The position numbers and the translations under genes were made by a program. Of a stretch of 64,000 nucleotides of DNA, positions 1-64,000 are shown one piece after another (positions within the stretch are counted from its first letter, which is position 1; every line of letters starts with the position of its first letter). Origin of the DNA: Halieaceae bacterium. Its GTDB lineage: Bacteria > Pseudomonadota > Gammaproteobacteria > Pseudomonadales > Halieaceae. The notes under the pieces were generated by a model. The model worked only from the letters and a program-made list of their open reading frames with translations. It had not been told where the DNA came from and made no database searches. The stretch covers positions 2,407,973 through 2,471,972 of the forward strand of contig OZ242189.1 in the NCBI GenBank assembly GCA_965205725.1, written 5' to 3'.

Positions 1-8
1 CCGTATGC

Positions 9-1139
9 TCATATCTTCATATCGTCAAAAAAACTTTTTACCCCCTCGAACCAGCTTGACTGGCGCGGAGAATTCTTGTCACCCGTCTCATCGAGAGTTT
101 CCTGAAACTCTTCCAACAACTCCTTCTGGCGCCTGGTCAGGTTAACCGGAGTTTCAACGTCTACCCTGGCCAACAGATCACCAACAGCGCCACCGCGCAC
201 TGGCTTCACTCCCTTGCCGCGCAAGCGAAACAGTTTACCGGTTTGGGTGCCAGCGGGAATCCTTAATTTCACGCGCCCTTCCAGGGTCGGCACTTCCAAC
301 TCACCACCCAGTGCTGCATGGGTAACCGTAATAGGCACTTCGCAAGACAGGTGTTTGCCGTCGCGCTCAAATATGGCGTGGTCCTGCACTGACATCTGTA
401 CAAACAAATCGCCGGGAGGGCCGCCTTCAGGACCCGCCTCACCTTCACCCGTCAGGCGAATGCGATCACCCGTATCAACTCCCGGTGGCACTTTCACTGA
501 CAGGGTTTTGGTTTCCTCAACCCGGCCTTGTCCACGACATGAGCTACAGGTGTCGACAATGACCCGACCCTTGCCACGACAACTGGGGCAAGTCTGCTGA
601 ACCTGAAAGAAACCCTGCTGCATACGCACCTGGCCCGCGCCGCCACAGGTGCTGCAATTAGATGGCGAACTGCCTGGCTTGGCACCGCTGCCATCGCAGG
701 GCTGGCAGGTTTGCAGAGTAGGTACGCGAATTTTTACAGTGGTGCCATGAACCGCGTTTTCCAGACTGATTGCCAGGGTGTAGCGCATATCTGAACCACG
801 CTGCGGCCCGCCGCGCTGACGACCGCCGCCACCGCCAAATATGTCGCCGAATACATCGCCAAAGATATCGCTGAAATTTCCCGAGAATCCGCCAGCTCCA
901 GCGCCCATTTGTGGGTCGACGCCCGCGTGACCGAACTGATCATAGGCGGAACGCTTCTCACGGTCAGACAGTATTTCGTAGGCTTCGCTGGCTTCCTTGA
1001 ATTTATTGTCCGCATTGGGGTCATCAGGATTGCGGTCGGGGTGAAATTTCATCGCCACCCGCCGGTAGGCCTTTTTGATTTCCTTCTCGTCAGAATCTTT
1101 GCCGACACCGAGGACTTCGTAATAGTCGCGTTTTGACAT
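9..1139 (-). CDS. dnaJ: Chaperone DnaJ (Hsp40)
   Basis: 376-aa ORF. It has a J-domain with HPD (KFHPDRNP), a G/F-rich linker and four CxxCxGxG zinc-finger repeats ([32 protein letters not shown]). It lies directly downstream of dnaK. Confidence 0.97.
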
Positions 1140-1149
1140 ATTCAGCGTT

Positions 1150-1186
1150 CTCTTAAAACAGCAACGCGGGCATAGGGAGCCCGCGA
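1150..1186 (-). terminator. Hairpin plus T-run between dnaK and dnaJ (attenuator/terminator candidate)
   Basis: On the minus strand, cgcgggc-tccctat-gcccgcg (1165-1185) is followed by ttgctgtttt. It lies 47 nt after the dnaK stop. Confidence 0.4.
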
Positions 1187-1232
1187 GTAAAAACGGTGGG
1201 CAAGTCCTGGCCTGCCCCGGAAGGAAAGCGGG

Positions 1233-3170
1233 TTACGGCGCCTTTTGTTCGTCGTCCTTCACTTCTTCAAACTCGGCGTCAACCACATCTTCCACTGGCT
1301 CAGCCTGTGCCTGCGCACTATCGCCACCGCCCGCGGCTTCCGCTGCGGCCGCCTGCTCAGCATATAACTTCTGCGCCAGGCTGCTTGAGGCTTCTGTCAA
1401 TTTTTGAGTGGCCGCTTCAATCGCTTCTTTGTCGTCGCCTTTGAGTGCTTGTTCAGCCTCTGCGACTACCGCTTCAATGGCCGCCTTTTCCTCGTCAGAG
1501 GCTTTGTCGCCTGCTTCTTCCAGGGTTTTCCTGGAAGCGTGCACCAAACCTTCACAGGTGTTGCGTGCGGTAACCAGCTCCTCAAATCTAACGTCGGCTT
1601 CTGCATTCGCCTCTGCATCTGCCATCATTTGATCGATCTCCTCATCGGTCAAACCACTGGACGCTGTAATGCGAATGGACTGTTCTTTACCCGTTGCCTT
1701 GTCTTGCGCAGCCACATGTAAAATACCGTTGGCATCCAAATCAAAGGTCACTTCGATCTGCGGCAGTCCGCGGGGTGAAGGCGGAATGTCGGCCAAATCA
1801 AAACGCCCGAGTGACTTGTTAGACTGGGCTTGCTTGCGCTCGCCCTGCACAACATGAATCGTAACAGCCGTTTGGTTGTCTTCAGCGGTTGAGAAAATCT
1901 GCGACTTCTTGGCGGGAATGGTCGTGTTTTTCTCAATCAGCGATGTCGCTACGCCACCCATGGTTTCAATACCCAGGGTCAGCGGCGTAACGTCCAGCAA
2001 CAGTACGTCTTTTACATCGCCGCTCAATACCGCACCCTGCAACGCAGCACCCATGGCTACAGCTTCGTCAGGGTTTACATCGCGGCGCGCTTCCCTGCCA
2101 AAGAACTCGGCAACTTTGCTCTGTACCAATGGCATGCGGGTTTGACCACCCACCAAAATCACGTCGTCGATTTCGCTGGGGTTAAGGTCGGCATCTTTCA
2201 GCGCAATTTTCATCGGCTCGAGTGAGCGAGCAACCAGCTCTTCAACCAGCGATTCCAGCTTGGCCCGGCTCAGCTTAACGACCAGGTGCTTGGGACCAGA
2301 TGCATCCGCCGTAATATAGGGCAGGTTTACTTCAGTCTGCTGGCTGGAAGACAGTTCAATCTTGGCCTTCTCGGCCGCTTCCTTCAAACGCTGCAATGCC
2401 AGCGGATCATTGTGCAGATCAATGCCGCTTTCTTTCTTGAATTGCTCGGCGAGGTATTCAATCAAACGCAGGTCGAAGTCTTCACCACCCAGGAAGGTGT
2501 CGCCATTGGTGGACAGCACTTCAAACTGGTGCTCGCCATCAACTTCGGCAATTTCGATGACTGAAATATCGAAAGTACCGCCACCCAGGTCATAAACCGC
2601 GATGGTTTTATCGCCCTGAGACTTATCCATGCCGTAGGCCAGTGCCGCAGCAGTTGGCTCGTTGATAATACGTTTTACTTCGAGACCGGCGATCTTGCCG
2701 GCGTCTTTGGTTGCCTGACGCTGGGAGTCATTAAAGTAGGCGGGCACAGTGACAACCGCTTCGATGACTGGCTCGCCCAGAAACTCTTCAGCCGTTTTCT
2801 TCATCTTCATCAGAATTTGTGCAGAGACCTGCGGCGGTGCCATTTTCTCGCCCTTGGTTTCAACCCAGGCGTCACCGTTGTCAGCTTCGACAATGCTGTA
2901 AGGCACCATGCCGATATCTTTCTGTACAACAGCGTCTTTGAATTTGCGGCCGATCAGGCGCTTTACAGCAAACACTGTATTGGTTGGATTGGTTACCGCC
3001 TGGCGCTTGGCTGACTGGCCCACCAGTATTTCACCATCCTCTGTATAGCCGATGATGGAAGGGGTTGTGCGATCACCTTCGGCATTTTCAATTACCTTGG
3101 TGGAATCGCCGTCGAGTACTGCCACACACGAGTTAGTGGTACCCAGATCAATGCCTATAATCTTACCCAT
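1233..3170 (-). CDS. dnaK: Chaperone DnaK (Hsp70)
   Basis: 645-aa ORF with [17 protein letters not shown] and an acidic C-terminal tail, in grpE-dnaK-dnaJ order. Confidence 0.98.
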
Positions 3171-3230
3171 TTTGTCTCTCCAAAATCTGTCGGCTGCCTT
3201 CAGTCAGCCATATTCAATCAAGTCTGTGTG

Positions 3231-3259
3231 TATATGGGCGCCAATCCGGAGTATTCAAG
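3231..3259 (-). promoter_or_regulatory. Sigma-32-type heat-shock promoter upstream of dnaK
   Basis: The minus strand reads CTTGAAT-N14-CCCATATA, against the consensus CTTGAAA-N13-17-CCCCATnT. It lies about 60 nt upstream of the dnaK ATG. Confidence 0.55.
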
Positions 3260-3282
3260 GTCTGACCCTGTCATTTATCGCT

Positions 3283-4056
3283 TTATTCGCGTGCTTTGCT
3301 CACCACCACCATGGCCGGGCGAATCAGCCGTCCGCCGAGGGTGTAACCCTTCTGCATCACGTCCATCACCGTATTGGGCTCCATATCCGGATTAGGCACC
3401 ATAGTCATGGCCTGATGTAAGTTGGGGTCAAAGGGTTCGCCGACCGGATTTAACTGCTCGATATTGAACCTGGCAAACACATCCAGCAGCCCTTTCAAGG
3501 TTAAATCCACTCCCTCGGAGATGGCTTTCACGTCCTCCGTATCGCTTGCCGCATCGAGAGCGCGCTCCAGGTTGTCCACAACCGACAAAAGTTCGCCAGA
3601 AAACCGTTCCAGGGCAAACTTGCGGGCTTTTTCAACATCTTGCTCGGAGCGGCGACGCGCATTTTGCGCCTCTGCCTGCGCGCGCAGGGCGGTGTCTTTA
3701 GCCGCCTCCAGCTCTTCCTGCAATGATTCGAGTGTCACCTCTGCATCGGCAATTTCTTCCACAACTTCCCGAACGGCTTCTTCCCGAACGGCTTCTTCCC
3801 GAACGGCTTCTTCCCGAACGGCTTCTTCCCGAACGGCTTCTTCCCGAACGGCTTCTTCCCGAGCGGCTTCTTCCCGAGTGGCTTCTTCCTGAACGGCTTC
3901 TTCCCGAGCGGCTTCTTCCCGAGTGGCTTCTTCCCGAGCCGCTTCGGCCACTTGCCCGGCAGAATCTTCAGCCGAACCCTCTACCACCTGCTCCAGTGCT
4001 TCTGCTTCAACCTCAACACCCGCTTCAGATTCTGGTTTCTGATCGTCTCCAGCCAC
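3283..4056 (-). CDS. grpE: Nucleotide exchange factor GrpE with an N-terminal (R-E-E-A-V/A/T)n repeat extension
   Basis: The C-terminal two thirds are typical GrpE (ARKFALERF...[12 protein letters not shown]...[16 protein letters not shown]). I place the start at GTG 4056, which is preceded by GGAG 7 nt upstream. The track ATG at 4158 lies upstream of the sigma-32 promoter, so it is unlikely to be the start. Confidence 0.85.
3771..3950. repeat. 15-bp tandem repeat array inside grpE (about 12 units, the first 6 perfect)
   Basis: gaacggcttcttccc occurs six times without a mismatch (3771-3860). Degenerate units follow (gagcgg.., gagtgg.., gaacgg.., gagcgg.., gagtgg.., gagccg..). In the grpE frame the array encodes [15 protein letters not shown] pentapeptides. 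Confidence 0.95.
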
Positions 4057-4126
4057 GTAATCGCTCCGTTTTTGATCAATTTTTAAACAATACAGCGCCA
4101 TTGAGGCACATTTCTCTCCCCAGGGG

Positions 4127-4155
4127 ATATAGGGGCCACTGCGTCGCATTTCAAG
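4127..4155 (-). promoter_or_regulatory. Sigma-32-type heat-shock promoter upstream of grpE
   Basis: The minus strand reads CTTGAAA-N13-CCCCTATAT, a near-perfect match to the sigma-32 consensus. Confidence 0.6.
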
Positions 4156-4246
4156 CAAAAGGTGCGTAAAAAGAGCCGCATCCGGCTGTTTCGCAATAGC
4201 GCAGTCCTGACTCCGACAGGCTCCTGGAGATGGGGCAAAGAGCGGT

Positions 4247-5278
4247 CTACCTGGAAAGCGCCGCCGAGAGCATTTTCGCGGTGATGTCTACAATGGGAAT
4301 AACCTTGTTATACGCCATGCGGGTGGGGCCAATAACCCCCAGCACACCAATGGTTTGGCCGTCCTCGGTATAAGGCGCGGTCACTACACTGTATCCACCC
4401 AACACCTCGTAGCCCGCTTCCTCACCAATAAATATCTGCACACCCTGGGCGCGGGTACAGCGTTCCAGCAAATGCAACAGATCCTTCTTGCGCTGAAAAG
4501 CCTCAAACAAACCCTGCAATTTATCCATTTCTTCAGGGGTGGCGCTGCCCAATAACTGGGTTTCTCCAGCCACCACATAATCCTGTGCCTGCTCTTCTCC
4601 TTCAAAGGCTTTGCTGGCAAGGTCGAGCGTTGCCTGCATATAGCTATCGATACTGGCCCTGTCTGCCTCCATCTCTCGAATAATACGATGCTTGGCTTCA
4701 TCCAGAGGTCGACCGGAAAAGCGCTGGTTGAGCAAACTGGCCGCCTGCCGCAATTCCTCTTCCGAGTAGGGGCGGGAGGTATGGATGATGCGATTCTGCA
4801 CTTCCTTCTCTTTGGTGACCAAAATCACTAACACCCTGGCGCCGGAGAGTGGCAGGAATTCTACCTGGCGCAGCTGATTCGCCTGCTGCCGCGGCACGGT
4901 GACAACGCCCGCCTGTGAAGTAATGGACGAGAGTATGCCCGATGCGGTTTGCACCAGCTCCTGGGTCGATTTATCAGGGTCCAACTGCTGTAGTGCGATC
5001 AGGGATTGACTGTCAGGTTGGCGCATTTGCAACAAGCTGTCGACAAACAGGCGGTAACCGGCCGAGGTGGGAATGCGACCGGAAGAGGTATGCGGTGAAA
5101 TCAAATAGCCACGATCTTCCAGGTCAGACATGACATTGCGAACAGTCGCTGCCGACACTGGCAGGTGCGACTCCTCTAGCAGTGTTTTCGAGCCCACAGG
5201 TTGTCCATCTTTGATATGCCGCTCGACGAGAGCCTTGAGGACAACCTGAGCACGGTCTGAAATATTCTGACTCGCCAT
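4247..5278 (-). CDS. hrcA: Heat-inducible transcription repressor HrcA
   Basis: The ORF has a winged-helix N-terminus ([25 protein letters not shown]) and an HrcA C-domain, and it sits upstream of grpE. I chose the start at [11 protein letters not shown] (ATG 5278) rather than the track start at 5380. Confidence 0.9.
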
Positions 5279-5368
5279 AGCTGCGATTCTATCAACGCGG
5301 CGCGCAATAAAACCATCCTTTTCCCCCGGGTGGTTTAAGTGGCCGAGTAACTGGGGTATAAGATAGCC

Positions 5369-7030
5369 ATGCTCGTACATCTCAGCATCTCTAACTACAC
5401 CATCGTCGACCAGCTGGATATGGAATTCAGCGACGGCATGACTGTAGTTACCGGGGAAACGGGTGCCGGCAAGTCTATCATGCTTGATGCACTGGGCCTG
5501 TGCCTGGGTGATCGGGCCGACCCCAAGGCCGTAAGCGCCAACGCAGAACGCGCCGATATCACCGCAACCTTCGATATCAGCCAGTTAAAGCACGCGCAGA
5601 GTTGGCTGAAAGAGCGCGACCTGGATGCGGGCGAAGACTGTATTCTTCGTCGCAGCCTGAATCGCGAGGGCCGCTCGCGCACGTTTATCAACGGCCACGC
5701 CTCCACGCTGCAAGACTGCGCCCAACTGGGCGGCTTGTTGATTGATATTCACAGCCAACACGCTCATCAGTCGCTGTTAAGGCGAGAAGTACAGCGCTCA
5801 CAACTGGACGAGTTCGCCGGTCAAACCAAAGCCGCGCACGCCCTTGAACAGTTGGCCTCGGACTGGCTGCGACTGCAACGGCAACTGGAATACCTGGTCG
5901 GCAGCAGCGGCGAACGCAATGCCCACGCGCAATTACTGGCCTACCAGGTTGAAGAGCTGGACCAGCTAGCCCTGAAAAAAGGGGCGGTGGAAAGCCTGGC
6001 GCTGGAACAAAAACAACTGGCCAATGCCGAACAAATTTTGCAGTCCTGTCATCAGGCTATCGAGTTGTGTGAACAGCAGGAAGATGGTACTCGCCACGCT
6101 CTGCGACTGATCCAAAATGATATTCTCAGTAGCGACCAGGTAGCGACCGCTCAGGAGCTACTAGACAGCGCCGCGATTCAGCTCAATGAAGCCCGTGCGG
6201 AACTACAGCAATTAGTGGACCAGGTTGAAGTTAACCCCGAGAGTCTGCACAGCATTGAATCAAAACTCGACACGCTCTATGAAATTGCGCGCAAGCATCG
6301 GGTGAAGGCAGAGGAGCTGCCGGAACACCACTGGCAACTACAACAAGAGCTGAACGAGTTGCGCGCCAGTGACGTCAATATCGAAGCACTGCAGGAGCAA
6401 CTGGGTGGCTTGGCGCTCCACTATCGCAACGCCGCAGAGACGCTAAGTGAGGCGCGACAAAAAGCCGCCAGAAAACTCACCAAAGAGATTGAAAAACAAT
6501 TGGCCGAGCTGGCCATACAACAGTGCGTGTTTGAGATTGCGCTGACACCGCGAGCCAGTGACACCCCCCACCCCCACGGTCTGGAAGATATTGAGTTTCG
6601 CATCAGTACCAACCCCGGTTCCAAACCACAGGCGCTGGGCAAAATTGCCTCTGGTGGAGAACTCTCGCGTATCAGTCTGGCCATTCAGGTTGTTACGGCC
6701 AGTACCAGCACCGTGCCCAGCATGGTATTCGATGAGGTTGATGTGGGCATTGGCGGTGCCGTGGCCGAGGTTGTTGGCAAACTGCTGAAGACCCTGGCTG
6801 AAAAAGCTCAAATTCTCTGTGTGACTCACTTACCGCAGGTGGCCTCTCAGGGGCATCAACATTTACAGGTAGCAAAAACCAGCGATAAAAAGCGCGCCAG
6901 CGCCACGCTCACGCACCTGGATGAACAGAATCGCGTAGAAGAAATTGCCCGGATGTTGGGTGGTATAAAACTAACCGATCAAACCCGCGCCCACGCGCGA
7001 GAAATGCTGGAACAGGCTACTTCTTCTTAA
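5369..7030 (+). CDS. recN: DNA repair protein RecN
   Basis: 553 aa with an N-terminal MLVHLSISNYTIV, Walker A GETGAGKS, a long coiled coil, the SMC signature SGGELSRISLA and Walker B VFDEVDVG. Confidence 0.95.
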   Translation: MLVHLSISNYTIVDQLDMEFSDGMTVVTGETGAGKSIMLDALGLCLGDRADPKAVSANAERADITATFDISQLKHAQSWLKERDLDAGEDCILRRSLNREGRSRTFINGHASTLQDCAQLGGLLIDIHSQHAHQSLLRREVQRSQLDEFAGQTKAAHALEQLASDWLRLQRQLEYLVGSSGERNAHAQLLAYQVEELDQLALKKGAVESLALEQKQLANAEQILQSCHQAIELCEQQEDGTRHALRLIQNDILSSDQVATAQELLDSAAIQLNEARAELQQLVDQVEVNPESLHSIESKLDTLYEIARKHRVKAEELPEHHWQLQQELNELRASDVNIEALQEQLGGLALHYRNAAETLSEARQKAARKLTKEIEKQLAELAIQQCVFEIALTPRASDTPHPHGLEDIEFRISTNPGSKPQALGKIASGGELSRISLAIQVVTASTSTVPSMVFDEVDVGIGGAVAEVVGKLLKTLAEKAQILCVTHLPQVASQGHQHLQVAKTSDKKRASATLTHLDEQNRVEEIARMLGGIKLTDQTRAHAREMLEQATSS

Positions 7031-7427
7031 CGTAGAGCACCAGCGAATGGTCAACCAGGTCGAAGCCGTGCTCGGCGGCAAGTTCGTGCTGGCGCTTCTC
7101 AATGATTGGGTCAAGAAACTCGATCACTTCACCAGAGTCCATACACACCATGTGATCGTGGTGCTCACCTTTGGCCAACTCAAACACTGAATGACCCGTT
7201 TCAAAATTGTGCCGTGTGACCAGGCCAGCCGTTTCAAACTGCGTTAACACGCGATAGACCGTGGCCAAACCGACATCTTCGCCAGCATCCAGTAGCGCGC
7301 GATATACATCTTCTGCACTCATGTGCTGAACTTCGTTATCACGGTTCTCCAGGATTTGTAATATCTTGACCCGGGGCAATGTAACTTTGAGACCTGCCTT
7401 ACGCAGTTCCTGATTTTCAGCAGACAT
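7017..7427 (-). CDS. fur: Ferric uptake regulator Fur
   Basis: 136 aa with RLKILQ-like PRVKILQILE and the metal site HHDHMVC. It is divergent from bamE, as in pseudomonads. Its 3' end overlaps the recN 3' end by 14 nt (convergent genes). Confidence 0.95.
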   Translation of the reverse strand: MSAENQELRKAGLKVTLPRVKILQILENRDNEVQHMSAEDVYRALLDAGEDVGLATVYRVLTQFETAGLVTRHNFETGHSVFELAKGEHHDHMVCMDSGEVIEFLDPIIEKRQHELAAEHGFDLVDHSLVLYVKKK

Positions 7428-7503
7428 TATTGGTGCTCAGTATTCAGACATGTGATTCTGGGGTATCATGCCACCCCTGCAAAGGAAGTGAAAGTTAATC
7501 TCC

Positions 7504-7848
7504 ATGCGAATCCTGTTTTACGCACTAATTATCAGCGTTATCAGCCTGACCAGCGGCTGCGGCTCTTTAGGTTTTCCCGGTGTTTACCGAATTGATATTG
7601 AGCAGGGCAATGTTGTCACTCAGGAAATGGTCGATCAGCTCAAGCCGGGTATGACCCGTCGCCAGGTACGCTTTATATTGGGCACTCCCCTGGTTGAAGA
7701 CAGTTTTAACCAGGCTCGCTGGGACTACGTTTATCTACTGCGAAACGGCAATACAACTAAAACCAATAAACGCTTGAGTGTGTTCTTTGCCGACGATGAG
7801 CTGAGCCACTTCAGCGGCAATTTCGTACCCGCCGAGGCCGAGGGCTAA
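7504..7848 (+). CDS. bamE: Outer membrane assembly lipoprotein BamE (SmpA/OmlA)
   Basis: 114 aa with lipobox LTSGC and the SmpA/OmlA core GMTRRQVRFILGTP. The gene sits next to fur, which is the usual arrangement. Confidence 0.85.
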   Translation: MRILFYALIISVISLTSGCGSLGFPGVYRIDIEQGNVVTQEMVDQLKPGMTRRQVRFILGTPLVEDSFNQARWDYVYLLRNGNTTKTNKRLSVFFADDELSHFSGNFVPAEAEG

Positions 7849-7856
7849 GCGCCCTG

Positions 7857-8183
7857 CTACTTGCCCGCGGTTTGCTTTTCCTTTGCCCGACGCTCTTTCG
7901 CCTCTGCTGCGCGGCGTTTGCGAACTTCTTTCGGGTCGGCAATCAAGGGCCGATAAATTTCCACCCGGTCACCTGCATGCAATACTTGTCCAGCCTTAAT
8001 AGCCTTGCCAAATATACCCAGGTCAGCACCTTTCAGACTTAGACCGAAAAAATGTTTCTCAATGCCCGACTGCGCCACCGCATCTTCTGCAGTGGTACCC
8101 GCAGGCACTTCCAGCATCACAATTTCCTGCTTGTCGGGCAGGGCATAGGCAATTTCAACAGGAATTTTGTCAGCTTCGGTCAT
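7857..8183 (-). CDS. rnfH: RnfH family ubiquitin-like protein (UPF0125, RatB-like)
   Basis: 108 aa with IPVEIAYALPDKQ...GDRVEIYRPL and a basic tail. It has the conserved position downstream of the ratA homologue. Confidence 0.8.
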   Translation of the reverse strand: MTEADKIPVEIAYALPDKQEIVMLEVPAGTTAEDAVAQSGIEKHFFGLSLKGADLGIFGKAIKAGQVLHAGDRVEIYRPLIADPKEVRKRRAAEAKERRAKEKQTAGK

Positions 8184-8223
8184 GGCTTATCCATACAGTT
8201 GGGCTTGAACTGCAAATCCAGAC

Positions 8224-8514
8224 TCACCTTACAGGCCGCATCGTCCAGCGCCCCGCAAAGGATTCAAACGGCCCCTCCGGCAATTCCAGTTCAATATTGG
8301 TGGTGGGCTGCAACGTATTGCACGTTGCAAAACTTTGAGTAATGCCCCTTTTTGCCAAATCCAGACGGGCTTCCACAACGCCTTCTTCGCGCAATAGCAC
8401 CTCGGCGCCAACACAGCCGTCCATGAGCTGGGGACAGGCTTCAAAATCATCCACCCATGCGCAAACCTGCGGAGCGGTGCAGGGCAACAGGGCTGAGCGT
8501 TGAATCACTGTCAT
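8224..8514 (-). pseudogene. ratA: RatA/YfjG (SRPBCC, CoQ-binding) homologue, frameshifted and C-terminally shortened
   Basis: The 96-aa ORF aligns by eye to the first two thirds of E. coli RatA (VIQRSALLPC..., GPFESFAGRW). It stops at RPVR*. A shifted frame continues as SLDLQFKPNCMDKP* into the rnfH ATGA. About 30 C-terminal residues seen in E. coli RatA have no counterpart. Confidence 0.5.
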
Positions 8515-8526
8515 GTCGGAAAAAAG

Positions 8527-9894
8527 CTAGAAGCTCTCGATGTGGGCAACAAAGATAATGACCAGAATGACTGGTGGGGCAATATACCGCAAACAGGCGC
8601 GCCATAAGAAGAAGAACTCTCTGGATTCACGATACAACTCAACCTTAAGGACTTCGCGGGGCACGCCGTAGCCCACGCACAAGGCCACCAGCAAAGCGGC
8701 TATAGGCATCATGTACTGCGTGGTCACCACGTCTAACAACTGAAAGAAGCCCAAATCGCCAATGAAGCGTATATCCTGCCATTGGTTGAGTGACAGGGCC
8801 GCTACCAGGGCGATCAGCCAAATCACCAGGGCCAGCGCCAGAGCGGCAATAGCCCGGCGCATGCGCAAACGCTCAGTCAGAAAGGACAAGGGTACCTCGG
8901 CGATTGCCACCGCAGAGGCCAGAGTGATCACTGAAATCAGTGAAAAGAACAGCACGCCGAAGGTCTCACCCTGGGGCATGTTGCTGAAGGCATAGGGCAA
9001 GCTGACAAACATAAGCGCCGGCCCCATGGCGGGTTCCAGGTTGTTGGCAAACACCAGCGGGAAGATGGCAATGCCTGCAAAGATCGCAACAAAAATATCC
9101 AGGATCGCAACCGCTAGCACCGTGCGACCCAAGGGGATTTTTTCTGGTGCATAGGCACCCAATGCAACGCCCACACCCACGCCAACACCCAGGGTAAAAA
9201 ATGCATGGCCCATGGCGATCAACACCGAGCGGTTGGTGAAGTCAAAACTGACCGAGGAAAACAGAAATTTGCCGGCGGCGGCCACGTCGCCATGCTGCAA
9301 ACCAAAACTGATGAGCGCCGTGAGTACAACCAGAGCCAATGGCACCACAAACCAAAACAGCACGGCTAAACCCCGATGAATGCCTGTGGCGGAAATACCA
9401 AACACCAGCGCAATAAACAAACTTTGCCAATAAATTTGCTGCTCAGGCGTGGCTAAAAAGTCTGCAAAGTGCTCGCCCACCATTGCTGCACTGGCATCGG
9501 CAAGCACAGCGGCGTCCATCTTGCCCACATAAGCCAATGTCCAGCCGGCAACCACGCTGTAATAGCCCAATAGCAATATCGCACAGAGCACCAACCACCA
9601 ACCCAATAGCGACCAATAGCGGGTGATACTTGAGCGCTCTGCAATCTTGGCCATGGAGGCTACCGGGTTGGCGCGACCATAACTGCCCAGCAGCACTTCG
9701 GCGATCATCACCGGCACAGCCACCAGCAGTAATGTGGATAAATAGACCAGCACAAAGCTGGCGCCACCGTGCTGACCGACCAAATAGGAAAAGCGCCAGA
9801 AGTTACCTAAACCCAGGGCTGCGGCCGAGAGTGCCAACACAAACGTGGTGCGGCTGGCCCACGCACCCGAGGCCGCGCGCAGTGCAATGCTCAT
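8527..9894 (-). CDS. Sodium-dependent transporter, neurotransmitter:sodium symporter (SNF) family
   Basis: 455 aa and polytopic, with the NSS signature GLGNFWRFSYLVGQHGGASF near the N-terminus. Confidence 0.9.
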   Translation of the reverse strand: MSIALRAASGAWASRTTFVLALSAAALGLGNFWRFSYLVGQHGGASFVLVYLSTLLLVAVPVMIAEVLLGSYGRANPVASMAKIAERSSITRYWSLLGWWLVLCAILLLGYYSVVAGWTLAYVGKMDAAVLADASAAMVGEHFADFLATPEQQIYWQSLFIALVFGISATGIHRGLAVLFWFVVPLALVVLTALISFGLQHGDVAAAGKFLFSSVSFDFTNRSVLIAMGHAFFTLGVGVGVGVALGAYAPEKIPLGRTVLAVAILDIFVAIFAGIAIFPLVFANNLEPAMGPALMFVSLPYAFSNMPQGETFGVLFFSLISVITLASAVAIAEVPLSFLTERLRMRRAIAALALALVIWLIALVAALSLNQWQDIRFIGDLGFFQLLDVVTTQYMMPIAALLVALCVGYGVPREVLKVELYRESREFFFLWRACLRYIAPPVILVIIFVAHIESF

Positions 9895-9936
9895 ACTTGA
9901 ATGCCCATGTCAGGATTTTGCGGCATAATGCGCGCC

Positions 9937-10419
9937 ATGAGCAAGAAGAAGCCCAAACAAAGCAGCAATACTATTGCCCAAAATAAGCGCGCCCACTTTG
10001 ACTATCGTGTGAATGAGCAGTTCGAGGCCGGTATGGCGTTGCAAGGTTGGGAAGTCAAAAGCCTGCGCCTGGGCAAGGTAGAGATCGTCGATACCTATGT
10101 CTTGATCAAGAACGGCGAGGCTTTTTTGGTCGGTGCCAACATCACCCCTTTGAATACCGCCTCAACGCATTATGTGACCGACCCCTCTCGCACTCGCAAG
10201 TTGCTGCTGCAGCAAAGGGAGCTGGCGAAAATTTTGGCGGCGACCCAACAAAAGGGGCAGACCTGTGTGTGTACCTCTCTGTATTGGAAAGGCCACCTGG
10301 TCAAGGCAAAAATTGCCCTGGCCTCTGGCAAGCAGGCTCACGACAAGCGCGATACAGAAAAGAACCGCGACTGGGACCGACAGAAACAGCGCATAGTGCG
10401 CGACAACGTAAAGCAGTAG
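9937..10419 (+). CDS. smpB: SsrA-binding protein SmpB
   Basis: Motifs [19 protein letters not shown] and a basic C-terminal tail. I chose the start at MSKKKPK (ATG 9937) instead of 9901. Confidence 0.95.
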
Positions 10420-10439
10420 ACCGGGCTAAAAGCGGTCTA
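10417..10439. terminator. Hairpin between convergent smpB and the tauE-like gene
   Basis: TAGACCG-ggctaaaag-CGGTCTA spans both stop codons. The stem is only 7 bp and there is no clear T-run. Confidence 0.3.
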
Positions 10440-11171
10440 AATAGCCGCCTTTAACAGAATACTGACACCCAAAACAAACAGCGCCACAATCGCAACACGC
10501 CGATAAAAAGCGCCGCCGTAATGGCGAAACAAATAATTCCCCAAACTGTCGCCACACACCACAGCCGGATAAGCCAAAGCCGCCACCCACAGCATCGGCA
10601 GGCTGAGCATACCGTTGCTGCTATAGGTGATTAACGCCACCAGCGAAGAAAAACTGAAAAAGCCCATCATCAGGGCGCGGCTGGCTTTGGGGTCTGCCAC
10701 CGTCGACATCACATAGATAATAACAGGCGGCCCGGGAATTGCGAAGGCGCCGTTAATCAAACCACTGACCAAACCGGCGCTGCCCGCAATGGCAGGCTTA
10801 ACCAGATGCCGCCGCGGATGAAACCGGGCCAGGGCCAAACAGGCAACAATCACCAGCACACCAATCAATAACTGGAACTGCTGTTCGCTCAGGGTTTGCA
10901 GCAACTGCGCGCCGAGTACCGTGCCCACGATTGCCGCGACAAACATGGGCCACTGAGTGTTCAATTGCAGGTCGTGGCGGTATTTCGGGAAGCTCTGCAC
11001 CCCCAGAGCAAACGACAGGCAGGCACTCAACCCCACAGCCTGAACCGGCGAATACAACAGCGCCAAACCCGGCACCGCCGCCAGAGCAAAACCAAAGCCA
11101 GTAAACGAGCGCAGCAGGGTTGCGGCGACAATGATCAACCACAGCAGCGATAGCTGCCCCGGATCAGGCAT
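10437..11171 (-). CDS. TauE/SafE family sulfite/anion exporter
   Basis: 244 aa with about 8 TM segments. It shows the duplicated 4-TM architecture and G-rich helices typical of the TauE family. Confidence 0.8.
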   Translation of the reverse strand: MPDPGQLSLLWLIIVAATLLRSFTGFGFALAAVPGLALLYSPVQAVGLSACLSFALGVQSFPKYRHDLQLNTQWPMFVAAIVGTVLGAQLLQTLSEQQFQLLIGVLVIVACLALARFHPRRHLVKPAIAGSAGLVSGLINGAFAIPGPPVIIYVMSTVADPKASRALMMGFFSFSSLVALITYSSNGMLSLPMLWVAALAYPAVVCGDSLGNYLFRHYGGAFYRRVAIVALFVLGVSILLKAAI

Positions 11172-12954
11172 GGCCCATGCGCACCAACCGGCCTGGGCGC
11201 GCCGCAGTCACCTCGTCGTTCTCAACCACCAGTTCACCAGCTACCAATACCGCGCGATAACCCTTTGCATCTTGCAACAAGCGCTGGCCGCCTGCGGGCA
11301 GATCTTGCACCATGCGCGGCGGATACAGGCGCAGGTTTTTGTGATCAATCACATTCACATTGGCTTTCAAGCCCACCTGCAAGCGACCGCGGTCTTGCAT
11401 GCCGCAATAGTCGGCTATATCGCTGGTCAGCCGCTGAATCACATCGGCCAGTTCCAATTGCTCACCGCGCTGACGATCACGCGCCCAGTAGCTAAGTAAG
11501 TAGGAAGAAAAACTGGAGTCACAAATGGTACCCACATGGGCACCGCCATCGGATAAACCCTGAATCGACAGCGGGTGTTGCATCATTTTCAACACATTGT
11601 CGTAGCTCATCTCGGTGTAGTTATAGATGGGAAAATACAACAGTGCCTTGCCATCATCTTCCAGCAGCAAGTCATAAATCATTTCCAGGGCGGGGATGCC
11701 CTTGTTCTGTGCCATGCGCAGTACCGAGGTTTCTTCAGTTTGCTCATAGTCTGGATTGTCGCCTAGCAAAAATGTTTTGGCGGCCACGAAATCCACTGCT
11801 TGCAAGAGTGCATCGGCAATGGGTGGTACCGGCGTGCCGTCCCCGGCCATCTTTTCTGATTCCTCGGTGAGCAACTGCGCCTTAAAGGCAGGATCACTCA
11901 TGGCTTTGACACGTTCGTTCAAAGACAGGTGGCAAATCTTTTTGTAACCGGGGAAACCAATAAAAGGATGGAAGGTGCACTGTAAACCCACCGTCACGCC
12001 GATACCCCGAGGCGCCACCTGCAGGCGAATATTGATGCCCGCCTCGCTGAGATCTTCAGCGCGGGCAATAATGCGCTGCCATTGATCGGCGGCAAAATCC
12101 CGCTGCATCAGCGATAGAGAGAACGGCTTGCCGTTGGTCGCACTGGCATAGGCCTCCAGAATGGCAAACTCGGCATCAAACTGATCGCCGTCACGCTCCA
12201 GATTAAAATCATTCACCGCCTGCAAGATACCGTGGCCCAAACCATCCATCGCCTGAGCGATACCCGCCAGTTCTTCGGCCGTCGCCTCGGACGAAGGCGT
12301 CCACTCGCCATCGGCAGAACGGTGTACATCAGAGCGCCCGGTAGAAAAACCAATCGCCCCCGCCTCCATCGCCTCGCGCGTCAAACGGCGCATTTCGGCA
12401 ATGTCACCTGCGGTGGCAGGCTCATTGAATACCGCTCGATCACCCATCACATAAACCCGCAACGGATCGTGGGTAACCTGTACCGCAAAGTCGATAGTGT
12501 GGGGCCTGGCATCGAGTGCGTCCATATACTCGGGCAGAGATTCCCAATCCCAGGTAAGGCCCTCAACCAATGCTGTACCCGGAATGTCTTCAACGCCTTC
12601 CATAATTCGCACAAGCTTTTCGCGGTCGGCCTCGCGCACTGGCGCAAACCCAACCCCACAACTGCCCATCACCACCGTTGACACCCCGTGGTTAATGCTG
12701 GGCGCCAGGGTTTCATCCCAGCTCACCTGGCCGTCATAGTGGGTGTGCAGATCAATAAAACCGGGGGTAACAATACAGCCAGCAGCATTGATTTCGCACG
12801 CTGCCTTGCCTTTGCATTCGCCAATTTCGGCAATTGCGCCATCTTTAATGGCGACATTGGTGTTAACACCGCCGCCACCATCACCATCGAATACCTGACC
12901 ATTCACTATCTTGAGATCAAACACTGTTAAAACTCCCGTATTTCTCTGCCACAC
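11164..12954 (-). CDS. N-acyl-D-amino-acid deacylase (D-aminoacylase) family amidohydrolase
   Basis: 596 aa. N-terminal FDLKIVNGQVFDG..., the metal-binding motif GFIDLHTHYDG, and a C-terminal beta-sandwich AGGQRLL...RAVLVAGELVV. Confidence 0.8.
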   Translation of the reverse strand: MWQRNTGVLTVFDLKIVNGQVFDGDGGGGVNTNVAIKDGAIAEIGECKGKAACEINAAGCIVTPGFIDLHTHYDGQVSWDETLAPSINHGVSTVVMGSCGVGFAPVREADREKLVRIMEGVEDIPGTALVEGLTWDWESLPEYMDALDARPHTIDFAVQVTHDPLRVYVMGDRAVFNEPATAGDIAEMRRLTREAMEAGAIGFSTGRSDVHRSADGEWTPSSEATAEELAGIAQAMDGLGHGILQAVNDFNLERDGDQFDAEFAILEAYASATNGKPFSLSLMQRDFAADQWQRIIARAEDLSEAGINIRLQVAPRGIGVTVGLQCTFHPFIGFPGYKKICHLSLNERVKAMSDPAFKAQLLTEESEKMAGDGTPVPPIADALLQAVDFVAAKTFLLGDNPDYEQTEETSVLRMAQNKGIPALEMIYDLLLEDDGKALLYFPIYNYTEMSYDNVLKMMQHPLSIQGLSDGGAHVGTICDSSFSSYLLSYWARDRQRGEQLELADVIQRLTSDIADYCGMQDRGRLQVGLKANVNVIDHKNLRLYPPRMVQDLPAGGQRLLQDAKGYRAVLVAGELVVENDEVTAARPGRLVRMGHA

Positions 12955-12993
12955 AGTGTAACGCTTTCCTGTATAATGCGCCGTTCACAATTT

Positions 12994-13385
12994 GGGGGCG
13001 ATTTGGATTCGACGACGGTTACGAACCCTGAGGTGCATGCCGTGATGGTAGCCAATCACGTAAATCAAAAGCTGCAAACTATTAGTTGCCAATGACGACA
13101 ACTACGGTGTTCGACTGGCTGCGTAAGCAGTCTTATTGACACCATCTAGAGGCTTCGGCCACTAGCGGTCTTTAGCAAGGTGCCAGCCCCGCGTTAGAGA
13201 CTGTCATACAGAACTGGATCGCTGTGAAGCCTGCCTGGGGTGGATCTGCTAAACATTATTCAGGATCGCCTATTACGTCCTGCCCGTTGGGCTGTATGTG
13301 GCCAAATTAATTAACGGAACCTAAGCATGTAGAGCCGATGGCAAAGGACTGGCGGACGCGGGTTCAACTCCCGCCGCCTCCACCA
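12994..13385 (+). ncRNA. ssrA: tmRNA (SsrA)
   Basis: 5' GGGGGCGATTTGGATTCGACG pairs with the 3' ...GGTTCAACTCCCGCCGCCTCCACCA, including a G3-U wobble. The tag frame GCC AAT GAC GAC AAC TAC GGT GTT CGA CTG GCT GCG TAA (13088-13126) encodes ANDDNYGVRLAA. TATAAT lies at 12972-12977. Confidence 0.95.
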
Positions 13386-13446
13386 ATAAACGGCTCTACC
13401 CCATTAACGGGGGATGGGCATTCATACGTACACGGTTGATTATCCC

Positions 13447-13910
13447 TCTTCATCAACTGTGCTCCGACCTGGTCGGTCGCAAAGTCGATCTTGAGCCTGG
13501 CGGAGGCGGCTATGGTGGTGATTCTCGTACCTACGAGATGCCGGAATCTGATGGCAAGTTGGGTCGCCTGACCTCGTGAGATGTAAAGACTATAAAACAG
13601 CAGTGGAGTATGACCCGGAGGCCATGTTCTTGGCCGGCGCTCTGACCACTGGTGACGGCCTGGCATTTATCGGTGATGTAGATCGCTATTTCAGCGCCTT
13701 CGACGTGCGCAATGGTAAGCGTCTTTGGCAGACTCGACTGGTAGCGCCACTGCACGGTTACCCTATTACCTATAGCGCAAAAAGCAGGCAATACATTGCT
13801 GTGCCCACAGGATAGGAGTGTTTCGCGCTCTGACGGCGACAGTAAGTCCGGAAATCTACCAACCCAGCAATGGCCAGGCTTTATTCGTTTTTGCGTTGCC
13901 CGGGTCGTGA
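13447..13910 (+). pseudogene. C-terminal remnant of a PQQ-dependent (quinoprotein) dehydrogenase, frameshifted
   Basis: Three frames together read ...GKLGRLTS* / DYKTAVEYDPEAMFLAGALTTGDGLAFIGDVDRYFSAFDVRNGKRLWQTRL..PITYSAKSRQYIAVPTG* / IGVFRALT...GQALFVFALPGS*. This matches the last two propeller blades and the VFAL tail of PQQ alcohol/glucose dehydrogenases. About 450 N-terminal residues are absent. Confidence 0.6.
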
Positions 13911-13960
13911 TATCACGTTTTAATTTGCGAAAGCTTTTGTCAGATCCACGTATGCCGTGA

Positions 13961-14398
13961 TCAAAAGTCTGCTCTGTGGCAACTGAGGTCGCCGACTAAA
14001 TCCGGCCTAATATCGCGCAGGGTAAAATACCAGTTGCCATCCACGCACTTAAAGCTGTCGTAGTAGTGTCCGATAAAGATTGGCTGTAACGGAAAGTCGG
14101 GCGGCACCGCCTGGTTAACCGTAATGTAGCATTGCGCTTTGGCGCTCTCCCCATCGGGGCTAAGCCCAATCTGGATATTGCTCATGACATGTTTGGTGTT
14201 GGGCTTGCCGTCATAGAGAATGATATTGCCCAAGGTCTCCATAACCTCAGCCGAGCCTGTGTCGCCACCGGATGTGTCACCCCGGACTAGCCACGTGCCT
14301 TGGCTGAACAGGTCTGCGAAACCCTGGAGATCGCCCGCGTCAATGCGATAACAGTATTGGTTCATTAACGCGAGGATACTTTCCTGGGCTGTGTTCAT
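13961..14398 (-). CDS. SnoaL-like / NTF2-fold protein
   Basis: 145 aa. N-terminal ILALMNQYCYRIDAGDLQGFADLF and C-terminal DGNWYF..R match the SnoaL_4/NTF2-like pattern. Confidence 0.6.
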   Translation of the reverse strand: MNTAQESILALMNQYCYRIDAGDLQGFADLFSQGTWLVRGDTSGGDTGSAEVMETLGNIILYDGKPNTKHVMSNIQIGLSPDGESAKAQCYITVNQAVPPDFPLQPIFIGHYYDSFKCVDGNWYFTLRDIRPDLVGDLSCHRADF

Positions 14399-14453
14399 GA
14401 TTCGACTCCTGAGAAATTACCGAGAGCGTTAACTAAGGGAAAACTTGCCCTGG

Positions 14454-15290
14454 TCACAGCCCGGATTTGCCGGCCTCTCTTTGCATTGGTGAGTACTCGT
14501 TAAAACGAGGCCCGCCCGGCATCGCACCCGAGGTTATTCCCGCATCTGTGGTTAGGGTATGCCCAGTGGTATAGCCAGACTCGTCGCTTGCAAGCCAAAG
14601 CGCTGCATTGGCGACGTCTGTCGCGAGCCCAGGTCGGCCAAACAGAGGTGATTCATCAGTCAGCATTTTAGTGGCCTCATCAATGGCGGTGTGGTCATGA
14701 AGATAGGCTTCGGCGACCATGGATGTGGCCATACTATAGGGCGCGATTGCATTTACGCGAATGCCGTTACCGCATAGTTCTGCACCAACGTTCCTGGTCA
14801 GACCCACCACAGCATGTTTGGCAGCGCTATAGGCGTGAGGGCCCAGGCCGCCAGTGAGTCCCGCGACACTGGACATGCTTATTATTGCACCTGAATTCTG
14901 GGGCTTCATCACTCGAGCGGCGTGCTTCATCCCGAAAAATACACCATTGAGAAGCACCGCCAGCGTGGCTGTCCACTCTGCTTCTAAGGTTGTATCGATT
15001 GGCCCGATAGCACCGACGATGCCAGCGTTATTGAACATCACGTCCAGTTGCCCGAACTCTGTTACCGCTACATCAACGAGGTTTGACACCTCATCTTCCA
15101 CTGTCACGTTGCACTGCGCGAACACCACGCCAGGGCCGAGCTCATCGGCTAGTGCCTCGCCTATATCTGCCTGTATATCCCCGAGTACGACTTTGCAGCC
15201 TTCCTCCACAAACCTGCGTGCGCTGGCCTCGCCGATGCCGCTTGCTGCACCGGTGATTACGGCAATTTTTCCTTCGAGACGGTTGGGCAT
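14454..15290 (-). CDS. Short-chain dehydrogenase/reductase (classical SDR)
   Basis: Motifs TGAASGIG, NNAG and YSAAK. The start at MPNRLEGK (ATG 15290) is preceded by GGGAGAAAACC. Confidence 0.9.
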   Translation of the reverse strand: MPNRLEGKIAVITGAASGIGEASARRFVEEGCKVVLGDIQADIGEALADELGPGVVFAQCNVTVEDEVSNLVDVAVTEFGQLDVMFNNAGIVGAIGPIDTTLEAEWTATLAVLLNGVFFGMKHAARVMKPQNSGAIISMSSVAGLTGGLGPHAYSAAKHAVVGLTRNVGAELCGNGIRVNAIAPYSMATSMVAEAYLHDHTAIDEATKMLTDESPLFGRPGLATDVANAALWLASDESGYTTGHTLTTDAGITSGAMPGGPRFNEYSPMQREAGKSGL

Positions 15291-15376
15291 GGTTTTCTCC
15301 CGATAACATTCAGTGGTGTTGTTAGAGGCTAGACATTGCACGCCAGTATTTTATGCGCAGCGTCCGTCCAGTGGCC

Positions 15377-15967
15377 TCAATTAAATACTTCGCGGCGGCG
15401 ATACACCAGGTCCTCTTCACCGCGGCGCCCCAGCAGCTCCGCCGGAATGTCAACCAACCCCTGGGTCGACGGTGGTTCCGTCCGCATCCAGTCGGTCAGG
15501 CCAGTGCGATGGCTTATTTTCCACACACCATCGCGCTTTTGAAAGCGGTCGAGATAACGTCCGCCCACCAGAAAATCCATTTCCGTGTCGTAGGCGTTTG
15601 CTGCCGCCATCGGGTCGCCCTTGGCTCGCATCCTGTGATAAGCCGTAAAATAGGTTTCCGCGAAGGCACCGTTTCCCTCAAATTCAATAAAGATATTGCC
15701 CAGTTGATGTTGAGTTCGGGTGTGGGTGTTGAGCACATCGAAGGCATAGGCGACAAAGTCCCCTGGTTCACCCGGCTTGGAGGGCAGCGAAGGGTCTGAA
15801 GAAGGCCCTACAAATCCGTGCGCATGTTGGGAGTTTGGATGAAAAACCGAGCGCAGCATGAATTCATCCATTCGATCAATCGCTCTGGCGTAGGTCATAA
15901 TAACGTCGGATATAGACTGCCTATCCAACAATTCAGTGAGTTGCTGTGCGCTCATAGAGTTCCTCAC
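15377..15967 (-). CDS. SnoaL-like / NTF2-fold protein
   Basis: 196 aa. LLDRQSISDVIMTYARAIDRMD... and RDGVWKISHR are typical of SnoaL_4. Confidence 0.6.
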   Translation of the reverse strand: MRNSMSAQQLTELLDRQSISDVIMTYARAIDRMDEFMLRSVFHPNSQHAHGFVGPSSDPSLPSKPGEPGDFVAYAFDVLNTHTRTQHQLGNIFIEFEGNGAFAETYFTAYHRMRAKGDPMAAANAYDTEMDFLVGGRYLDRFQKRDGVWKISHRTGLTDWMRTEPPSTQGLVDIPAELLGRRGEEDLVYRRREVFN

Positions 15968-16041
15968 AAATGAAGAACGCAGGCCCTATACTGAACAGGG
16001 CGTGCGCTCGTTACTTAGCGGGTGAGAATAGCGTCTGAATA

Positions 16042-18288
16042 TCACTGCGCGCCGAAGCTGTAAGTGACCTCTGCACCCCAAGTGCGTGGAGCGCGAGGGG
16101 ACGCATAGGCCCATAAGCCAGAGACATTCAAACCGTGTGCATAGCCGTCTTCATCGGTAAGGTTGCGGCCGAAAAGACTAACTTGTAGTCCGTTAGTCGC
16201 GTAATTTACTGACAGGTCGAGCAATTGCTGATCATCGTTTTCCAGCTCCGCCCGGTTAGTCTGCTCGACAAAGTGCTCACCGAGAAAATGATAAGCGCCT
16301 CTCACCCAGGCATTGCCACCGCCAATCTGCCATTCGTAGGTTACATCCAGTGAGCCAGTGAGCTCTGGTGCTCGACGGAAATCAAGCCCACTAAGATCCG
16401 TGAGGCCACTGGCCCCGACAAAACTGAATTCATCGTACTCTGAATCGAGATAGCCGATGTTTGCACGGACACTCAGGTCTTCTGTGAGTATCGCTTGCAG
16501 TTCAAGTTCCACACCTTGCATGGTTGCAGTAGCGGCGTTAAAGACGGTAATCCTCTGCCCCGTGGCACCATCAGAGGGCAACCCTATCTCTTCCTGCTTG
16601 TCCTGATAGTCCATATAGAACATAGCGCCATTTAATCGCAGCCCCTGGTTTGGCCACTCGGATTTAAAGCCCAGTTCATAGTTGTCTACAGTCTCCGGGT
16701 CGTAAGGTATCCTGGCGGAAGCCTGCTCATCGACCCGTCCGTTGAAACCACCACTTCGATACCCTTTCGACCAGGTAGCATACAGCATGGCATCATCACT
16801 CGCCTGGTAACGCACACCGACCTTGGGCGTAAACTCGTCCCATTCCTCACTGGGATGGTTTGGTGCTGTCGATAAATTGCCTGTTTGTTGAGATTCCTTC
16901 TCGTCTTCGGTATAACGCCCACCCAACGTTAGGCTCCAGGTATCGTTCAGCGCGTAATCTCCTTCGAAAAACAGTGCCACAGAATCCGTTTCCTGGTGTG
17001 TGTTTTGCGGTATGTCGACGACGGTATCCGGTACAGAAAAAGTGATCCAGCTACGCAATCGGATATCGTATTCCGATTCCCATGTGTAGCCACCAACAAC
17101 AAACTTCAGCGCGTCACCCGCGTCATAGGTTAACCTCAGTTCATGACTTTCCTGCTCATATTCTGCGGGCCGGTCTGTTCCAAACAGCATAAGGGCTTCT
17201 GCAGTCCAGTTAGAGATAATAGTCTCCTCTGTTTCAAAACTGCCGTAGATATAATTCAATTGCAGATTTTCGTTAATATTCCATCTTGTCTCAAAGATAT
17301 GAGTCTCAGCATCGAAAGTCGCTTCCGGATCTATCGGGATCAAATCGGCTATCGGCGAGGTCACGATGCCAGCGGGTGATGAAGACGCAGTCGTCGGCAG
17401 AAAAAATTGCGTATTAACATCAAACCTGTCTCCCGAACTCGGCGTACTCACAGATTGGGCGCACAATCCGAAGTCAGCACAAAAGAGAGTATCCGGCTGC
17501 GCAACATTTAACAGCGGTGGTGTATCCTGATCTGTTTGCTCGTCCTGATAGGTGTATTCAAACTCTAGGCTTTCACTCGCATTGAACAGTAAATTGATGC
17601 CGTAGGACTGGTAATCCACCCGGCCATTATCATCGCCGGTCTGTGTGTTGGTAAAGTAGCCTTCCTCCTGTTCGTTCTTGGCCGCGCTCAGCTTTACCGC
17701 CAGATTCTCGGTCACGCCAAAATTGACAACCCCGTCGAGGTAGTAGGTATCATAATCACCATAACCAGCGCGAATTTTGCCGCCCAACTCACTGGTAGGC
17801 CTTGTTCTATTTACATTAATCGTTCCACCGATAGTGTTGCGACCAAACAGCGTGCCCTGAGGGCCGCGCAATACTTCCACCGACGCCAGGTCGATACTCC
17901 TCAAAATCGCCCCACTGTTAGCGCCTATAAAGAGCCCATCAATGGTTACGCCAACTGCGGGTTCAAAGTTTTTCTCTACATCGGCCACTCCAATGCCACG
18001 AATATAGATTGCCGCATTGCCCCCCGGGCCCTGTGAGGTATCATCAATGATCAGGTTAGGCGACATGAAAGCCAGATCTTTGATATCTCTGGCGAAGGTG
18101 CGGGTTATTTCAGTCTTGCTCAACGCACTGACGGATAACCCCACATCCTGCAGGTTTTCCTCACGTTTGCGGGCAGTGACGACAATTTCCTCGAGGGCGA
18201 ACCCTTGGGCGATAGCCGTAGGTGATACTGCGGCGCCAATTGAAGCTGTTGCGATGACCAGTGCGGTGCTTAATATTTTCTTTTTCAT
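16042..18288 (-). CDS. TonB-dependent receptor
   Basis: 748 aa with a signal peptide, the plug motif EEIVVTARKREENLQDVGLSVSAL, a long beta-barrel region and a C-terminal aromatic-rich strand. Confidence 0.92.
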   Translation of the reverse strand: MKKKILSTALVIATASIGAAVSPTAIAQGFALEEIVVTARKREENLQDVGLSVSALSKTEITRTFARDIKDLAFMSPNLIIDDTSQGPGGNAAIYIRGIGVADVEKNFEPAVGVTIDGLFIGANSGAILRSIDLASVEVLRGPQGTLFGRNTIGGTINVNRTRPTSELGGKIRAGYGDYDTYYLDGVVNFGVTENLAVKLSAAKNEQEEGYFTNTQTGDDNGRVDYQSYGINLLFNASESLEFEYTYQDEQTDQDTPPLLNVAQPDTLFCADFGLCAQSVSTPSSGDRFDVNTQFFLPTTASSSPAGIVTSPIADLIPIDPEATFDAETHIFETRWNINENLQLNYIYGSFETEETIISNWTAEALMLFGTDRPAEYEQESHELRLTYDAGDALKFVVGGYTWESEYDIRLRSWITFSVPDTVVDIPQNTHQETDSVALFFEGDYALNDTWSLTLGGRYTEDEKESQQTGNLSTAPNHPSEEWDEFTPKVGVRYQASDDAMLYATWSKGYRSGGFNGRVDEQASARIPYDPETVDNYELGFKSEWPNQGLRLNGAMFYMDYQDKQEEIGLPSDGATGQRITVFNAATATMQGVELELQAILTEDLSVRANIGYLDSEYDEFSFVGASGLTDLSGLDFRRAPELTGSLDVTYEWQIGGGNAWVRGAYHFLGEHFVEQTNRAELENDDQQLLDLSVNYATNGLQVSLFGRNLTDEDGYAHGLNVSGLWAYASPRAPRTWGAEVTYSFGAQ

Positions 18289-18340
18289 GCGTGCTCTCCG
18301 GGTTACATCGTTGTTAGGTGATTTCTAGTTTGTTGTTCGT

Positions 18341-18838
18341 TTAAGTGGGCGCTGCTTCCGGAGCCGACAATACGGTACCGGGAATCGGGTTGAAGTAGTG
18401 AATCTGAACATTCCGTTCAAGGATTTTCCAGCTGCTGTCTTCGCAATTGAGGGTGTCCCTATAGGTCGCGCCAACCACTGTGCAGACAGACTCGCCGGTA
18501 AGAGTGCCCATGCAATCTACATCGCACACAGAGGTCGCGTTGATCTCGCCCTGAAATTCGATGCGCAGGTTGGTGGTCAGGTGGTGGGTTCCCCCCCACG
18601 CTGGCCAAAGCACATCGTAAATAGCCTCATGGATGCCAGAGTGGCCCTCAAAGCGACCGAAGGGAGGGCCAATATCCCAAACACAATTTTCAGACCAGAT
18701 ACTTAGAAAGCGATCAAAGTCACGTTTGTCAAATCCGTGACAATAGTCCGATACCAGATCTCGAATAGCAGAACGCGCCTCAAGTTCGGTAATTCTCCCG
18801 AGAAGGTCAGTGATTGTGGCGGCGTCTGTCGTCATCAT
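18341..18838 (-). CDS. SnoaL-like / NTF2-fold protein
   Basis: 165 aa. ELEARSAIRDLVSDYCHGFDKRDFDRFLSIW and SSWKILERN fit the family. This is the third paralogous fold in the cluster. Confidence 0.6.
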   Translation of the reverse strand: MMTTDAATITDLLGRITELEARSAIRDLVSDYCHGFDKRDFDRFLSIWSENCVWDIGPPFGRFEGHSGIHEAIYDVLWPAWGGTHHLTTNLRIEFQGEINATSVCDVDCMGTLTGESVCTVVGATYRDTLNCEDSSWKILERNVQIHYFNPIPGTVLSAPEAAPT

Positions 18839-19174
18839 ATCTCAGTCAGCGTTCGCAATTTTTCCCACTATTAGCAGGTTAGAAGTGGGCCTTATAAAAT
18901 GATGATTCTTGTTTGCGTCTAGCAAGTTTAGTAAAACCACCGATCAAGTCAACCGTTATATGTAACCCAAATCTCCAGATAGAGTACCGCCAGCGCTTCA
19001 AGGGCCTCTGAATCCCTCTTTCAAGCCTTATGGCTGGCCTTCACGGCGGATATGACAGAGCGGTTTAGTCAAACACCTTTGCTCTGCACAGAGTCAGCGC
19101 CTGGCCGGCCATTGCAGACAAACCTGCCCTGTACCTATCCAGTATAAGTCGTTATTTTTGACAGGAATGTCGCT

Positions 19175-19378
19175 GAATGGGCGGCGGCTCAAACGCCTTC
19201 AGCGCCATTGGCACGCGTTCCAGTAATATTCGGTGTTTTTCCTGCATTGTTACGAAGAACAGAGATCCCAGTTTAACTACCTTCGCCGCGATGGCGCAGG
19301 TTCGGAAACACCGATCCAGTACTATCAGCCACTCATGCAGGCCGCCTGATTGGTCTCACAGGTATTGAACCCGCACAG
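19175..19378 (+). mobile_element. 3'-end remnant of an IS481-family element (related to the copy at 61474-63638)
   Basis: 19305-19378 (ggaaacaccgatccagtactatcag...caggccgcctgattggtctcacaggtattgaacccgcaca) aligns with 63567-63638. The decayed frame reads QFNYLRRDGAGSETPIQYYQPLMQAA*, against QYYNHYRPHDGVGLETPISYYQKLIQAA* in the other copy. Confidence 0.65.
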
Positions 19379-19469
19379 CCCGGACGCGGCTTGTCTTCTA
19401 TGTGTTACAATCAAAGGAGAAAGCGTATGTCATACTGCAACCTCCTTAATAGCATGGGAGGAACCACCG

Positions 19470-19775
19470 ATGAGCGGCGACACATTAACGATCATTATAT
19501 CAGTCGTTGGTTCCATGTTCGGACTCGTGTTCATGGTCTTCCGTGGTCAAAATCAACTGCGTGAGGAGTTCAAAGAGGAATTCAAGGCAATCCATAGGGA
19601 GCTCAAGGAAGTCCGTGCGGATATCGCCGCTGTCAATGAGCGTCTGTCCAGTGAAATTGCCGCTGTCAATGAGCGTCTATCCAGTGAAATCGCTACTGTC
19701 AATGAGCGTCTGTCACACAACGATGGCTTGATCGAGGGGCTCACAAAAGCGCTGCTAAAATCCAACGCCGCTTAG
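19470..19775 (+). CDS. Small single-pass membrane protein with a coiled-coil repeat tail
   Basis: ATG 19470 is preceded by GGAGG. The 101-aa product has an N-terminal TM segment (LTIIISVVGSMFGLVFMVF), followed by a charged helix and AAVNERLSSEI repeats. Confidence 0.55.
   Translation: MSGDTLTIIISVVGSMFGLVFMVFRGQNQLREEFKEEFKAIHRELKEVRADIAAVNERLSSEIAAVNERLSSEIATVNERLSHNDGLIEGLTKALLKSNAA
19626..19718. repeat. 33-bp tandem repeat (2.8 copies) inside the small ORF
   Basis: The unit gccgctgtcaatgagcgtctgtccagtgaaatt repeats at 19626, 19659 and 19692 with a few substitutions. It encodes (A-A/T-V-N-E-R-L-S-S-E-I)n. Confidence 0.9.
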
Positions 19776-19969
19776 CCGACAACGTGCAGCTCGCCCCTCG
19801 GAGTGAACGGCAAATCTTTTTCTCTGGATCAATTTTCGTTCAGGCAGAATACGAATTGCTCAGAGCTTGGCGCTGAGCTTTTTGACATAGCGCAGATCCC
19901 GGAGATCTGCCTGGTTGAGTATCATTGCCTGTTGGAAACACGACGAGTGTTCAGTTTAGTACACTCCCC

Positions 19970-22705
19970 TCATCCATCCTGAAAATACCAGTCCAGAGCC
20001 AATTCGGCTTCGTTCTCGGTGTCTTGTCGGAGTAGATTGGTCATCCAACTGTTTGCTTTATCCGAGCCAGCACTTATTTTAAAGCGGCACTCTCTGTTGG
20101 GATATTGGTCCTCCAGTGTGCGTACTTCGTCGTTATTGCCCAGCGCTCGATAGGCGCGTATCAGATTTTCGCTCCACTCCACGCGCCAGGGTGCTTTCTC
20201 CAATGCTTGCTCAATCATTTCAATACCATCATTAAGGTCGTTCTTGTGCAGATAAATCAGTCCGACCATGTACAGGCATGAGGCGTGATCCGGGTTGTGT
20301 TGCAACATCTTTTTGAAACTGAGTTCTGCGGCATCCAGGTTGCCCTCCGTAAACAGGTTCACGCCTTCGTGGTAAAAACCTGGCTCGGGCAGGCTCAACA
20401 TGTCATGGGATTCCGGGCGAATCTTGGCATTGGTACCACGAATAAGAGGTGTCAGATGATCCTGATAATGCTCCCACCGGGCCTTGGATGATTGATAGAT
20501 CGGCTGTCTTACTTGCCAGGCGCTGGCGGTTTTTACCGGTCGATCCAGGGTTTGGAAGCCCAGTACTCCAGGTTCCCACTCCACACCGATGTAGTCGAGC
20601 ATTTTCCGGCTGCAAGCTTCAGGGTCGCTGATGAGTTGCTCGTAATGAACGTCCAGAATTTGGCCGGGAAACAACTGATCCCAATGGTGCATTAGTAAAT
20701 TGTGATCAGCCAGTTGTTCGCCGATATGGGTGAGGTCATAGGCGAAACCCATGCCCCCATGGCGGGCTTGATAGTGGGTGAAGTAGTTAGATATCGCAAT
20801 ATCACGAGGATCGCGTCGAACGGAAATAATCTTTGCGTTCGGAAACAGAAATTTAATCAGGCCAATATTCTCAAAATTATGCGGCAGTTTATCGACGATG
20901 TGCTTTGCTTCAGGGGCATACTCGCGCAAGCTCTCCAGTAAGTTATTGGCGATACCGGCTGTGGTCTCTGCCGTTAGGTCATCCATACAATCAGGGTACT
21001 GACGAGCGGAGCCAATAATGCGCTCCCAGCGGTTCAGACCCTGAATGACCCTGGGAATAAGTCCCAGTTCTCCGGCCCCAAAAATCTGGCTGTGGCTGCC
21101 GATAATTTGTTCTACCAGGGTAGTGCCCGAGCGGGGCATGCCAACCACATACACTGGAACATGACTACCTACGCCGCAAGCAGACCGGTGTTCAAACAAT
21201 GCCTTGGAGTAGCGCATACGAATGTGATAGCAATTCTGTCGGTGGGCCACGGGATCGTAACTCAACAGTTGGTGGGCATGTGTGTTGGCCGCCTGGGCTA
21301 ACGAGAAAGCCTTTTCGTAGTCGTCTTTCTTCTCCCAGGCGGCGGCAATTTGAAACAGCAGGTCACTGGACAGGCTACCCTCAAGGCTTGGCATCTTCGC
21401 AGCTCGCTCTAACCGGTGCAGTGTTTCAGTGTCTTCAGGGAACTGTCGGGCGGTAATCAATGATGTGTAACTGGTGATTGGATCAAATGCACTGATTTGT
21501 TCAAACAGGGTGATGGCTTCGTCGATTTCTCCAGCCTGGAGTTTCATTTGGCCCAGGCCTCGCAGAGCCGGAGTGAAACCAGGCATGACATTCAACGCCT
21601 CTCTATACAGGCTCTCGGCTTGCTCGGTGTGTCCGTCCCAGCTTTCTACTTCAGCGAGCACGCTAGACACGCTTGCCAGCAACGCTAACTCAGTCGTTTC
21701 CGCCGATTGCGCGAGCTGTTTTGCTTTCTCTGCAGCTTCTCTGGCTTCATCTGTAGCTGTATGAATATTGAGCTGGGCCAGACGCACCCACAGGCCAACA
21801 TCGTCCGGATTCTCCTTTAGTGCTCCCTGAATAAGCCGCTGTGCAGACAACTGGTGGCCCAGCAGTTGCTCTAGCGCGGCGAGTTTTAAGTGTAGCTCCC
21901 GGTTGCCTTTGTAGCGGCCAAGGTGATCTCTTAAAAAATAGGATGCCTGTTCCTGATGGTCACATCTTGCCAGTTGGTCGGCGTACCCTAATAGCCAAAA
22001 CAGATGGGTCTCTTTTTGGGCTGCCAACGTCTCAATCCACGATTCAGCCTGCGCAAATTGGTTGGTGATGACCCACAGGCGAACCTGCAGACCATGGAGC
22101 ATGTCCCGATAGCGGCTGATAACATCGGCTGGGTAGGCTATTTGGGGGTTATCTAGCGCTTCTGAAGTACGAACAATTGATTGCTGGGCTGTCTCGAAGT
22201 GCCCTGAGTGTATTTCAGCGGCGATTAGGTTGATCTTGACTGATATACGGGAATCGTCAATGCGTGCGGCCTGTTCTAGCCATTGTATTGCTTGCTGCGT
22301 ATCACCTTGAGCGAGACAGCAGGTGCCCATGCGGGTGAGGTAGACGCTGTTGTTTTTTGCACTTGGATCCAGTGCCTGGAGCAATTGTTGTGCCTCAATG
22401 ATGCGACCCAGCGATATGAAAACGGCTGCGAGGTCGACCTGTGCAAGTTCATCCAGCGTATCGACTGAAAGAATGGCTTGTTGAACGCGCGGGTCCTGTA
22501 CGGTTTCACTTTTCTGAACCAGCGCGAGCGCTAACAAGGGTAGCGCAGCCGGACTCTGTGATTCACTCCACAGCTTATCTGCTTCAGCGTATAGCTTGTC
22601 GAACTGTTGAAATTCAACCAGTTGTCTTAGCTGGTCGATGGTTGTTGAATCCTGAACTATAGGTGCCATATGAAAGACCCAAAATTTATACATTGGACTG
22701 CGCAA
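19970..22705 (-). CDS. TPR-repeat protein with a central sulfotransferase domain
   Basis: 911 aa. Long N-terminal TPR arrays are followed by the PAPS 5'-phosphosulfate loop MPRSGTTLVEQIIGSH and a 3'-PB-like ISVRRDPRDIAIS. C-terminal TPRs follow. The start may instead be at 22669 (MAPIVQ). Confidence 0.8.
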   Translation of the reverse strand: MRSPMYKFWVFHMAPIVQDSTTIDQLRQLVEFQQFDKLYAEADKLWSESQSPAALPLLALALVQKSETVQDPRVQQAILSVDTLDELAQVDLAAVFISLGRIIEAQQLLQALDPSAKNNSVYLTRMGTCCLAQGDTQQAIQWLEQAARIDDSRISVKINLIAAEIHSGHFETAQQSIVRTSEALDNPQIAYPADVISRYRDMLHGLQVRLWVITNQFAQAESWIETLAAQKETHLFWLLGYADQLARCDHQEQASYFLRDHLGRYKGNRELHLKLAALEQLLGHQLSAQRLIQGALKENPDDVGLWVRLAQLNIHTATDEAREAAEKAKQLAQSAETTELALLASVSSVLAEVESWDGHTEQAESLYREALNVMPGFTPALRGLGQMKLQAGEIDEAITLFEQISAFDPITSYTSLITARQFPEDTETLHRLERAAKMPSLEGSLSSDLLFQIAAAWEKKDDYEKAFSLAQAANTHAHQLLSYDPVAHRQNCYHIRMRYSKALFEHRSACGVGSHVPVYVVGMPRSGTTLVEQIIGSHSQIFGAGELGLIPRVIQGLNRWERIIGSARQYPDCMDDLTAETTAGIANNLLESLREYAPEAKHIVDKLPHNFENIGLIKFLFPNAKIISVRRDPRDIAISNYFTHYQARHGGMGFAYDLTHIGEQLADHNLLMHHWDQLFPGQILDVHYEQLISDPEACSRKMLDYIGVEWEPGVLGFQTLDRPVKTASAWQVRQPIYQSSKARWEHYQDHLTPLIRGTNAKIRPESHDMLSLPEPGFYHEGVNLFTEGNLDAAELSFKKMLQHNPDHASCLYMVGLIYLHKNDLNDGIEMIEQALEKAPWRVEWSENLIRAYRALGNNDEVRTLEDQYPNRECRFKISAGSDKANSWMTNLLRQDTENEAELALDWYFQDG

Positions 22706-23129
22706 CGGGCCGTGATTCCGGCCCGCGACAGGGCTGTTGCTCTGGAGACTGGTATTGTCTTGTTAGAAGCCGTTAAAGATATCGATTGTCTCAAATGAGG
22801 TAATATCCACCAAGGCCGGTAAGACGGCCAGTGCATTTTGTGCGTTGATGCCTGCAAGAGTTCCAGCCCACAGGTCCACGTTATCGGTTCCTCTATTGTA
22901 TACCCAATTGAACGCGCCATGACATCCCCCTTCGTGAAATATTCGGGCTAGACCATTTCAAAATACCCCGATGCAGCCCTTCATTGGTGACAATCTCGCG
23001 GATAAACACGGTAGGCACAGTTATAGCCTGGGCGACATCGGTCTGATTGAAACTAAGGTGCGAGATTTATTTTGGGATTATCAGGGCTATTTCCAGATTC
23101 CTGAAGAGCAGGTGCCATAAATGGTACCT

Positions 23130-23717
23130 TTAGTGCGCAGTAGCTGCGTCTCCCCAGATATCCGTTAAGCGGGCGTCGCGGCCGCAGCGATACCTGTAAT
23201 ACTTGTAACGAATTGGGTTTTTCTTGTAATAATTCTGGTGATGTTCCTCTACCGGCCAAAACTCAGTGGCGGCCAGCACTTGCGTCATTACTGACTCTCC
23301 TTTGAGCTGTTCTATTACCCTGGATTTTGAGCTCTGTGCCAGCATTTGCTGCTGCGGATTCAGGTAGAAAATTGCAGCTCGATAGCTTGGGCCTCTGTCA
23401 CAGAACTGTCCTTGATCATCCAGAGGGTCAACGCTCACCCAATACAAATCCAGCAAATCCTGAAAGCTGATGACGGAGGGGTCATAGTTGACTTTGATCG
23501 CTTCATAGTGACCGTCGTGGTTGCCCTTGTAGGTGGGGTTTTTGAGCGTGCCACCGGTAAAACCAGATATCACGTCTTCTACACCTGCTACATCCTGAAA
23601 ATCAGACTCCATGCACCAGAAACAACCGCCAGCAAAAATTGCTTCTGCTGCTGCTACTGGAGTCGGCAAGGTGAATGAGGCAAGAGTGAATAGCGTACTT
23701 GGAAAAATATGCTTCAT
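23130..23717 (-). CDS. msrA: Peptide methionine sulfoxide reductase MsrA, with signal peptide
   Basis: The active site GGCFWCMES is preceded by a signal sequence ending PVAAAEA. Confidence 0.93.
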   Translation of the reverse strand: MKHIFPSTLFTLASFTLPTPVAAAEAIFAGGCFWCMESDFQDVAGVEDVISGFTGGTLKNPTYKGNHDGHYEAIKVNYDPSVISFQDLLDLYWVSVDPLDDQGQFCDRGPSYRAAIFYLNPQQQMLAQSSKSRVIEQLKGESVMTQVLAATEFWPVEEHHQNYYKKNPIRYKYYRYRCGRDARLTDIWGDAATAH

Positions 23718-23767
23718 GCCAGAATAGACCAGAACCCCACGCGATAGTTCATCGCCGTGACAAAAGG

Positions 23768-24460
23768 TCAGCTTGCCAGATATTGTTCAACGACCTCTTT
23801 GGCGGGCCCCAGGGCTTTGGTCACGCCATGGTCTATCCACAAAACCTGCTCACAAAGTTCAAGCACGCTCTTTTCATTGTGGGATACATAAACGACGGTT
23901 TGCTCCGAGTGTATCCGTTCACGCATTAAGGACTCACATTTATCGCGAAAGTTTTTATCCCCCACCGCCAAAACCTCGTCAATCAATAGTACGTCTGCAT
24001 CCAGCTTGGCGGCTCGGGCAAAGTTAAGTCGCCCTTTCATGCCGGCAGAGTATGTGCTGACGGGTTTATGAATATTATCCCCAAGTTCGGCAAATTCGAG
24101 AATTGCATCGAGGTTTTGTTTTACATCTTGCTCGCTGAAACCCAAAAGAACGCCGCCCAACAAAATATTTTGCAATCCGCTGAGATCCGGGTAAAAGCCC
24201 CCCGAGAGGCTCATCAGGGCGGTTTTAACGCCGTGGTTTTTAACGGTGCCCTGATTTGGGTCGATGATGCCGGCCATCAGACGTAGCAGGGTGCTTTTCC
24301 CAACGCCATTGTTGCCGACTACGCCCAGGCTCTCGCCGCGACGCAGGGCGAAGCTCAGGTCACGAAACACCCACTCGATGGTGCCGCGTCTAAATAAGCT
24401 GCGGTTGCGTTCGTAATATACGGCAACCCCCTCTAGCTCCAACACCTTCTCTGAGCTCAT
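23768..24460 (-). CDS. ABC transporter ATP-binding protein, polysaccharide/polyol-phosphate export type (Wzt/KpsT/TagH-like)
   Basis: Walker A GNNGVGKST, signature YSAGMKGRL, Walker B LLIDEVLAVGD. It overlaps the upstream permease gene by 4 nt. Confidence 0.9.
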   Translation of the reverse strand: MSSEKVLELEGVAVYYERNRSLFRRGTIEWVFRDLSFALRRGESLGVVGNNGVGKSTLLRLMAGIIDPNQGTVKNHGVKTALMSLSGGFYPDLSGLQNILLGGVLLGFSEQDVKQNLDAILEFAELGDNIHKPVSTYSAGMKGRLNFARAAKLDADVLLIDEVLAVGDKNFRDKCESLMRERIHSEQTVVYVSHNEKSVLELCEQVLWIDHGVTKALGPAKEVVEQYLAS

Positions 24461-25350
24461 CTGGACAGTAACCTCGGATAGGTTTTGTCATGTTGGCGAA
24501 TCAGCACCAGGCCAATGCTCAGCAAAACGAGTGAAATCAGGAAAACATAGAGCAGCCAGATGTAGTCCGGGTTCTCGCCAGCGATTAGAATATGTCGCGT
24601 TTCGGCAATCATTGTGGCCAATGGATTGAGCATCAGCCACTCTCGATACTCTTCGGGTACCTCCTCATCAATGCGATAGAACACGCCAGACAAGAACATG
24701 CCCAAGCGCAGTAGCAGGGTTACCACGTGTCTAATATCGTTCATGAAAGGCAGCATATGTGCTGTGATCATGCCGCAGGCACTGGCGAAAAGTAGTTGTA
24801 GCAAAAACAACACTGGCAACCATAGCCAAGTGAGGCTGGGGCCGATGGTGAGTCCGAGAATGAACAGCAATATGACAAATAAAATCAGCGCTTTGGCCGC
24901 CTCTGCGCTAATGGCGATGATGGGCAACAAGTGCTTGGGAATATAGACTTGTTGCATCAACAGCGACGCTTGTTGGATAGAGGTCGTGGTTTTCTGAATG
25001 GAGCTGGAAAACCAGGCCCATAAAGTAACACCGACCAGCAGGTCATAAATGAATCCAGGGCCGCCGCGCTGCAAAATGAAGCCAAACACCAGATAAAATA
25101 CCGCCAGCATCAGCGCAGGCTCCAATATCCACCATGTATAGCCAAGACGGTTTTTTGCGGCGTCGCGAGAGAATTCAGCAAGTATACTGAGGCGGCAGAA
25201 GTCTAAATAGTATCGGCGGGAAGATGCCACGCTGTAATTGATTGCTTGTCCTGTGGAAGCGAAAGTGTAGCACAGGCGGGTGTTACGACAGGGCAAAATG
25301 ACTGTGTTTGCCTCAGTTTGGCTGGAACAGTTAAGGTCGCTCAATCTCAT
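24457..25350 (-). CDS. ABC-2 type exporter permease (Wzm/KpsM-like)
   Basis: LGYTWWILEPALM followed by 6 TM segments is typical of ABC-2 permeases. The start is uncertain: the track begins at 25443, and I favour M at 25350 or a later non-ATG start. Confidence 0.75.
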   Translation of the reverse strand: MRLSDLNCSSQTEANTVILPCRNTRLCYTFASTGQAINYSVASSRRYYLDFCRLSILAEFSRDAAKNRLGYTWWILEPALMLAVFYLVFGFILQRGGPGFIYDLLVGVTLWAWFSSSIQKTTTSIQQASLLMQQVYIPKHLLPIIAISAEAAKALILFVILLFILGLTIGPSLTWLWLPVLFLLQLLFASACGMITAHMLPFMNDIRHVVTLLLRLGMFLSGVFYRIDEEVPEEYREWLMLNPLATMIAETRHILIAGENPDYIWLLYVFLISLVLLSIGLVLIRQHDKTYPRLLSR

Positions 25351-25365
25351 CAGGATGAATCTTTG

Positions 25366-25965
25366 ATGCAAGCGCGCACTCGACAGCATAGAACTCAGCA
25401 GGAACTCAATGTTCGCCTGACGGCCATGCTCAAAGCGGCACAATTATTGCCCGTGGTGACCGTAAGCAGTGTGGAACAGGCGCTTGAACTATCGGGAGAA
25501 CTGCTACGGCAGGGCTTAACTGCGGTAGAAATTACGCTGCGCTCTGCCGCCGCGCTCCCTGCACTAACCGCTGTAAAGCAGGCTTATCCGGAGTTGCTGG
25601 TTGCAGCGGGTACGGTTAACACGCCCACTCAAATGCAGGCAGTGGCGGAGGCTGGCGTGGATTTTGCTGTGAGTCCAGGCACGACTCCAGCGCTCATTGC
25701 AGCATCGCAAACGCTTGCACTGCCTTATTTACCCGGCGTTGCAACTCCCTCGGAAATGCTTGCTGCGGGAGAACGCGGTCTTGAATACCTAAAGCTTTAC
25801 CCAGCCGTCGCTGTAGGCGGTGTGGCGCTGTTAAAATCCATTGCCTCGCCCTTGGCCCAATTCAAGTTCTGTCCAACCGGTGGTTTGAATGAAAGCAACT
25901 ATGAAGAGTTCCTGGTGTTACCCAATGTGGTTTGCGTCGGCGGTTCCTGGATGGTCCCTGGCTAA
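25366..25965 (+). CDS. eda: KDPG/KHG aldolase (Eda family), apparently lacking the C-terminal helix
   Basis: Motifs LPVVTV, EITLRS, GTVNTP, Schiff-base lysine context YLKLYPA, FCPTGG and GGSWMVPG*. The E. coli protein continues about 25 residues past GGSWLVP. The start could be 25366 or 25426. Confidence 0.75.
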   Translation: MQARTRQHRTQQELNVRLTAMLKAAQLLPVVTVSSVEQALELSGELLRQGLTAVEITLRSAAALPALTAVKQAYPELLVAAGTVNTPTQMQAVAEAGVDFAVSPGTTPALIAASQTLALPYLPGVATPSEMLAAGERGLEYLKLYPAVAVGGVALLKSIASPLAQFKFCPTGGLNESNYEEFLVLPNVVCVGGSWMVPG

Positions 25966-25987
25966 TTAAGTTGTAGTTGAGTATTAA

Positions 25988-26126
25988 GAGACCTTTGCAC
26001 GGAAGATGATTTCACTTTCAGGCAAGGCAAAAACGCACGGAATGAGGGAGTTTATGCTTATAAATGACCGATTGAGTACGATTTTAACGCAGCATGCAGG
26101 TGAAATGGCTTTCGTGCAAAGGTCTC
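25988..26126 (+). mobile_element. 139-bp MITE, copy 1
   Basis: Terminal inverted repeats are GAGACCTTTGCACGGAAG...CTTTCGTGCAAAGGTCTC. The copy is flanked by the 5-bp direct duplication ATTAA. It is identical, or nearly so, to the copies at 32263 and 46227. Confidence 0.85.
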
Positions 26127-26164
26127 ATTAAATCAGTTGGCTAGTCAATTAGTTGAGTACTGGA

Positions 26165-27358
26165 TCATTTTCTCTGGAAGAGGCTGGGTAAATCGGTGTC
26201 GTCGGCCCTAAGAATCTGCTCCAACCATTGATGAAAGTTCTGGCCGCCAGCTTCATTGCGACCAAACAACACATGTTCTTTCAGTCCGGTTTTCAGGGCT
26301 CGCTGCTGGTTCAGGCCGGTGGCGTAGTCTTCTTGTTCCACCACATATTTGAGAAATTCAAGTTGTTCACAGGCAGATTGACGTGTTGCTTCATCATCGG
26401 GCAGCTTTTCCATCAGGTAATTTTGAACCGTCAATGAGGTGCCCGGCGTGGCTCCGGGAAATAGCTGCGAGATCATGACACTGCGTCCACCGCCATTAAA
26501 TCCGGCGATGGAAATGTGTGGAAATATCGTCCATACCCCGGCTAACAGCGCATCCGCAGGCCAATCTTCTTCCGGCTGATCCATAAACTCTGTCATGCTG
26601 ATATCCGGTGAGCTCACTCGTTGGTGTGGGCCCCAGTTGTAGTAGAGCGCTTGACTGGAGAAATCAGAACCAAAGGTGTCTTTGTGCAGAATGGGCAGAT
26701 GGTAAAAATCCAGATAGCCATCGTAGGCTATCTTCCAGTTGGGTCCTGCAATCGTGCTCTGAGAAAACATCTGCCATTCGGAAAAATCAAACAGCGACAG
26801 CATCTCATCATAGCCGCAAAGAAAATCTTCAATATTCAAATTTGAGCCCGGCTGGGGGATCACCCAAATCAGCCCAGCCCGCTCCAGAACCGGCAGTTCG
26901 TCGAGCCCGTTGTCAGACTTTCCCACGTCGCCAAACTGCTTTTCATTATAGACAGCGGTCAGCTTTCCATCGAGATTGTAGTTCCAGGCGTGATAGGGGC
27001 AGGTGAAGCGATGGGCGTTGCCCTTGCTCTCTGGCATGATTACTGCGCCCCGGTGGGAGCACATATTCAGGAAGGCCTTTACCTCACCGTTTTTTCCGCG
27101 GCTAATCAGTATGGGGATGTCGCCGACAAACATGGCCTTGTAGTCGCCGGGCTGGGCCAGCTCGCAACTGGCAGCCAGCATGAGCGGCAAGCGACCAAAT
27201 ACTTGCTTCATTTCCTGACGCCAGCGGTTCTCCTCGTAGTAATGTTCAGCGGGAATGCGAACAATGTCAGCAGTCGGCTCGATAGTTCCGGCGGCAGCGT
27301 GTGCCACGTTGTGTTTGGCCATTTCAATGAGTTTGGCGCGGCTCATAAGCGTGTCCAT
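26165..27358 (-). CDS. Rieske [2Fe-2S] ring-hydroxylating oxygenase, alpha subunit
   Basis: The Rieske motif is CSHRG...CPYHAWNY, followed by a catalytic domain. I chose the start at MDTLMSRAKL (27358). The track N-terminus (SRSLPGSRSLP) is a translated tandem repeat. Confidence 0.85.
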   Translation of the reverse strand: MDTLMSRAKLIEMAKHNVAHAAAGTIEPTADIVRIPAEHYYEENRWRQEMKQVFGRLPLMLAASCELAQPGDYKAMFVGDIPILISRGKNGEVKAFLNMCSHRGAVIMPESKGNAHRFTCPYHAWNYNLDGKLTAVYNEKQFGDVGKSDNGLDELPVLERAGLIWVIPQPGSNLNIEDFLCGYDEMLSLFDFSEWQMFSQSTIAGPNWKIAYDGYLDFYHLPILHKDTFGSDFSSQALYYNWGPHQRVSSPDISMTEFMDQPEEDWPADALLAGVWTIFPHISIAGFNGGGRSVMISQLFPGATPGTSLTVQNYLMEKLPDDEATRQSACEQLEFLKYVVEQEDYATGLNQQRALKTGLKEHVLFGRNEAGGQNFHQWLEQILRADDTDLPSLFQRK

Positions 27359-27430
27359 ATGTATAGCGAGAGTAAAAACAGGATAAATTGATTGTTTTAT
27401 TGTATGGCATACAGTGGCCTTTGCAAGGTG

Positions 27431-27484
27431 ACTCCTGGAACTGGGTAAACTCCTGGAGCCGGGTAAACTCCTGGAGCCGGGTAA
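27431..27484. repeat. 18-bp tandem repeat x3 in the patatin/Rieske intergenic region
   Basis: actcctggaactgggtaa / actcctggagccgggtaa / actcctggagccgggtaa. The array lies 73-126 nt upstream of the Rieske oxygenase start. Confidence 0.9.
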
Positions 27485-27517
27485 GAGGCTGGACGGACAG
27501 ATCAAGCAATAGTTTGA

Positions 27518-28663
27518 TCAGGCAGGGCCGTCATTGAAAAAGGCGTGAATGCGCTCTGCATCCCACATCGCGTCGCGGTAGCCCAGTGCTATCAATTCGT
27601 CCACAAACGGTTTTGCAAACAATAAGTAGCTAGCTGCGGTGGCGCCACCACCGCTGGTTGTTGCGCCTGTGCTGCGCAAAAACATACGCAGACTATTGGG
27701 CAGATGGTGGATCTTGCGGCCAGCGATTTTGTCCACTTGCTCGGTCGGCGAAATAACCAGGCTCTCAATACGTCTCAATGGTGTTGCCCCTTTGTTGCGT
27801 TTTTCCTCGGGAATCAAATCAATCAAGCGGTTAATGCGTTCCAGGTTTTCAATATCTCCCTCAAGACTGTCGATAAACGCACTGTTTAGCATATGGCCGA
27901 TAATCTGAGCCATTGAGGGCGAGCGCCTGGCGGGTGCGTGGCTGCGCTGAACATTTGGGTCCCGATTGCCACTGACGCCAATAACGAAAACTCGCTCAGC
28001 GCCTAGGTGCAGGGCCGGGCTGATCGGTGCCAGTTGCCGCAATGCGCCATCGCCGTAAAATTCATATTCGATGCGAGTGGTGGGGAACAGGGCGGGTATC
28101 GCAGAGGATGCCATTAAGTGGTCAACCCCCAGCAGAGTCCTGCGGCCATGGCGCCGGTGTCGCTCCCAGCTTTGCATATTTTGAGAGGCCTGGAAGAAGC
28201 TCATGGAGCGGCCTGAGCTATACCCCATTGCTGTGACGCAGACTGCTTCGATATCTCCGCGGGCGATTGCCCGGTCGATATTTTCAAAATTGATGTTGCG
28301 TTTGATCAATTGACGCAGTGGGCTGTTATCAAGCAGTGCGATGGGCTTTCCTATGCCAACCCCCTGATTGAATAGAGAGAACCCAAACCTGCTGAGACCC
28401 TTGAGTGTTTCCCACACGCCGTAGCGGTAAATATCTCCTGGGTTCAGATTGCTCCAGATTGTTTCAAGTGCTGCTACCGAATTCTTGAAGTTGCCCTCAT
28501 GTGCTGCCAGCGTGACTGCATTGATTGCACCGGCTGAAGTGCCACAGATAATCGGAAAAGGATTGCGCGTGTCATCGGGCAGCAGTTCAGCAAGGGCTTT
28601 GAGTACACCCACTTGATAGGCGCCACGAGCGCCACCGCCAGAAAGTATCAGAGCATTTTTCAC
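27518..28663 (-). CDS. Patatin-like phospholipase
   Basis: Oxyanion motif GGGARGAYQVG, nucleophile elbow GTSAGA and the catalytic Asp motif YGDGAL. Confidence 0.9.
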   Translation of the reverse strand: MKNALILSGGGARGAYQVGVLKALAELLPDDTRNPFPIICGTSAGAINAVTLAAHEGNFKNSVAALETIWSNLNPGDIYRYGVWETLKGLSRFGFSLFNQGVGIGKPIALLDNSPLRQLIKRNINFENIDRAIARGDIEAVCVTAMGYSSGRSMSFFQASQNMQSWERHRRHGRRTLLGVDHLMASSAIPALFPTTRIEYEFYGDGALRQLAPISPALHLGAERVFVIGVSGNRDPNVQRSHAPARRSPSMAQIIGHMLNSAFIDSLEGDIENLERINRLIDLIPEEKRNKGATPLRRIESLVISPTEQVDKIAGRKIHHLPNSLRMFLRSTGATTSGGGATAASYLLFAKPFVDELIALGYRDAMWDAERIHAFFNDGPA

Positions 28664-28667
28664 AGGA

Positions 28668-28904
28668 TTAGAGATTATCCAAGCTCGTGCCCCTGGCTTC
28701 CAAAATTGGTTTCAGCCCTGTATAGGCCGCAGGTGTTTTATGCAGTGGAGTCGATGAAAACAGGTGGCAAACCAGGCGGTATTCCATACCTGAGCCCATA
28801 CCTGCGTAAGGAACCGTGCCCACGGGTGACTGCCGGCCGCGAGTGATCATAAGGCCTTCAATAGATAGCGCATGGTTCTCGGGTGTGTTTTCTTCCAGGC
28901 TCAT
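28668..28904 (-). CDS. Hypothetical protein (78 aa), possibly PH-like
   Basis: ORF MSLEENTPENHALSIEGLMITRGRQSPVGTVPY.... Its ATG overlaps the stop of the upstream small ORF (ATGA), and it ends 4 nt before the patatin ATG. Confidence 0.35.
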   Translation of the reverse strand: MSLEENTPENHALSIEGLMITRGRQSPVGTVPYAGMGSGMEYRLVCHLFSSTPLHKTPAAYTGLKPILEARGTSLDNL

Positions 28905-29044
28905 AACCGACGCTTCCTGACAATAGCGACCGCCCCCCAAATGCCACCGACTGGCATCCAGTGCGGCGGCCCACATCGGGCCAAATACAATAGCCCGAAA
29001 AACACCAGGCCCAGCGCGACAAGCTTTTCCAGAACGGACAACAT
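28901..29044 (-). CDS. Hypothetical small membrane protein (47 aa)
   Basis: MLSVLEKLVALGLVFFGLLYLARCGPPHWMPVGGIWGAVAIVRKRRL has two hydrophobic segments and a basic end. Together with the next ORF it could be one frameshifted gene. Confidence 0.3.
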   Translation of the reverse strand: MLSVLEKLVALGLVFFGLLYLARCGPPHWMPVGGIWGAVAIVRKRRL

Positions 29045-29099
29045 GTGGGGATTATAGATCAGCATGCACGCGGTGTGCAGTCCGCGGTAATATGCCGCG

Positions 29100-29936
29100 A
29101 TGGAACTCATAACTTTCGATTTGGACGGAACTCTGCTCAATCGCTGCGGGGAGCTTTCGGCGTTTACCCGGCGTACCCTGGCGGCTCTGTCGGAGCGCGG
29201 CGTTGCTTACACGGTGGCGACAGGTCGTACCTTGCACTCAGCGCGACAGGTTATTGAGGGTGCCGGGTTTAACCTGCCGCACATATACAAAAATGGGGTT
29301 ATGATCTGGAACCCGTCTACCTCGCAATATTTGTTAGAGAACTATCTCACCCTGAAAGAGATCCAACATGTTTTAACCGCTGTGCGGGCGCGGCAACTTA
29401 CGCCATTCATTTTTACTCTGGAACCCGCTAACCGGCATTGCATTTACCACACGCCACTTCTCAATGAGACAGAAGAGCGCTTGGCGCGGGATTTTTCTGA
29501 GCGCGCTGAAGCCGAGGTTTTACCGGTATCCGATATGCCTGGGAATGTTGAGGTAACTAATATCAGTGCCCTGGGCAATCCAGAATCGGTACAGGCAGTG
29601 GAGGCGATAATCGAGGGCGAGCCGCATCTGGTGGCCTACGCTGGCAACGCGCTGGAAGGCATGGGTTTGCGTTGGATTGATATTCATCACACAGACGCGA
29701 GCAAGGGTGGCGCCGTTGCAATACTGAAGCAGCAATTGGGTGTTGGTCAGCTTATTTGCTTTGGCGATAGCGACAATGACTTGAGTATGTTTGCCGTTGC
29801 AGACGAATGCTATGCGCCGGAAAACGCCAAAGAATCTGTTAAGCAGGCTGCAACAGCCGTAATAGGTCATCACGACGAAGATGGTATTGCCCGCTTTCTC
29901 TGTCGACGCTTTGGTCTATCGGTGGCAAATGCCTAA
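29100..29936 (+). CDS. Cof-type HAD-IIB phosphatase
   Basis: Motif I is FDLDGTLL, and a cap domain follows. Motif IV is GDSDNDLSMF. Confidence 0.85.
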   Translation: MELITFDLDGTLLNRCGELSAFTRRTLAALSERGVAYTVATGRTLHSARQVIEGAGFNLPHIYKNGVMIWNPSTSQYLLENYLTLKEIQHVLTAVRARQLTPFIFTLEPANRHCIYHTPLLNETEERLARDFSERAEAEVLPVSDMPGNVEVTNISALGNPESVQAVEAIIEGEPHLVAYAGNALEGMGLRWIDIHHTDASKGGAVAILKQQLGVGQLICFGDSDNDLSMFAVADECYAPENAKESVKQAATAVIGHHDEDGIARFLCRRFGLSVANA

Positions 29937-30032
29937 GCCCGTATTGGAAGCACAGCGCAGCTTGCGACCTTTAAACTATGGGCCTATATTGTGTCACATC
30001 CAGTTGTCGCCATGTTTTAGAAAGGAAGGATT

Positions 30033-31025
30033 ATGGAATTTTTAAGAACGCCTGATGCGTGCTTTGAAGGTTTGCCTGACTATGACTTTGCCCCGAACTA
30101 TCTGGATGTGAATGACAGCGAAGGAGACAAATTGCGCATTCACTACCTGGACGAAGGCCCTGCCGATGGCCAGGCCGTATTGTTGATGCACGGGCAGCCC
30201 ACCTGGTCCTATCTCTACAGAAAAATGATTCCTGGTCTGCTAGCGGCTGGCTACAGGGTCATTGCACCCGATTTGGTTGGATTCGGCAAATCAGATAAAC
30301 CCACCCAGAGAAGCGATTACACTTATGCGCGGCATGTCGCATGGATGAGCGAGTGGCTGACCACGCTGGGTGTCAGCAATGCCATTTTTTTTGGTCAGGA
30401 CTGGGGCGGGTTGATTGGTTTACGCCTGGTAGCCGCTTTCCCTGAGCGCTTTGTCGGTGTTGTAATCTCCAATACAGGCTTGCCAGTGGGCATGATTCCT
30501 GAGCAGTTTACCGATGCACTTAAAGAGGCTGACAAGACTCTGCCCGTTGTACAGGCCTCAGAGTTGGGCGAGCGCTTTCGCGATACATCGGGTATTCCCG
30601 GATTTTTGTACTGGCGTAAGTTTTGCTCTGAGACGCCAGAGCTTGACGTGAGTGAGGTAATGAAATTTAGCGGTGGAGCACTGGATGAAAACGTGCTTGC
30701 AGCCTATAACGCGCCATTTCCCGATGGCAGCTATGTCATGGGTGCGCGGCAGTTTCCCACTCTGGTGCCAGTGTTTAAAGATAACGTGGAAGTCCCCGCC
30801 AACCTGGAAGCCTGGAAGGTGCTGGAGCGGTTTGAGAAGCCTTTCCTGCTGGCTTTCAGTGACAGTGATCCCGTGACCGCAGGGGGCGAGGCTGCCTTTG
30901 TGAACCGTGTTCCCGGATGCAAGGGTATGCCACATCGCACTATCGAAAACGGCGGCCACTTTATACAGGAAGACCAGCCTGAAGCATGTGTGCAAGCCAT
31001 TCTGGACTTGGTTGCAGCATCCTAG
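30033..31025 (+). CDS. Haloalkane dehalogenase (HLD-I, DhlA-like alpha/beta hydrolase)
   Basis: HGQPTWSYLYRKMIP, APDLVGFGKSDKP, the nucleophile context QDWGG and a C-terminal GHFIQED all closely resemble Xanthobacter DhlA. Confidence 0.8.
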   Translation: MEFLRTPDACFEGLPDYDFAPNYLDVNDSEGDKLRIHYLDEGPADGQAVLLMHGQPTWSYLYRKMIPGLLAAGYRVIAPDLVGFGKSDKPTQRSDYTYARHVAWMSEWLTTLGVSNAIFFGQDWGGLIGLRLVAAFPERFVGVVISNTGLPVGMIPEQFTDALKEADKTLPVVQASELGERFRDTSGIPGFLYWRKFCSETPELDVSEVMKFSGGALDENVLAAYNAPFPDGSYVMGARQFPTLVPVFKDNVEVPANLEAWKVLERFEKPFLLAFSDSDPVTAGGEAAFVNRVPGCKGMPHRTIENGGHFIQEDQPEACVQAILDLVAAS

Positions 31026-31103
31026 CAGCCTGTGGGTTTCTAAGCCGCCGTATTATCGGGCGTCGAGCAGACGCCACAACAGATTAAGTTTCAGGGTTGA
31101 GAT

Positions 31104-32207
31104 ATGGCTGACAGTGATCGCATTTTACTAACGGGTGGCGCAGGTTCACCTTATACCCGCAAAATGGTAGCCCTGCTGCGCTATCGCCAAATTCCATACA
31201 GCATTATTTGGGGTGACCCGGCAGCAGCCGGCTCCATGGGATTGCCGCTGCCAAAAGTTGTCTTGCATCCGACCTTTTTCTTTAAGGATCAGGCCGGTGA
31301 GCTGGAAGCTGTGGTTGACTCAACCCCAATTATTCGGCGCCTGGAGCAGGAGTTTCCCGGCCGAAGTGTTATTCCCACAGACCCTGTTATGGCTTTCGTC
31401 AACTACCTCCTGGAAGATTTTGGTGACGAGTGGTGCACCAAGTACATGTTCCACTACCGCTGGACATTTCAAGCAGATATTGATCGAGCCGCTCAGCAGC
31501 TTACCTTGCAAATGACGCCTGGCATTTCAGAGCAGGATTTGCAGAAATTCGGCAAGCAATTCAGTGATCGTCAAATGGGCCGCCTGGGCGTGGTTGGCTC
31601 CAACGAAGTAACCCGCCCTGTTATTGAGGGCAGCTACAAGCGATTTCTGCAATTGATGGATGCGCATTTGGCGCAGCATAATTTTCTGTTTGGCAATCGC
31701 CCAGCCAGCGCCGATTACGGCTTGTTTGGCCAGTTGACGCAGTTGGTTGGTTTCGATCCCACCTCGCAGTTAATCGCTTACGCTGAAGGGCCAAGAACCG
31801 TCGCCTGGGTTTATCTGATGGAAGATCAGTGTGGCCGCGAGCCCACCGAAGACGATTGGAATACGGAGATCGGTGATACTTTAAAGAATCTGTTGTGCGA
31901 AGTGGGCCGGGTCTATGTGCCGGCATTACTTGCCAATGCTAAAGCGAAAGCTGCTGGCGAAAAAAATTGGGAAACTAAAATTGACGGTTTGCCGTGGGCT
32001 CAGCAGACATTTCCCTATCAAGCCAAGTGCCTGGCCTGGATTAATGAGGAATATCAGACTCTGTCCGAGCCAGAAAAAGCCAGAGTGGATGCGATTCTTG
32101 CCGGTACCGGCTGTGACGCATTGATTCAGGCTGGCAAAGAAACTTTCGGCAACGGCGCTGTCCCAACAATCACCCTTGCGACCCATGCGCCGAAACACCA
32201 GATTTGA
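31104..32207 (+). CDS. Glutathione S-transferase-like protein (thioredoxin-like N-domain)
   Basis: 367 aa. N-terminal GAGSPYTRKMVALLRYRQIPY and a helical C-domain fit the fold. The family assignment is tentative. Confidence 0.55.
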   Translation: MADSDRILLTGGAGSPYTRKMVALLRYRQIPYSIIWGDPAAAGSMGLPLPKVVLHPTFFFKDQAGELEAVVDSTPIIRRLEQEFPGRSVIPTDPVMAFVNYLLEDFGDEWCTKYMFHYRWTFQADIDRAAQQLTLQMTPGISEQDLQKFGKQFSDRQMGRLGVVGSNEVTRPVIEGSYKRFLQLMDAHLAQHNFLFGNRPASADYGLFGQLTQLVGFDPTSQLIAYAEGPRTVAWVYLMEDQCGREPTEDDWNTEIGDTLKNLLCEVGRVYVPALLANAKAKAAGEKNWETKIDGLPWAQQTFPYQAKCLAWINEEYQTLSEPEKARVDAILAGTGCDALIQAGKETFGNGAVPTITLATHAPKHQI

Positions 32208-32262
32208 CCATAGCCCTACGGTAATGACTCTCTGTGTTAGTTTGATTATCAAATTACAGGGA

Positions 32263-32401
32263 GAGACCTTTGCACGGAAGATGATTTCACTTTCAGGCAA
32301 GGCAAAAACGCACGGAATGAGGGAGTTTATGCTTATAAATGACCGATTGAGTACGATTTTAACGCAGCATGCAGGTGAAATGGCTTTCGTGCAAAGGTCT
32401 C
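32263..32401 (+). mobile_element. 139-bp MITE, copy 2
   Basis: Same sequence as copy 1, flanked by the 5-bp direct duplication AGGGA. Confidence 0.85.
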
Positions 32402-32461
32402 AGGGAATTACAGTCCGTCTATGTTTATGACACAGGGAAAGTCTATTCCTGTTAATGACAC

Positions 32462-32502
32462 GTTAGATCGGATCGCTCGCTCCGCGGGCGATCCGATCTA
32501 AC
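32462..32502. promoter_or_regulatory. Perfect 15-bp inverted repeat 11 nt upstream of the transporter ATG
   Basis: GTTAGATCGGATCGC-N11-GCGATCCGATCTAAC. It could be an operator or a 5'-UTR hairpin. No T-run follows it. Confidence 0.45.
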
Positions 32503-32513
32503 GGCAGCCGACC

Positions 32514-33794
32514 ATGCGTAAGGCAGTCAAAATAGAACAAAGCGAAATTCGCGCCACCCTCACCTCTTTCGCGCTGGTGTTCACTCTCATGGCGGCCTAT
32601 TACATCTTGCGGCCAGTGCGCGACGCAATGGCCAGCGACTGGAGCGACGCTGAGGTTGCCACTTTGTGGACCATCAATTTTTTCTTCAGCGCAATAGCGG
32701 TCGCTGTCTACGGCACTGCCGTCAGCAGGGTTCGTTTTCAGCGCCTGGTTCCTTCGGTCTACGGGTTCTTCGCCTTTACGTTCGTGGGCTTTTACCTCGG
32801 CTCGCAGATGTTCTCTGACCGCACGCTCCTGGATCAATCATTCTATGTCTGGGTCAGCGTATTCAGCCTGTTTCATGTATCGGTTTTCTGGAGCTTCATG
32901 TCAGACCTGTTCAGCAAAGCCCAGGCGCCACGCTTGTTCGGTTTTATTGGTGCCGGTGCCAGCTCGGGAGCAATTTTCGGGCCGGCCATTGCAACATTGT
33001 TTGTCGGCACACTGGGCACAGATAATTTGGTGTTGATGGCTACAGCCCTGCTGATATGTACAATTCCAATCGTTGTCGGGTTACAAAATCTTAAAACCAA
33101 CAACCTGCACAATGGGGGCATTCAAGTCGCCGGGGATAACCTTGTGTTTATCGGCGGCAACCCGCTCAAAGGTTTTCTGGATTTCTGTACCAGCCCCTAT
33201 CTACTGGCTATCGGGCTATTCATTTTCCTGTACACCTTCATCAGCTCGTTTATCTATTTTGAACTCAAGAACCTGTTGGCAGATTACAGCCGCGCAGAGC
33301 GCTCACAAATTTGGGCGGGCATGGATCTCGCGGTCAACTCTCTCACCTTTGTTATCGCCATATTCGTCACTGGACGCATGGCTACACGATTTGGGCTGTC
33401 CATCACCCTGGCCTCAGTGCCGGTGATCATCATGGGCGGTATGCTCACTATTGCAGCGGTGCCAGCAATCGCGGTAGTCGCGGGGCTGCAAGTGGTGCGG
33501 CGGGCGGGCAACTACGCGATTACCCGGCCGGGGCGGGAAATGTTGTTTACCGCAGTTAATCGCGAAACTCGATTCAAAACCAAGCCGGTCATCGACATTG
33601 TGGTGTATCGTGGCGGCGATACCATTGCCGGCTGGATGTTTACCTGGCTCAGCACTGGCATCGGTTTAGGTCTTGGTGCAATCGCTCTGACAGGCGCAGT
33701 TGTTGCGGCCCTGTGGGCAAGCGTAGGCTACTATTTGGGCAAGCGCTTTGCGCGAGACAATCCAGCCAGCGAAGGGTTTGGCGACGCGAGATAA
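32514..33794 (+). CDS. MFS-type transporter (Npt1/Npt2 / TLC-like N-terminal signature)
   Basis: 426 aa with about 12 TM segments. The N-terminal FALVFTLMAAYYILRPVRDAM resembles the nucleotide-transporter-like MFS group. The subfamily is uncertain. Confidence 0.6.
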   Translation: MRKAVKIEQSEIRATLTSFALVFTLMAAYYILRPVRDAMASDWSDAEVATLWTINFFFSAIAVAVYGTAVSRVRFQRLVPSVYGFFAFTFVGFYLGSQMFSDRTLLDQSFYVWVSVFSLFHVSVFWSFMSDLFSKAQAPRLFGFIGAGASSGAIFGPAIATLFVGTLGTDNLVLMATALLICTIPIVVGLQNLKTNNLHNGGIQVAGDNLVFIGGNPLKGFLDFCTSPYLLAIGLFIFLYTFISSFIYFELKNLLADYSRAERSQIWAGMDLAVNSLTFVIAIFVTGRMATRFGLSITLASVPVIIMGGMLTIAAVPAIAVVAGLQVVRRAGNYAITRPGREMLFTAVNRETRFKTKPVIDIVVYRGGDTIAGWMFTWLSTGIGLGLGAIALTGAVVAALWASVGYYLGKRFARDNPASEGFGDAR

Positions 33795-33999
33795 AATGCA
33801 CAAGTCGGTTTGGCTGTTAGGAATAAAAAGGGCTCTGGCCTCTACGGCGACAACTATCGGAACTTTGGTAGGCGCTTCTCCATAAAGGCCGTCACGGCTT
33901 CAATATTTTCCGGACTACCGGCCTGCTTCAGCATACCCGCGTCTTCTGCGTCAAAAGCCGCATTTATATGGTCTCTATGGGGCATCGGAAACGAGGTTC

Positions 34000-34674
34000 C
34001 TATTCGTGGAAGTGAACAATATCGGACAGCGAACCGCGGTCAGTCCAGGCTTTATTGGCGGGTGCATCTACAACTTCGTAGCCAAATGAGATGCCAAACA
34101 GCAACTTGTCGGAGGCCTTTACACCCAGCACTTCGCGTACCAGATCACACTGAAAACTCAGCGCTGTTTGCGGTACGCAACCAAGGCCATGAGCCACCAT
34201 CGAAAGCATCAGGGTTTGAGCATACATACCCAGGTCGCAGGCTTCACGCAGGCCAAACGGTTCCGGTAAAAACAAAAACACCACATGGGGCGCATCAAAA
34301 AACGTAAAGTTGCGCATAAACTGTATTTGGCGCTTGTCCTTGTCTTCGCGCCTGATACCGCAGGCGTCGTAGAGCGTCATAGCGGCGCCGTATTGACGCT
34401 CCTTATACACAGCCTCATAGACGCCATCGTAAGGAAAGTCCATGCTCATCTTGCCTTCGATAAACTCGGCAGGCATGCGCTCCCGTAAATTTTCAACCTT
34501 TTCACCCGAAGCCACATGTACTTGCCAAGGCTGAGTATTGCAATTTGAGGGGGCTCTCAGAGACACATTAAATACCTTATTTAATACATCCTGCGACACA
34601 GGATCTTCTTTGAACGCGCGAACAGACTTGCGACTGGCGACAACGTCGGCAAAAACTTGGGCGGTATCGGTCAT
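34000..34674 (-). CDS. NAD(P)H nitroreductase family protein
   Basis: 224 aa with RKSVRAF, PSNCNTQPW and an FMN-binding C-terminal segment. Confidence 0.85.
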   Translation of the reverse strand: MTDTAQVFADVVASRKSVRAFKEDPVSQDVLNKVFNVSLRAPSNCNTQPWQVHVASGEKVENLRERMPAEFIEGKMSMDFPYDGVYEAVYKERQYGAAMTLYDACGIRREDKDKRQIQFMRNFTFFDAPHVVFLFLPEPFGLREACDLGMYAQTLMLSMVAHGLGCVPQTALSFQCDLVREVLGVKASDKLLFGISFGYEVVDAPANKAWTDRGSLSDIVHFHE

Positions 34675-34676
34675 GG

Positions 34677-35014
34677 TTAAGCAATAGCTCCGGAGTTTCT
34701 CAGGGCATCAATTGTAGCTGCATCAGCACCTAACTCAGCAAGTATTTCATTGCTATCTGTACCCGGCTTAACGGGTGGCCGCTGGATTTCTCCAGGGGTG
34801 TCACTAAAACGCGGGGCCGGTGCGGTCTGCTCATAGCCTTCAAACGATTTCAGAACAGTTTCAACACCTTCATCACTATAGTGCGCCCATTGATTCGCGC
34901 GTTGCTCCAGTTGTGCGAAGGTTGCCCGCTGATCTCCACCAAAGCATCGCGCTCTGGTACTTTGTCGGCGACCGTTTCAAACAAGTTGGCCAGGTTAAAC
35001 GGCCTTAACACCAT
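34677..35014 (-). pseudogene. Chimeric remnant: acyl-CoA synthetase N-terminus joined to a family III CoA-transferase C-terminus
   Basis: MVLRPFNLANLFETVADKVPERDALVEISGQP is an AMP-ligase-type start. After a 1-nt frameshift the sequence reads FAQLEQRANQWAHY..., then ...APAPRFSDTPGEIQRPPVKPGTDSNEILAELGADAATIDALRNSGAIA*, a CaiB/BaiF-type end. Confidence 0.55.
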
Positions 35015-35016
35015 GT

Positions 35017-36180
35017 TTATCCTTTCTCTGCACTCACAACCCACATGGCAAAGAACTGGGCACCGCCACCGTAGGCATGGCCCAGCGCCGTTTTAGCACC
35101 AGCAACCTGATGAGCCTCGGCAGTACCGCGAACCTGGCGCGCGGCTTCGGCAAAACGAATCATGCCAGACGCGCCAATGGCATTAGACGACAAAACACCT
35201 CCGGAACAATTCCACGGTATGTCACCGTTCTCATCCAGCGAGGTGGCACCCTCCAGGGTGACTTGCCAGCCTTTACCTTCCTCGGCAAAGCCAAGGTTTT
35301 CCAGCCACATGGGTTCATACCAGGAAAATGGTACGTACACTTCAGCACAGTCGAGGTCTTTGCGGGGATTGCTTATGCTCGCCTGCTTATAGACATCAGC
35401 GGCACAATCGCGCCCTGCCTGTGGGTTCACTTCCTCGCGGCCTGCATACATGGTCGGCTCTGAACGCATGGCAACACCGCGAATCCAGGCTGGCTTATTG
35501 GGAGAATCGTTCGCCAGGGATTCATCCGCAATCACCATCGCACAAGCACCGTCGGAGGACGGACAGCTCTCCAGAAAACGAATGGGGTCCCATAACATCG
35601 GCGATTCTTCTACCTGAGCCATGGTGATATCTGGTAGTTGCAAGTGAGCCAGCGGGTTGCGCGAACCATGCAATCGGTCTTTGGTTGCCACCTTAATGCC
35701 CACATCATAGGGCGCTTGTGAACGGCGCATGTACTCACGAATAATCGGCGCAAAGTATCCACCCGCACCTGCGTTCAAATGCGGCGAAAACGGGTGTGGG
35801 CTGGACAGTGCCCACATCGCATTAGATTCAGATTGTTTCTCGAACGTTACAGTGAGCACCCGCTTGAATGTGCCGCTCTGAACATGTGAGGCCGCGACCA
35901 GGGCAGTTGATCCGCCAACGGAGCCTGCTGTATGTACACGCAACATCGGTTTACCATTACAGCCGAGCGCGTCGGTTAAGTATATTTCCGGCATGACGAC
36001 ACCTTCAAACATATCCGGCGCCTTACCGATAATCACCGCCTCAATATCATTCCAGGTTAGGTCTGCATCCTGTAGCGCGTTAAATGCCGCCTCGCGCACC
36101 AGCCCGGCTATAGAAACATCGCTGCGTTTGGTCTGGTATTTGGTTTGACCAATGCCGACCACTGCTGCCAGGTTCGCCAT
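35017..36180 (-). CDS. Thiolase-fold protein, SCP-x/lipid-transfer-protein type
   Basis: 387 aa with AVVGIGQTKY at the N-terminus and NCSGGVLSSNAIGASGM near the C-terminus. AGSVGGSTAL stands where thiolases carry C(A/S)SG. Confidence 0.8.
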   Translation of the reverse strand: MANLAAVVGIGQTKYQTKRSDVSIAGLVREAAFNALQDADLTWNDIEAVIIGKAPDMFEGVVMPEIYLTDALGCNGKPMLRVHTAGSVGGSTALVAASHVQSGTFKRVLTVTFEKQSESNAMWALSSPHPFSPHLNAGAGGYFAPIIREYMRRSQAPYDVGIKVATKDRLHGSRNPLAHLQLPDITMAQVEESPMLWDPIRFLESCPSSDGACAMVIADESLANDSPNKPAWIRGVAMRSEPTMYAGREEVNPQAGRDCAADVYKQASISNPRKDLDCAEVYVPFSWYEPMWLENLGFAEEGKGWQVTLEGATSLDENGDIPWNCSGGVLSSNAIGASGMIRFAEAARQVRGTAEAHQVAGAKTALGHAYGGGAQFFAMWVVSAEKG

Positions 36181-37241
36181 TACGCTGCCTCCAAAACTGT
36201 AACAAGGTTGTGCTGTAAACAGGGCCCACTAGTGGCATGGGCCACACCCCGCTTGATATCGCCGTTGATAATTCGCATGGCAACCTCACCTATACGCGAC
36301 AAACCCGAGGCCATCATCAGATTGCCTGCCAGAACACCACCTGAGGGATTAATCTCCGTGGCATCTGTCAGGCCCAGCGCGTTTTTCAAAATAATTTCCT
36401 GATGGCTGTAAGGCGCATATAACTCCGCAACCTCTATAGGGCCATCGGCAGCGCCACAGGCCGCTGCGGCCTGCTCCGTTGAAACCGAGCGCGTTAAATC
36501 ACGGGCGCCCAGATTGTGTGATTCAATGCGATGATCAATGCCTTTAATCACCGCGCAAGGCCTGCCCCATTGCCGTGCCTTTTCAATCGAGCAAATCACC
36601 ATTGCGGCCGCACCGTCTGACACTGGACAGCAATCATGCTTACGCAGCGGTGATACCCAGGTATCAGCCTGTAACAAATCCTCGGCACTGACATATCCGC
36701 CGAGTTGGGCATGAGGGTTATTAGCCTTGGCATTACCGCGAGACCGGGCCACGACTTCAGCCATATCGAGTTCGCTGATCAAGCCCTGATCGAGCATCAT
36801 CCGAGCCTGCATGGCGGCCAGGCTAACTGTATCTACCCATAAAGGCGCCAGGTAGTAGGGGTCCAATTGCTGAGAGAGCACCGCTGGCAACTCCCCTGGG
36901 GAAGATTTGCCGAAGCCATAGACCAGCGCAGATTCAGCCTGACCCATGGAAATTTTTAGCATTGACTCATACAGAGCCCAGGCTGCATCCATTTCCACAT
37001 GGGATTCTTTTATAGGAGGCACCGCTCCGAGCGCATCCACACCCAGCACAAACGCAAAAGCGGCGCCCTGTTGGTAATCGCAACTTCCTGAGCAGGTAAA
37101 TCCGGCATCCTGCACACTCTTCAGGCCTGCCTGAGCCAGCGCTGCCTGCACAACTGGCATGATCAGCTCAACTTCGTTGTGGGCTCCCGCGTCGCGAATA
37201 CTGTCTGACTGCACGAATGAGACAATGGCTATATCTTTCAT
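36180..37241 (-). CDS. Thiolase-fold protein (second, divergent subunit)
   Basis: 353 aa starting at MKDIAIVSF, preceded by GGGAGGG. The C-terminal NPSGGVLAGNLMMASGL fits the fold. No Cys is present at the expected nucleophile position (HVEMDAAWALY). Confidence 0.75.
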   Translation of the reverse strand: MKDIAIVSFVQSDSIRDAGAHNEVELIMPVVQAALAQAGLKSVQDAGFTCSGSCDYQQGAAFAFVLGVDALGAVPPIKESHVEMDAAWALYESMLKISMGQAESALVYGFGKSSPGELPAVLSQQLDPYYLAPLWVDTVSLAAMQARMMLDQGLISELDMAEVVARSRGNAKANNPHAQLGGYVSAEDLLQADTWVSPLRKHDCCPVSDGAAAMVICSIEKARQWGRPCAVIKGIDHRIESHNLGARDLTRSVSTEQAAAACGAADGPIEVAELYAPYSHQEIILKNALGLTDATEINPSGGVLAGNLMMASGLSRIGEVAMRIINGDIKRGVAHATSGPCLQHNLVTVLEAA

Positions 37242-37243
37242 GT

Positions 37244-38242
37244 TTAACCCTCCCATCCAGCAACAGGCACTTTACCAATCATCCCGTTGGGCACATCCGG
37301 CTCATCTATCGGCTTGAAATACTGAATGTTGTCCAGGGCGTAGTCCCACTCTGATTCGTCTTTCCAAACGGCCTGAACTCTCTGCCCCTGATGTACCTCG
37401 TCATTCACGCATTCTGACAGCAGATGAATGAACGAAATATTGGCGCCGTCTACTACGAGATTGGCAATGATATAAGGTGGCTGAATCGGGTTGCCTGGAA
37501 TTGGTATATGCACAATCGTGAATGACTCCACGGTCGCTTTATCGGACACTGGCACTTCTTCATCTGTGGCAACGCCGCAAGCAGCGCAGGCACCGCGGGG
37601 TGGCACGTAAACGCTGTCACAGGCAGGACATCGCTGACCAACCAACCTACCCTGCTTCACCTGACTGAGAAACCGGCTGGTAGCTTCGCCCGCTGTGAAG
37701 TTGTACTTAAGATAAGTCGGTACATCGACACCTGTGATCATTTCCCGCTCTTCAACTGCTGAGGCTTTATTGCTTTCAAGATTGCTGGCAGGCTGCGCCG
37801 GTCTCTCTGGTACAAAGCACGCGATATCGGTGACAAAGCCACGGGGTTCATCAACCCACTGCGCCTGCACACGCATACCGGTACTCATATCAGCTTCTCT
37901 GTCAACAGTGACACTTTGCACCATGGGTATATCCGCACCGTCCAGTTTAATCATAGCCCAGGCAAACGGCGTACTGTGGGGATGGGACTCACGCGGCTCG
38001 CTGACCCAACACCAGCTCACTACCTCACCAGCCTGTCCGACTTCGACAAACTCATTGAGCGCAGCAGCGGTAACCGGGTCGTATTCCATAGGCGGCACAT
38101 ATATTTTGCCGTCACTCCCTTTGTTACCGACTATTTTTCTGTTGCGCAATTCGGTGAAAAAACGCCCCACTACGGAACCTGTTGAGCGGGTATAGGTAAA
38201 ACCCAATTCAAATTCCTGGCTTAGGACTTCAGGCTGCGCCAT
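37244..38242 (-). CDS. Tandem double DUF35 (OB-fold plus zinc-ribbon) protein
   Basis: 332 aa, with the start MAQPEV preceded by AAGGAGG. It has two OB-fold modules. The second carries the C4 ribbon CPACDSVYVPPRGACAAC. Confidence 0.75.
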   Translation of the reverse strand: MAQPEVLSQEFELGFTYTRSTGSVVGRFFTELRNRKIVGNKGSDGKIYVPPMEYDPVTAAALNEFVEVGQAGEVVSWCWVSEPRESHPHSTPFAWAMIKLDGADIPMVQSVTVDREADMSTGMRVQAQWVDEPRGFVTDIACFVPERPAQPASNLESNKASAVEEREMITGVDVPTYLKYNFTAGEATSRFLSQVKQGRLVGQRCPACDSVYVPPRGACAACGVATDEEVPVSDKATVESFTIVHIPIPGNPIQPPYIIANLVVDGANISFIHLLSECVNDEVHQGQRVQAVWKDESEWDYALDNIQYFKPIDEPDVPNGMIGKVPVAGWEG

Positions 38243-38354
38243 GCCATGCCTCCTTGGTTTAGGGACGACTAAAAAAGACAGCAAGTATCTGCCAGCACCA
38301 GGGGCAACTCAATGGGTTTTAGCCCGACAGGGCTTTGTCGGAATAAATTCCGAC

Positions 38355-38759
38355 CTACAATCCTGCCTGCATGTTACTGGCAATAGACCGAGCCACCTGT
38401 TTAGCTCGCTCCGCCCGCTCACCGGCAAAGTGAGCATCTACAGTCTGTATAAACAAGTGTAACCAGCGCTCAAAATCTCGCGGGGTCAGTGTGCGCTTGT
38501 CGTGCAACTGCCGGTGAATATTCATCGTGTGGCGTTTGTAGGTGGCCTCACCCAGCAGCAACTTACACCAGTAGTTTTTGATATGTGGTAAATGAACATC
38601 GAGATCAATCGCGGCCACATCCAGAAAAACCGGAGCCAGTATGTCATCCGCTAATACTTGGGCGTAAAAGGCATCTACAAAAAACTCGACCTGCTCGCGG
38701 CTGTTTAAGTCCGGCTTACCGAACTTGTCACTTATTTTTGCGCTTGTTCTTTTTGACAT
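38355..38759 (-). CDS. Truncated-haemoglobin-like globin (group III type)
   Basis: 134 aa. [19 protein letters not shown]...[15 protein letters not shown]...H..LH matches the 2/2 globin pattern. The 5' end overlaps the der 3' end by 32 nt. Confidence 0.6.
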
Positions 38760-40137
38760 GCTGCATCATGCGGCGTTTTCGCTGCACCTGGCGCTGGGTG
38801 AGCTTATTGCGTTTGTCCGCATAAGGGTTTTTACCGCTGCGAAATTCTATAACTACGGGCGTACCGGACAACTTTAGTTCTCTGCGAAACACTTTTTCAA
38901 GGTAGCGCTGATAGGCGGCTGGAAGTTTGTCGGTTTGATTGCCGTGAATCACAATCAGAGGCGGATTTTGCCCCCCCGCGTGGGCATAGCGCATTTTGAT
39001 GCGACGGCCATTAATCATTGGCGGCGGGTGAGCATACACCGCGCCTTCAAGAATTTGGGTCAGCGAGTTGGTATTCAGTTTACGTGTCGCCGAGTCGTAA
39101 GCCGCCTGTACAGATTTATAGAGATGACCAACCCCGGTGCCATGCAGCGCAGAAATAAAGTGTATATCTGCGTAATCAATAAACTGCAAGCGCCGCTCCA
39201 GCCCAGCTTTTATTCTCTGTTTTTCGTCAGATGTCAGGCCGTCCCATTTATTCAGGGCGATAACCAGGCCGCGTCCTGCCTCAATGGTTTGCCCCAATAA
39301 ATGCAAATCCTGTTCAACCACGCCTTCGCGAGCATCCATCAACAGAATAACGACATGGGCGTCATCGATTGCCTTGAGGGTTTTTACAATCGAAAATTTC
39401 TCCACCGTCTGCTTTACATTTTTGCGTCGGCGCACACCGGCCGTATCAATCAAGGTGTAGTGCTGATCATCGCGGTCAAACTCAATATATACACTGTCTC
39501 GAGTCGTGCCGGGCTGGTCGTACACCACGACCCGCTCCTCCCCGAGCATCCGGTTCACCAGGGTGGACTTGCCTACGTTGGGACGACCCACAACCGCGAC
39601 CCGCAGGCGCCTTTGCAGATCTTCATCTTCCTCAATATCGGCTGGCAGCGGGAAATCCTGTAAGACATACTCAATCAGATTCCTGATACCGCGACCCTGA
39701 CTTGCGGTCATCGGGTGCAACACTTCTATACCCAGTGCGTAGAAATCCGCCATGGCGACATCTTCATTGCCGCCATCTACTTTATTCACAACCAAATGAT
39801 AATTTTTACTGTTTTGTCGCAGATAGTTGGCGAGTTGCTCATCCGTCGGGGTTACGCCGGCCCGAGCATCCACCATAAAACAAACCACATCTGCCTCGTC
39901 GATAGCCGCCAATGACTGATCCGCCATATGGGTATCAATGCCTTCCTCTTCGCCACTAATGCCCCCGGTATCAATTGCGATGAATGGCCTTTCACCAATA
40001 CGACCCTCGCCGTACTTGCGATCACGCGTCAGCCCGGGAAAGTTGGCTACCAGTGCATCTCGGCTTCGAGTCAACTGATTAAAGAGCGTCGATTTACCCA
40101 CATTGGGTCGCCCTACCAGGGCGATAACGGGAATCAT
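38728..40137 (-). CDS. der: Ribosome-associated GTPase Der (EngA)
   Basis: Two tandem GTPase domains ([12 protein letters not shown] and [12 protein letters not shown]), a KH-like domain and a lysine-rich tail. Confidence 0.96.
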
Positions 40138-40149
40138 GCGGTAAGCTAT

Positions 40150-41337
40150 CTAGCGACCCTTAGCCGCAACACGCAAGGCAACCAGCTTGCCGCTGTTGCC
40201 ATACACGTAGAGAACATCATCCACCGACAACATGCTCGCTCGAACACCTTTTCCATCAATCTTTTCCCGCCCAACAAAACGCCCATCCACCTGGGAAAGG
40301 AAATGCAGATAACCTTCGAAGTCACCCACAGCAACAAAGCCCTTCACAGCCTTTGGCGCGCTGAGGCGGCGATTTTCCAGACGGGGTTGTTGCCAGCGAA
40401 CGCCCTGCCCACTGCGGTAAAAGGCGACCACAGAACCACTATCTTCAGAAACATAGATATTGCCAAAGCCCTGGTCTATTCCCACAGAGCTTGATGCATC
40501 CTGCTGCCAGATTTTCCGCCCGCCAGGAATATCGACTGCGATCAAGCGGCCCTGGTAACTCACCGCATAAAGCACCTCATTGGCTATCAACATCTCTCCA
40601 TCGACGTCGATAATCCGGTCAATTTCAGAGCGCCCCTGGGCTATCGCAACACGCGCCTCCCAACGAATCGAGCCGGTCTTCAGATCAAACGCGATAACCT
40701 TGCCGCTGGCAAACCCGGCTATCGCCAAGCGACCAGAAATGATTGGTGTACTGGTGCCGCGTACTGTGAGCACTGGCAAGTCGCTGTCGTACTCCCACAA
40801 TTCGCTACCATCGCTGACATCCAGGCCTCTTAATCTGCCGTCGTAGCTTTGCACAATCACCACGTCGCCATTTGTTTGCGGCGGTGACAAAACCTCTCCG
40901 CTGAGGGAAACCTGCCACAGCGTATCCCCACTGCTGGCATCCAAAAGCATCACTTCGCCGTTACTACTACCCACTGCGACCCGATTGGCACCGTAGCCAA
41001 CACCGCCAGACAAAGGTGTATCAAGTTCAGTTTTCCAGATTCTTTTGCCGTTGTTTCGATCAAGTGCCAGCACGGTACCGTCGCTGCCAGCCGCATAAAT
41101 CCTGTCACCATCAATGACCGGCGTTAAAAAATTATAGATCTTGCCCTGCCCTTTGCCGACACTGGCACTCCAAAGCCTGTCGACATCTACCTCTTCGATA
41201 AATTCCACCAGCGGCGCTGGCTCTTTGGCATCGTCATCGTCAGAATCGAACCAGCCCTTGACCGTACTACAGGCTCCAACTGATACAGACAAAGCCAGTA
41301 CAGCGACTACTCGCCAAAATCGAGTTCCAGGTGCCAT
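40150..41337 (-). CDS. bamB: Outer membrane assembly lipoprotein BamB (YfgL)
   Basis: Lipobox SVGAC followed by PQQ-like beta-propeller repeats. I chose the start at MAPGTRF (41337), which lies 4 nt after the yfgM stop. Confidence 0.9.
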   Translation of the reverse strand: MAPGTRFWRVVAVLALSVSVGACSTVKGWFDSDDDDAKEPAPLVEFIEEVDVDRLWSASVGKGQGKIYNFLTPVIDGDRIYAAGSDGTVLALDRNNGKRIWKTELDTPLSGGVGYGANRVAVGSSNGEVMLLDASSGDTLWQVSLSGEVLSPPQTNGDVVIVQSYDGRLRGLDVSDGSELWEYDSDLPVLTVRGTSTPIISGRLAIAGFASGKVIAFDLKTGSIRWEARVAIAQGRSEIDRIIDVDGEMLIANEVLYAVSYQGRLIAVDIPGGRKIWQQDASSSVGIDQGFGNIYVSEDSGSVVAFYRSGQGVRWQQPRLENRRLSAPKAVKGFVAVGDFEGYLHFLSQVDGRFVGREKIDGKGVRASMLSVDDVLYVYGNSGKLVALRVAAKGR

Positions 41338-41341
41338 TGTT

Positions 41342-42040
41342 CTATCCCTCTTGCGCAATAGTCGAAGTGGCACGCGCTGGCTCCAATTGCAAAGATTGGA
41401 GTTTTAAATCCAGCGTTGATGAATTGGTTCTACCCTTTAACTCGTTGTTTGAAGACGCCTGGCGGTATGCCGACAGAGCTTGTTCGGGCTGCTCCAGTTG
41501 AAGAAAAATATCCCCTTTAACCTCGCTGTACATCGCGTCATAGGCATCGCCTTGCAGGGACAACATTTCAAGCGCCTCCTGCAATCGTCCCTGCGCTGCG
41601 GTCACTCGTGCCAGGCGTAGTTGTGCTATTCGCAAAATATCCTGCTCCGGGTTTTGGGTCAGTACCCAGCGCAGTTCTGTATCTGCCTGCTCCAACTCAT
41701 CTTGCTCAACAGACATTTTGGCCAACTGCATGGCAGCAAACAGTGCGTAACTTGATCCGCTGTGGTCATCCTTCAGAGCCGCCGCCAAATGACGCGCAGT
41801 TGCTTTATTCTCTTCGCTGACTTTTTCCCCACCAGTGGCAACACTGACCGCTGTCAGCATATCCTGATACACCGCAGATGCACTCTCAGACTGCTCGGTT
41901 TGATGTTTCTGCCACCCCTGCCAGCCATAACCCGCGGCGAGCGCAAAGACAATGGCTGCGATTGTCGATTTGCTATTCTCCCGCCACCACTTGCGCAGGG
42001 CTTCGACTTGCTCTTCTTCTGTTGTATACGGCTCCACCAT
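41342..42040 (-). CDS. yfgM: YfgM family TPR membrane protein (ancillary SecYEG subunit)
   Basis: N-terminal EEEQVEALRKWWRENSK, one TM segment and a TPR-like C-domain. It has the conserved position between hisS and bamB. Confidence 0.75.
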   Translation of the reverse strand: MVEPYTTEEEQVEALRKWWRENSKSTIAAIVFALAAGYGWQGWQKHQTEQSESASAVYQDMLTAVSVATGGEKVSEENKATARHLAAALKDDHSGSSYALFAAMQLAKMSVEQDELEQADTELRWVLTQNPEQDILRIAQLRLARVTAAQGRLQEALEMLSLQGDAYDAMYSEVKGDIFLQLEQPEQALSAYRQASSNNELKGRTNSSTLDLKLQSLQLEPARATSTIAQEG

Positions 42041-42060
42041 TTTCCCTCTTGATATACCTC

Positions 42061-43341
42061 TTACAGCAATATGCTATTTATTCGCGCTACCAACTCTGGC
42101 TGCGGTACGCTGATTTGAGTATCGGCCTGCTCCTGTGAGCGCAGAGGTTTTACCGCGGCGGTATTATCGAGAACTTCCCGCTCGCCCAAAATAACGGCCA
42201 ACTGCGCCCCGCTCTTATCGGCCTTCTTCATTTGACTCTTAAAACTACCGCCACCGCAATGTACCTGAACAACCCGCTGCCCACACTCGCTGCGTAACAA
42301 TTCGGCCAGCACAAATGCCCTCTCTTGGGCAGCATCACCAACAGCGACGAAGTAAACATCGTTTTTAACGGGCTTGATCACCGGTGATTCCAAACCCTCA
42401 AGCAGCAATACCAAACGCTCCAAACCCATTGCAAAACCAGTGGCGGGTGTTGGCTTGCCAGCTAATTGTTCGACCAGGGAATCATAGCGACCGCCCCCGC
42501 ACACTGTGCCTTGAGCACCCAGCGCTTCAGTAACCCACTCGAACACAGTGCGATTGTAGTAATCGAGCCCTCTCACCAGCCTCGGATTCACTGTGTATTC
42601 AATATCATTAGCGTCCAGCAAAGATTTGAGCCGTGAGAAATGCGCGACAGAATCCTCGTCGAGGAATCCTTCGAGACTGGGAGCCTCATTCAGCAACAAC
42701 TGTGTCTGGGGATTCTTGCTATCCAAAATACGCAATGGATTGGTTTCCAAACGTCGCTGGCTATCTTCATCCAACTGGTCGCGGCGAGCCGATAAATACT
42801 TAACCAGCGCAGCGCGGTAACGATTGCGCGAATCGGCATCACCAATACTACTGAGCTGCAAATGCACTAAATGGTCCAGTCCCAGGCTGCGCCAGACCCT
42901 TGCACTTAGCAAAATCAGTTCGGCGTCAACGTCGGGGCTGGCGGCACCGAATACCTCAACGCCTATTTGATGAAACTGGCGTTGGCGACCCTTCTGCGGC
43001 CGCTCATAGCGAAACATCGGGCCGATATACCAAAGTTTCTGTAGCGTGATTGCCAGGTTGTGCTGACATACCGCACGCACACAACCCGCAGTTCCCTCGG
43101 GGCGCAGGGTCAGGCTCTCATCGTTACGGTCTGGAAACGTGTACATTTCCTTCTCAACTACATCTGTTACTTCACCAATACCACGCACAAACAAATTTGT
43201 TTGTTCAACGACCGGCATACGAATTTCTCGATAGCCATAGGCCGCTAAAACCTGGGCAACTTGCTGCTCGAGAAACTGCCAGGTGGGTGTTTCATCGGGG
43301 AGAATGTCATTCATCCCCCGGATGGCGCGGATTTGCTTCAC
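42061..43341 (-). CDS. hisS: Histidine--tRNA ligase
   Basis: 426 aa with the class II motifs ([31 protein letters not shown]) and an anticodon-binding domain. Confidence 0.96.
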
Positions 43342-43359
43342 GATATTCCTATTCAGCCC

Positions 43360-44487
43360 TTACTGAGTCTTTGCTATGAGTTTTTCTTCTGCAACTTGTC
43401 GTTGCAACTCGAGCTGCTGCGCTTTGTTGCGAATGACCTGTTCCAGATGATCAACAAAATCGGCGTTGTCGACTTTGTGGTCAGCGGCACCATCTACATA
43501 AATGAGATTGCTTGGTGTCGCACCGGTTAAACCGACATCAGCTTCTTTCGCCTCCCCCGGTCCATTAACGATACAGCCAATAACAGCAACATCCATCGGT
43601 GTGCGAATATCTTCCAATCGCAATTCCAGATCGTTCATGGTTTTCACTACGTCAAAGTTTTGCCTGGAGCAACTGGGGCAGGCAATGAAATTAATACCAT
43701 TTGAGCGCAGCTTGAGACTTTTGAGAATATCGAAACCGACCTTCACTTCTTCCACCGGGTCGGCGGCCAGAGAAATTCGTATGGTGTCGCCTATACCATC
43801 CATCAATAACATCCCCAGACCTACCGAAGATTTGACGGTGCCGCCACGCAGACCTCCGGCCTCGGTAATGCCCAGGTGCAACGGTTGCTCTATTTGCGTG
43901 GCAATCAATCGGTAGGCTGCAACCGCCATAAACACGTCGGAGGCTTTAACACTCAACTTAAAATCCTGATAGTCGAGCTTGTCCAGAATATCGACATGGC
44001 GCATAGCCGATTCAACCAGGGCATCGGCGTTGGGCTCACCATACTTTCGCTGCAGATCCTTACCCAATGAACCCGCGTTAACGCCGATACGAATAGGGAT
44101 GCCTTTGTCGCGACAACTATCAACAACGGCGCGCACCCGATCATCCCGCCCTATATTCCCGGGATTAATGCGCAGGCAATCGACACCATATTCCGCAACT
44201 TTTAGAGCTATCTTGTAGTCGAAGTGAATATCCGCAACCAGGGGTGCGTCAACCTGAGAACGAATCTCCCGGAAAGCACTCGCGGCGTCCATGCTCGGCA
44301 CAGACACGCGCACTATATCTGCGCCTGCGCCAACGATGGCATTAATCTGCGCAACGGTCGCGCTTACATCACAAGTTTCGGTATTGGTCATGCTCTGCAC
44401 ACTGATGGGGGCATCGCCACCAACCGGCACATTGCCCACCATAATTTGGCGCGAGCGACGACGCTTAATCGGGGACGCTGTGTTCAC
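43360..44487 (-). CDS. ispG: HMBPP synthase IspG (GcpE)
   Basis: 375 aa with a TIM-barrel N-domain and the cluster ligands CPSCSR and GCIVNGPGE. Confidence 0.96.
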
Positions 44488-45464
44488 ACATCACCTACCG
44501 TAACGCGCGCGACAACGCGACCGGGGCGAGGCTTAATCTCAAAGTCTTCACCCTTGTAGCGAAGTTCTACAGAACGAGAGTCACCAACCAGAACATTCAG
44601 CGGTGCCTCCCCGCGCAATTCCAGAGTATCGCCAGCCTGACGCAGATCGGCGTATATCAATTTGTCCTGTGCATCCCGTACTTCCAGCCAACATTCGCCG
44701 CTAAAAGAGAATTCCAGTAAATCACCTTGAGCAGCACCAGCCTGTAAAACGCGAGAAGGCTGCGAAACGAAGGGCTCCGCCCCATCCTCGTCTTGAACAG
44801 CGAGTGTTTCATCTACCCATTCACTGCTCGAGGCTTCGCTGATAAGGGGCCGTTCATTCGACAAAGATTCTTGCCCTGCAAGCACCTCGACGGTCGTATC
44901 CCCCTGAGCCTCAACACTCGCGGACTTTTCCGCCGTCTGCGCCGACGTATCCGCCGCTGCAACCTGCTCAGTTTGGTCGGGCTCGATGGCTGCACTCTGA
45001 GCCGCTAATTCTGCTGCCCCCTCAATGGCCGGTTGCTCTGCCAAAGCGGGCTTGGTGTCACTGCGCATCAGCCACAGTGCCAGCAACAAGAATAAAACTA
45101 TGACTATCCCAACTGGCAAGGCCAGGCTCTTTTTTTGCGCCTGGGGAACTCTCGATTCAACGCGCTGTGGTACTGCTACAGGTTCGCCTCTATTGCTTTG
45201 CAGGCGCTCGTAGGCCTGCATTAGCTCTGCCCCGTCAATACCAACCTGTTTCGCATAGGCCCGCAGATAACCTCGAACAAACACAGTCCCACGCAAGCCA
45301 TCAAATCGGTTTTCTTCAAGCGCATCGACATAGTAAGGTAACCAGTTTAATCTATCGGCCATTTCCCGCTGGGAGATATCCATGCGCTCCCGGGCCTGGC
45401 GCAGCATGGCTCCCGGATCACTTCCTGGCGCTTCAACATTGTTGTTGGTCTCAGAGCTCTCCAC
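44484..45464 (-). CDS. rodZ: Cytoskeleton protein RodZ
   Basis: An XRE-type HTH N-terminus ([19 protein letters not shown]) is followed by [11 protein letters not shown], one TM segment, a low-complexity linker and a C-terminal DUF4115-like domain. Confidence 0.8.
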
Positions 45465-46248
45465 GATCCATGGCTTCCAGATAGAGTTTATATTGTGGAG
45501 AATCAGGAAACAGGTTTCTTAACGCCAGGTCGTAACTTGCCTGGGCATCCCTATCCCCTTGCGCAGCGGCCAGTTGCAAGCCCAACCAAAGTCCCCGGGC
45601 AGACTGGCGAGAAACCAGGGTTCGATAAATACCATAGTGGCGCTGTGCTGCCGACCAGTTGGATCGAGCGTACTCAATCTGAGACAGCTCAAGCAGCGCT
45701 ATTCTATTGGTGCGGTCCATCGCCAGCGTGCGAGTAAAAGCGGCCGCTGCGCCCTCCTGATCCTCTAATCGCAGGCGACACAAACCCAGGTTCAAATAGG
45801 CGCGAGCCCTCGACTCATAAAAAGGGTCTTTTACAACAATCTCAAGCTGTTTTTTAGCTTCAACATAGCGCTGCCGCTGGTAGAGAAACGCTGCGTAGTT
45901 ATTGCGTGCGCGGGAAAAATCTCTATTCAGTGACAGCGCCCGCTTAAAGCTCTTTTCTGACAATTCAAATTCGCCGGTACTTTGATACACCAAAGCAAAG
46001 GCTTCGTGTACTTCTGGCGCATCCGAGTCTATTTCAGCAGCGATTGCCAGGTTGCGCTTGGCAGCCTCCCGGTTCTGCGCACCGATATAGCTACGCGCCA
46101 ACTGCAAACGCTGTTGCAGGGCTTGCTCTGGAGAGGCCTCAGCGGTGAATACCCGACCTTCTGTAGTCACGCATGCCACCAGCCCGACTATAACGAGCCC
46201 AGGGAATAACAACCGCCTTATTATCTGAGACCTTTGCACGAAAGCCAT
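45451..46248 (-). CDS. pilW: Type IV pilus biogenesis/stability TPR lipoprotein PilW (PilF)
   Basis: TPR protein with lipobox LVAC. I chose ATG 46248 (MAFVQRSQIIRRLLFPGLVIVGLVAC), which gives 265 aa. The track start at 46386 reads through the MITE. The first 22 nt of the chosen CDS lie inside MITE copy 3. Confidence 0.75.
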   Translation of the reverse strand: MAFVQRSQIIRRLLFPGLVIVGLVACVTTEGRVFTAEASPEQALQQRLQLARSYIGAQNREAAKRNLAIAAEIDSDAPEVHEAFALVYQSTGEFELSEKSFKRALSLNRDFSRARNNYAAFLYQRQRYVEAKKQLEIVVKDPFYESRARAYLNLGLCRLRLEDQEGAAAAFTRTLAMDRTNRIALLELSQIEYARSNWSAAQRHYGIYRTLVSRQSARGLWLGLQLAAAQGDRDAQASYDLALRNLFPDSPQYKLYLEAMDRGEL

Positions 46249-46365
46249 TTCACCTGCATGCTGCGTTAAAATCGTACTCAATCGGTCATTTATACCCATA
46301 AACTCCCTCATTCCGTGCGTTTTTGCCTTGCCTGAAAGTGAAATCATCTTCCGTGCAAAGGTCTC
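46227..46365 (-). mobile_element. 139-bp MITE, copy 3 (inverted)
   Basis: Reverse complement of copies 1 and 2 with two substitutions. It is flanked by the 5-bp direct duplication TATCT and lies between rlmN and pilW. Confidence 0.85.
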
Positions 46366-46382
46366 TATCTGCAAATGCACAT

Positions 46383-47504
46383 TCATACCACTGTCACCAC
46401 TTGAGCCGCAGCTTGCTCCCGGTATCTCTTGTTGCGGCGAGTGCTATCGACAACCTGCCCGACCAACTGGCCACACGCCGCATTGATATCATCACCGCGG
46501 GTGGTTCGCACTGTGACGATATGGCCCGCGTCGACCAATACCTGCCAGAAGCGTGAAACAGCATTGCCACTGGGCCGACTGTAATCAGATTGAGGGAATG
46601 GATTAAAGGGTATCAGATTTATCTTACAGGGGAAGGACTTCAGCAACTGCGCCAATTCTCGAGCTTGCTTCAGCGAATCATTGACGCCGGCAATTAAGGT
46701 GTACTCGACTGTAACAACGCGACTCTTGTCTGTTTGCGCATTGATGTAATTGCTCGCGCTGCGCAACAGCATATCAATTGGGTACTTGCGATTGATCGGG
46801 ACCAGTTCATTTCTAAGCTCGTCGTTGGACGCATGCAGTGAAATTGCCAGTGACACCTCACTACAGGTTGCCAATTTATCCAAAGCAGGCACAACGCCAG
46901 AAGTACTCAGAGTCACTCTGCGCTTGGAAATTCCGTAACCCAGGTCTTCCATCATCAAGTTCATGGCATCGACAACATTGTCGAAGTTCAGCAGTGGCTC
47001 CCCCATTCCCATCATCACCACGTTAGTGACCTTGCGCCCGTTACCTGCCTGAAACGCATCGTAAGACTTCAGCGCCAACCAGACCTGGCCAATAATTTCG
47101 GCGGCACTCAGGTCTCGCTGAAAGCCCTGTTTACCGGTTGAGCAGAAGCTACAGTCGAGGCTGCAACCTACTTGAGAGGACACACACAAGGTGCCACGCT
47201 GACCTTCGGGAATGAGTACCGTCTCGACTAGACCACCGCCCTCAACACGAACAGCCCATTTGCGAGTGCCGTCTTCTGAGTCGAGCTGATTAACAATTTC
47301 AGGGGGTCTCACCTCCGCTATTTCGGCAAGCCGCTCACGCAGGGTTTTACCGAGGTTCGTCATTTGTTCAAAGTCAGTGATACCGGCGTGATGTATCCAC
47401 TTCAACACCTGCTGCGCGCGAAACGGTTTCTCGCCGAGGTCGGTGAAAAAAGCCTGCATCTTCTCCAGCGGCAGACCCAGCAAATTGACGCGCGTTTCAG
47501 CCAT
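46383..47504 (-). CDS. rlmN: 23S rRNA/tRNA A2503/A37 C2-methyltransferase RlmN (radical SAM)
   Basis: 373 aa with the radical-SAM [11 protein letters not shown] and the C-terminal catalytic Cys context AACGQL. Confidence 0.95.
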
Positions 47505-47518
47505 CGGGACTCTGGTCT

Positions 47519-47947
47519 CTACCTGCGCTCACAAATTTCTTCCGCCGGGAAGAAATAGGCGATTTCGCGGGCCGCAGACTCCCGAGAGTCAGAGCCGTGC
47601 ACAGCGTTGGCATCAATCGTTGAGGCGAAATCAGCGCGAATAGTACCGGCCTCGGCCTGCGCAGGGTCAGTCGCGCCCATCAGCTCGCGATTCTTGGCGA
47701 TGGCATTTTCGCCTTCTAGAACTTGCACACAGACCGGGCCGGAGGTCATGAACTCAATCAAAGCCGGAAAGAAGGGACGCTCTTTATGTTCTGCATAGAA
47801 ACCACCTGCAACCTCGTCACTCAGGCGCACCATTTTTGCGGCGAGCAAGCGCAGTCCATTTTTTTCAAATCTGCTGTAAATTTCTCCAACCACATTTTTG
47901 GCTACAGCATCGGGTTTAACAATAGACAGGGTGCGTTCAGCAGCCAT
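47519..47947 (-). CDS. ndk: Nucleoside diphosphate kinase
   Basis: 142 aa with [10 protein letters not shown] and the active-site NAVHGSD. Confidence 0.97.
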
Positions 47948-48164
47948 TTACGATATCTCCGTGATATATAAAACAAGGCGCGACAACCACCCACAGGGCA
48001 GTCGCAGAGGCCGACTTCAAAAATCGCGTAATTATACGGAGATTGGGGCCAGGTTTCACTCTAAATCCATGTTTTGAGGGTGAGCGTTTGGCAGAAAAAT
48101 CAGTGGTTTAGCTTGCCCTGGAGACCTCCCCGTAGCACCTGAATAAGCAGCGGGCAGGATGCAC

Positions 48165-48365
48165 TCAGTCCGCTTCCTCTATCCAGGCGGCCTGTATAGC
48201 TTCCAGTACCTTCTCACCACATCGGTCGGGGTCATCACTGAATCCCTCCAGATCGAGCACCATTTGCCGAAGTGCTACGAAATTAAGCGTCAGCGGGTCT
48301 GTTTCCGGGTGGGCCTCGGCCAATTCAAGCGCAATATCGAGTACATCTGTCCAGCGCAATTCCAT
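48165..48365 (-). CDS. iscX: Fe-S assembly protein IscX (YfhJ)
   Basis: 66 aa, MELRWTDVLDIALELAEAHP..., acidic, and last gene of the isc operon. The track ORF is extended upstream to 48443. Confidence 0.85.
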   Translation of the reverse strand: MELRWTDVLDIALELAEAHPETDPLTLNFVALRQMVLDLEGFSDDPDRCGEKVLEAIQAAWIEEAD

Positions 48366-48375
48366 AACCAACCCC

Positions 48376-48714
48376 TCAGTGACGCTCGGAAACCATATTG
48401 ATTGTATAGCGTGGTATTTCCACGACCAAGCCTTCATCCGCAACGATGGCCTGGCAGCTCAAGCGCGAATCTGGCTCCAGCCCCCAGGCCTTATCCAGAT
48501 AGTCATCTTCCAGCTCATCGGCTTCTTCAAGGGAGTCGTAACCCTCGCGCACGATCACATGGCAGGTGGTGCAGGCACAGGACATTTCACAGGCATGCTC
48601 TATAGCGACATGGTTGCGCAGCAAGGCCTCGCAAACACTCTCGCCTTTTTCCGCTTCAATCACCGTGCCTTCGGGACACAGATTCACATTCGGCAATACA
48701 ACAATTTGCGGCAT
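48376..48714 (-). CDS. fdx: ISC-system [2Fe-2S] ferredoxin
   Basis: 112 aa with the cluster ligands CEMSCACTTCH...C. Confidence 0.93.
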   Translation of the reverse strand: MPQIVVLPNVNLCPEGTVIEAEKGESVCEALLRNHVAIEHACEMSCACTTCHVIVREGYDSLEEADELEDDYLDKAWGLEPDSRLSCQAIVADEGLVVEIPRYTINMVSERH

Positions 48715-50567
48715 TAGCTACCCTCACCTTCATCAAACTGGTCAATCGAAACACCAGACAATGCCTTGCTGATTGTCGCATCCATGCGTCGAGCCGCAAA
48801 TGACTCGCTGTGCCGTCCGAGAGACTCTGTCGCCAACTTGAGTTCGTCAGCATCCTCCGAGCGCGCAGCCAATTCGGTCAGCTCAGACATCGCGGCCCGC
48901 AGACTGTTCAACTCATCAGGCTCCAGCAAGTCGGCATCAGCATCAATCGCTACTGCCAGACCTTGCAGCAATTGCTCAGCGCTAACCCGTTGCTCAGCCA
49001 ACAAGCGGGAGCGCATATCTTGTTCAGCATTTTCCCAAGACGCTTTGAGCATGTGCGCAATCTGATCATCGCTGAGTCCAAAAGATGGTTTCACTGTAAT
49101 ACTGCTCTCAACACCGCTGGTTTCCTCTCTGGCGCTGACTCCCAGCAGGCCATCGGCGTCCACCTGAAAAGTCACGAGTATCCGCGCTGCACCCGCCACC
49201 ATAGACGGAATACCTCGCAACTCAAATCGTGCCAGGGAACGGCAGTGGTCAACCAGCTCGCGCTCTCCTTGCAGTACATGCAAAGCCATCGCCGTTTGTC
49301 CATCTTTATAGGTCGTGAACTCCTGGGCCTTGGCAACCGGAATTGTCGTATTTCGCGGAATCACTCGCTCCACCAATCCGCCCATGGTCTCCAACCCCAG
49401 GGACAGCGGAATCACATCCAGCAACAACAGCTCTTTATCGGGTTTATTTCCGACCAGAACATCAGCCTGTAGCGCCGCACCGACTGCTACTACCGTATCG
49501 GGGTTAATAGAGGTTAGTGGCTCGCGAGAAAACATCTCGGCGACCGCCGAACGCACCAGCGGCACCCGAGTTGAACCGCCAACCATTATCACCTGATCAA
49601 CCTGATCCACACTTGTTTCTGCATCGCGAAGCGCACGCTGACAACTGCGCAAAGTACGTTTAACCAGTGGCTGAATAAGGCCCTCAAACTGCTCGCGACT
49701 CAGCTCCCAACTTTGACCAAATGCGTCAAAACGAGTCACTTCAAGTTCGGTTAGAGCCTCTTTCGCCACTCGGGCTGCACGCAGAGCATTCAGATAACCA
49801 ACGTCATCGCGGGCAGTCTTTCCCTGTTGCTCCAACGCCCAATCGACGATGACTTGATCCAGATCATCGCCGCCCAAGGCACTGTCGCCACCCGTGGCGA
49901 GCACCTCAAAAACTCCGTGCTGTAACCGCAGAATCGATATATCGAAGGTGCCACCACCTAAATCATAAACTGCAATAGTGCCTTCTTTGCCACTGTCCAG
50001 ACCATAGGCAACCGCAGCCGCTGTCGGCTCATTGAGCAGGCGCAATACGTTCAGCCCTGCCAGGGTCGCGGCATCCTTGGTCGCCTGCCTCTGGGACTCA
50101 TCAAAGTAGGCGGGAACGGTAATCACTACACCGTCAACTGATGCGCCCAGGGTCTTCCCGCCGCGCTCGGCAAGTGTTGCCAGAATTTCTGCGGACGCCT
50201 GTACTGGCGTTACTTCACCCGCACTCGTTACAAAGCGCGCCATGCCCTCCGTCTCTGCCAGGCGGTAATTGTTATTAGCTGCTTGACCAGCGCCGCGGCC
50301 CATCAAGCGCTTGAATGACTGCAAACTGTCCTGTGGGGAATCTGTTGCCAATGCCATGGCGCTGTAGCCTACTTCCTTGCGGTCGGCACCGTAATAAACC
50401 GCCGACGGCAATAGCGTGCGACCCTGCGTATCTGGCAATGGCTCGGCCGTGCCACTGCGAACTGCCGCAACCAGCGAATTTGTGGTACCCAAATCAATAC
50501 CAAGCGCATGTTTGCGTTCGTGCGGAGCCGCTGTTTGCCCAGGTTCAGATATTTGTAAAAGCGCCAT
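48714..50567 (-). CDS. hscA: Fe-S cluster assembly chaperone HscA (Hsp70 family)
   Basis: 617 aa with GIDLGTTNS and DLGGGTFD, in the isc operon. Confidence 0.95.
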
Positions 50568-50582
50568 TGTTAATCATTCACC

Positions 50583-51113
50583 TCAGGAGTCCAACAAAGT
50601 GCTTTCCAGCAACTCTGCTTCGGCGCGAAGTTTATCAAGGTATTGCATTTTAACGACTTCCACTGCCGCCGCTTCCCAGGATTGTTTCTCCATGGCCTTC
50701 GTCAGGGTCTGGCTGTGTTGCGCCCAGTCCCGCGCAAGCTCATCCATAAAATGCTCGAGTAGGGTATCGGGTTCAACCAGGTTGTGAAGACTCTCGAGCT
50801 TTTCGCGCAACTCCATCTGCTCCATCAAGAAATCCCCAGCCAGCTTTTGAGAGGCAACCCGCTCTCCATCCCAACCGGCAATTTCGAGCAGGTAGAGTGC
50901 GCGAGTCAGGGGCTGCTTGAGTGTGTCAAACGCTTCATTAATAAAGGCCGAGAATTGAACCGCGACGCGCTGTTCCTGGGCGCTGGCGCCAGCAAACTTG
51001 TCTGGGTGCGCCCGCCGCTGCAAATGCCGATAACGCTCGGCCAAATCAACCGTATTCAGCTCAAACTGCTGTGGCAAATCGAACAGAGAAAAATATGACT
51101 GGGTAAAATCCAA
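50583..51113 (-). CDS. hscB: Co-chaperone HscB
   Basis: 176 aa with a J-domain carrying HPDKF and a helical C-domain. Confidence 0.9.
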   Translation of the reverse strand: MDFTQSYFSLFDLPQQFELNTVDLAERYRHLQRRAHPDKFAGASAQEQRVAVQFSAFINEAFDTLKQPLTRALYLLEIAGWDGERVASQKLAGDFLMEQMELREKLESLHNLVEPDTLLEHFMDELARDWAQHSQTLTKAMEKQSWEAAAVEVVKMQYLDKLRAEAELLESTLLDS

Positions 51114-51116
51114 GGC

Positions 51117-51440
51117 TCAGACAGTGAAGCTTTCACCACAGCCGCACTCTCCGGAAACATTAGGGTTATTAAACTGAAACCCTTCGTTGAGCCCTTCTTT
51201 TACGAAGTCGAGCTCGGTGCCTTCGAGGTAGGACATACTCTTGGGGTCTATGACTACCTTCACCCCAAACCCCTCAAATATTTGATCTTCGGGCTCCGCT
51301 TGATCGACAAATTCAAGGACATAGGCCATACCCGAACAGCCGGAGGTTCTCACGCCCACACGAACCCCCATACCACTCCCGCGATTTTCAAGGTGCCGTT
51401 GCACATGCTCTGCAGCGGCCTGAGTCAGCGAAACACCCAT
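51117..51440 (-). CDS. iscA: Iron-sulfur cluster insertion protein IscA
   Basis: 107 aa with the Cys ligands GCSG and CGCGESF. Confidence 0.93.
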
Positions 51441-51443
51441 AAC

Positions 51444-51827
51444 TTACCGGCCCTGCTTCTCTCGGAAATTGGCAACTGCCGCTTTTATGGCATCTTCCGC
51501 CAGTACAGAGCAGTGAATCTTCACTGGCGGTAAAGCCAGCTCTTCTGCTATCTCGGTATTGCGAATTTGCTCTGCTTCATTGAGGCTCTTGCCCTTCACC
51601 CACTCAGTGAGCAACGAGCTCGAAGCAATTGCAGAGCCACAGCCATAAGTTTTGAATTTGGCATCTTCAATAACACCGTCATCCCCAACCTTGATTTGCA
51701 GCCGCATTACATCGCCGCAGGCGGGGGCGCCCACCATGCCAGTACCTACGGTACCGTCATTGTCATCGAACTTTCCCACATTGCGGGGGTTTTCATAATG
51801 ATCCAGAACCTTGTCACTATAAGCCAT
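51444..51827 (-). CDS. iscU: Fe-S cluster scaffold IscU
   Basis: 127 aa with GAPACGDVMRLQ, LPPVKIHCS and GCGSAIASSS. Confidence 0.96.
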   Translation of the reverse strand: MAYSDKVLDHYENPRNVGKFDDNDGTVGTGMVGAPACGDVMRLQIKVGDDGVIEDAKFKTYGCGSAIASSSLLTEWVKGKSLNEAEQIRNTEIAEELALPPVKIHCSVLAEDAIKAAVANFREKQGR

Positions 51828-51845
51828 GGTTATCTCCTGTCATTC

Positions 51846-53060
51846 CTAGTGTGCAGCCCACTCGATTTTATCCAAGTCGACACCGTCTTTGTGCATATCC
51901 CAAAGCGGCGAAAGCTCGCGTAATTTATCCACCGCGTGACGCAACTGCTCAGCGGCATGATCAACATCTTCTTCGCTCGTAAAGCGGCCAAAGCTAAAAC
52001 GCAGAGAACTGTGCGCCAATTCATCGCTCAGGCCCAGTGCTCTCAAAACATAGGACGGCTCCAGGCTGGCAGAGGTACAGGCCGAGCCACTCGAAACTGC
52101 CAAATCTTTCAGGGACATAATCAGTGATTCACCCTCGACAAAATTAATACTGACATTTAAACCACCGGGTAAGCGCTGGTTCTGATCACCATTGAGACGC
52201 ACTTCTTCAATATCACTGATAGCCGCCCAAAAACGTTCACGCAAGGCCAGCAGACGCGCCCCTTCTTCTGCCATTTCCCGCCTGGCAATATAAGCCGCCT
52301 CTCCCATACCGACGATCTGATGCGTTGCCAGGGTGCCAGAACGCATGCCCCGTTCATGGCCACCACCATGTATCTGCGCCTCCAGGCGTACCCGTGGCTT
52401 ACGTCGCACATATAACGCACCCATTCCCTTGGGGCCGTACATTTTGTGCGCGGACATGGAGAACAAATCTATTTTCATAGCCGCCATATCAACTGGAATT
52501 TTGCCAGCAGACTGGGCGCCATCGACGTGAAAGAGGACGCCATTAGCCCGAGTAATCGCCCCAATCGCGGCCACATCATTGACGATGCCAATTTCATTAT
52601 TGGCATGCATGATGCTGACCAAAACCGTGTCTTCGCGCAGCGCTGCCGCAACTGCTTCAGATGATGTTAAACCATTGGAGTCGGGGTCAAGGTAGGTCAC
52701 CTCATAGCCTTCCCGCTCCAGTTGTCGGCAAGTATCCAGAACCGCCTTATGCTCAATTTTGGAGGTAATGATGTGTTTGCCTTTGCGCTGATTGAAATGA
52801 GCGACACCTTTAATCGCCAGGTTATCCGACTCGGTAGCCCCGCTGGTCCAGACGATCTCTCGCGGGTCTGCATTGATTAAATCAGCCACATTGCGACGGG
52901 CATTTTCTACTGCTTCTTCAGCTTTCCAGCCATACAGATGGGAGCGCGAAGCGGCATTGCCGAAATTACCCTCCATGGTCAGACACCCAATCATTTTTTC
53001 CGCCACCCGGGGGTCAACCGGTGTGGTGGCGAAATAATCAAAATAGATTGGCAACTGCAT
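51846..53060 (-). CDS. iscS: Cysteine desulfurase IscS
   Basis: [19 protein letters not shown] (E. coli has [19 protein letters not shown]), PLP lysine context [10 protein letters not shown], and the active loop SSGSACTS. Confidence 0.96.
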
Positions 53061-53089
53061 GCTGTTCATTCTCCCGTGGGCCAATGTCC

Positions 53090-53569
53090 CTAATGGCTGA
53101 CTTCAAGCAAAGCCAAATTACTGTGTTCACCTCTGCGTGAATCCTGCCGCGCGGAAATACTCTGTACCTCGCGACGCTTGACAAGGCTCGTTAAACTGAT
53201 GCCGCTGAGGAAGTTATGAATTTGATCACTCAGGTCACACCAGAGGTGGTGAGTGAGACAAATTTCTCCCTGCTGGCAATTAGTGGAACCGCCACAACCG
53301 GTTGCATCCACATTCTCATTGACCGCATCAACGATCTCTGCGACAAAAATTTGCTGACCAGGTCTGCTTAAGCGGTAGCCCCCGCCAGGGCCGCGCACAC
53401 TTTGTACCAGCTCGGAACGACGCAACTTGGAAAACAACTGCTCAAGGTATGACAGGGAGATATCCTGCCGACCAGAAATATCCGCCAGACTAACCGGACC
53501 AGTATCTGCGTGAATCGCAAGGTCCAGCATGGCGGTTACCGCGTAACGGCCTTTGGTTGTCAATCGCAT
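53090..53569 (-). CDS. iscR: Fe-S cluster regulator IscR (Rrf2 family)
   Basis: 159 aa with [18 protein letters not shown] and a Cys-rich ligand segment [19 protein letters not shown]. Confidence 0.93.
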
Positions 53570-53612
53570 ATGCGCTGCTCCGCAGGGGCAGTAGAATGGG
53601 CGAGAGTATGCA

Positions 53613-53662
53613 ATAACCTACTGATTTTGTCAACTATTTAACCTAGTAATTTAGTAGGAAAT
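53613..53662 (-). promoter_or_regulatory. Two adjacent IscR type-1-like boxes upstream of iscR
   Basis: The minus strand reads ATAGTTGACAAAATCAGTAGGTTAT (53613-53637) and ATTTCCTACTAAATTACTAGGTTAA (53638-53662). These resemble the E. coli iscR promoter sites ATAGTTGACCAATTTACTCGGGAAT and ATACCCGACTAAATCAGTCAAGTAA. Confidence 0.5.
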
Positions 53663-53861
53663 ATCGACTCCTTTTATTCAGCAATTTATACCGGCAGGCG
53701 ACAGTAGCGGGATTTTTAGTATGGGATGACCGGTAAGGTCATTTAAAAATCTTCCGCTGCCTGTCTTTGTTAGACCGAGCGCGAAGCGTTGCAGGCTCAC
53801 CAGGGCAATACCCATTGTCGGTAGCCGTTAGACCGGAGCGAGCGGACCAATTTAACTGTTT

Positions 53862-54605
53862 CTACCTGCTTCCCTGTAACTTTTTGACGGTCTTCTGAGT
53901 CTCGCTGAGAACACCCCTGAGAATATTTAATTCCATTTCATCGGGTGTAATTCTCGAATATAACCGGCGCAGGCGAGTCATCAACTGACGTGGTGCGGCA
54001 GGGTTGAGGAACCCAAGTTGCACCAGGGTCTCCTCAAGGTGTTCGTAATAGCGCTCCATATTTTCCGCCGTTGCAAACGGAGTATCCCATCCGGCTTCGG
54101 CGAAATCCGGCAACGCTTCTGCGACCGCCAGCATACGCAGTTCATAGGTGACAATTTGTACCGCCATTGCCAAATTCAGGCTGGTGTAATCTTCATGCGA
54201 AGGGATATTCAGGTGTAACTGGCACTGCTGCAACTCTGCATTGGTGAGTCCGCGGTCTTCTCGGCCAAAAACCACTGCAACTTTGGCGCCGCTATTGTTG
54301 CGTTCAGCTATTTTTTCAGCGCAACGGCGCGGGTCCAAAGTCGGCCATGGAATTCTGCGGTCTCTCGCGCTGGTACCCACAATATACTGACAATCTGCCA
54401 CAGCGGCCTCCAGGTCGTTAACAACCACAGCGGAGTCGAGCACATCAACAGCGCTGGCCGCTCGCCACTGCGCTTGCTCATCTGGAAATTTTCGTGGCGC
54501 CACCAAATAAAGCTCCACCAGCCCCATATTTTTCATGGCACGCGCCACGCCACCAATATTGCCGGGGTGTGTAGTATTTACCAGTACGATGCGAATTGAT
54601 TCCAT
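53862..54605 (-). CDS. trmJ: tRNA (cytidine/uridine-2'-O)-methyltransferase TrmJ (SpoU family)
   Basis: 247 aa with IRIVLVNTTHPGNIGGVARAMKNMG and SLNLAMAV. It has the conserved position upstream of iscR. Confidence 0.85.
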   Translation of the reverse strand: MESIRIVLVNTTHPGNIGGVARAMKNMGLVELYLVAPRKFPDEQAQWRAASAVDVLDSAVVVNDLEAAVADCQYIVGTSARDRRIPWPTLDPRRCAEKIAERNNSGAKVAVVFGREDRGLTNAELQQCQLHLNIPSHEDYTSLNLAMAVQIVTYELRMLAVAEALPDFAEAGWDTPFATAENMERYYEHLEETLVQLGFLNPAAPRQLMTRLRRLYSRITPDEMELNILRGVLSETQKTVKKLQGSR

Positions 54606-54755
54606 CCAAAAGCCCTGTTTTCTGCGGCGCGAAGTGCCGTTTAAAGCAAACCCGTGCTGACTTGATTACCTTATCCAAGGGCAACGACTGGAAGGTGCAG
54701 ATGGGGGTTGGCGGTAACGACGGTTATAGAGTTAGGTTTGTTGTTCAAAGAACTA

Positions 54756-55926
54756 GTGTAGTGTATTGAACTGATTCATGTTATATAAAGTGCTTCATTC
54801 ACTACCCATTTGAAGCCAATGCCCGCCCAAATAGACATCACTTTATCAGCGCAAGAGAAAAAGCAGTTGGAAAAACAGGTTAGGAGCAAAACGACACCGG
54901 TACGATTGGTAGAGCGCTCAAGGATCATTCTGCTCGCTGCAAAAAATATTCCCAACTACAAGATTGCTGAAGAGCTGGAAATTGATGCCAACAAAGTGGG
55001 CCGGTGGCGCAATCGTTTTTTCGAGAGAGGGCTTAAGGGGATAGAGAAAGATTTACCCAGAGGGGCTAATCACGGCGGCAAGAATTCTGCGGACCAGGCA
55101 AAGCTGCGTTCGAAAGTCATCAAGATAACCACGCAGGAAAAACCCAAGGATGGCACCCACTGGACGACCCGAGGTTTGGCAAAAGTGATGGGAATTAATC
55201 ACTCCTTTATAAACAGAGTGTGGCGAGAAGTTGGTTTGAAGCCACACCTGGTTGCCCGATTCAAGGTGAGCAGCGACCCTGCCTTTGAAGACAAGCTACG
55301 CGATGTCGTTGGCTTGTATGTATCGCCGCCAGAGAATGCCGTTGTTTTCTGTGTTGACGAGAAGAGTTCCATTCAAGCGCTGGATAGGTCGCAGCCGGGA
55401 TTGCCGATGAAGCCAGGACGCGCCGGAACCATGACTCACGACTATAAGCGTCATGGTACAAGCACCTTGTTTGCGGCACTGAACACCCTGACGGGTGATA
55501 TTATCGGTGAGTGTAAGAAGCGTCACCGGCACCAGGAGTTTTTGGCGTTTCTGAAGACTGTGGAGAAACAAACACCCAAAGAGTTAGACCTTCACCTTAT
55601 CGTTGACAACTATGCGACGCACAAACACGAAACAGTGAAGAACTGGATTAAGCGTCATAAGAGAGTTCACTTACACTTTATTCCAACGAGTTCTTCGTGG
55701 CTAAATCTGGTGGAGAGATTTTTTGGATGGTTGACAGAAAGGCGGCTGCGTCGTGGTGTATTCACATCAGTACAACAGTTGGAAGAGACTATCATGGATT
55801 TTATTGAGAGACACAATGAAGATAAAAAGCCATTTGTTTGGACAAAGTCTGCGGGAGAGATTCTGGAGAAAGTGGGCCGCGCAAGACATGCACTCTCAAA
55901 TCAATAATTAGTTTAATACACTACAC
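54756..55926 (+). mobile_element. IS630-family insertion sequence (intact)
   Basis: Terminal inverted repeats GTGTAGTGTATTGAAC... and ...GTTTAATACACTACAC. A TA dinucleotide lies on both sides (54754-55 and 55927-28), which is the family's target duplication. Confidence 0.85.
54810..55907 (+). CDS. IS630-family DDE transposase
   Basis: 365 aa with N-terminal HTH domains and DDE residues in FCVDEKS, LIVDNYATH and SSWLNLVERFF. The start is TTG 54810 or ATG 54819. Confidence 0.9.
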   Translation: MKPMPAQIDITLSAQEKKQLEKQVRSKTTPVRLVERSRIILLAAKNIPNYKIAEELEIDANKVGRWRNRFFERGLKGIEKDLPRGANHGGKNSADQAKLRSKVIKITTQEKPKDGTHWTTRGLAKVMGINHSFINRVWREVGLKPHLVARFKVSSDPAFEDKLRDVVGLYVSPPENAVVFCVDEKSSIQALDRSQPGLPMKPGRAGTMTHDYKRHGTSTLFAALNTLTGDIIGECKKRHRHQEFLAFLKTVEKQTPKELDLHLIVDNYATHKHETVKNWIKRHKRVHLHFIPTSSSWLNLVERFFGWLTERRLRRGVFTSVQQLEETIMDFIERHNEDKKPFVWTKSAGEILEKVGRARHALSNQ

Positions 55927-56007
55927 TAGGGCACCTCAATCTTTAACGGCTAAGAAGTGCTTATAATCGCGCTCATGTACGCCGAGTATTTTTGCTCTCC
56001 ATGTGGC

Positions 56008-57372
56008 TCAGTTGTTTTCATTCATGGTGCTAATGGCGAATTTCTCAAGCAGCACCTTACTTGGGTGATTGGCGAGCGAGACAAGTTTATTTGCCAGCGC
56101 AATTGGTACAATTGCATCATCGTACATATCGCACTTGAGCTTTTGGATGTTGCTAAGCACTATATCCAAATTAGCATAATGTTCTTTGCTAGGCTCAAGG
56201 ATCACATTTTTATCAGGCACGGGTACAGTCACTACAAGGATTTGGCCATCTTCTGAATGAAATATAACCTTGCCACTATAGTAGGAAGTGCGGCCATAGT
56301 GCATTTTTGCTGAATCCCCAGGGATAATATACTTGTAAATATAGCTATTACTTAGAAGGATAAACCTTCCTGCCTGTAACATAGGGGAGCCAGTTGGAGG
56401 TGATGATACCTCTTGTGCATGCTCAACAAATGCTCCGCTTTTCTCAAGGCCGACAAGAAAAAGATTATTATGTTCTTTTAGGTAATTGCATAGAGCCCGC
56501 ATGGGCGCATTCATATTGGCAGTTTGCCCAGAAAAGCTTAATGGCCCATCAGCAATAAAAAGAAATTCATTTAGTAGCCTTGTTTGGTGCTTGTGTATAA
56601 ATCGAATAAAGTGTACGAGAATTAATTGTTCAATCAGACGAGTTAAATAACCCAATATTCCGGTAGCACCCTGCTCCTCATCCACAGCTTCGTGAAGACG
56701 GAAGACATCCGTCAAATACACAGCTCCAGAAGGAGAATTAAATGTGTAATCATCGTTCATGTCGGACTGTGTAAGTGAGTATTTCCCTGTGCCAACGTTA
56801 AGGTTTGGGTTACTTGCCAAGTCATAGCTATTACGTGGTGTATCTCGATACTCTTCAAAAATAAACCACTTTAATGTTTCCATAAATGTAGAGCTATCCC
56901 TCTGCTTCATGAAAAAATCATAGATAGTTTTTCGCATAGAATCTTTAAGCGAAAACTCTTTGTTGGTGACAATATTCTTTATTGGTATTGCAAGCTTGAA
57001 TCGCTGAAGGTTATGTAGTTTTTGCATGTCTTCAGGAAAGATATACGGCTTTTCAGATAGTCCCTCCAAGTCTTTGACATTAAAAAGCACTGCGCCAAAT
57101 TGAAAAAAAGCAAGCTGGGCACTTGGGAAGTTCTTCTTTACCTCTACCGTTGTATATCCACCATCAACTGCAAGTATATTGGTGATGGGGTTGTTGGTCT
57201 GAGTATCAAGGGTTTCAAAATCAGTTGTATCATTACTATCTATATCGTTTGAATTTTTAGGCAGAGAACAGGTGCTTATGAAATCCTTAATAAAAGGGTC
57301 ATTAATGATATGAGTGTGATTGATTTTCGCTGCCCACTCGTTGGGCTTATTCCCCCTGCTGGTAGAACCCAT
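56008..57372 (-). CDS. NurA-like (RNase-H-fold) nuclease, third gene of the island operon
   Basis: 454 aa and AT-rich. Motifs ILAVDGGY, FIADGPLSF, VGLEKSGAF and C-terminal VPIALANKLVSL correspond to the conserved NurA blocks (DGS, DG.L, G..K(S/T), YP..L..AH-like). The gene starts 2 nt after the ATPase stop. Confidence 0.6.
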   Translation of the reverse strand: MGSTSRGNKPNEWAAKINHTHIINDPFIKDFISTCSLPKNSNDIDSNDTTDFETLDTQTNNPITNILAVDGGYTTVEVKKNFPSAQLAFFQFGAVLFNVKDLEGLSEKPYIFPEDMQKLHNLQRFKLAIPIKNIVTNKEFSLKDSMRKTIYDFFMKQRDSSTFMETLKWFIFEEYRDTPRNSYDLASNPNLNVGTGKYSLTQSDMNDDYTFNSPSGAVYLTDVFRLHEAVDEEQGATGILGYLTRLIEQLILVHFIRFIHKHQTRLLNEFLFIADGPLSFSGQTANMNAPMRALCNYLKEHNNLFLVGLEKSGAFVEHAQEVSSPPTGSPMLQAGRFILLSNSYIYKYIIPGDSAKMHYGRTSYYSGKVIFHSEDGQILVVTVPVPDKNVILEPSKEHYANLDIVLSNIQKLKCDMYDDAIVPIALANKLVSLANHPSKVLLEKFAISTMNENN

Positions 57373-57374
57373 CG

Positions 57375-59456
57375 TTAAACTTCCTTGTTGGCGAGAAATC
57401 TATCTATTTGGACCGGCACAACAAAAGGATTTGTATAGGTCTTCATACGGACAAAACCCTTATCGTTTCCTGAGCTAAACTTGAGCAGTGATCCTATAAA
57501 GTCAGAAAAATCGTAATATTTGCGCAGTTCTTTCAGTTCATCTTCATTATTTAGATGGGCAATGAACCAATTCTGAGTATTCTTCAATATATTGGAGCTG
57601 ATAGAGCTGACTTCCTGGGTAGCATACGTCATACCTAAATGAAGTTTCGCGCCCTCTTTAGCTAGCCGATTATATACGTCACTCAAGTCTTTATCATCTT
57701 TCTTGGGAAAAAGATTGTGAGCTTCTTCAAAATAAAATTGTATATGGTTATTTGGAAGAGTTTTAGTAAACCTATCCATAGAATCTTCAAAAACTTTCCT
57801 CGTTATCTTTTCCGAGTACAGGTTTCTGATCCTTTCTTCCCCTTGAGCAAGGTCTATAATTACAATTTTGCCTTTTCTTAGGGCATTGAGAATTTCAGTC
57901 TCAAAGGACGTGCTAGATAATTCAGTGTGTAAATTTTGAAACTGTCGTAATAGCCTAAATCCACTATAACTTGCTTGCTTTCCGGGGCCGGGTTTCCTTG
58001 TTAAAAAAGTCAATAAAGCAAGCATATCTTCATCAAAAAAATCCTTTTCCTTATCTTTTCTATAGGCTTCAAACTTTTCCCGATGCTCATCGTTGTCCAA
58101 CGCATCAAAAACAGTTTTGAACCATCGTGTTGCTTGATCTAAAGTTAAGCCATTATGAGGTGCAAGGTCATCAACAATTTTGTTGACAGTCTTTGCACAG
58201 CCATAGAATTTGACACGTTCCATACTGGAGGGCAGCCTATAGCCTGCTTCATGAAGGCAGCACTTATATATTGCAACTTTTTTGTCATATGCAATCGCAG
58301 CATGTCTTTCATCACTGGTTTTATCTTGCTGGGATTTAAAGTAATTTTCAGGCTCTATCAAATCTACTGTACAGAAGCTTTTGATATAGTTGCTAGACTG
58401 ATCGGAAAGGCCGCTTGTAATCAGTTTAAATCCAGCTTGTAATTCATTGTAAAAGTTGACCTTAAGGACTTTGAAACCTTTATCCGTTTTATCTACTATG
58501 GAGTAGCGATCAACCAACTGCTCGTATAATTCAAATATCGCAGTTCCTTTATCCTGGAGATTGGGATTTGCATATTCACCGTTTACATCAAAGATTATCT
58601 GACCAACCGGATACTGTGGTGCACCTTCATCAGAAAAAGGAGGCAACTCATTTGTAACGGTAGGTAGATTAGCGGTAAGGGATTTTTTTGATATTTCAGC
58701 AGTAGCCTCAATAATTTTCTTAACCGTATTAGATTTACCAGTACGAGTCATGCCGAATAAAGCGGTTCTTTTACCAACAAAATCTTGGGGGCTTATATAA
58801 ACTTCGACATTCTCAGAGGTGGATTGGAAGCGCCGACTTGAAGAATATCTAACAATACCAATTTTGAACTCATTTTCATTACCAGCGACAATTTCACTGT
58901 CTCGCTGATTAACAATTTTCCTCAAAACTTCATCTGTAGCCTTATAAACACTATAGTTGTTTGCGGAATAAAAGTTTTCTAGATCTGCACCGAATTCAAG
59001 TGTTTCTATTTCTCTCTCTTCACCATCTTGCCGGATATGTTCCTTTAGCTTATAAAAAGCACCTAGTACGCGACATTGAAGACCGGAAAAACTAAATTCA
59101 TAGCGGGTGAAATCATCTAACTTGCTAGGATTTACACTTCCTGCCCTGCCACTTATGTCAGCGCCATCTTTATAATATTCAATCATTGAGCTAACGACGT
59201 CATTATCTGTTGGTAGCTTGGAGGGAGTTAATGCGCGTAAAAGTATGGCCTCTTCTACACCATCTTCACCATCATAGAAAGCGAGAAGGAAAGTCCCTTG
59301 AGGGATACCCTTAACACGATGCTTCCAAGCATCGGAAACTAGAATTTGAGCGCTCTCATAGTCTAGGTAAAAAGGGCGGCCAACAAACAGCTCGTCTTTA
59401 CGACCTTCCTTGAAAATATCGATATTTAAAATATCTCTAAGCTTCTGCTCTAACAC
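57375..59456 (-). CDS. HerA/FtsK-superfamily P-loop ATPase (DUF87-like), second gene of the island operon
   Basis: 693 aa. It has an N-terminal barrel-like segment (VGRPFYLDYESAQILVSD...GTFLLAFY), Walker A GMTRTGKSNT, Walker B FYFEEAHNLFP and YATQEVSSIS...NWFIAHLNNEDE. This is the HerA pattern hhhhEEAH / TQ.P / ..l.n..d. Confidence 0.7.
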   Translation of the reverse strand: MLEQKLRDILNIDIFKEGRKDELFVGRPFYLDYESAQILVSDAWKHRVKGIPQGTFLLAFYDGEDGVEEAILLRALTPSKLPTDNDVVSSMIEYYKDGADISGRAGSVNPSKLDDFTRYEFSFSGLQCRVLGAFYKLKEHIRQDGEEREIETLEFGADLENFYSANNYSVYKATDEVLRKIVNQRDSEIVAGNENEFKIGIVRYSSSRRFQSTSENVEVYISPQDFVGKRTALFGMTRTGKSNTVKKIIEATAEISKKSLTANLPTVTNELPPFSDEGAPQYPVGQIIFDVNGEYANPNLQDKGTAIFELYEQLVDRYSIVDKTDKGFKVLKVNFYNELQAGFKLITSGLSDQSSNYIKSFCTVDLIEPENYFKSQQDKTSDERHAAIAYDKKVAIYKCCLHEAGYRLPSSMERVKFYGCAKTVNKIVDDLAPHNGLTLDQATRWFKTVFDALDNDEHREKFEAYRKDKEKDFFDEDMLALLTFLTRKPGPGKQASYSGFRLLRQFQNLHTELSSTSFETEILNALRKGKIVIIDLAQGEERIRNLYSEKITRKVFEDSMDRFTKTLPNNHIQFYFEEAHNLFPKKDDKDLSDVYNRLAKEGAKLHLGMTYATQEVSSISSNILKNTQNWFIAHLNNEDELKELRKYYDFSDFIGSLLKFSSGNDKGFVRMKTYTNPFVVPVQIDRFLANKEV

Positions 59457-60453
59457 GACTATCTCCTGTGGCTATTATCTGTAATTTCGCATCAAGCTCT
59501 GGTTCCTCAAAGCGAATAATAGAATCATAGGCATAGTCTTCACTAGCTTCGATTGAAATCCAGCGGCGTTTTAGCTTTTCGGCGCAATACCCTGTTGTAT
59601 TGCTCCCTGCGAAAGGGTCCAGGATTAGGTCGTCTTCGTCAGTCAGAAACTCAGTAAAGAAGTTGATTAGTCCTCTGTGCATTCTAGCGGGATGAGGGGT
59701 AATATTTTCTTCTCTGCAACGCTTAAAATAGTAATCGTTGGACGTTGTATTAGAAAAACTAAGGACATTGTGAGGCAGTCTAACATCACGTTTTACATCT
59801 ATTGGCTCTAATTCAAATAGGTTGTGTGCAATGCTGCCGCCGTTGTCTTTTGCGAATGCTGAGGGACTTATTCCATGTTCAGAAGGACGCTTTCCTGCAT
59901 TAAATTTCTTTGTTTCAATGAGTTTTTCCATTCCCTTTGAATAAGGCCGAAGCACCTTTGAATTATCTGCCTTAGGAAAATCATTTTTGGCTATCCACCA
60001 GACATGTGTATAACTATCTACAGTACGTAGTCGATTGACAGTTACCCATTGAGCTGGAGAGGGAAGGCGTGAGGGGTTATAACATATGAATTCTTGGATT
60101 AAACGCAAATCGGCGTTGGCATTTTTAACAAGGCCAAAAAGACATTCAAGATGCAATAAAGATTGAACTGGCCTGCCGGTTTCCCATGCGTTACCAATTT
60201 CGATAACCAGTGAACCATCATCTGCAAGTAATTCGGAAAAAATGGGAGCTAGTTCAACAAACCAGTTGTAATAATCTTCCCCCTGAAGATTGCCATAACG
60301 CTTTTTGTTATTTAGCGGAAATGGAGGCGAGGTAATAATCAGATTGAATTTACTGCCATAATACCTACCAAGATATGATTTTGAGACTTCAACCGAGTCT
60401 CCAGCAATAAGTTTTCCGTATCTTGTTGTATATAACTCTGATTTCATATGCAC
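59437..60453 (-). CDS. Beta-class DNA methyltransferase (N4-C/N6-A family; SPPF suggests m4C), first gene of the island operon
   Basis: 338 aa. Motif IV ITSPPF is at residues ~41-46 and motif I DPFAGSNTTG at ~281-290, i.e. IV before I, which is the beta order. A ~230-aa putative target-recognition region lies between them. The 3' end overlaps the ATPase start by 20 nt. Confidence 0.9.
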   Translation of the reverse strand: MHMKSELYTTRYGKLIAGDSVEVSKSYLGRYYGSKFNLIITSPPFPLNNKKRYGNLQGEDYYNWFVELAPIFSELLADDGSLVIEIGNAWETGRPVQSLLHLECLFGLVKNANADLRLIQEFICYNPSRLPSPAQWVTVNRLRTVDSYTHVWWIAKNDFPKADNSKVLRPYSKGMEKLIETKKFNAGKRPSEHGISPSAFAKDNGGSIAHNLFELEPIDVKRDVRLPHNVLSFSNTTSNDYYFKRCREENITPHPARMHRGLINFFTEFLTDEDDLILDPFAGSNTTGYCAEKLKRRWISIEASEDYAYDSIIRFEEPELDAKLQIIATGDSRVRAEA

Positions 60454-60649
60454 TTTGTTGTTTAGCTATTTTGGTCAACAGTTTGGAGTTATAACTGAAT
60501 CTGGTGTTTAAGTATTTAAAAATAGGGTGGCGTATCGGATTGATTTGTTGTTACCACAAAATGAACCAACCAAGAGGATATACCACCAAGAGTCAGAGTA
60601 ACGTCATTGACTTGGAACGTCGAGATAAAAAGGAGAACCCGTAGCCGAT

Positions 60650-60788
60650 ATGTTAACAGCAGGCGCACAAAAACGGACCCATCAGGCCGTTGAATCTAAA
60701 TTGCAGACCTTGTTGGAGCAGCATGTCGACATTCGGACATCAGCCGGTACCGCCAGTGTTGTTCGAAATGGCTACCTACCTGAACGCG
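60650..60788 (+). pseudogene. Fragment of an IS256-family (mutator-type) transposase N-terminus
   Basis: MLTAGAQKRTHQAVESKLQTLLEQHVDIRTSAGTASVVRNGYLPER resembles the ...LLEQH...VVRNGYLPER... segment of proteobacterial IS256-type transposases. It is cut off by the neighbouring IS630 remnant. The boundary is approximate. Confidence 0.4.
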
Positions 60789-61473
60789 TCTGCAAACTAG
60801 TCTAGTGTCCTGTCCGGTTAGTTCGTTTAAGAACACGATTCACAGACTCGATGATTTCGTCGGCTGATTTTGTCCATCGAAATGGCTTCGGTTCTTCGTT
60901 GTGCATGTCGAGATAATCTCGTATCGCTTTTTCCAGAGCAGGCACGGACCTATGCGTACCCCGCTTTAACTGATGCTCAGTGAGCGTTGCAAAAAACCGC
61001 TCCACCCGGTTCATCCATGAGCTGTACGTTGGCGTGAAGTGACAATGGAATCCTGGATGGCGTAATAGCCACCTTTGTACTTTCTCCGTCTTATGGGTAG
61101 CGTCGTCGTCCAGTATCAGGTGAACATCCAGGCCAACTGGCACCTGGGTATCCATGTGCCGCAGGAAACGTATAAATTCCGTGCTCCTGTGGCGTCGCTT
61201 GAGTTTGCCAATCACTTGACCGGTAGCCACGTCCAAAGCCGCGAATAGCGTTGTGGTGCCATATCGCCGATGGTCGTGAGTGCGACTCTCCGGCAGGCCA
61301 AAGTTCATTGGCAATGAGGGCTGTGTACGATCCAATGCTTGTATCTGGCTTTTCTCGTCCACGCATAAAACCAGGGCTTTATCGGGTGGGTCGAGGTATA
61401 GCCCAACAATATCCCTGACCTTTTCAATAAAATGAGGGTCAGTCGACAACTTGAAACTGTGTGACAGGTGGGG
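60789..61473 (-). mobile_element. 5'-truncated IS630-family element (second, divergent copy)
   Basis: ORF 60802-61449 (215 aa) corresponds to residues ~155-365 of the intact copy (LCVDEKS, LILDDDATH, SSWMNRVERFF). Homology continues upstream to PHL (61465-61473) and then stops at the IS481 end. The HTH half is missing. Confidence 0.75.
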
Positions 61474-61560
61474 TGTCCGGGTTCAGATAGAAGTGAGACT
61501 TCTTAAAGTGTAAAAATCGGGTAGCCTGTGAGTTCTTAAATCCACACAGGAGACTACCCG

Positions 61561-62152
61561 ATGCAGATCAAAAGCCTGCGTATCAAATCATACAAAAGTT
61601 GGGCCATTAACGATACCGCCCGTGTCGATGCGATAGCGCGGATGAAGACGCTGAAGCTTTGCCGCAAACTAAAAGCCGAAGGCTGTAGCAGTGCCACTTG
61701 CCTTGAGGCTATTGGTTTGTCTAAAGCCACCTATTACCGCTGGTTAAAGCGTTATCAGGAACAGGGTATGGCCGGTCTGGAAAGGCGTAGCTGTCGTCCT
61801 CAGCGTACACGTGCGGTGCAATGGAGCAAAACAGCAGGAGCAACAAGTTCAACACCTCAGGTTGCGCTTTCCCTTGTGGGGTAAGCGCAAAATCTGGAAA
61901 GTGCTGAGCCGTGATCACGGTTTTACGCTGAGCATCAGCACTGTAGGTCGCCTATTGAAGAAGCTGCTCCGACTGAACCGTATTAAGCCCGTCGCCTTCT
62001 ACTTTGGACGGATAAAGCCAAAACGTCGTCGTCCGTTTAAGCACCACGCCAGGCGCTGGAAATACGGCATGAAAGCTAAGCAGCCTGGCGAGCTAATACA
62101 GGTTGACCCTATGAGTGTCCGCTTTACCGAAGGCTTTGCTCTCAAAGAGTTT
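61561..62152 (+). pseudogene. IS481-family transposase, N-terminal part (HTH and first catalytic Asp)
   Basis: Two overlapping frames (61561-61884 and 61811-62173) imply a frameshift near the A-run at ~61830. The sequence ...GELIQVDPMSVRFTEGFALKEF then runs into the IS1595 end. Confidence 0.7.
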
Positions 62153-63185
62153 CCTAATTACCACTTAACCTAAGCCAATCTTCAAGATATTGTCCGGCAT
62201 TGGCGGTGTCCTGAGCGCGGCACGAGCAAGCCTCGGTATTAGCCCGCACAAATCAAAGCGACGATTGAAACGATACTGAAATTCTGACAAGTAACGCTGT
62301 GCGTATTGCGGTCGAATCCCATGATAGGTACTGCGTAAGGAACTCTTTAAATGACCGAGAATAGTATTGACCCAATAGAACTCAGGCTCTTCAACAGAGG
62401 CTCTCCCGCCGCCGCATACAATCTTGTCGTGTAAACACCCTGCATCAGCGACGGCATTAAAACACGCCAAACCATCGGAGATAACGGTACTGCCCTCGGT
62501 CAGATGTTGCTGAGTCCATGACTTGATCTCTTCGGTTCGGAAACCCTTTACGACCGACAACTTAACCCGAACGGGGCAATGGTCGCTAGTGGTCTCGACC
62601 GCCGCCACAAAAGGGGTCTTACCAGCAGCACCGCGCCCCGGTTTACACCCCGTACGCTCGCCTCCCAGATAGGCATCATCCAATTCAATAAAGCCCGATA
62701 GTTTCTTCGGGTGATCCCGCTCCATCATCACCTGCATGAGTTTGTGCTTCATTCTCCAGGCCGCATTGTAGGAAATGCCTAGATGACGATGTAGTTTCAT
62801 TGCCGAGATACCTTTCTTATCCTGAGTGACCAGATAGATACCCTGAAACCATAGTGTTAATGGTAGTTTGGTGGATTCAAAGATCGTTCCAGCGGTCAGT
62901 GACGTTTGGTGGTGACAGCGATTGCACTGCTGTAGTTTGCGACTGGTTAACTGACAGCATTTATCGTGGTTGCAATTCGGGCATTGGAATCCTTCGGGCC
63001 AGCGCCACGCATAAAGTGCATCGAAGCACTGCTCTTCGGTACCGTACTGATTGATGAATTCGTTCAAACTGATACCTTTCTGGAATTGCACTTTATTACG
63101 CGCCATGACTGATCTCCTTGTGAATCAAATACCGATACTGTGTTTATGTACAGTATAGCAGGGCTTAGCCATAATGGTAATTAGG
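62153..63185 (-). mobile_element. IS1595-family (ISXO2-like) insertion sequence, intact
   Basis: 1033 bp. Inverted repeats are CCTAATTACCACTTAACCTAAGCC and GGCTTAGCCATAATGGTAATTAGG. A perfect 8-bp target duplication AAGAGTTT lies at 62145-62152 and 63186-63193. Confidence 0.88.
62165..63106 (-). CDS. IS1595-family transposase (zinc-ribbon plus ISXO2-like DDE domain)
   Basis: 313 aa with an N-terminal zinc ribbon CPNCNHDKC...CNRCHHQTS, followed by the DDE core (IELDDAYLGG..., ISDGLACF). Confidence 0.88.
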   Translation of the reverse strand: MARNKVQFQKGISLNEFINQYGTEEQCFDALYAWRWPEGFQCPNCNHDKCCQLTSRKLQQCNRCHHQTSLTAGTIFESTKLPLTLWFQGIYLVTQDKKGISAMKLHRHLGISYNAAWRMKHKLMQVMMERDHPKKLSGFIELDDAYLGGERTGCKPGRGAAGKTPFVAAVETTSDHCPVRVKLSVVKGFRTEEIKSWTQQHLTEGSTVISDGLACFNAVADAGCLHDKIVCGGGRASVEEPEFYWVNTILGHLKSSLRSTYHGIRPQYAQRYLSEFQYRFNRRFDLCGLIPRLARAALRTPPMPDNILKIGLG

Positions 63186-63193
63186 AAGAGTTT

Positions 63194-63610
63194 AAAGCCA
63201 CCTGCCCGATCACTGGCACCACCATCATGCGCACCTACAGTAGCGCCAGCAGTCGCAACGCCAGGCGTTTCCTTGACGATCTGATCGCACAGCGACCTGA
63301 CGCCCTGGTCTCTGTTCAGGTGGATGGCGGCAGCGAGTTCAGGGATGAGTTTGAATCGGCTTGTCAGGCACTGGGCATGTCTCTGTTCGTGCTACCGCCC
63401 AGAAAGCCCAAATGGAATGGCTGTGTTGAGCGAGCCAACGGTACAACACGTTATGAGTTCTATCCGTTTTACGAGGGCAGTTTGACGGTTGCTGCGGTGA
63501 ATAAAGAGTTGGCGGACTATCAACAATACTACAATCATTATCGACCCCATGATGGGGTGGGTTTGGAAACACCAATAAGCTATTATCAGAAACTCATACA
63601 GGCGGCCTGA
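63194..63610 (+). pseudogene. IS481-family transposase, C-terminal part (rve core)
   Basis: KATCPITGTTIMRTYSS...VQVDGGSEF...KWNGCVERANG... Deleting 62153-63193 joins this in frame to ...FALKEF at 62152. Confidence 0.75.
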
Positions 63611-63798
63611 TTTGTCTCACAGGTACTGAACCCGCACAGTGTGATGACCGGCGTTAAATTTAAAGATAGAATCGAGGTGAAAACAGCTGGCTAGGTCGCC
63701 GCCTAACTCGGGTACGGAAACACCACGTTTGACAACAACTCCGAAGTGTAGCAGACCTGCTATAATTTCGCGCCGTTTGAACCCGCAAGGAATACACC

Positions 63799-64000
63799 GT
63801 GGAACCGATGACCCATATTGCGCTGCGCGCTGCCCGTAAAGCCGGCGAGCTGATTGCGAGGGCCATGGACGATGTCGAGCGGCTGGACCTGGAATCGAAA
63901 AGCGTCAATGACTTTGTCACCGAGATCGACCGCAAAGCCGAACAGGACATTATTTACGACCTCAACAAGGCTTACCCCAGCCACAGCTTTCTGGGCGAGA
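63799..64000 (+). CDS. suhB: Inositol monophosphatase family protein SuhB (5' part; continues past the window)
   Basis: (GTG)EPMTHIALRAARKAGELIARAM...NDFVTEIDRKAEQDIIYDLNKAYPSHSFLGE matches E. coli MHPMLNIAVRAARKAG...NDFVTNVDKAAE. AAGGAA lies upstream. Confidence 0.9.
   Translation, partial: MEPMTHIALRAARKAGELIARAMDDVERLDLESKSVNDFVTEIDRKAEQDIIYDLNKAYPSHSFLGE

What the first reader, a model, noticed from the sequence alone, without database searches (positions are those of the whole stretch)
56008..60453. AT-rich three-gene operon: SPPF DNA methyltransferase + HerA-like ATPase + NurA-like nuclease, a candidate methylation-guarded HerA-NurA defence system
Seen in sequence:
- Three minus-strand ORFs are packed head to tail. 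The MTase stop at 59437 overlaps the ATPase ATG at 59456 by 20 nt. Only 57373-57374 separates the ATPase from the third ORF.
- The segment is visibly much more AT-rich than the flanking core genes. Codons are dominated by AAA/AAT/TTT/ATT. GC was not computed.
- ORF1 has SPPF upstream of DPFAGSNTTG, the beta-class order.
- ORF2 has Walker A GMTRTGKSNT, Walker B FYFEEAHNLFP and a YATQEVSS...IAHLNNEDE block, which is how HerA/DUF87 ATPases look.
- ORF3 has ILAVDGGY, FIADGPLSF, VGLEKSGAF and VPIALANKLVSL, matching the conserved NurA blocks.

Established knowledge: HerA-NurA is a hexameric translocase plus 5'-3' nuclease pair for DNA end resection in archaea and a few bacteria. HerA-family ATPases also partner Sir2 or DUF4297 effectors in published anti-phage systems.

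Inference: a cognate methyltransferase translationally coupled to HerA-NurA suggests an R-M-like module. Its restriction arm would be a processive translocase-nuclease rather than a PD-(D/E)xK endonuclease. I saw no canonical REase gene. I do not recognise this trio as a named system, but I cannot search databases.
Basis: partly seen in the sequence, partly recalled or inferred. Interest (0 to 1): 0.9.

Follow-up and report, generated by a model that had tools for sequence, protein, structure and literature searches.

The report
Methyltransferase-linked HerA–NurA restriction module
A 4.4-kb AT-rich mobile cassette encodes an N4-cytosine DNA methyltransferase coupled to a ring ATPase and an RNase-H-fold nuclease whose closest solved relative is the TdpAB complex of a sulfur-based restriction system, so it is most likely an unnamed, widespread methylation-based restriction system with an unusual DNA-shredding arm.

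Summary
Three tightly packed minus-strand genes (56008-60453) sit in a GC trough (0.39 against 0.53) between IS elements. All three family calls are confirmed. ORF1 is a beta-class N4-cytosine MTase, about 48% identical to M.PvuII. ORF2 is a HerA/DUF87 ATPase. ORF3 is a divergent NurA nuclease. Only slips: the ATPase starts with GTG, not ATG, and the MTase probably starts at ATG 60447.

The closest solved structures for both ORF2 and ORF3 are TdpA and TdpB, the restriction arm of the phosphorothioate-based Tdp system. The trio is a conserved unit. In 31 of 33 assessable species-level loci, spanning more than 12 phyla, the order is MTase-HerA-NurA. The three proteins co-evolve, and DNA homology ends exactly at the trio's borders. 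The cassette is AT-richer than its host in 31 of 32 cases. It rides on ICEs, plasmids and IS islands. Distant branches pair HerA-NurA with other MTase classes.

PADLOC has no NurA model that matches ORF3, and no paper in the searched library names the trio.

Best reading: an R-M-like system, the methylation counterpart of Tdp. Function is untested. Intact MTase-less variants exist (one Gemmataceae locus, three Nostocales plasmids), which is a real caveat. Novelty: new variant of a known kind.

The parts
59437..60453 (-). DNA N4-cytosine methyltransferase, beta class (M.PvuII family). The ORF runs from GTG 60453. The likely real start is ATG 60447 (336 aa).
   Evidence: PF01555 1.5e-27. PADLOC MTase_II 6e-83. 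M.PvuII 1boo 2.6e-67, aligned over residues 4-320 at about 48% identity with an 18-aa insert at 210-227. Homologues align from residue 3.
60319..60330 (-). MTase catalytic motif IV, S42-P-P-F45. The SPPF form is typical of N4-cytosine enzymes.
   Evidence: Read in the sequence. Invariant in 31 trios.
59590..59613 (-). MTase AdoMet-binding motif I, F281-AGSNTTG288, downstream of motif IV (beta-class order).
59437..59456 (-). 20-nt overlap of the MTase stop with the ATPase GTG start. GGAG lies 7 nt upstream of the GTG, which suggests translational coupling.
   Evidence: An overlap or a gap under 40 nt is conserved in 31 loci.
57375..59456 (-). HerA/FtsK-class ring ATPase (TdpA-like), 693 aa.
   Evidence: DUF87 3e-12. 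PDB sequence search: TdpA 8wet 1e-18. Family profile: TdpA 80 bits against at most 43 for other HerAs, with a shared C-terminal PFVVP tail. Foldseek: TdpA 7e-17, then DUF4297-HerA, Sulfolobus HerA, T. kodakarensis HerA-NurA and Sir2-HerA.
58731..58754 (-). Walker A, G235-MTRTGK241-S242.
   Evidence: Invariant in 31 trios and in distant branches.
57723..57737 (-). Walker B, F574-YFEE578.
57873..58451 (-). Helical insertion in the ATPase domain (residues 336-528). It is the most variable and most cassette-like part of the system.
   Evidence: The model is helical here with pLDDT 80-93. Mean identity is 47% against 74% for the RecA core. Identity to the window is bimodal, 65-78% or 34-43%, independent of MTase and NurA identity. 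It cannot be aligned to TdpA.
56008..57372 (-). Divergent NurA-family (RNase H fold) nuclease, TdpB-like, 454 aa.
   Evidence: PF09376 24 bits, cut-off 21. 14 of 67 diverse family members hit NurA, best 8.5e-26. Foldseek: TdpB 8wfd_G 1.3e-8, D. radiodurans NurA 7e-5, TM1739, P. furiosus NurA. Family profile hits TdpB at E 0.034 on the DGPL/EKS strands. Invariant D70, D222, E248, D275, E310, H318 and D418.
60454..60650 (-). AT-rich leader upstream of the MTase, the presumed promoter region and right edge of the low-GC island.
   Evidence: Composition and sequence. No strong sigma-70 consensus was found. Not conserved in relatives. This part is weakly supported.
54753..55929 (+). Intact IS630-family element with 24-nt terminal inverted repeats, abutting the NurA end of the cassette.
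60802..61449 (-). 5'-truncated IS630-family transposase on the MTase side. Beyond it lies an IS481-like gene split by an IS1595 element (62151-63187).

Best explanation
This is a self-contained, horizontally mobile, three-gene restriction-modification-like system. It is the methylation counterpart of the phosphorothioate-based Tdp system.

Step 1. The M.PvuII-family enzyme puts N4-methylcytosine on a specific host site. The family and an intact catalytic site are shown. The site, possibly CAGCTG, is inferred.

Step 2. The HerA-like protein forms a hexameric ring translocase capped by a NurA-like nuclease dimer, as in TdpAB, Deinococcus HerA-NurA and Thermococcus HerA-NurA. The folds and intact catalytic residues are shown. 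Assembly is inferred from homologues.

Step 3. The complex pumps unmodified invading DNA into the nuclease and degrades it processively. This is inferred.

Step 4. Methylated self DNA is spared. Either the mark blocks loading or translocation, as reported for phosphorothioate in Tdp (my recollection of An et al. 2025, a paper not held in the library), or the MTase acts as the site-reading subunit, as Mod does in Type III systems. This is inferred and is the least certain step.
For: Family and fold of all three proteins. TdpA and TdpB are independently the best solved match for ORF2 and ORF3. The PDB entries show TdpAB as one complex with AMPPNP and DNA.

Synteny: 31 of 33 assessable GTDB-species loci have MTase-HerA-NurA with overlapping or near-abutting genes, from Gammaproteobacteria to Cyanobacteria, Chloroflexota, CPR phyla, Acidobacteriota, Actinomycetota and Planctomycetota. 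One truncated Methanotrichaceae (archaeal) contig carries HerA-NurA but cannot be assessed for the MTase.

Co-evolution: MTase against NurA r = 0.90, and MTase against the HerA N-terminal domain r = 0.92.

Unit of transfer: DNA homology is confined to 56034-60452, and the trio is AT-richer than its flanks in 31 of 32 hosts.

Modularity: distant branches (24-28% NurA identity) again carry an adjacent MTase, but of another class. These are permuted PF01555 on Deferribacter and Halorarius plasmids and a Dam-like D12 MTase in a Vibrio prophage beside its integrase.

R-M-type decay: L046 keeps an intact MTase beside HerA/NurA remnants, and in L040 all three genes are decayed.

Context: a Salmonella ICE next to an HNH/ScoMcrA-type gene and ArdC. 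Neighbours are enriched in Type III Mod/Res, PD-(D/E)XK, HNH, serine and tyrosine recombinases and transposases, with no conserved fourth gene.

Catalytic motifs of all three enzymes are invariant. CAGCTG is depleted in the window's core (4 observed, 17.2 expected, P about 2e-4) and absent from the cassette. An independent suggestion that archaeal HerA-NurA shreds both strands and may act in defence comes from PMC12977600.
Against: There is no experimental evidence of any kind.

Intact HerA-NurA pairs lacking an adjacent MTase exist, nested within MTase-linked lineages. L027 (Gemmataceae) has no MTase within 6 kb. Three Nostocales plasmids have an XRE-type HTH gene in the MTase position. All catalytic motifs are kept in these. 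So the nuclease arm can persist without a linked MTase.

A ring translocase that tracks the backbone has no obvious way to read a major-groove methyl group. No sequence-reading domain was identified.

The variable HerA insertion does not co-vary with the MTase.

CAGCTG depletion is not specific when pooled over hosts: O/E is 0.59, rank 6 of 64 palindromes.

The structure models are only moderately confident (pLDDT 64 and 69).

A Thermus NurA-HerA-methylase cluster was experimentally tied to DNA donation rather than defence.
Confidence: 0.6

Rival explanations
1. HerA-NurA is a methylation-independent defence effector. It would be an end-dependent DNA shredder (RecBCD-like) or one triggered by infection, like Sir2-HerA and DUF4297-HerA. 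The MTase would be an accessory with another role, such as protection against other restriction systems, epigenetic regulation, or helping to stabilise the cassette in its host.
For: MTase-less but apparently active pairs sit in defence-type contexts. Nostocales plasmids have XRE-HerA-NurA next to AbiTii or an exonuclease-STAND NTPase. L027 is another case. T. kodakarensis HerA-NurA degrades both strands from any DNA end. No methyl-reading domain was found. The known HerA defence systems carry no MTase.
Against: 31 of 33 loci keep the MTase directly upstream, often with overlapping stop and start codons. MTase and NurA co-evolve at r = 0.90. Independent distant branches recruited other MTase classes to the same pair. 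An orphan MTase is left after loss of the nuclease arm (L046). The closest solved relative, TdpAB, belongs to a modification-dependent system.
Confidence: 0.2
2. The trio is DNA-mobilisation machinery of mobile elements, like the Thermus thermophilus TdtA 'transjugation' operon. HerA would pump donor DNA, NurA would process it, and the MTase would mark or protect the transferred DNA.
For: In ICEth1 the operon Tth111II - NurA-like - TdtA (HerA-like) - PF01555 methylase is required for DNA donation (PMC5365140). In Salmonella the trio lies inside an ICE between TraG and TraI.
Against: The trio also sits in IS-flanked chromosomal islands (this window), in non-mobilizable plasmids, in a prophage and in CPR genomes, with no conserved conjugation or transfer gene beside it. 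Gene order and MTase class differ from ICEth1. In the Salmonella ICE it lies in the cargo region with an HNH restriction gene and the anti-restriction gene ArdC.
Confidence: 0.07
3. This is an ordinary DNA double-strand-break repair HerA-NurA pair, as public annotation names it, with a hitch-hiking orphan methyltransferase.
For: RefSeq/PGAP names relatives 'DNA double-strand break repair nuclease NurA'. Deinococcus HerA-NurA has a repair role according to the literature cited.
Against: The distribution is patchy and cross-phylum, with 64-80% identity between unrelated phyla. The cassette is AT-rich and foreign in composition in 31 of 32 hosts. It is carried by mobile elements. Linkage to an MTase is strict. 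No mre11/rad50 genes are linked. It is closer to TdpAB than to repair-type HerA-NurA.
Confidence: 0.04

Closest known systems
TdpABC, the phosphorothioate-dependent defence system of thermophiles (An et al. 2025, Nat Chem Biol; PDB 8wet, 8wfd, 8y1k)
   Same: It has a three-gene logic: one DNA-modifying enzyme, a HerA-class ring ATPase and a NurA-fold nuclease. TdpA is the best solved match to ORF2 by sequence (1e-18; profile 80 bits), by fold (7e-17) and through a shared C-terminal PFVVP tail. TdpB is the best match to ORF3 by fold (1.3e-8) and the only nuclease hit by profile.
   Different: The modification here comes from an AdoMet-dependent N4-cytosine MTase (base methylation), not phosphorothioation by TdpC. 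Sequence identity is only about 11-17%. ORF2 is 107 aa longer, with a different and larger helical insertion. ORF3 is about 80 aa longer, with conserved N- and C-terminal extensions. Hosts are mesophiles of many phyla. I could not retrieve an intact tdpABC locus, so gene order and the family of TdpC were not compared.
Thermus thermophilus ICEth1 tdtA operon (Tth111II - NurA-like - TdtA - PF01555 methylase; Blesa et al. 2017, PMC5365140)
   Same: A NurA-like nuclease, a HerA-class ATPase and a PF01555-family methylase are adjacent on a mobile element.
   Different: The gene order is the opposite (NurA-HerA-MTase). It has an extra Type IIG enzyme. Its methylase is 410 aa and its NurA 377 aa. Experiments tied it to DNA donation, not restriction. 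The sequence relationship to the window's proteins was not tested.
Canonical HerA-NurA of archaea and Deinococcus (PDB 4d2i, 7f6d, 9x1l-p, 3taz)
   Same: It has the same two folds and the presumed hexamer-plus-dimer translocase-nuclease architecture.
   Different: It has no linked MTase. It is chromosomal and often sits with mre11 and rad50. It is a more distant match than TdpAB. The window's NurA barely reaches Pfam's threshold.
Sir2-HerA (Nezha) and DUF4297-HerA anti-phage systems
   Same: A HerA-class ATPase is paired with an effector, and defence function has been validated. These are structural hits at E of about 1e-12. PADLOC HerA models match ORF2's C-terminal half.
   Different: The effector is Sir2 or DUF4297, not NurA. 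There is no modification gene. PADLOC has no model matching ORF3.
PvuII Type II R-M system, and ATP-dependent Type I, Type III and CglI/NgoAVII-type R-M systems
   Same: The MTase is a full-length homologue of M.PvuII at about 48% identity. As in Type I, Type III and CglI systems, restriction would use an NTP-driven motor.
   Different: There is no R.PvuII-like, PD-(D/E)XK, HNH or PLD endonuclease and no C protein. The motor is an FtsK/HerA-class ring ATPase rather than an SF2 helicase. The nuclease has an RNase H fold.

Membership tests
Beta-class N4-cytosine DNA methyltransferases (PF01555, M.PvuII type) | N6_N4_Mtase domain above the Pfam threshold | tested here: met
   97.5 bits against a cut-off of 26.7.
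Beta-class N4-cytosine DNA methyltransferases (PF01555, M.PvuII type) | Motif IV (S/D/N)PP(Y/F) lies N-terminal to the FxGxG AdoMet motif, with the TRD between them | tested here: met
   S42PPF45 precedes F281AGSNTTG288. The alignment to M.PvuII (1boo) is collinear over residues 4-320.
Beta-class N4-cytosine DNA methyltransferases (PF01555, M.PvuII type) | It produces m4C at a defined site | not testable with these tools
   Only indirect evidence exists: the SPPF form, 48% identity to M.PvuII, and CAGCTG depletion in the window.
HerA/FtsK-class ATPases (PF01935) | DUF87/HerA central domain with Walker A, Walker B and a Q sensor | tested here: met
   47.6 bits against a cut-off of 23.2. GMTRTGKS, FYFEE and ATQE are invariant.
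HerA/FtsK-class ATPases (PF01935) | HerA fold: N-terminal barrel plus a RecA-like core with a helical insertion | tested here: met
   70 PDB hits at E <= 1e-3. The 50 listed are all TdpA or HerA chains.
HerA/FtsK-class ATPases (PF01935) | Hexameric ring that translocates dsDNA | not testable with these tools
   No multimer modelling or biochemistry was available.
NurA nucleases (PF09376) | NurA domain above the Pfam threshold | tested here: met
   24.0 bits against a cut-off of 21, covering only profile positions 2-145 of 254. 14 of 67 diverse family members hit NurA, best 8.5e-26.
NurA nucleases (PF09376) | RNase H-like fold with conserved acidic catalytic residues | tested here: met
   Foldseek hits to TdpB, D. 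radiodurans NurA, TM1739 and P. furiosus NurA. D70 and D222 are invariant, and E248 and D275 nearly so, down to 21% identity. The model's confidence is moderate (pLDDT 64).
NurA nucleases (PF09376) | Forms a complex with its HerA partner | not testable with these tools
   Indirect only. The genes are 2 nt apart. This HerA family co-occurs with the NurA-like gene in 5 of 5 plasmid hits. NurA co-evolves with the HerA N-terminal domain at r = 0.91.
Tdp system (tdpABC) | TdpA-like ATPase and TdpB-like nuclease | tested here: met
   Best solved match for both proteins, but identity is only about 11-17%.
Tdp system (tdpABC) | TdpC phosphorothioation enzyme and PT modification of DNA | tested here: not met
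   The only modification gene is an AdoMet-type M.PvuII-family MTase. No other gene lies in the cassette. So it is not a member of Tdp, although it may work like it.
Type II R-M (PvuII-like) | A cognate sequence-specific endonuclease adjacent to the MTase | tested here: not met
   No REase-family ORF lies in the cassette, and none is conserved in the flanks of 35 loci.
Type I / Type III R-M | SF2 helicase-nuclease (HsdR or Res), plus an S subunit or Mod | tested here: not met
   ORF2 is an FtsK/HerA-class ATPase, not SF2. There is no HsdS or HsdR.
Sir2-HerA / DUF4297-HerA defence systems | Sir2 or DUF4297 effector next to HerA | tested here: not met
   The partner is NurA-like. PADLOC returns no family for ORF3.
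Anti-phage defence system (generic) | Protects against phage or plasmid | not testable with these tools
   Context only: ICE cargo, prophage accessory region, plasmids, and R-M and recombinase neighbours.

The most novel reading that the evidence does not exclude
The trio defines a previously unnamed class of restriction-modification system. Its restriction arm is a HerA-ring translocase plus a NurA (RNase H fold) exonuclease that shreds any DNA lacking the cognate methyl mark. The same arm has been paired repeatedly with different modification enzymes: m4C, Dam-like m6A, permuted PF01555, and phosphorothioation in Tdp. On this reading a ring translocase can read a base modification, or the MTase serves as its site sensor. 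The swappable helical insertion in HerA would be an arms-race interface with phage inhibitors or triggers.
Probability: 0.45. Interest if true: 0.8.

Novelty: new variant of a known kind. Interest (0 to 1): 0.68.

Why it matters
If confirmed, this would extend the classical R-M typology, whose nucleases are PD-(D/E)XK, HNH, PLD or GIY-YIG and whose motors are SF2 helicases. The new architecture would be a ring-translocase/RNase-H-fold shredder guarded by ordinary base methylation.

It would show that the TdpAB-type machine is not tied to phosphorothioation. It would instead be a general module that can be coupled to different epigenetic marks.

It would re-annotate hundreds of gene families now labelled 'DNA double-strand break repair nuclease NurA / DUF87' in bacteria, CPR organisms and archaea. 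Among the hosts are a Salmonella ICE and Vibrio prophages.

It also poses a sharp mechanistic question. How does a hexameric DNA pump distinguish methylated from unmethylated DNA?

In practice such systems are barriers to transformation. Their MTases would create unexplained m4C motifs in methylomes.

Tried and rejected
(1) Sequence searches of ORF3 against the PDB, alone and with a 16-sequence profile, found nothing. Only a 67-sequence profile reached TdpB, and weakly.

(2) I tried to obtain an intact tdpABC locus so as to compare gene order and the family of TdpC. A 192-aa TdpA segment from the PDB alignment recovered only fragments and remnants. The Tdp paper itself is not in the library.

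(3) The Iyer et al. 2004 FtsK-HerA survey is not held.

(4) Literature searches for a named MTase+HerA+NurA system found none. The SXT/R391 ICE paper, the Deinococcus m4C R-M paper, the CglI paper and the Campylobacter paper mention the terms only in unrelated places or in reference lists. The Aravind-group 'HerA/FtsK capture' papers never mention NurA.

(6) No blastn match exists in complete E. coli genomes, and no relative was found in IMG/VR by pattern scan.

(7) CAGCTG avoidance as a proxy for specificity is significant in this window but not distinctive when pooled over 32 hosts. I rejected it as proof.

(8) The Gimesia benthica 'MTase pseudogene with intact nuclease arm' looked like evidence against the R-M model. 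It reduces to a single A7-to-A6 difference from an otherwise identical contig, so I treat it as a probable sequencing error.

(9) The hypothesis that the variable HerA insertion co-varies with the MTase TRD, as a specificity domain would, was not supported (r = 0.11-0.37).

(10) The simple promoter and terminator scan found nothing convincing upstream of the MTase. No tRNA lies near the island.


Full report
OBSERVATION. The first two overlap by 20 nt and the last two are 2 nt apart. GC falls to 0.37-0.43 across 56000-60750, against 0.49-0.59 in the core genes to the left (iscS, iscR, trmJ). The trio is 0.394 and the core 0.529. Every quoted motif is in the translations.

Two corrections are needed. 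The ATPase start at 59456 is GTG preceded by GGAG, not ATG. The MTase probably starts at the ATG at 60447, where both protein and DNA homology to relatives begin.

The cassette is bracketed by an intact IS630 element (54753-55929, 24-nt inverted repeats) and by a nest of damaged IS elements. These are a truncated IS630 transposase at 60802-61449 and an IS481-like gene split by an IS1595 at 62151-63187. No tRNA lies nearby.

WHAT THE PROTEINS ARE.

ORF1 is a PF01555 MTase (1.5e-27). Its best solved relative is M.PvuII, the N4-cytosine MTase of CAGCTG (2.6e-67). The alignment is collinear over residues 4-320 at about 48% identity and includes the region between motifs IV and I, where beta-class enzymes carry their target-recognition domain. 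ORF1 has an 18-aa insert at 210-227. The SPPF motif and the FxGxG motif are invariant in 31 orthologues.

ORF2 is a HerA/DUF87 ATPase (3e-12) with invariant Walker A, Walker B and Q sensor. Its AlphaFold model (pLDDT 69) returns only TdpA and HerA-type structures among the listed matches.

ORF3 only just passes Pfam's NurA threshold (24 bits against 21), and PADLOC returns nothing for it. However, its model (pLDDT 64, pTM 0.68) matches TdpB, Deinococcus NurA, TM1739 and Pyrococcus NurA in that order. In addition, 14 of 67 diverse family members hit Pfam NurA directly, the best at 8.5e-26. The acidic residues expected of an RNase-H-fold nuclease (D70, D222, E248, D275) are conserved down to 21% identity.

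THE KEY NEW POINT. The nearest solved relatives of ORF2 and ORF3 are the two subunits of one complex, TdpAB.

TdpA is the top hit for ORF2 in three ways:
- by sequence (1e-18);
- by family profile (80 bits, against at most 43 for any other HerA, with a shared C-terminal ...PFVVP... tail);
- by fold (7e-17).

TdpB is the top fold hit for ORF3 (8wfd chain G, 1.3e-8). It is also the only nuclease reached by the family profile (E 0.034, on the LFIKDGpLA...G-x-EKS strands).

Tdp is described in held papers as a third phosphorothioate-based R-M system in which tdpC alone makes the modification (PMC12914056; PMC13223576). The primary paper (An et al. 2025) is not held. My recollection of its abstract is that PT on self DNA inhibits TdpAB translocation and nuclease activity. 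I mark this as memory, not as a tool result.

CONSERVATION AND MOBILITY. The NurA-like protein has 1,735 relatives in the 90%-clustered collection. They are 64-80% identical between unrelated phyla. In the 50%-clustered library there are 664 clusters at E <= 1e-3 and 100 at E <= 1e-30.

A scan of one genome per species returned 44 loci. Of the 33 with enough upstream DNA:
- 31 have the M.PvuII-family MTase directly upstream of HerA-NurA, with overlapping or nearly abutting genes;
- one (L040) has the MTase downstream, with all three genes decayed;
- one (L027) has no MTase.

Two further loci, outside the 33, also have the MTase downstream of NurA. L023 is truncated in HerA. L046 keeps an intact MTase beside HerA/NurA remnants.

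Pairwise-distance matrices of the MTase, NurA and the HerA N-terminal domain correlate at r = 0.90-0.92. The three are therefore inherited as a unit.

DNA-level homology between the window and its relatives spans 56034-60452 and nothing more. The trio is AT-richer than its flanks in 31 of 32 hosts, by 8 GC points on average.

Carriers include a Salmonella enterica subsp. salamae ICE, where the trio sits between TraG and an HNH/ScoMcrA-type gene, ArdC and TraI, and the IS-flanked island of this window.

A census of 131 flanking ORFs from 35 loci shows no conserved fourth gene; the commonest family occurs 5 times. What recurs is other MTases, Type III Mod/Res, PD-(D/E)XK, HNH, large serine recombinases, integrases and transposases.

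MODULARITY. In branches only 24-28% identical in NurA, an MTase is again adjacent but of another kind:
- Deferribacter megaplasmid: a permuted PF01555 enzyme upstream, with herA there split by an IS200/IS605 insertion;
- haloarchaeal (Halorarius) plasmid: a permuted PF01555 enzyme downstream;
- two Vibrio prophages: a Dam-like D12 MTase next to HerA-NurA, right beside the integrase.

Together with Tdp, this suggests a restriction arm that has been coupled repeatedly to different modification enzymes.

CAVEATS. Four intact HerA-NurA pairs lack an adjacent MTase.

L027 (Gemmataceae) has none within 6 kb. Three Nostocales plasmids carry an XRE-type HTH gene in the MTase position, with AbiTii or an exonuclease-STAND protein downstream. 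Their catalytic motifs are intact. They are nested within MTase-linked lineages: the Nostocales branch is 70% identical in NurA to the MTase-bearing L042, and L027 is 64% identical to it. The MTase was therefore lost at least twice.

Either an unlinked MTase protects these hosts, or the pair is repressed, or discrimination does not depend only on methylation.

I found no domain that could read a methyl mark or a sequence. The most variable element, the HerA helical insertion (residues 336-528), does not co-vary with the MTase (r = 0.41 overall and 0.17 in the close clade).

CAGCTG is depleted in the window's core (4 observed, 17.2 expected, P about 2e-4) and absent from the cassette. Pooled over 32 hosts it ranks only 6th of 64 palindromes. 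The specificity therefore remains a guess.

MECHANISM. The best-supported reading (confidence about 0.6) is an R-M-like system. The MTase marks self DNA with m4C. A HerA hexamer capped by a NurA dimer pumps and shreds unmarked DNA. The mark either blocks loading or translocation (Tdp-like), or is read by the MTase acting as the site sensor (Type III-like).

What is shown: families, folds, intact active sites, linkage, co-evolution, mobility and R-M-type decay, namely the intact MTase beside HerA/NurA remnants in L046. What is inferred: assembly, processive degradation, and above all how methylation is sensed.

The rivals are as follows:
- a methylation-independent HerA-NurA effector with an accessory MTase (0.2);
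- DNA-donation machinery as proposed for Thermus TdtA, where a NurA - HerA - PF01555 methylase cluster plus Tth111II is needed for transjugation (PMC5365140) (0.07);
- plain DSB repair, as public annotation implies (0.04).

COMPARISON WITH WHAT IS KNOWN. The trio is not a member of Tdp, because it has no PT enzyme. It is not Type I, II or III R-M, because it has no SF2 motor and no REase-type nuclease. It is not Sir2-HerA or DUF4297-HerA, because the effector differs and those systems have no modification gene.

PADLOC-DB v2 recognises only a Type II MTase and generic HerA. No paper among the 8 million searched names the combination. A 2026 paper on Thermococcus HerA-NurA speculates about a defence role but mentions neither methylation nor Tdp. 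REBASE and DefenseFinder could not be consulted.

VERDICT. Because the PT-based Tdp system and the Thermus cluster are precedents, I rate it a new variant of a known kind rather than categorically new. It is still of considerable interest: it is widespread, unnamed and mis-annotated as repair, and it raises a clean mechanistic question.

Noticed in passing
window 57873-58451 (HerA residues 336-528); loci L002-L047: The helical insertion in the ATPase is bimodal. It is 65-78% identical to the window in L003, L006, L009, L016 and L017, and only 34-43% identical in all other trios. That includes L005, whose MTase (86%) and NurA (78%) are among the closest. It behaves like a swapped cassette, decoupled from the rest of the operon. 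It may be an arms-race interface.
   Followed up: partly
Alignment A4 (distant NurA-like family members); L051:6974-8350: Most distant members of the NurA-like family carry a CPxC...CxxC zinc-ribbon insertion between the equivalents of residues ~180 and ~215. The window's clade has no cysteines there.
   Followed up: no
L052 (Tolypothrix), L055 (Calothrix), L056 (Nostoc) plasmids: A variant operon, XRE-family HTH - HerA - NurA, has no MTase. It is conserved on three Nostocales plasmids (NurA 89-95% identical to each other). Its neighbours are AbiTii or an RNase T-type exonuclease fused to a STAND NTPase.
   Followed up: partly
L050 (Vibrio phage 10N.286.55.C4_PE001, PQ189371.1) 1309-5750: A temperate Vibrio phage carries HerA (730 aa) - NurA-like (459 aa) and a Dam-like D12 MTase on the opposite strand, immediately next to its integrase and excisionase. 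This is the typical accessory-gene position in a prophage.
   Followed up: partly
L049 (Deferribacter desulfuricans pDF308) 3126-6924: The herA gene of an MTase-HerA-NurA locus is split by an IS200/IS605 element (tnpA plus a TnpB RNA-guided nuclease gene). The MTase and NurA are left intact.
   Followed up: no
L046 3614-5425; L040 6066-10249; L031 ~6000-8000: Decay states of the system. L046 keeps an intact MTase beside short HerA and NurA remnants. In L040 all three genes are frameshifted, and the MTase lies downstream of NurA. In L031 only HerA is interrupted.
   Followed up: partly
L001 (Gimesia benthica CP043930.1) ~5469: The MTase is frameshifted by a single A7-to-A6 change in a homopolymer. 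Over the 973 aligned bases of the gene this is the only difference from contig L002, whose MTase is intact. This is probably a sequencing error, but slip-strand switching is not excluded. A second, unrelated PF01555 MTase (275 aa) lies 1.4 kb downstream on the other strand.
   Followed up: partly
window 1-54700 and 60800-64000: Several palindromic hexamers are strongly under-represented against a maximal-order Markov expectation. Over 1-54700, CGATCG is 0 observed against 7.1 expected and CGTACG 0 against 3.0. Over both ranges, CAGCTG is 4 against 17.2. This hints at a history of restriction pressure in the host.
   Followed up: partly
window 54753-55929 and 60802-63610: The cassette sits in an IS hot spot next to trmJ-iscR-iscS. 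There is an intact IS630 element with 24-nt inverted repeats, a 5'-truncated second IS630 transposase, and an IS481-like transposase gene (61561-62173 and 63227-63610) interrupted by an IS1595 element with 26-nt inverted repeats (62151-63187).
   Followed up: partly
L060 8001-14369: A search with a TdpA fragment hit a HerA-like gene fragment directly followed by Mre11-like (Metallophos), Rad50-like (SMC_N/SbcC) and Csm6-family genes, with several HNH genes nearby. This is a HerA-Mre11-Rad50-Csm6 neighbourhood.
   Followed up: no
L027 ~5400-5990: Upstream of the MTase-less HerA-NurA pair of the Gemmataceae MAG there is a short direct repeat. In one translated frame 'GAGAPPGTPDSAPA' appears twice, in the space where other loci carry the MTase.
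   Followed up: no
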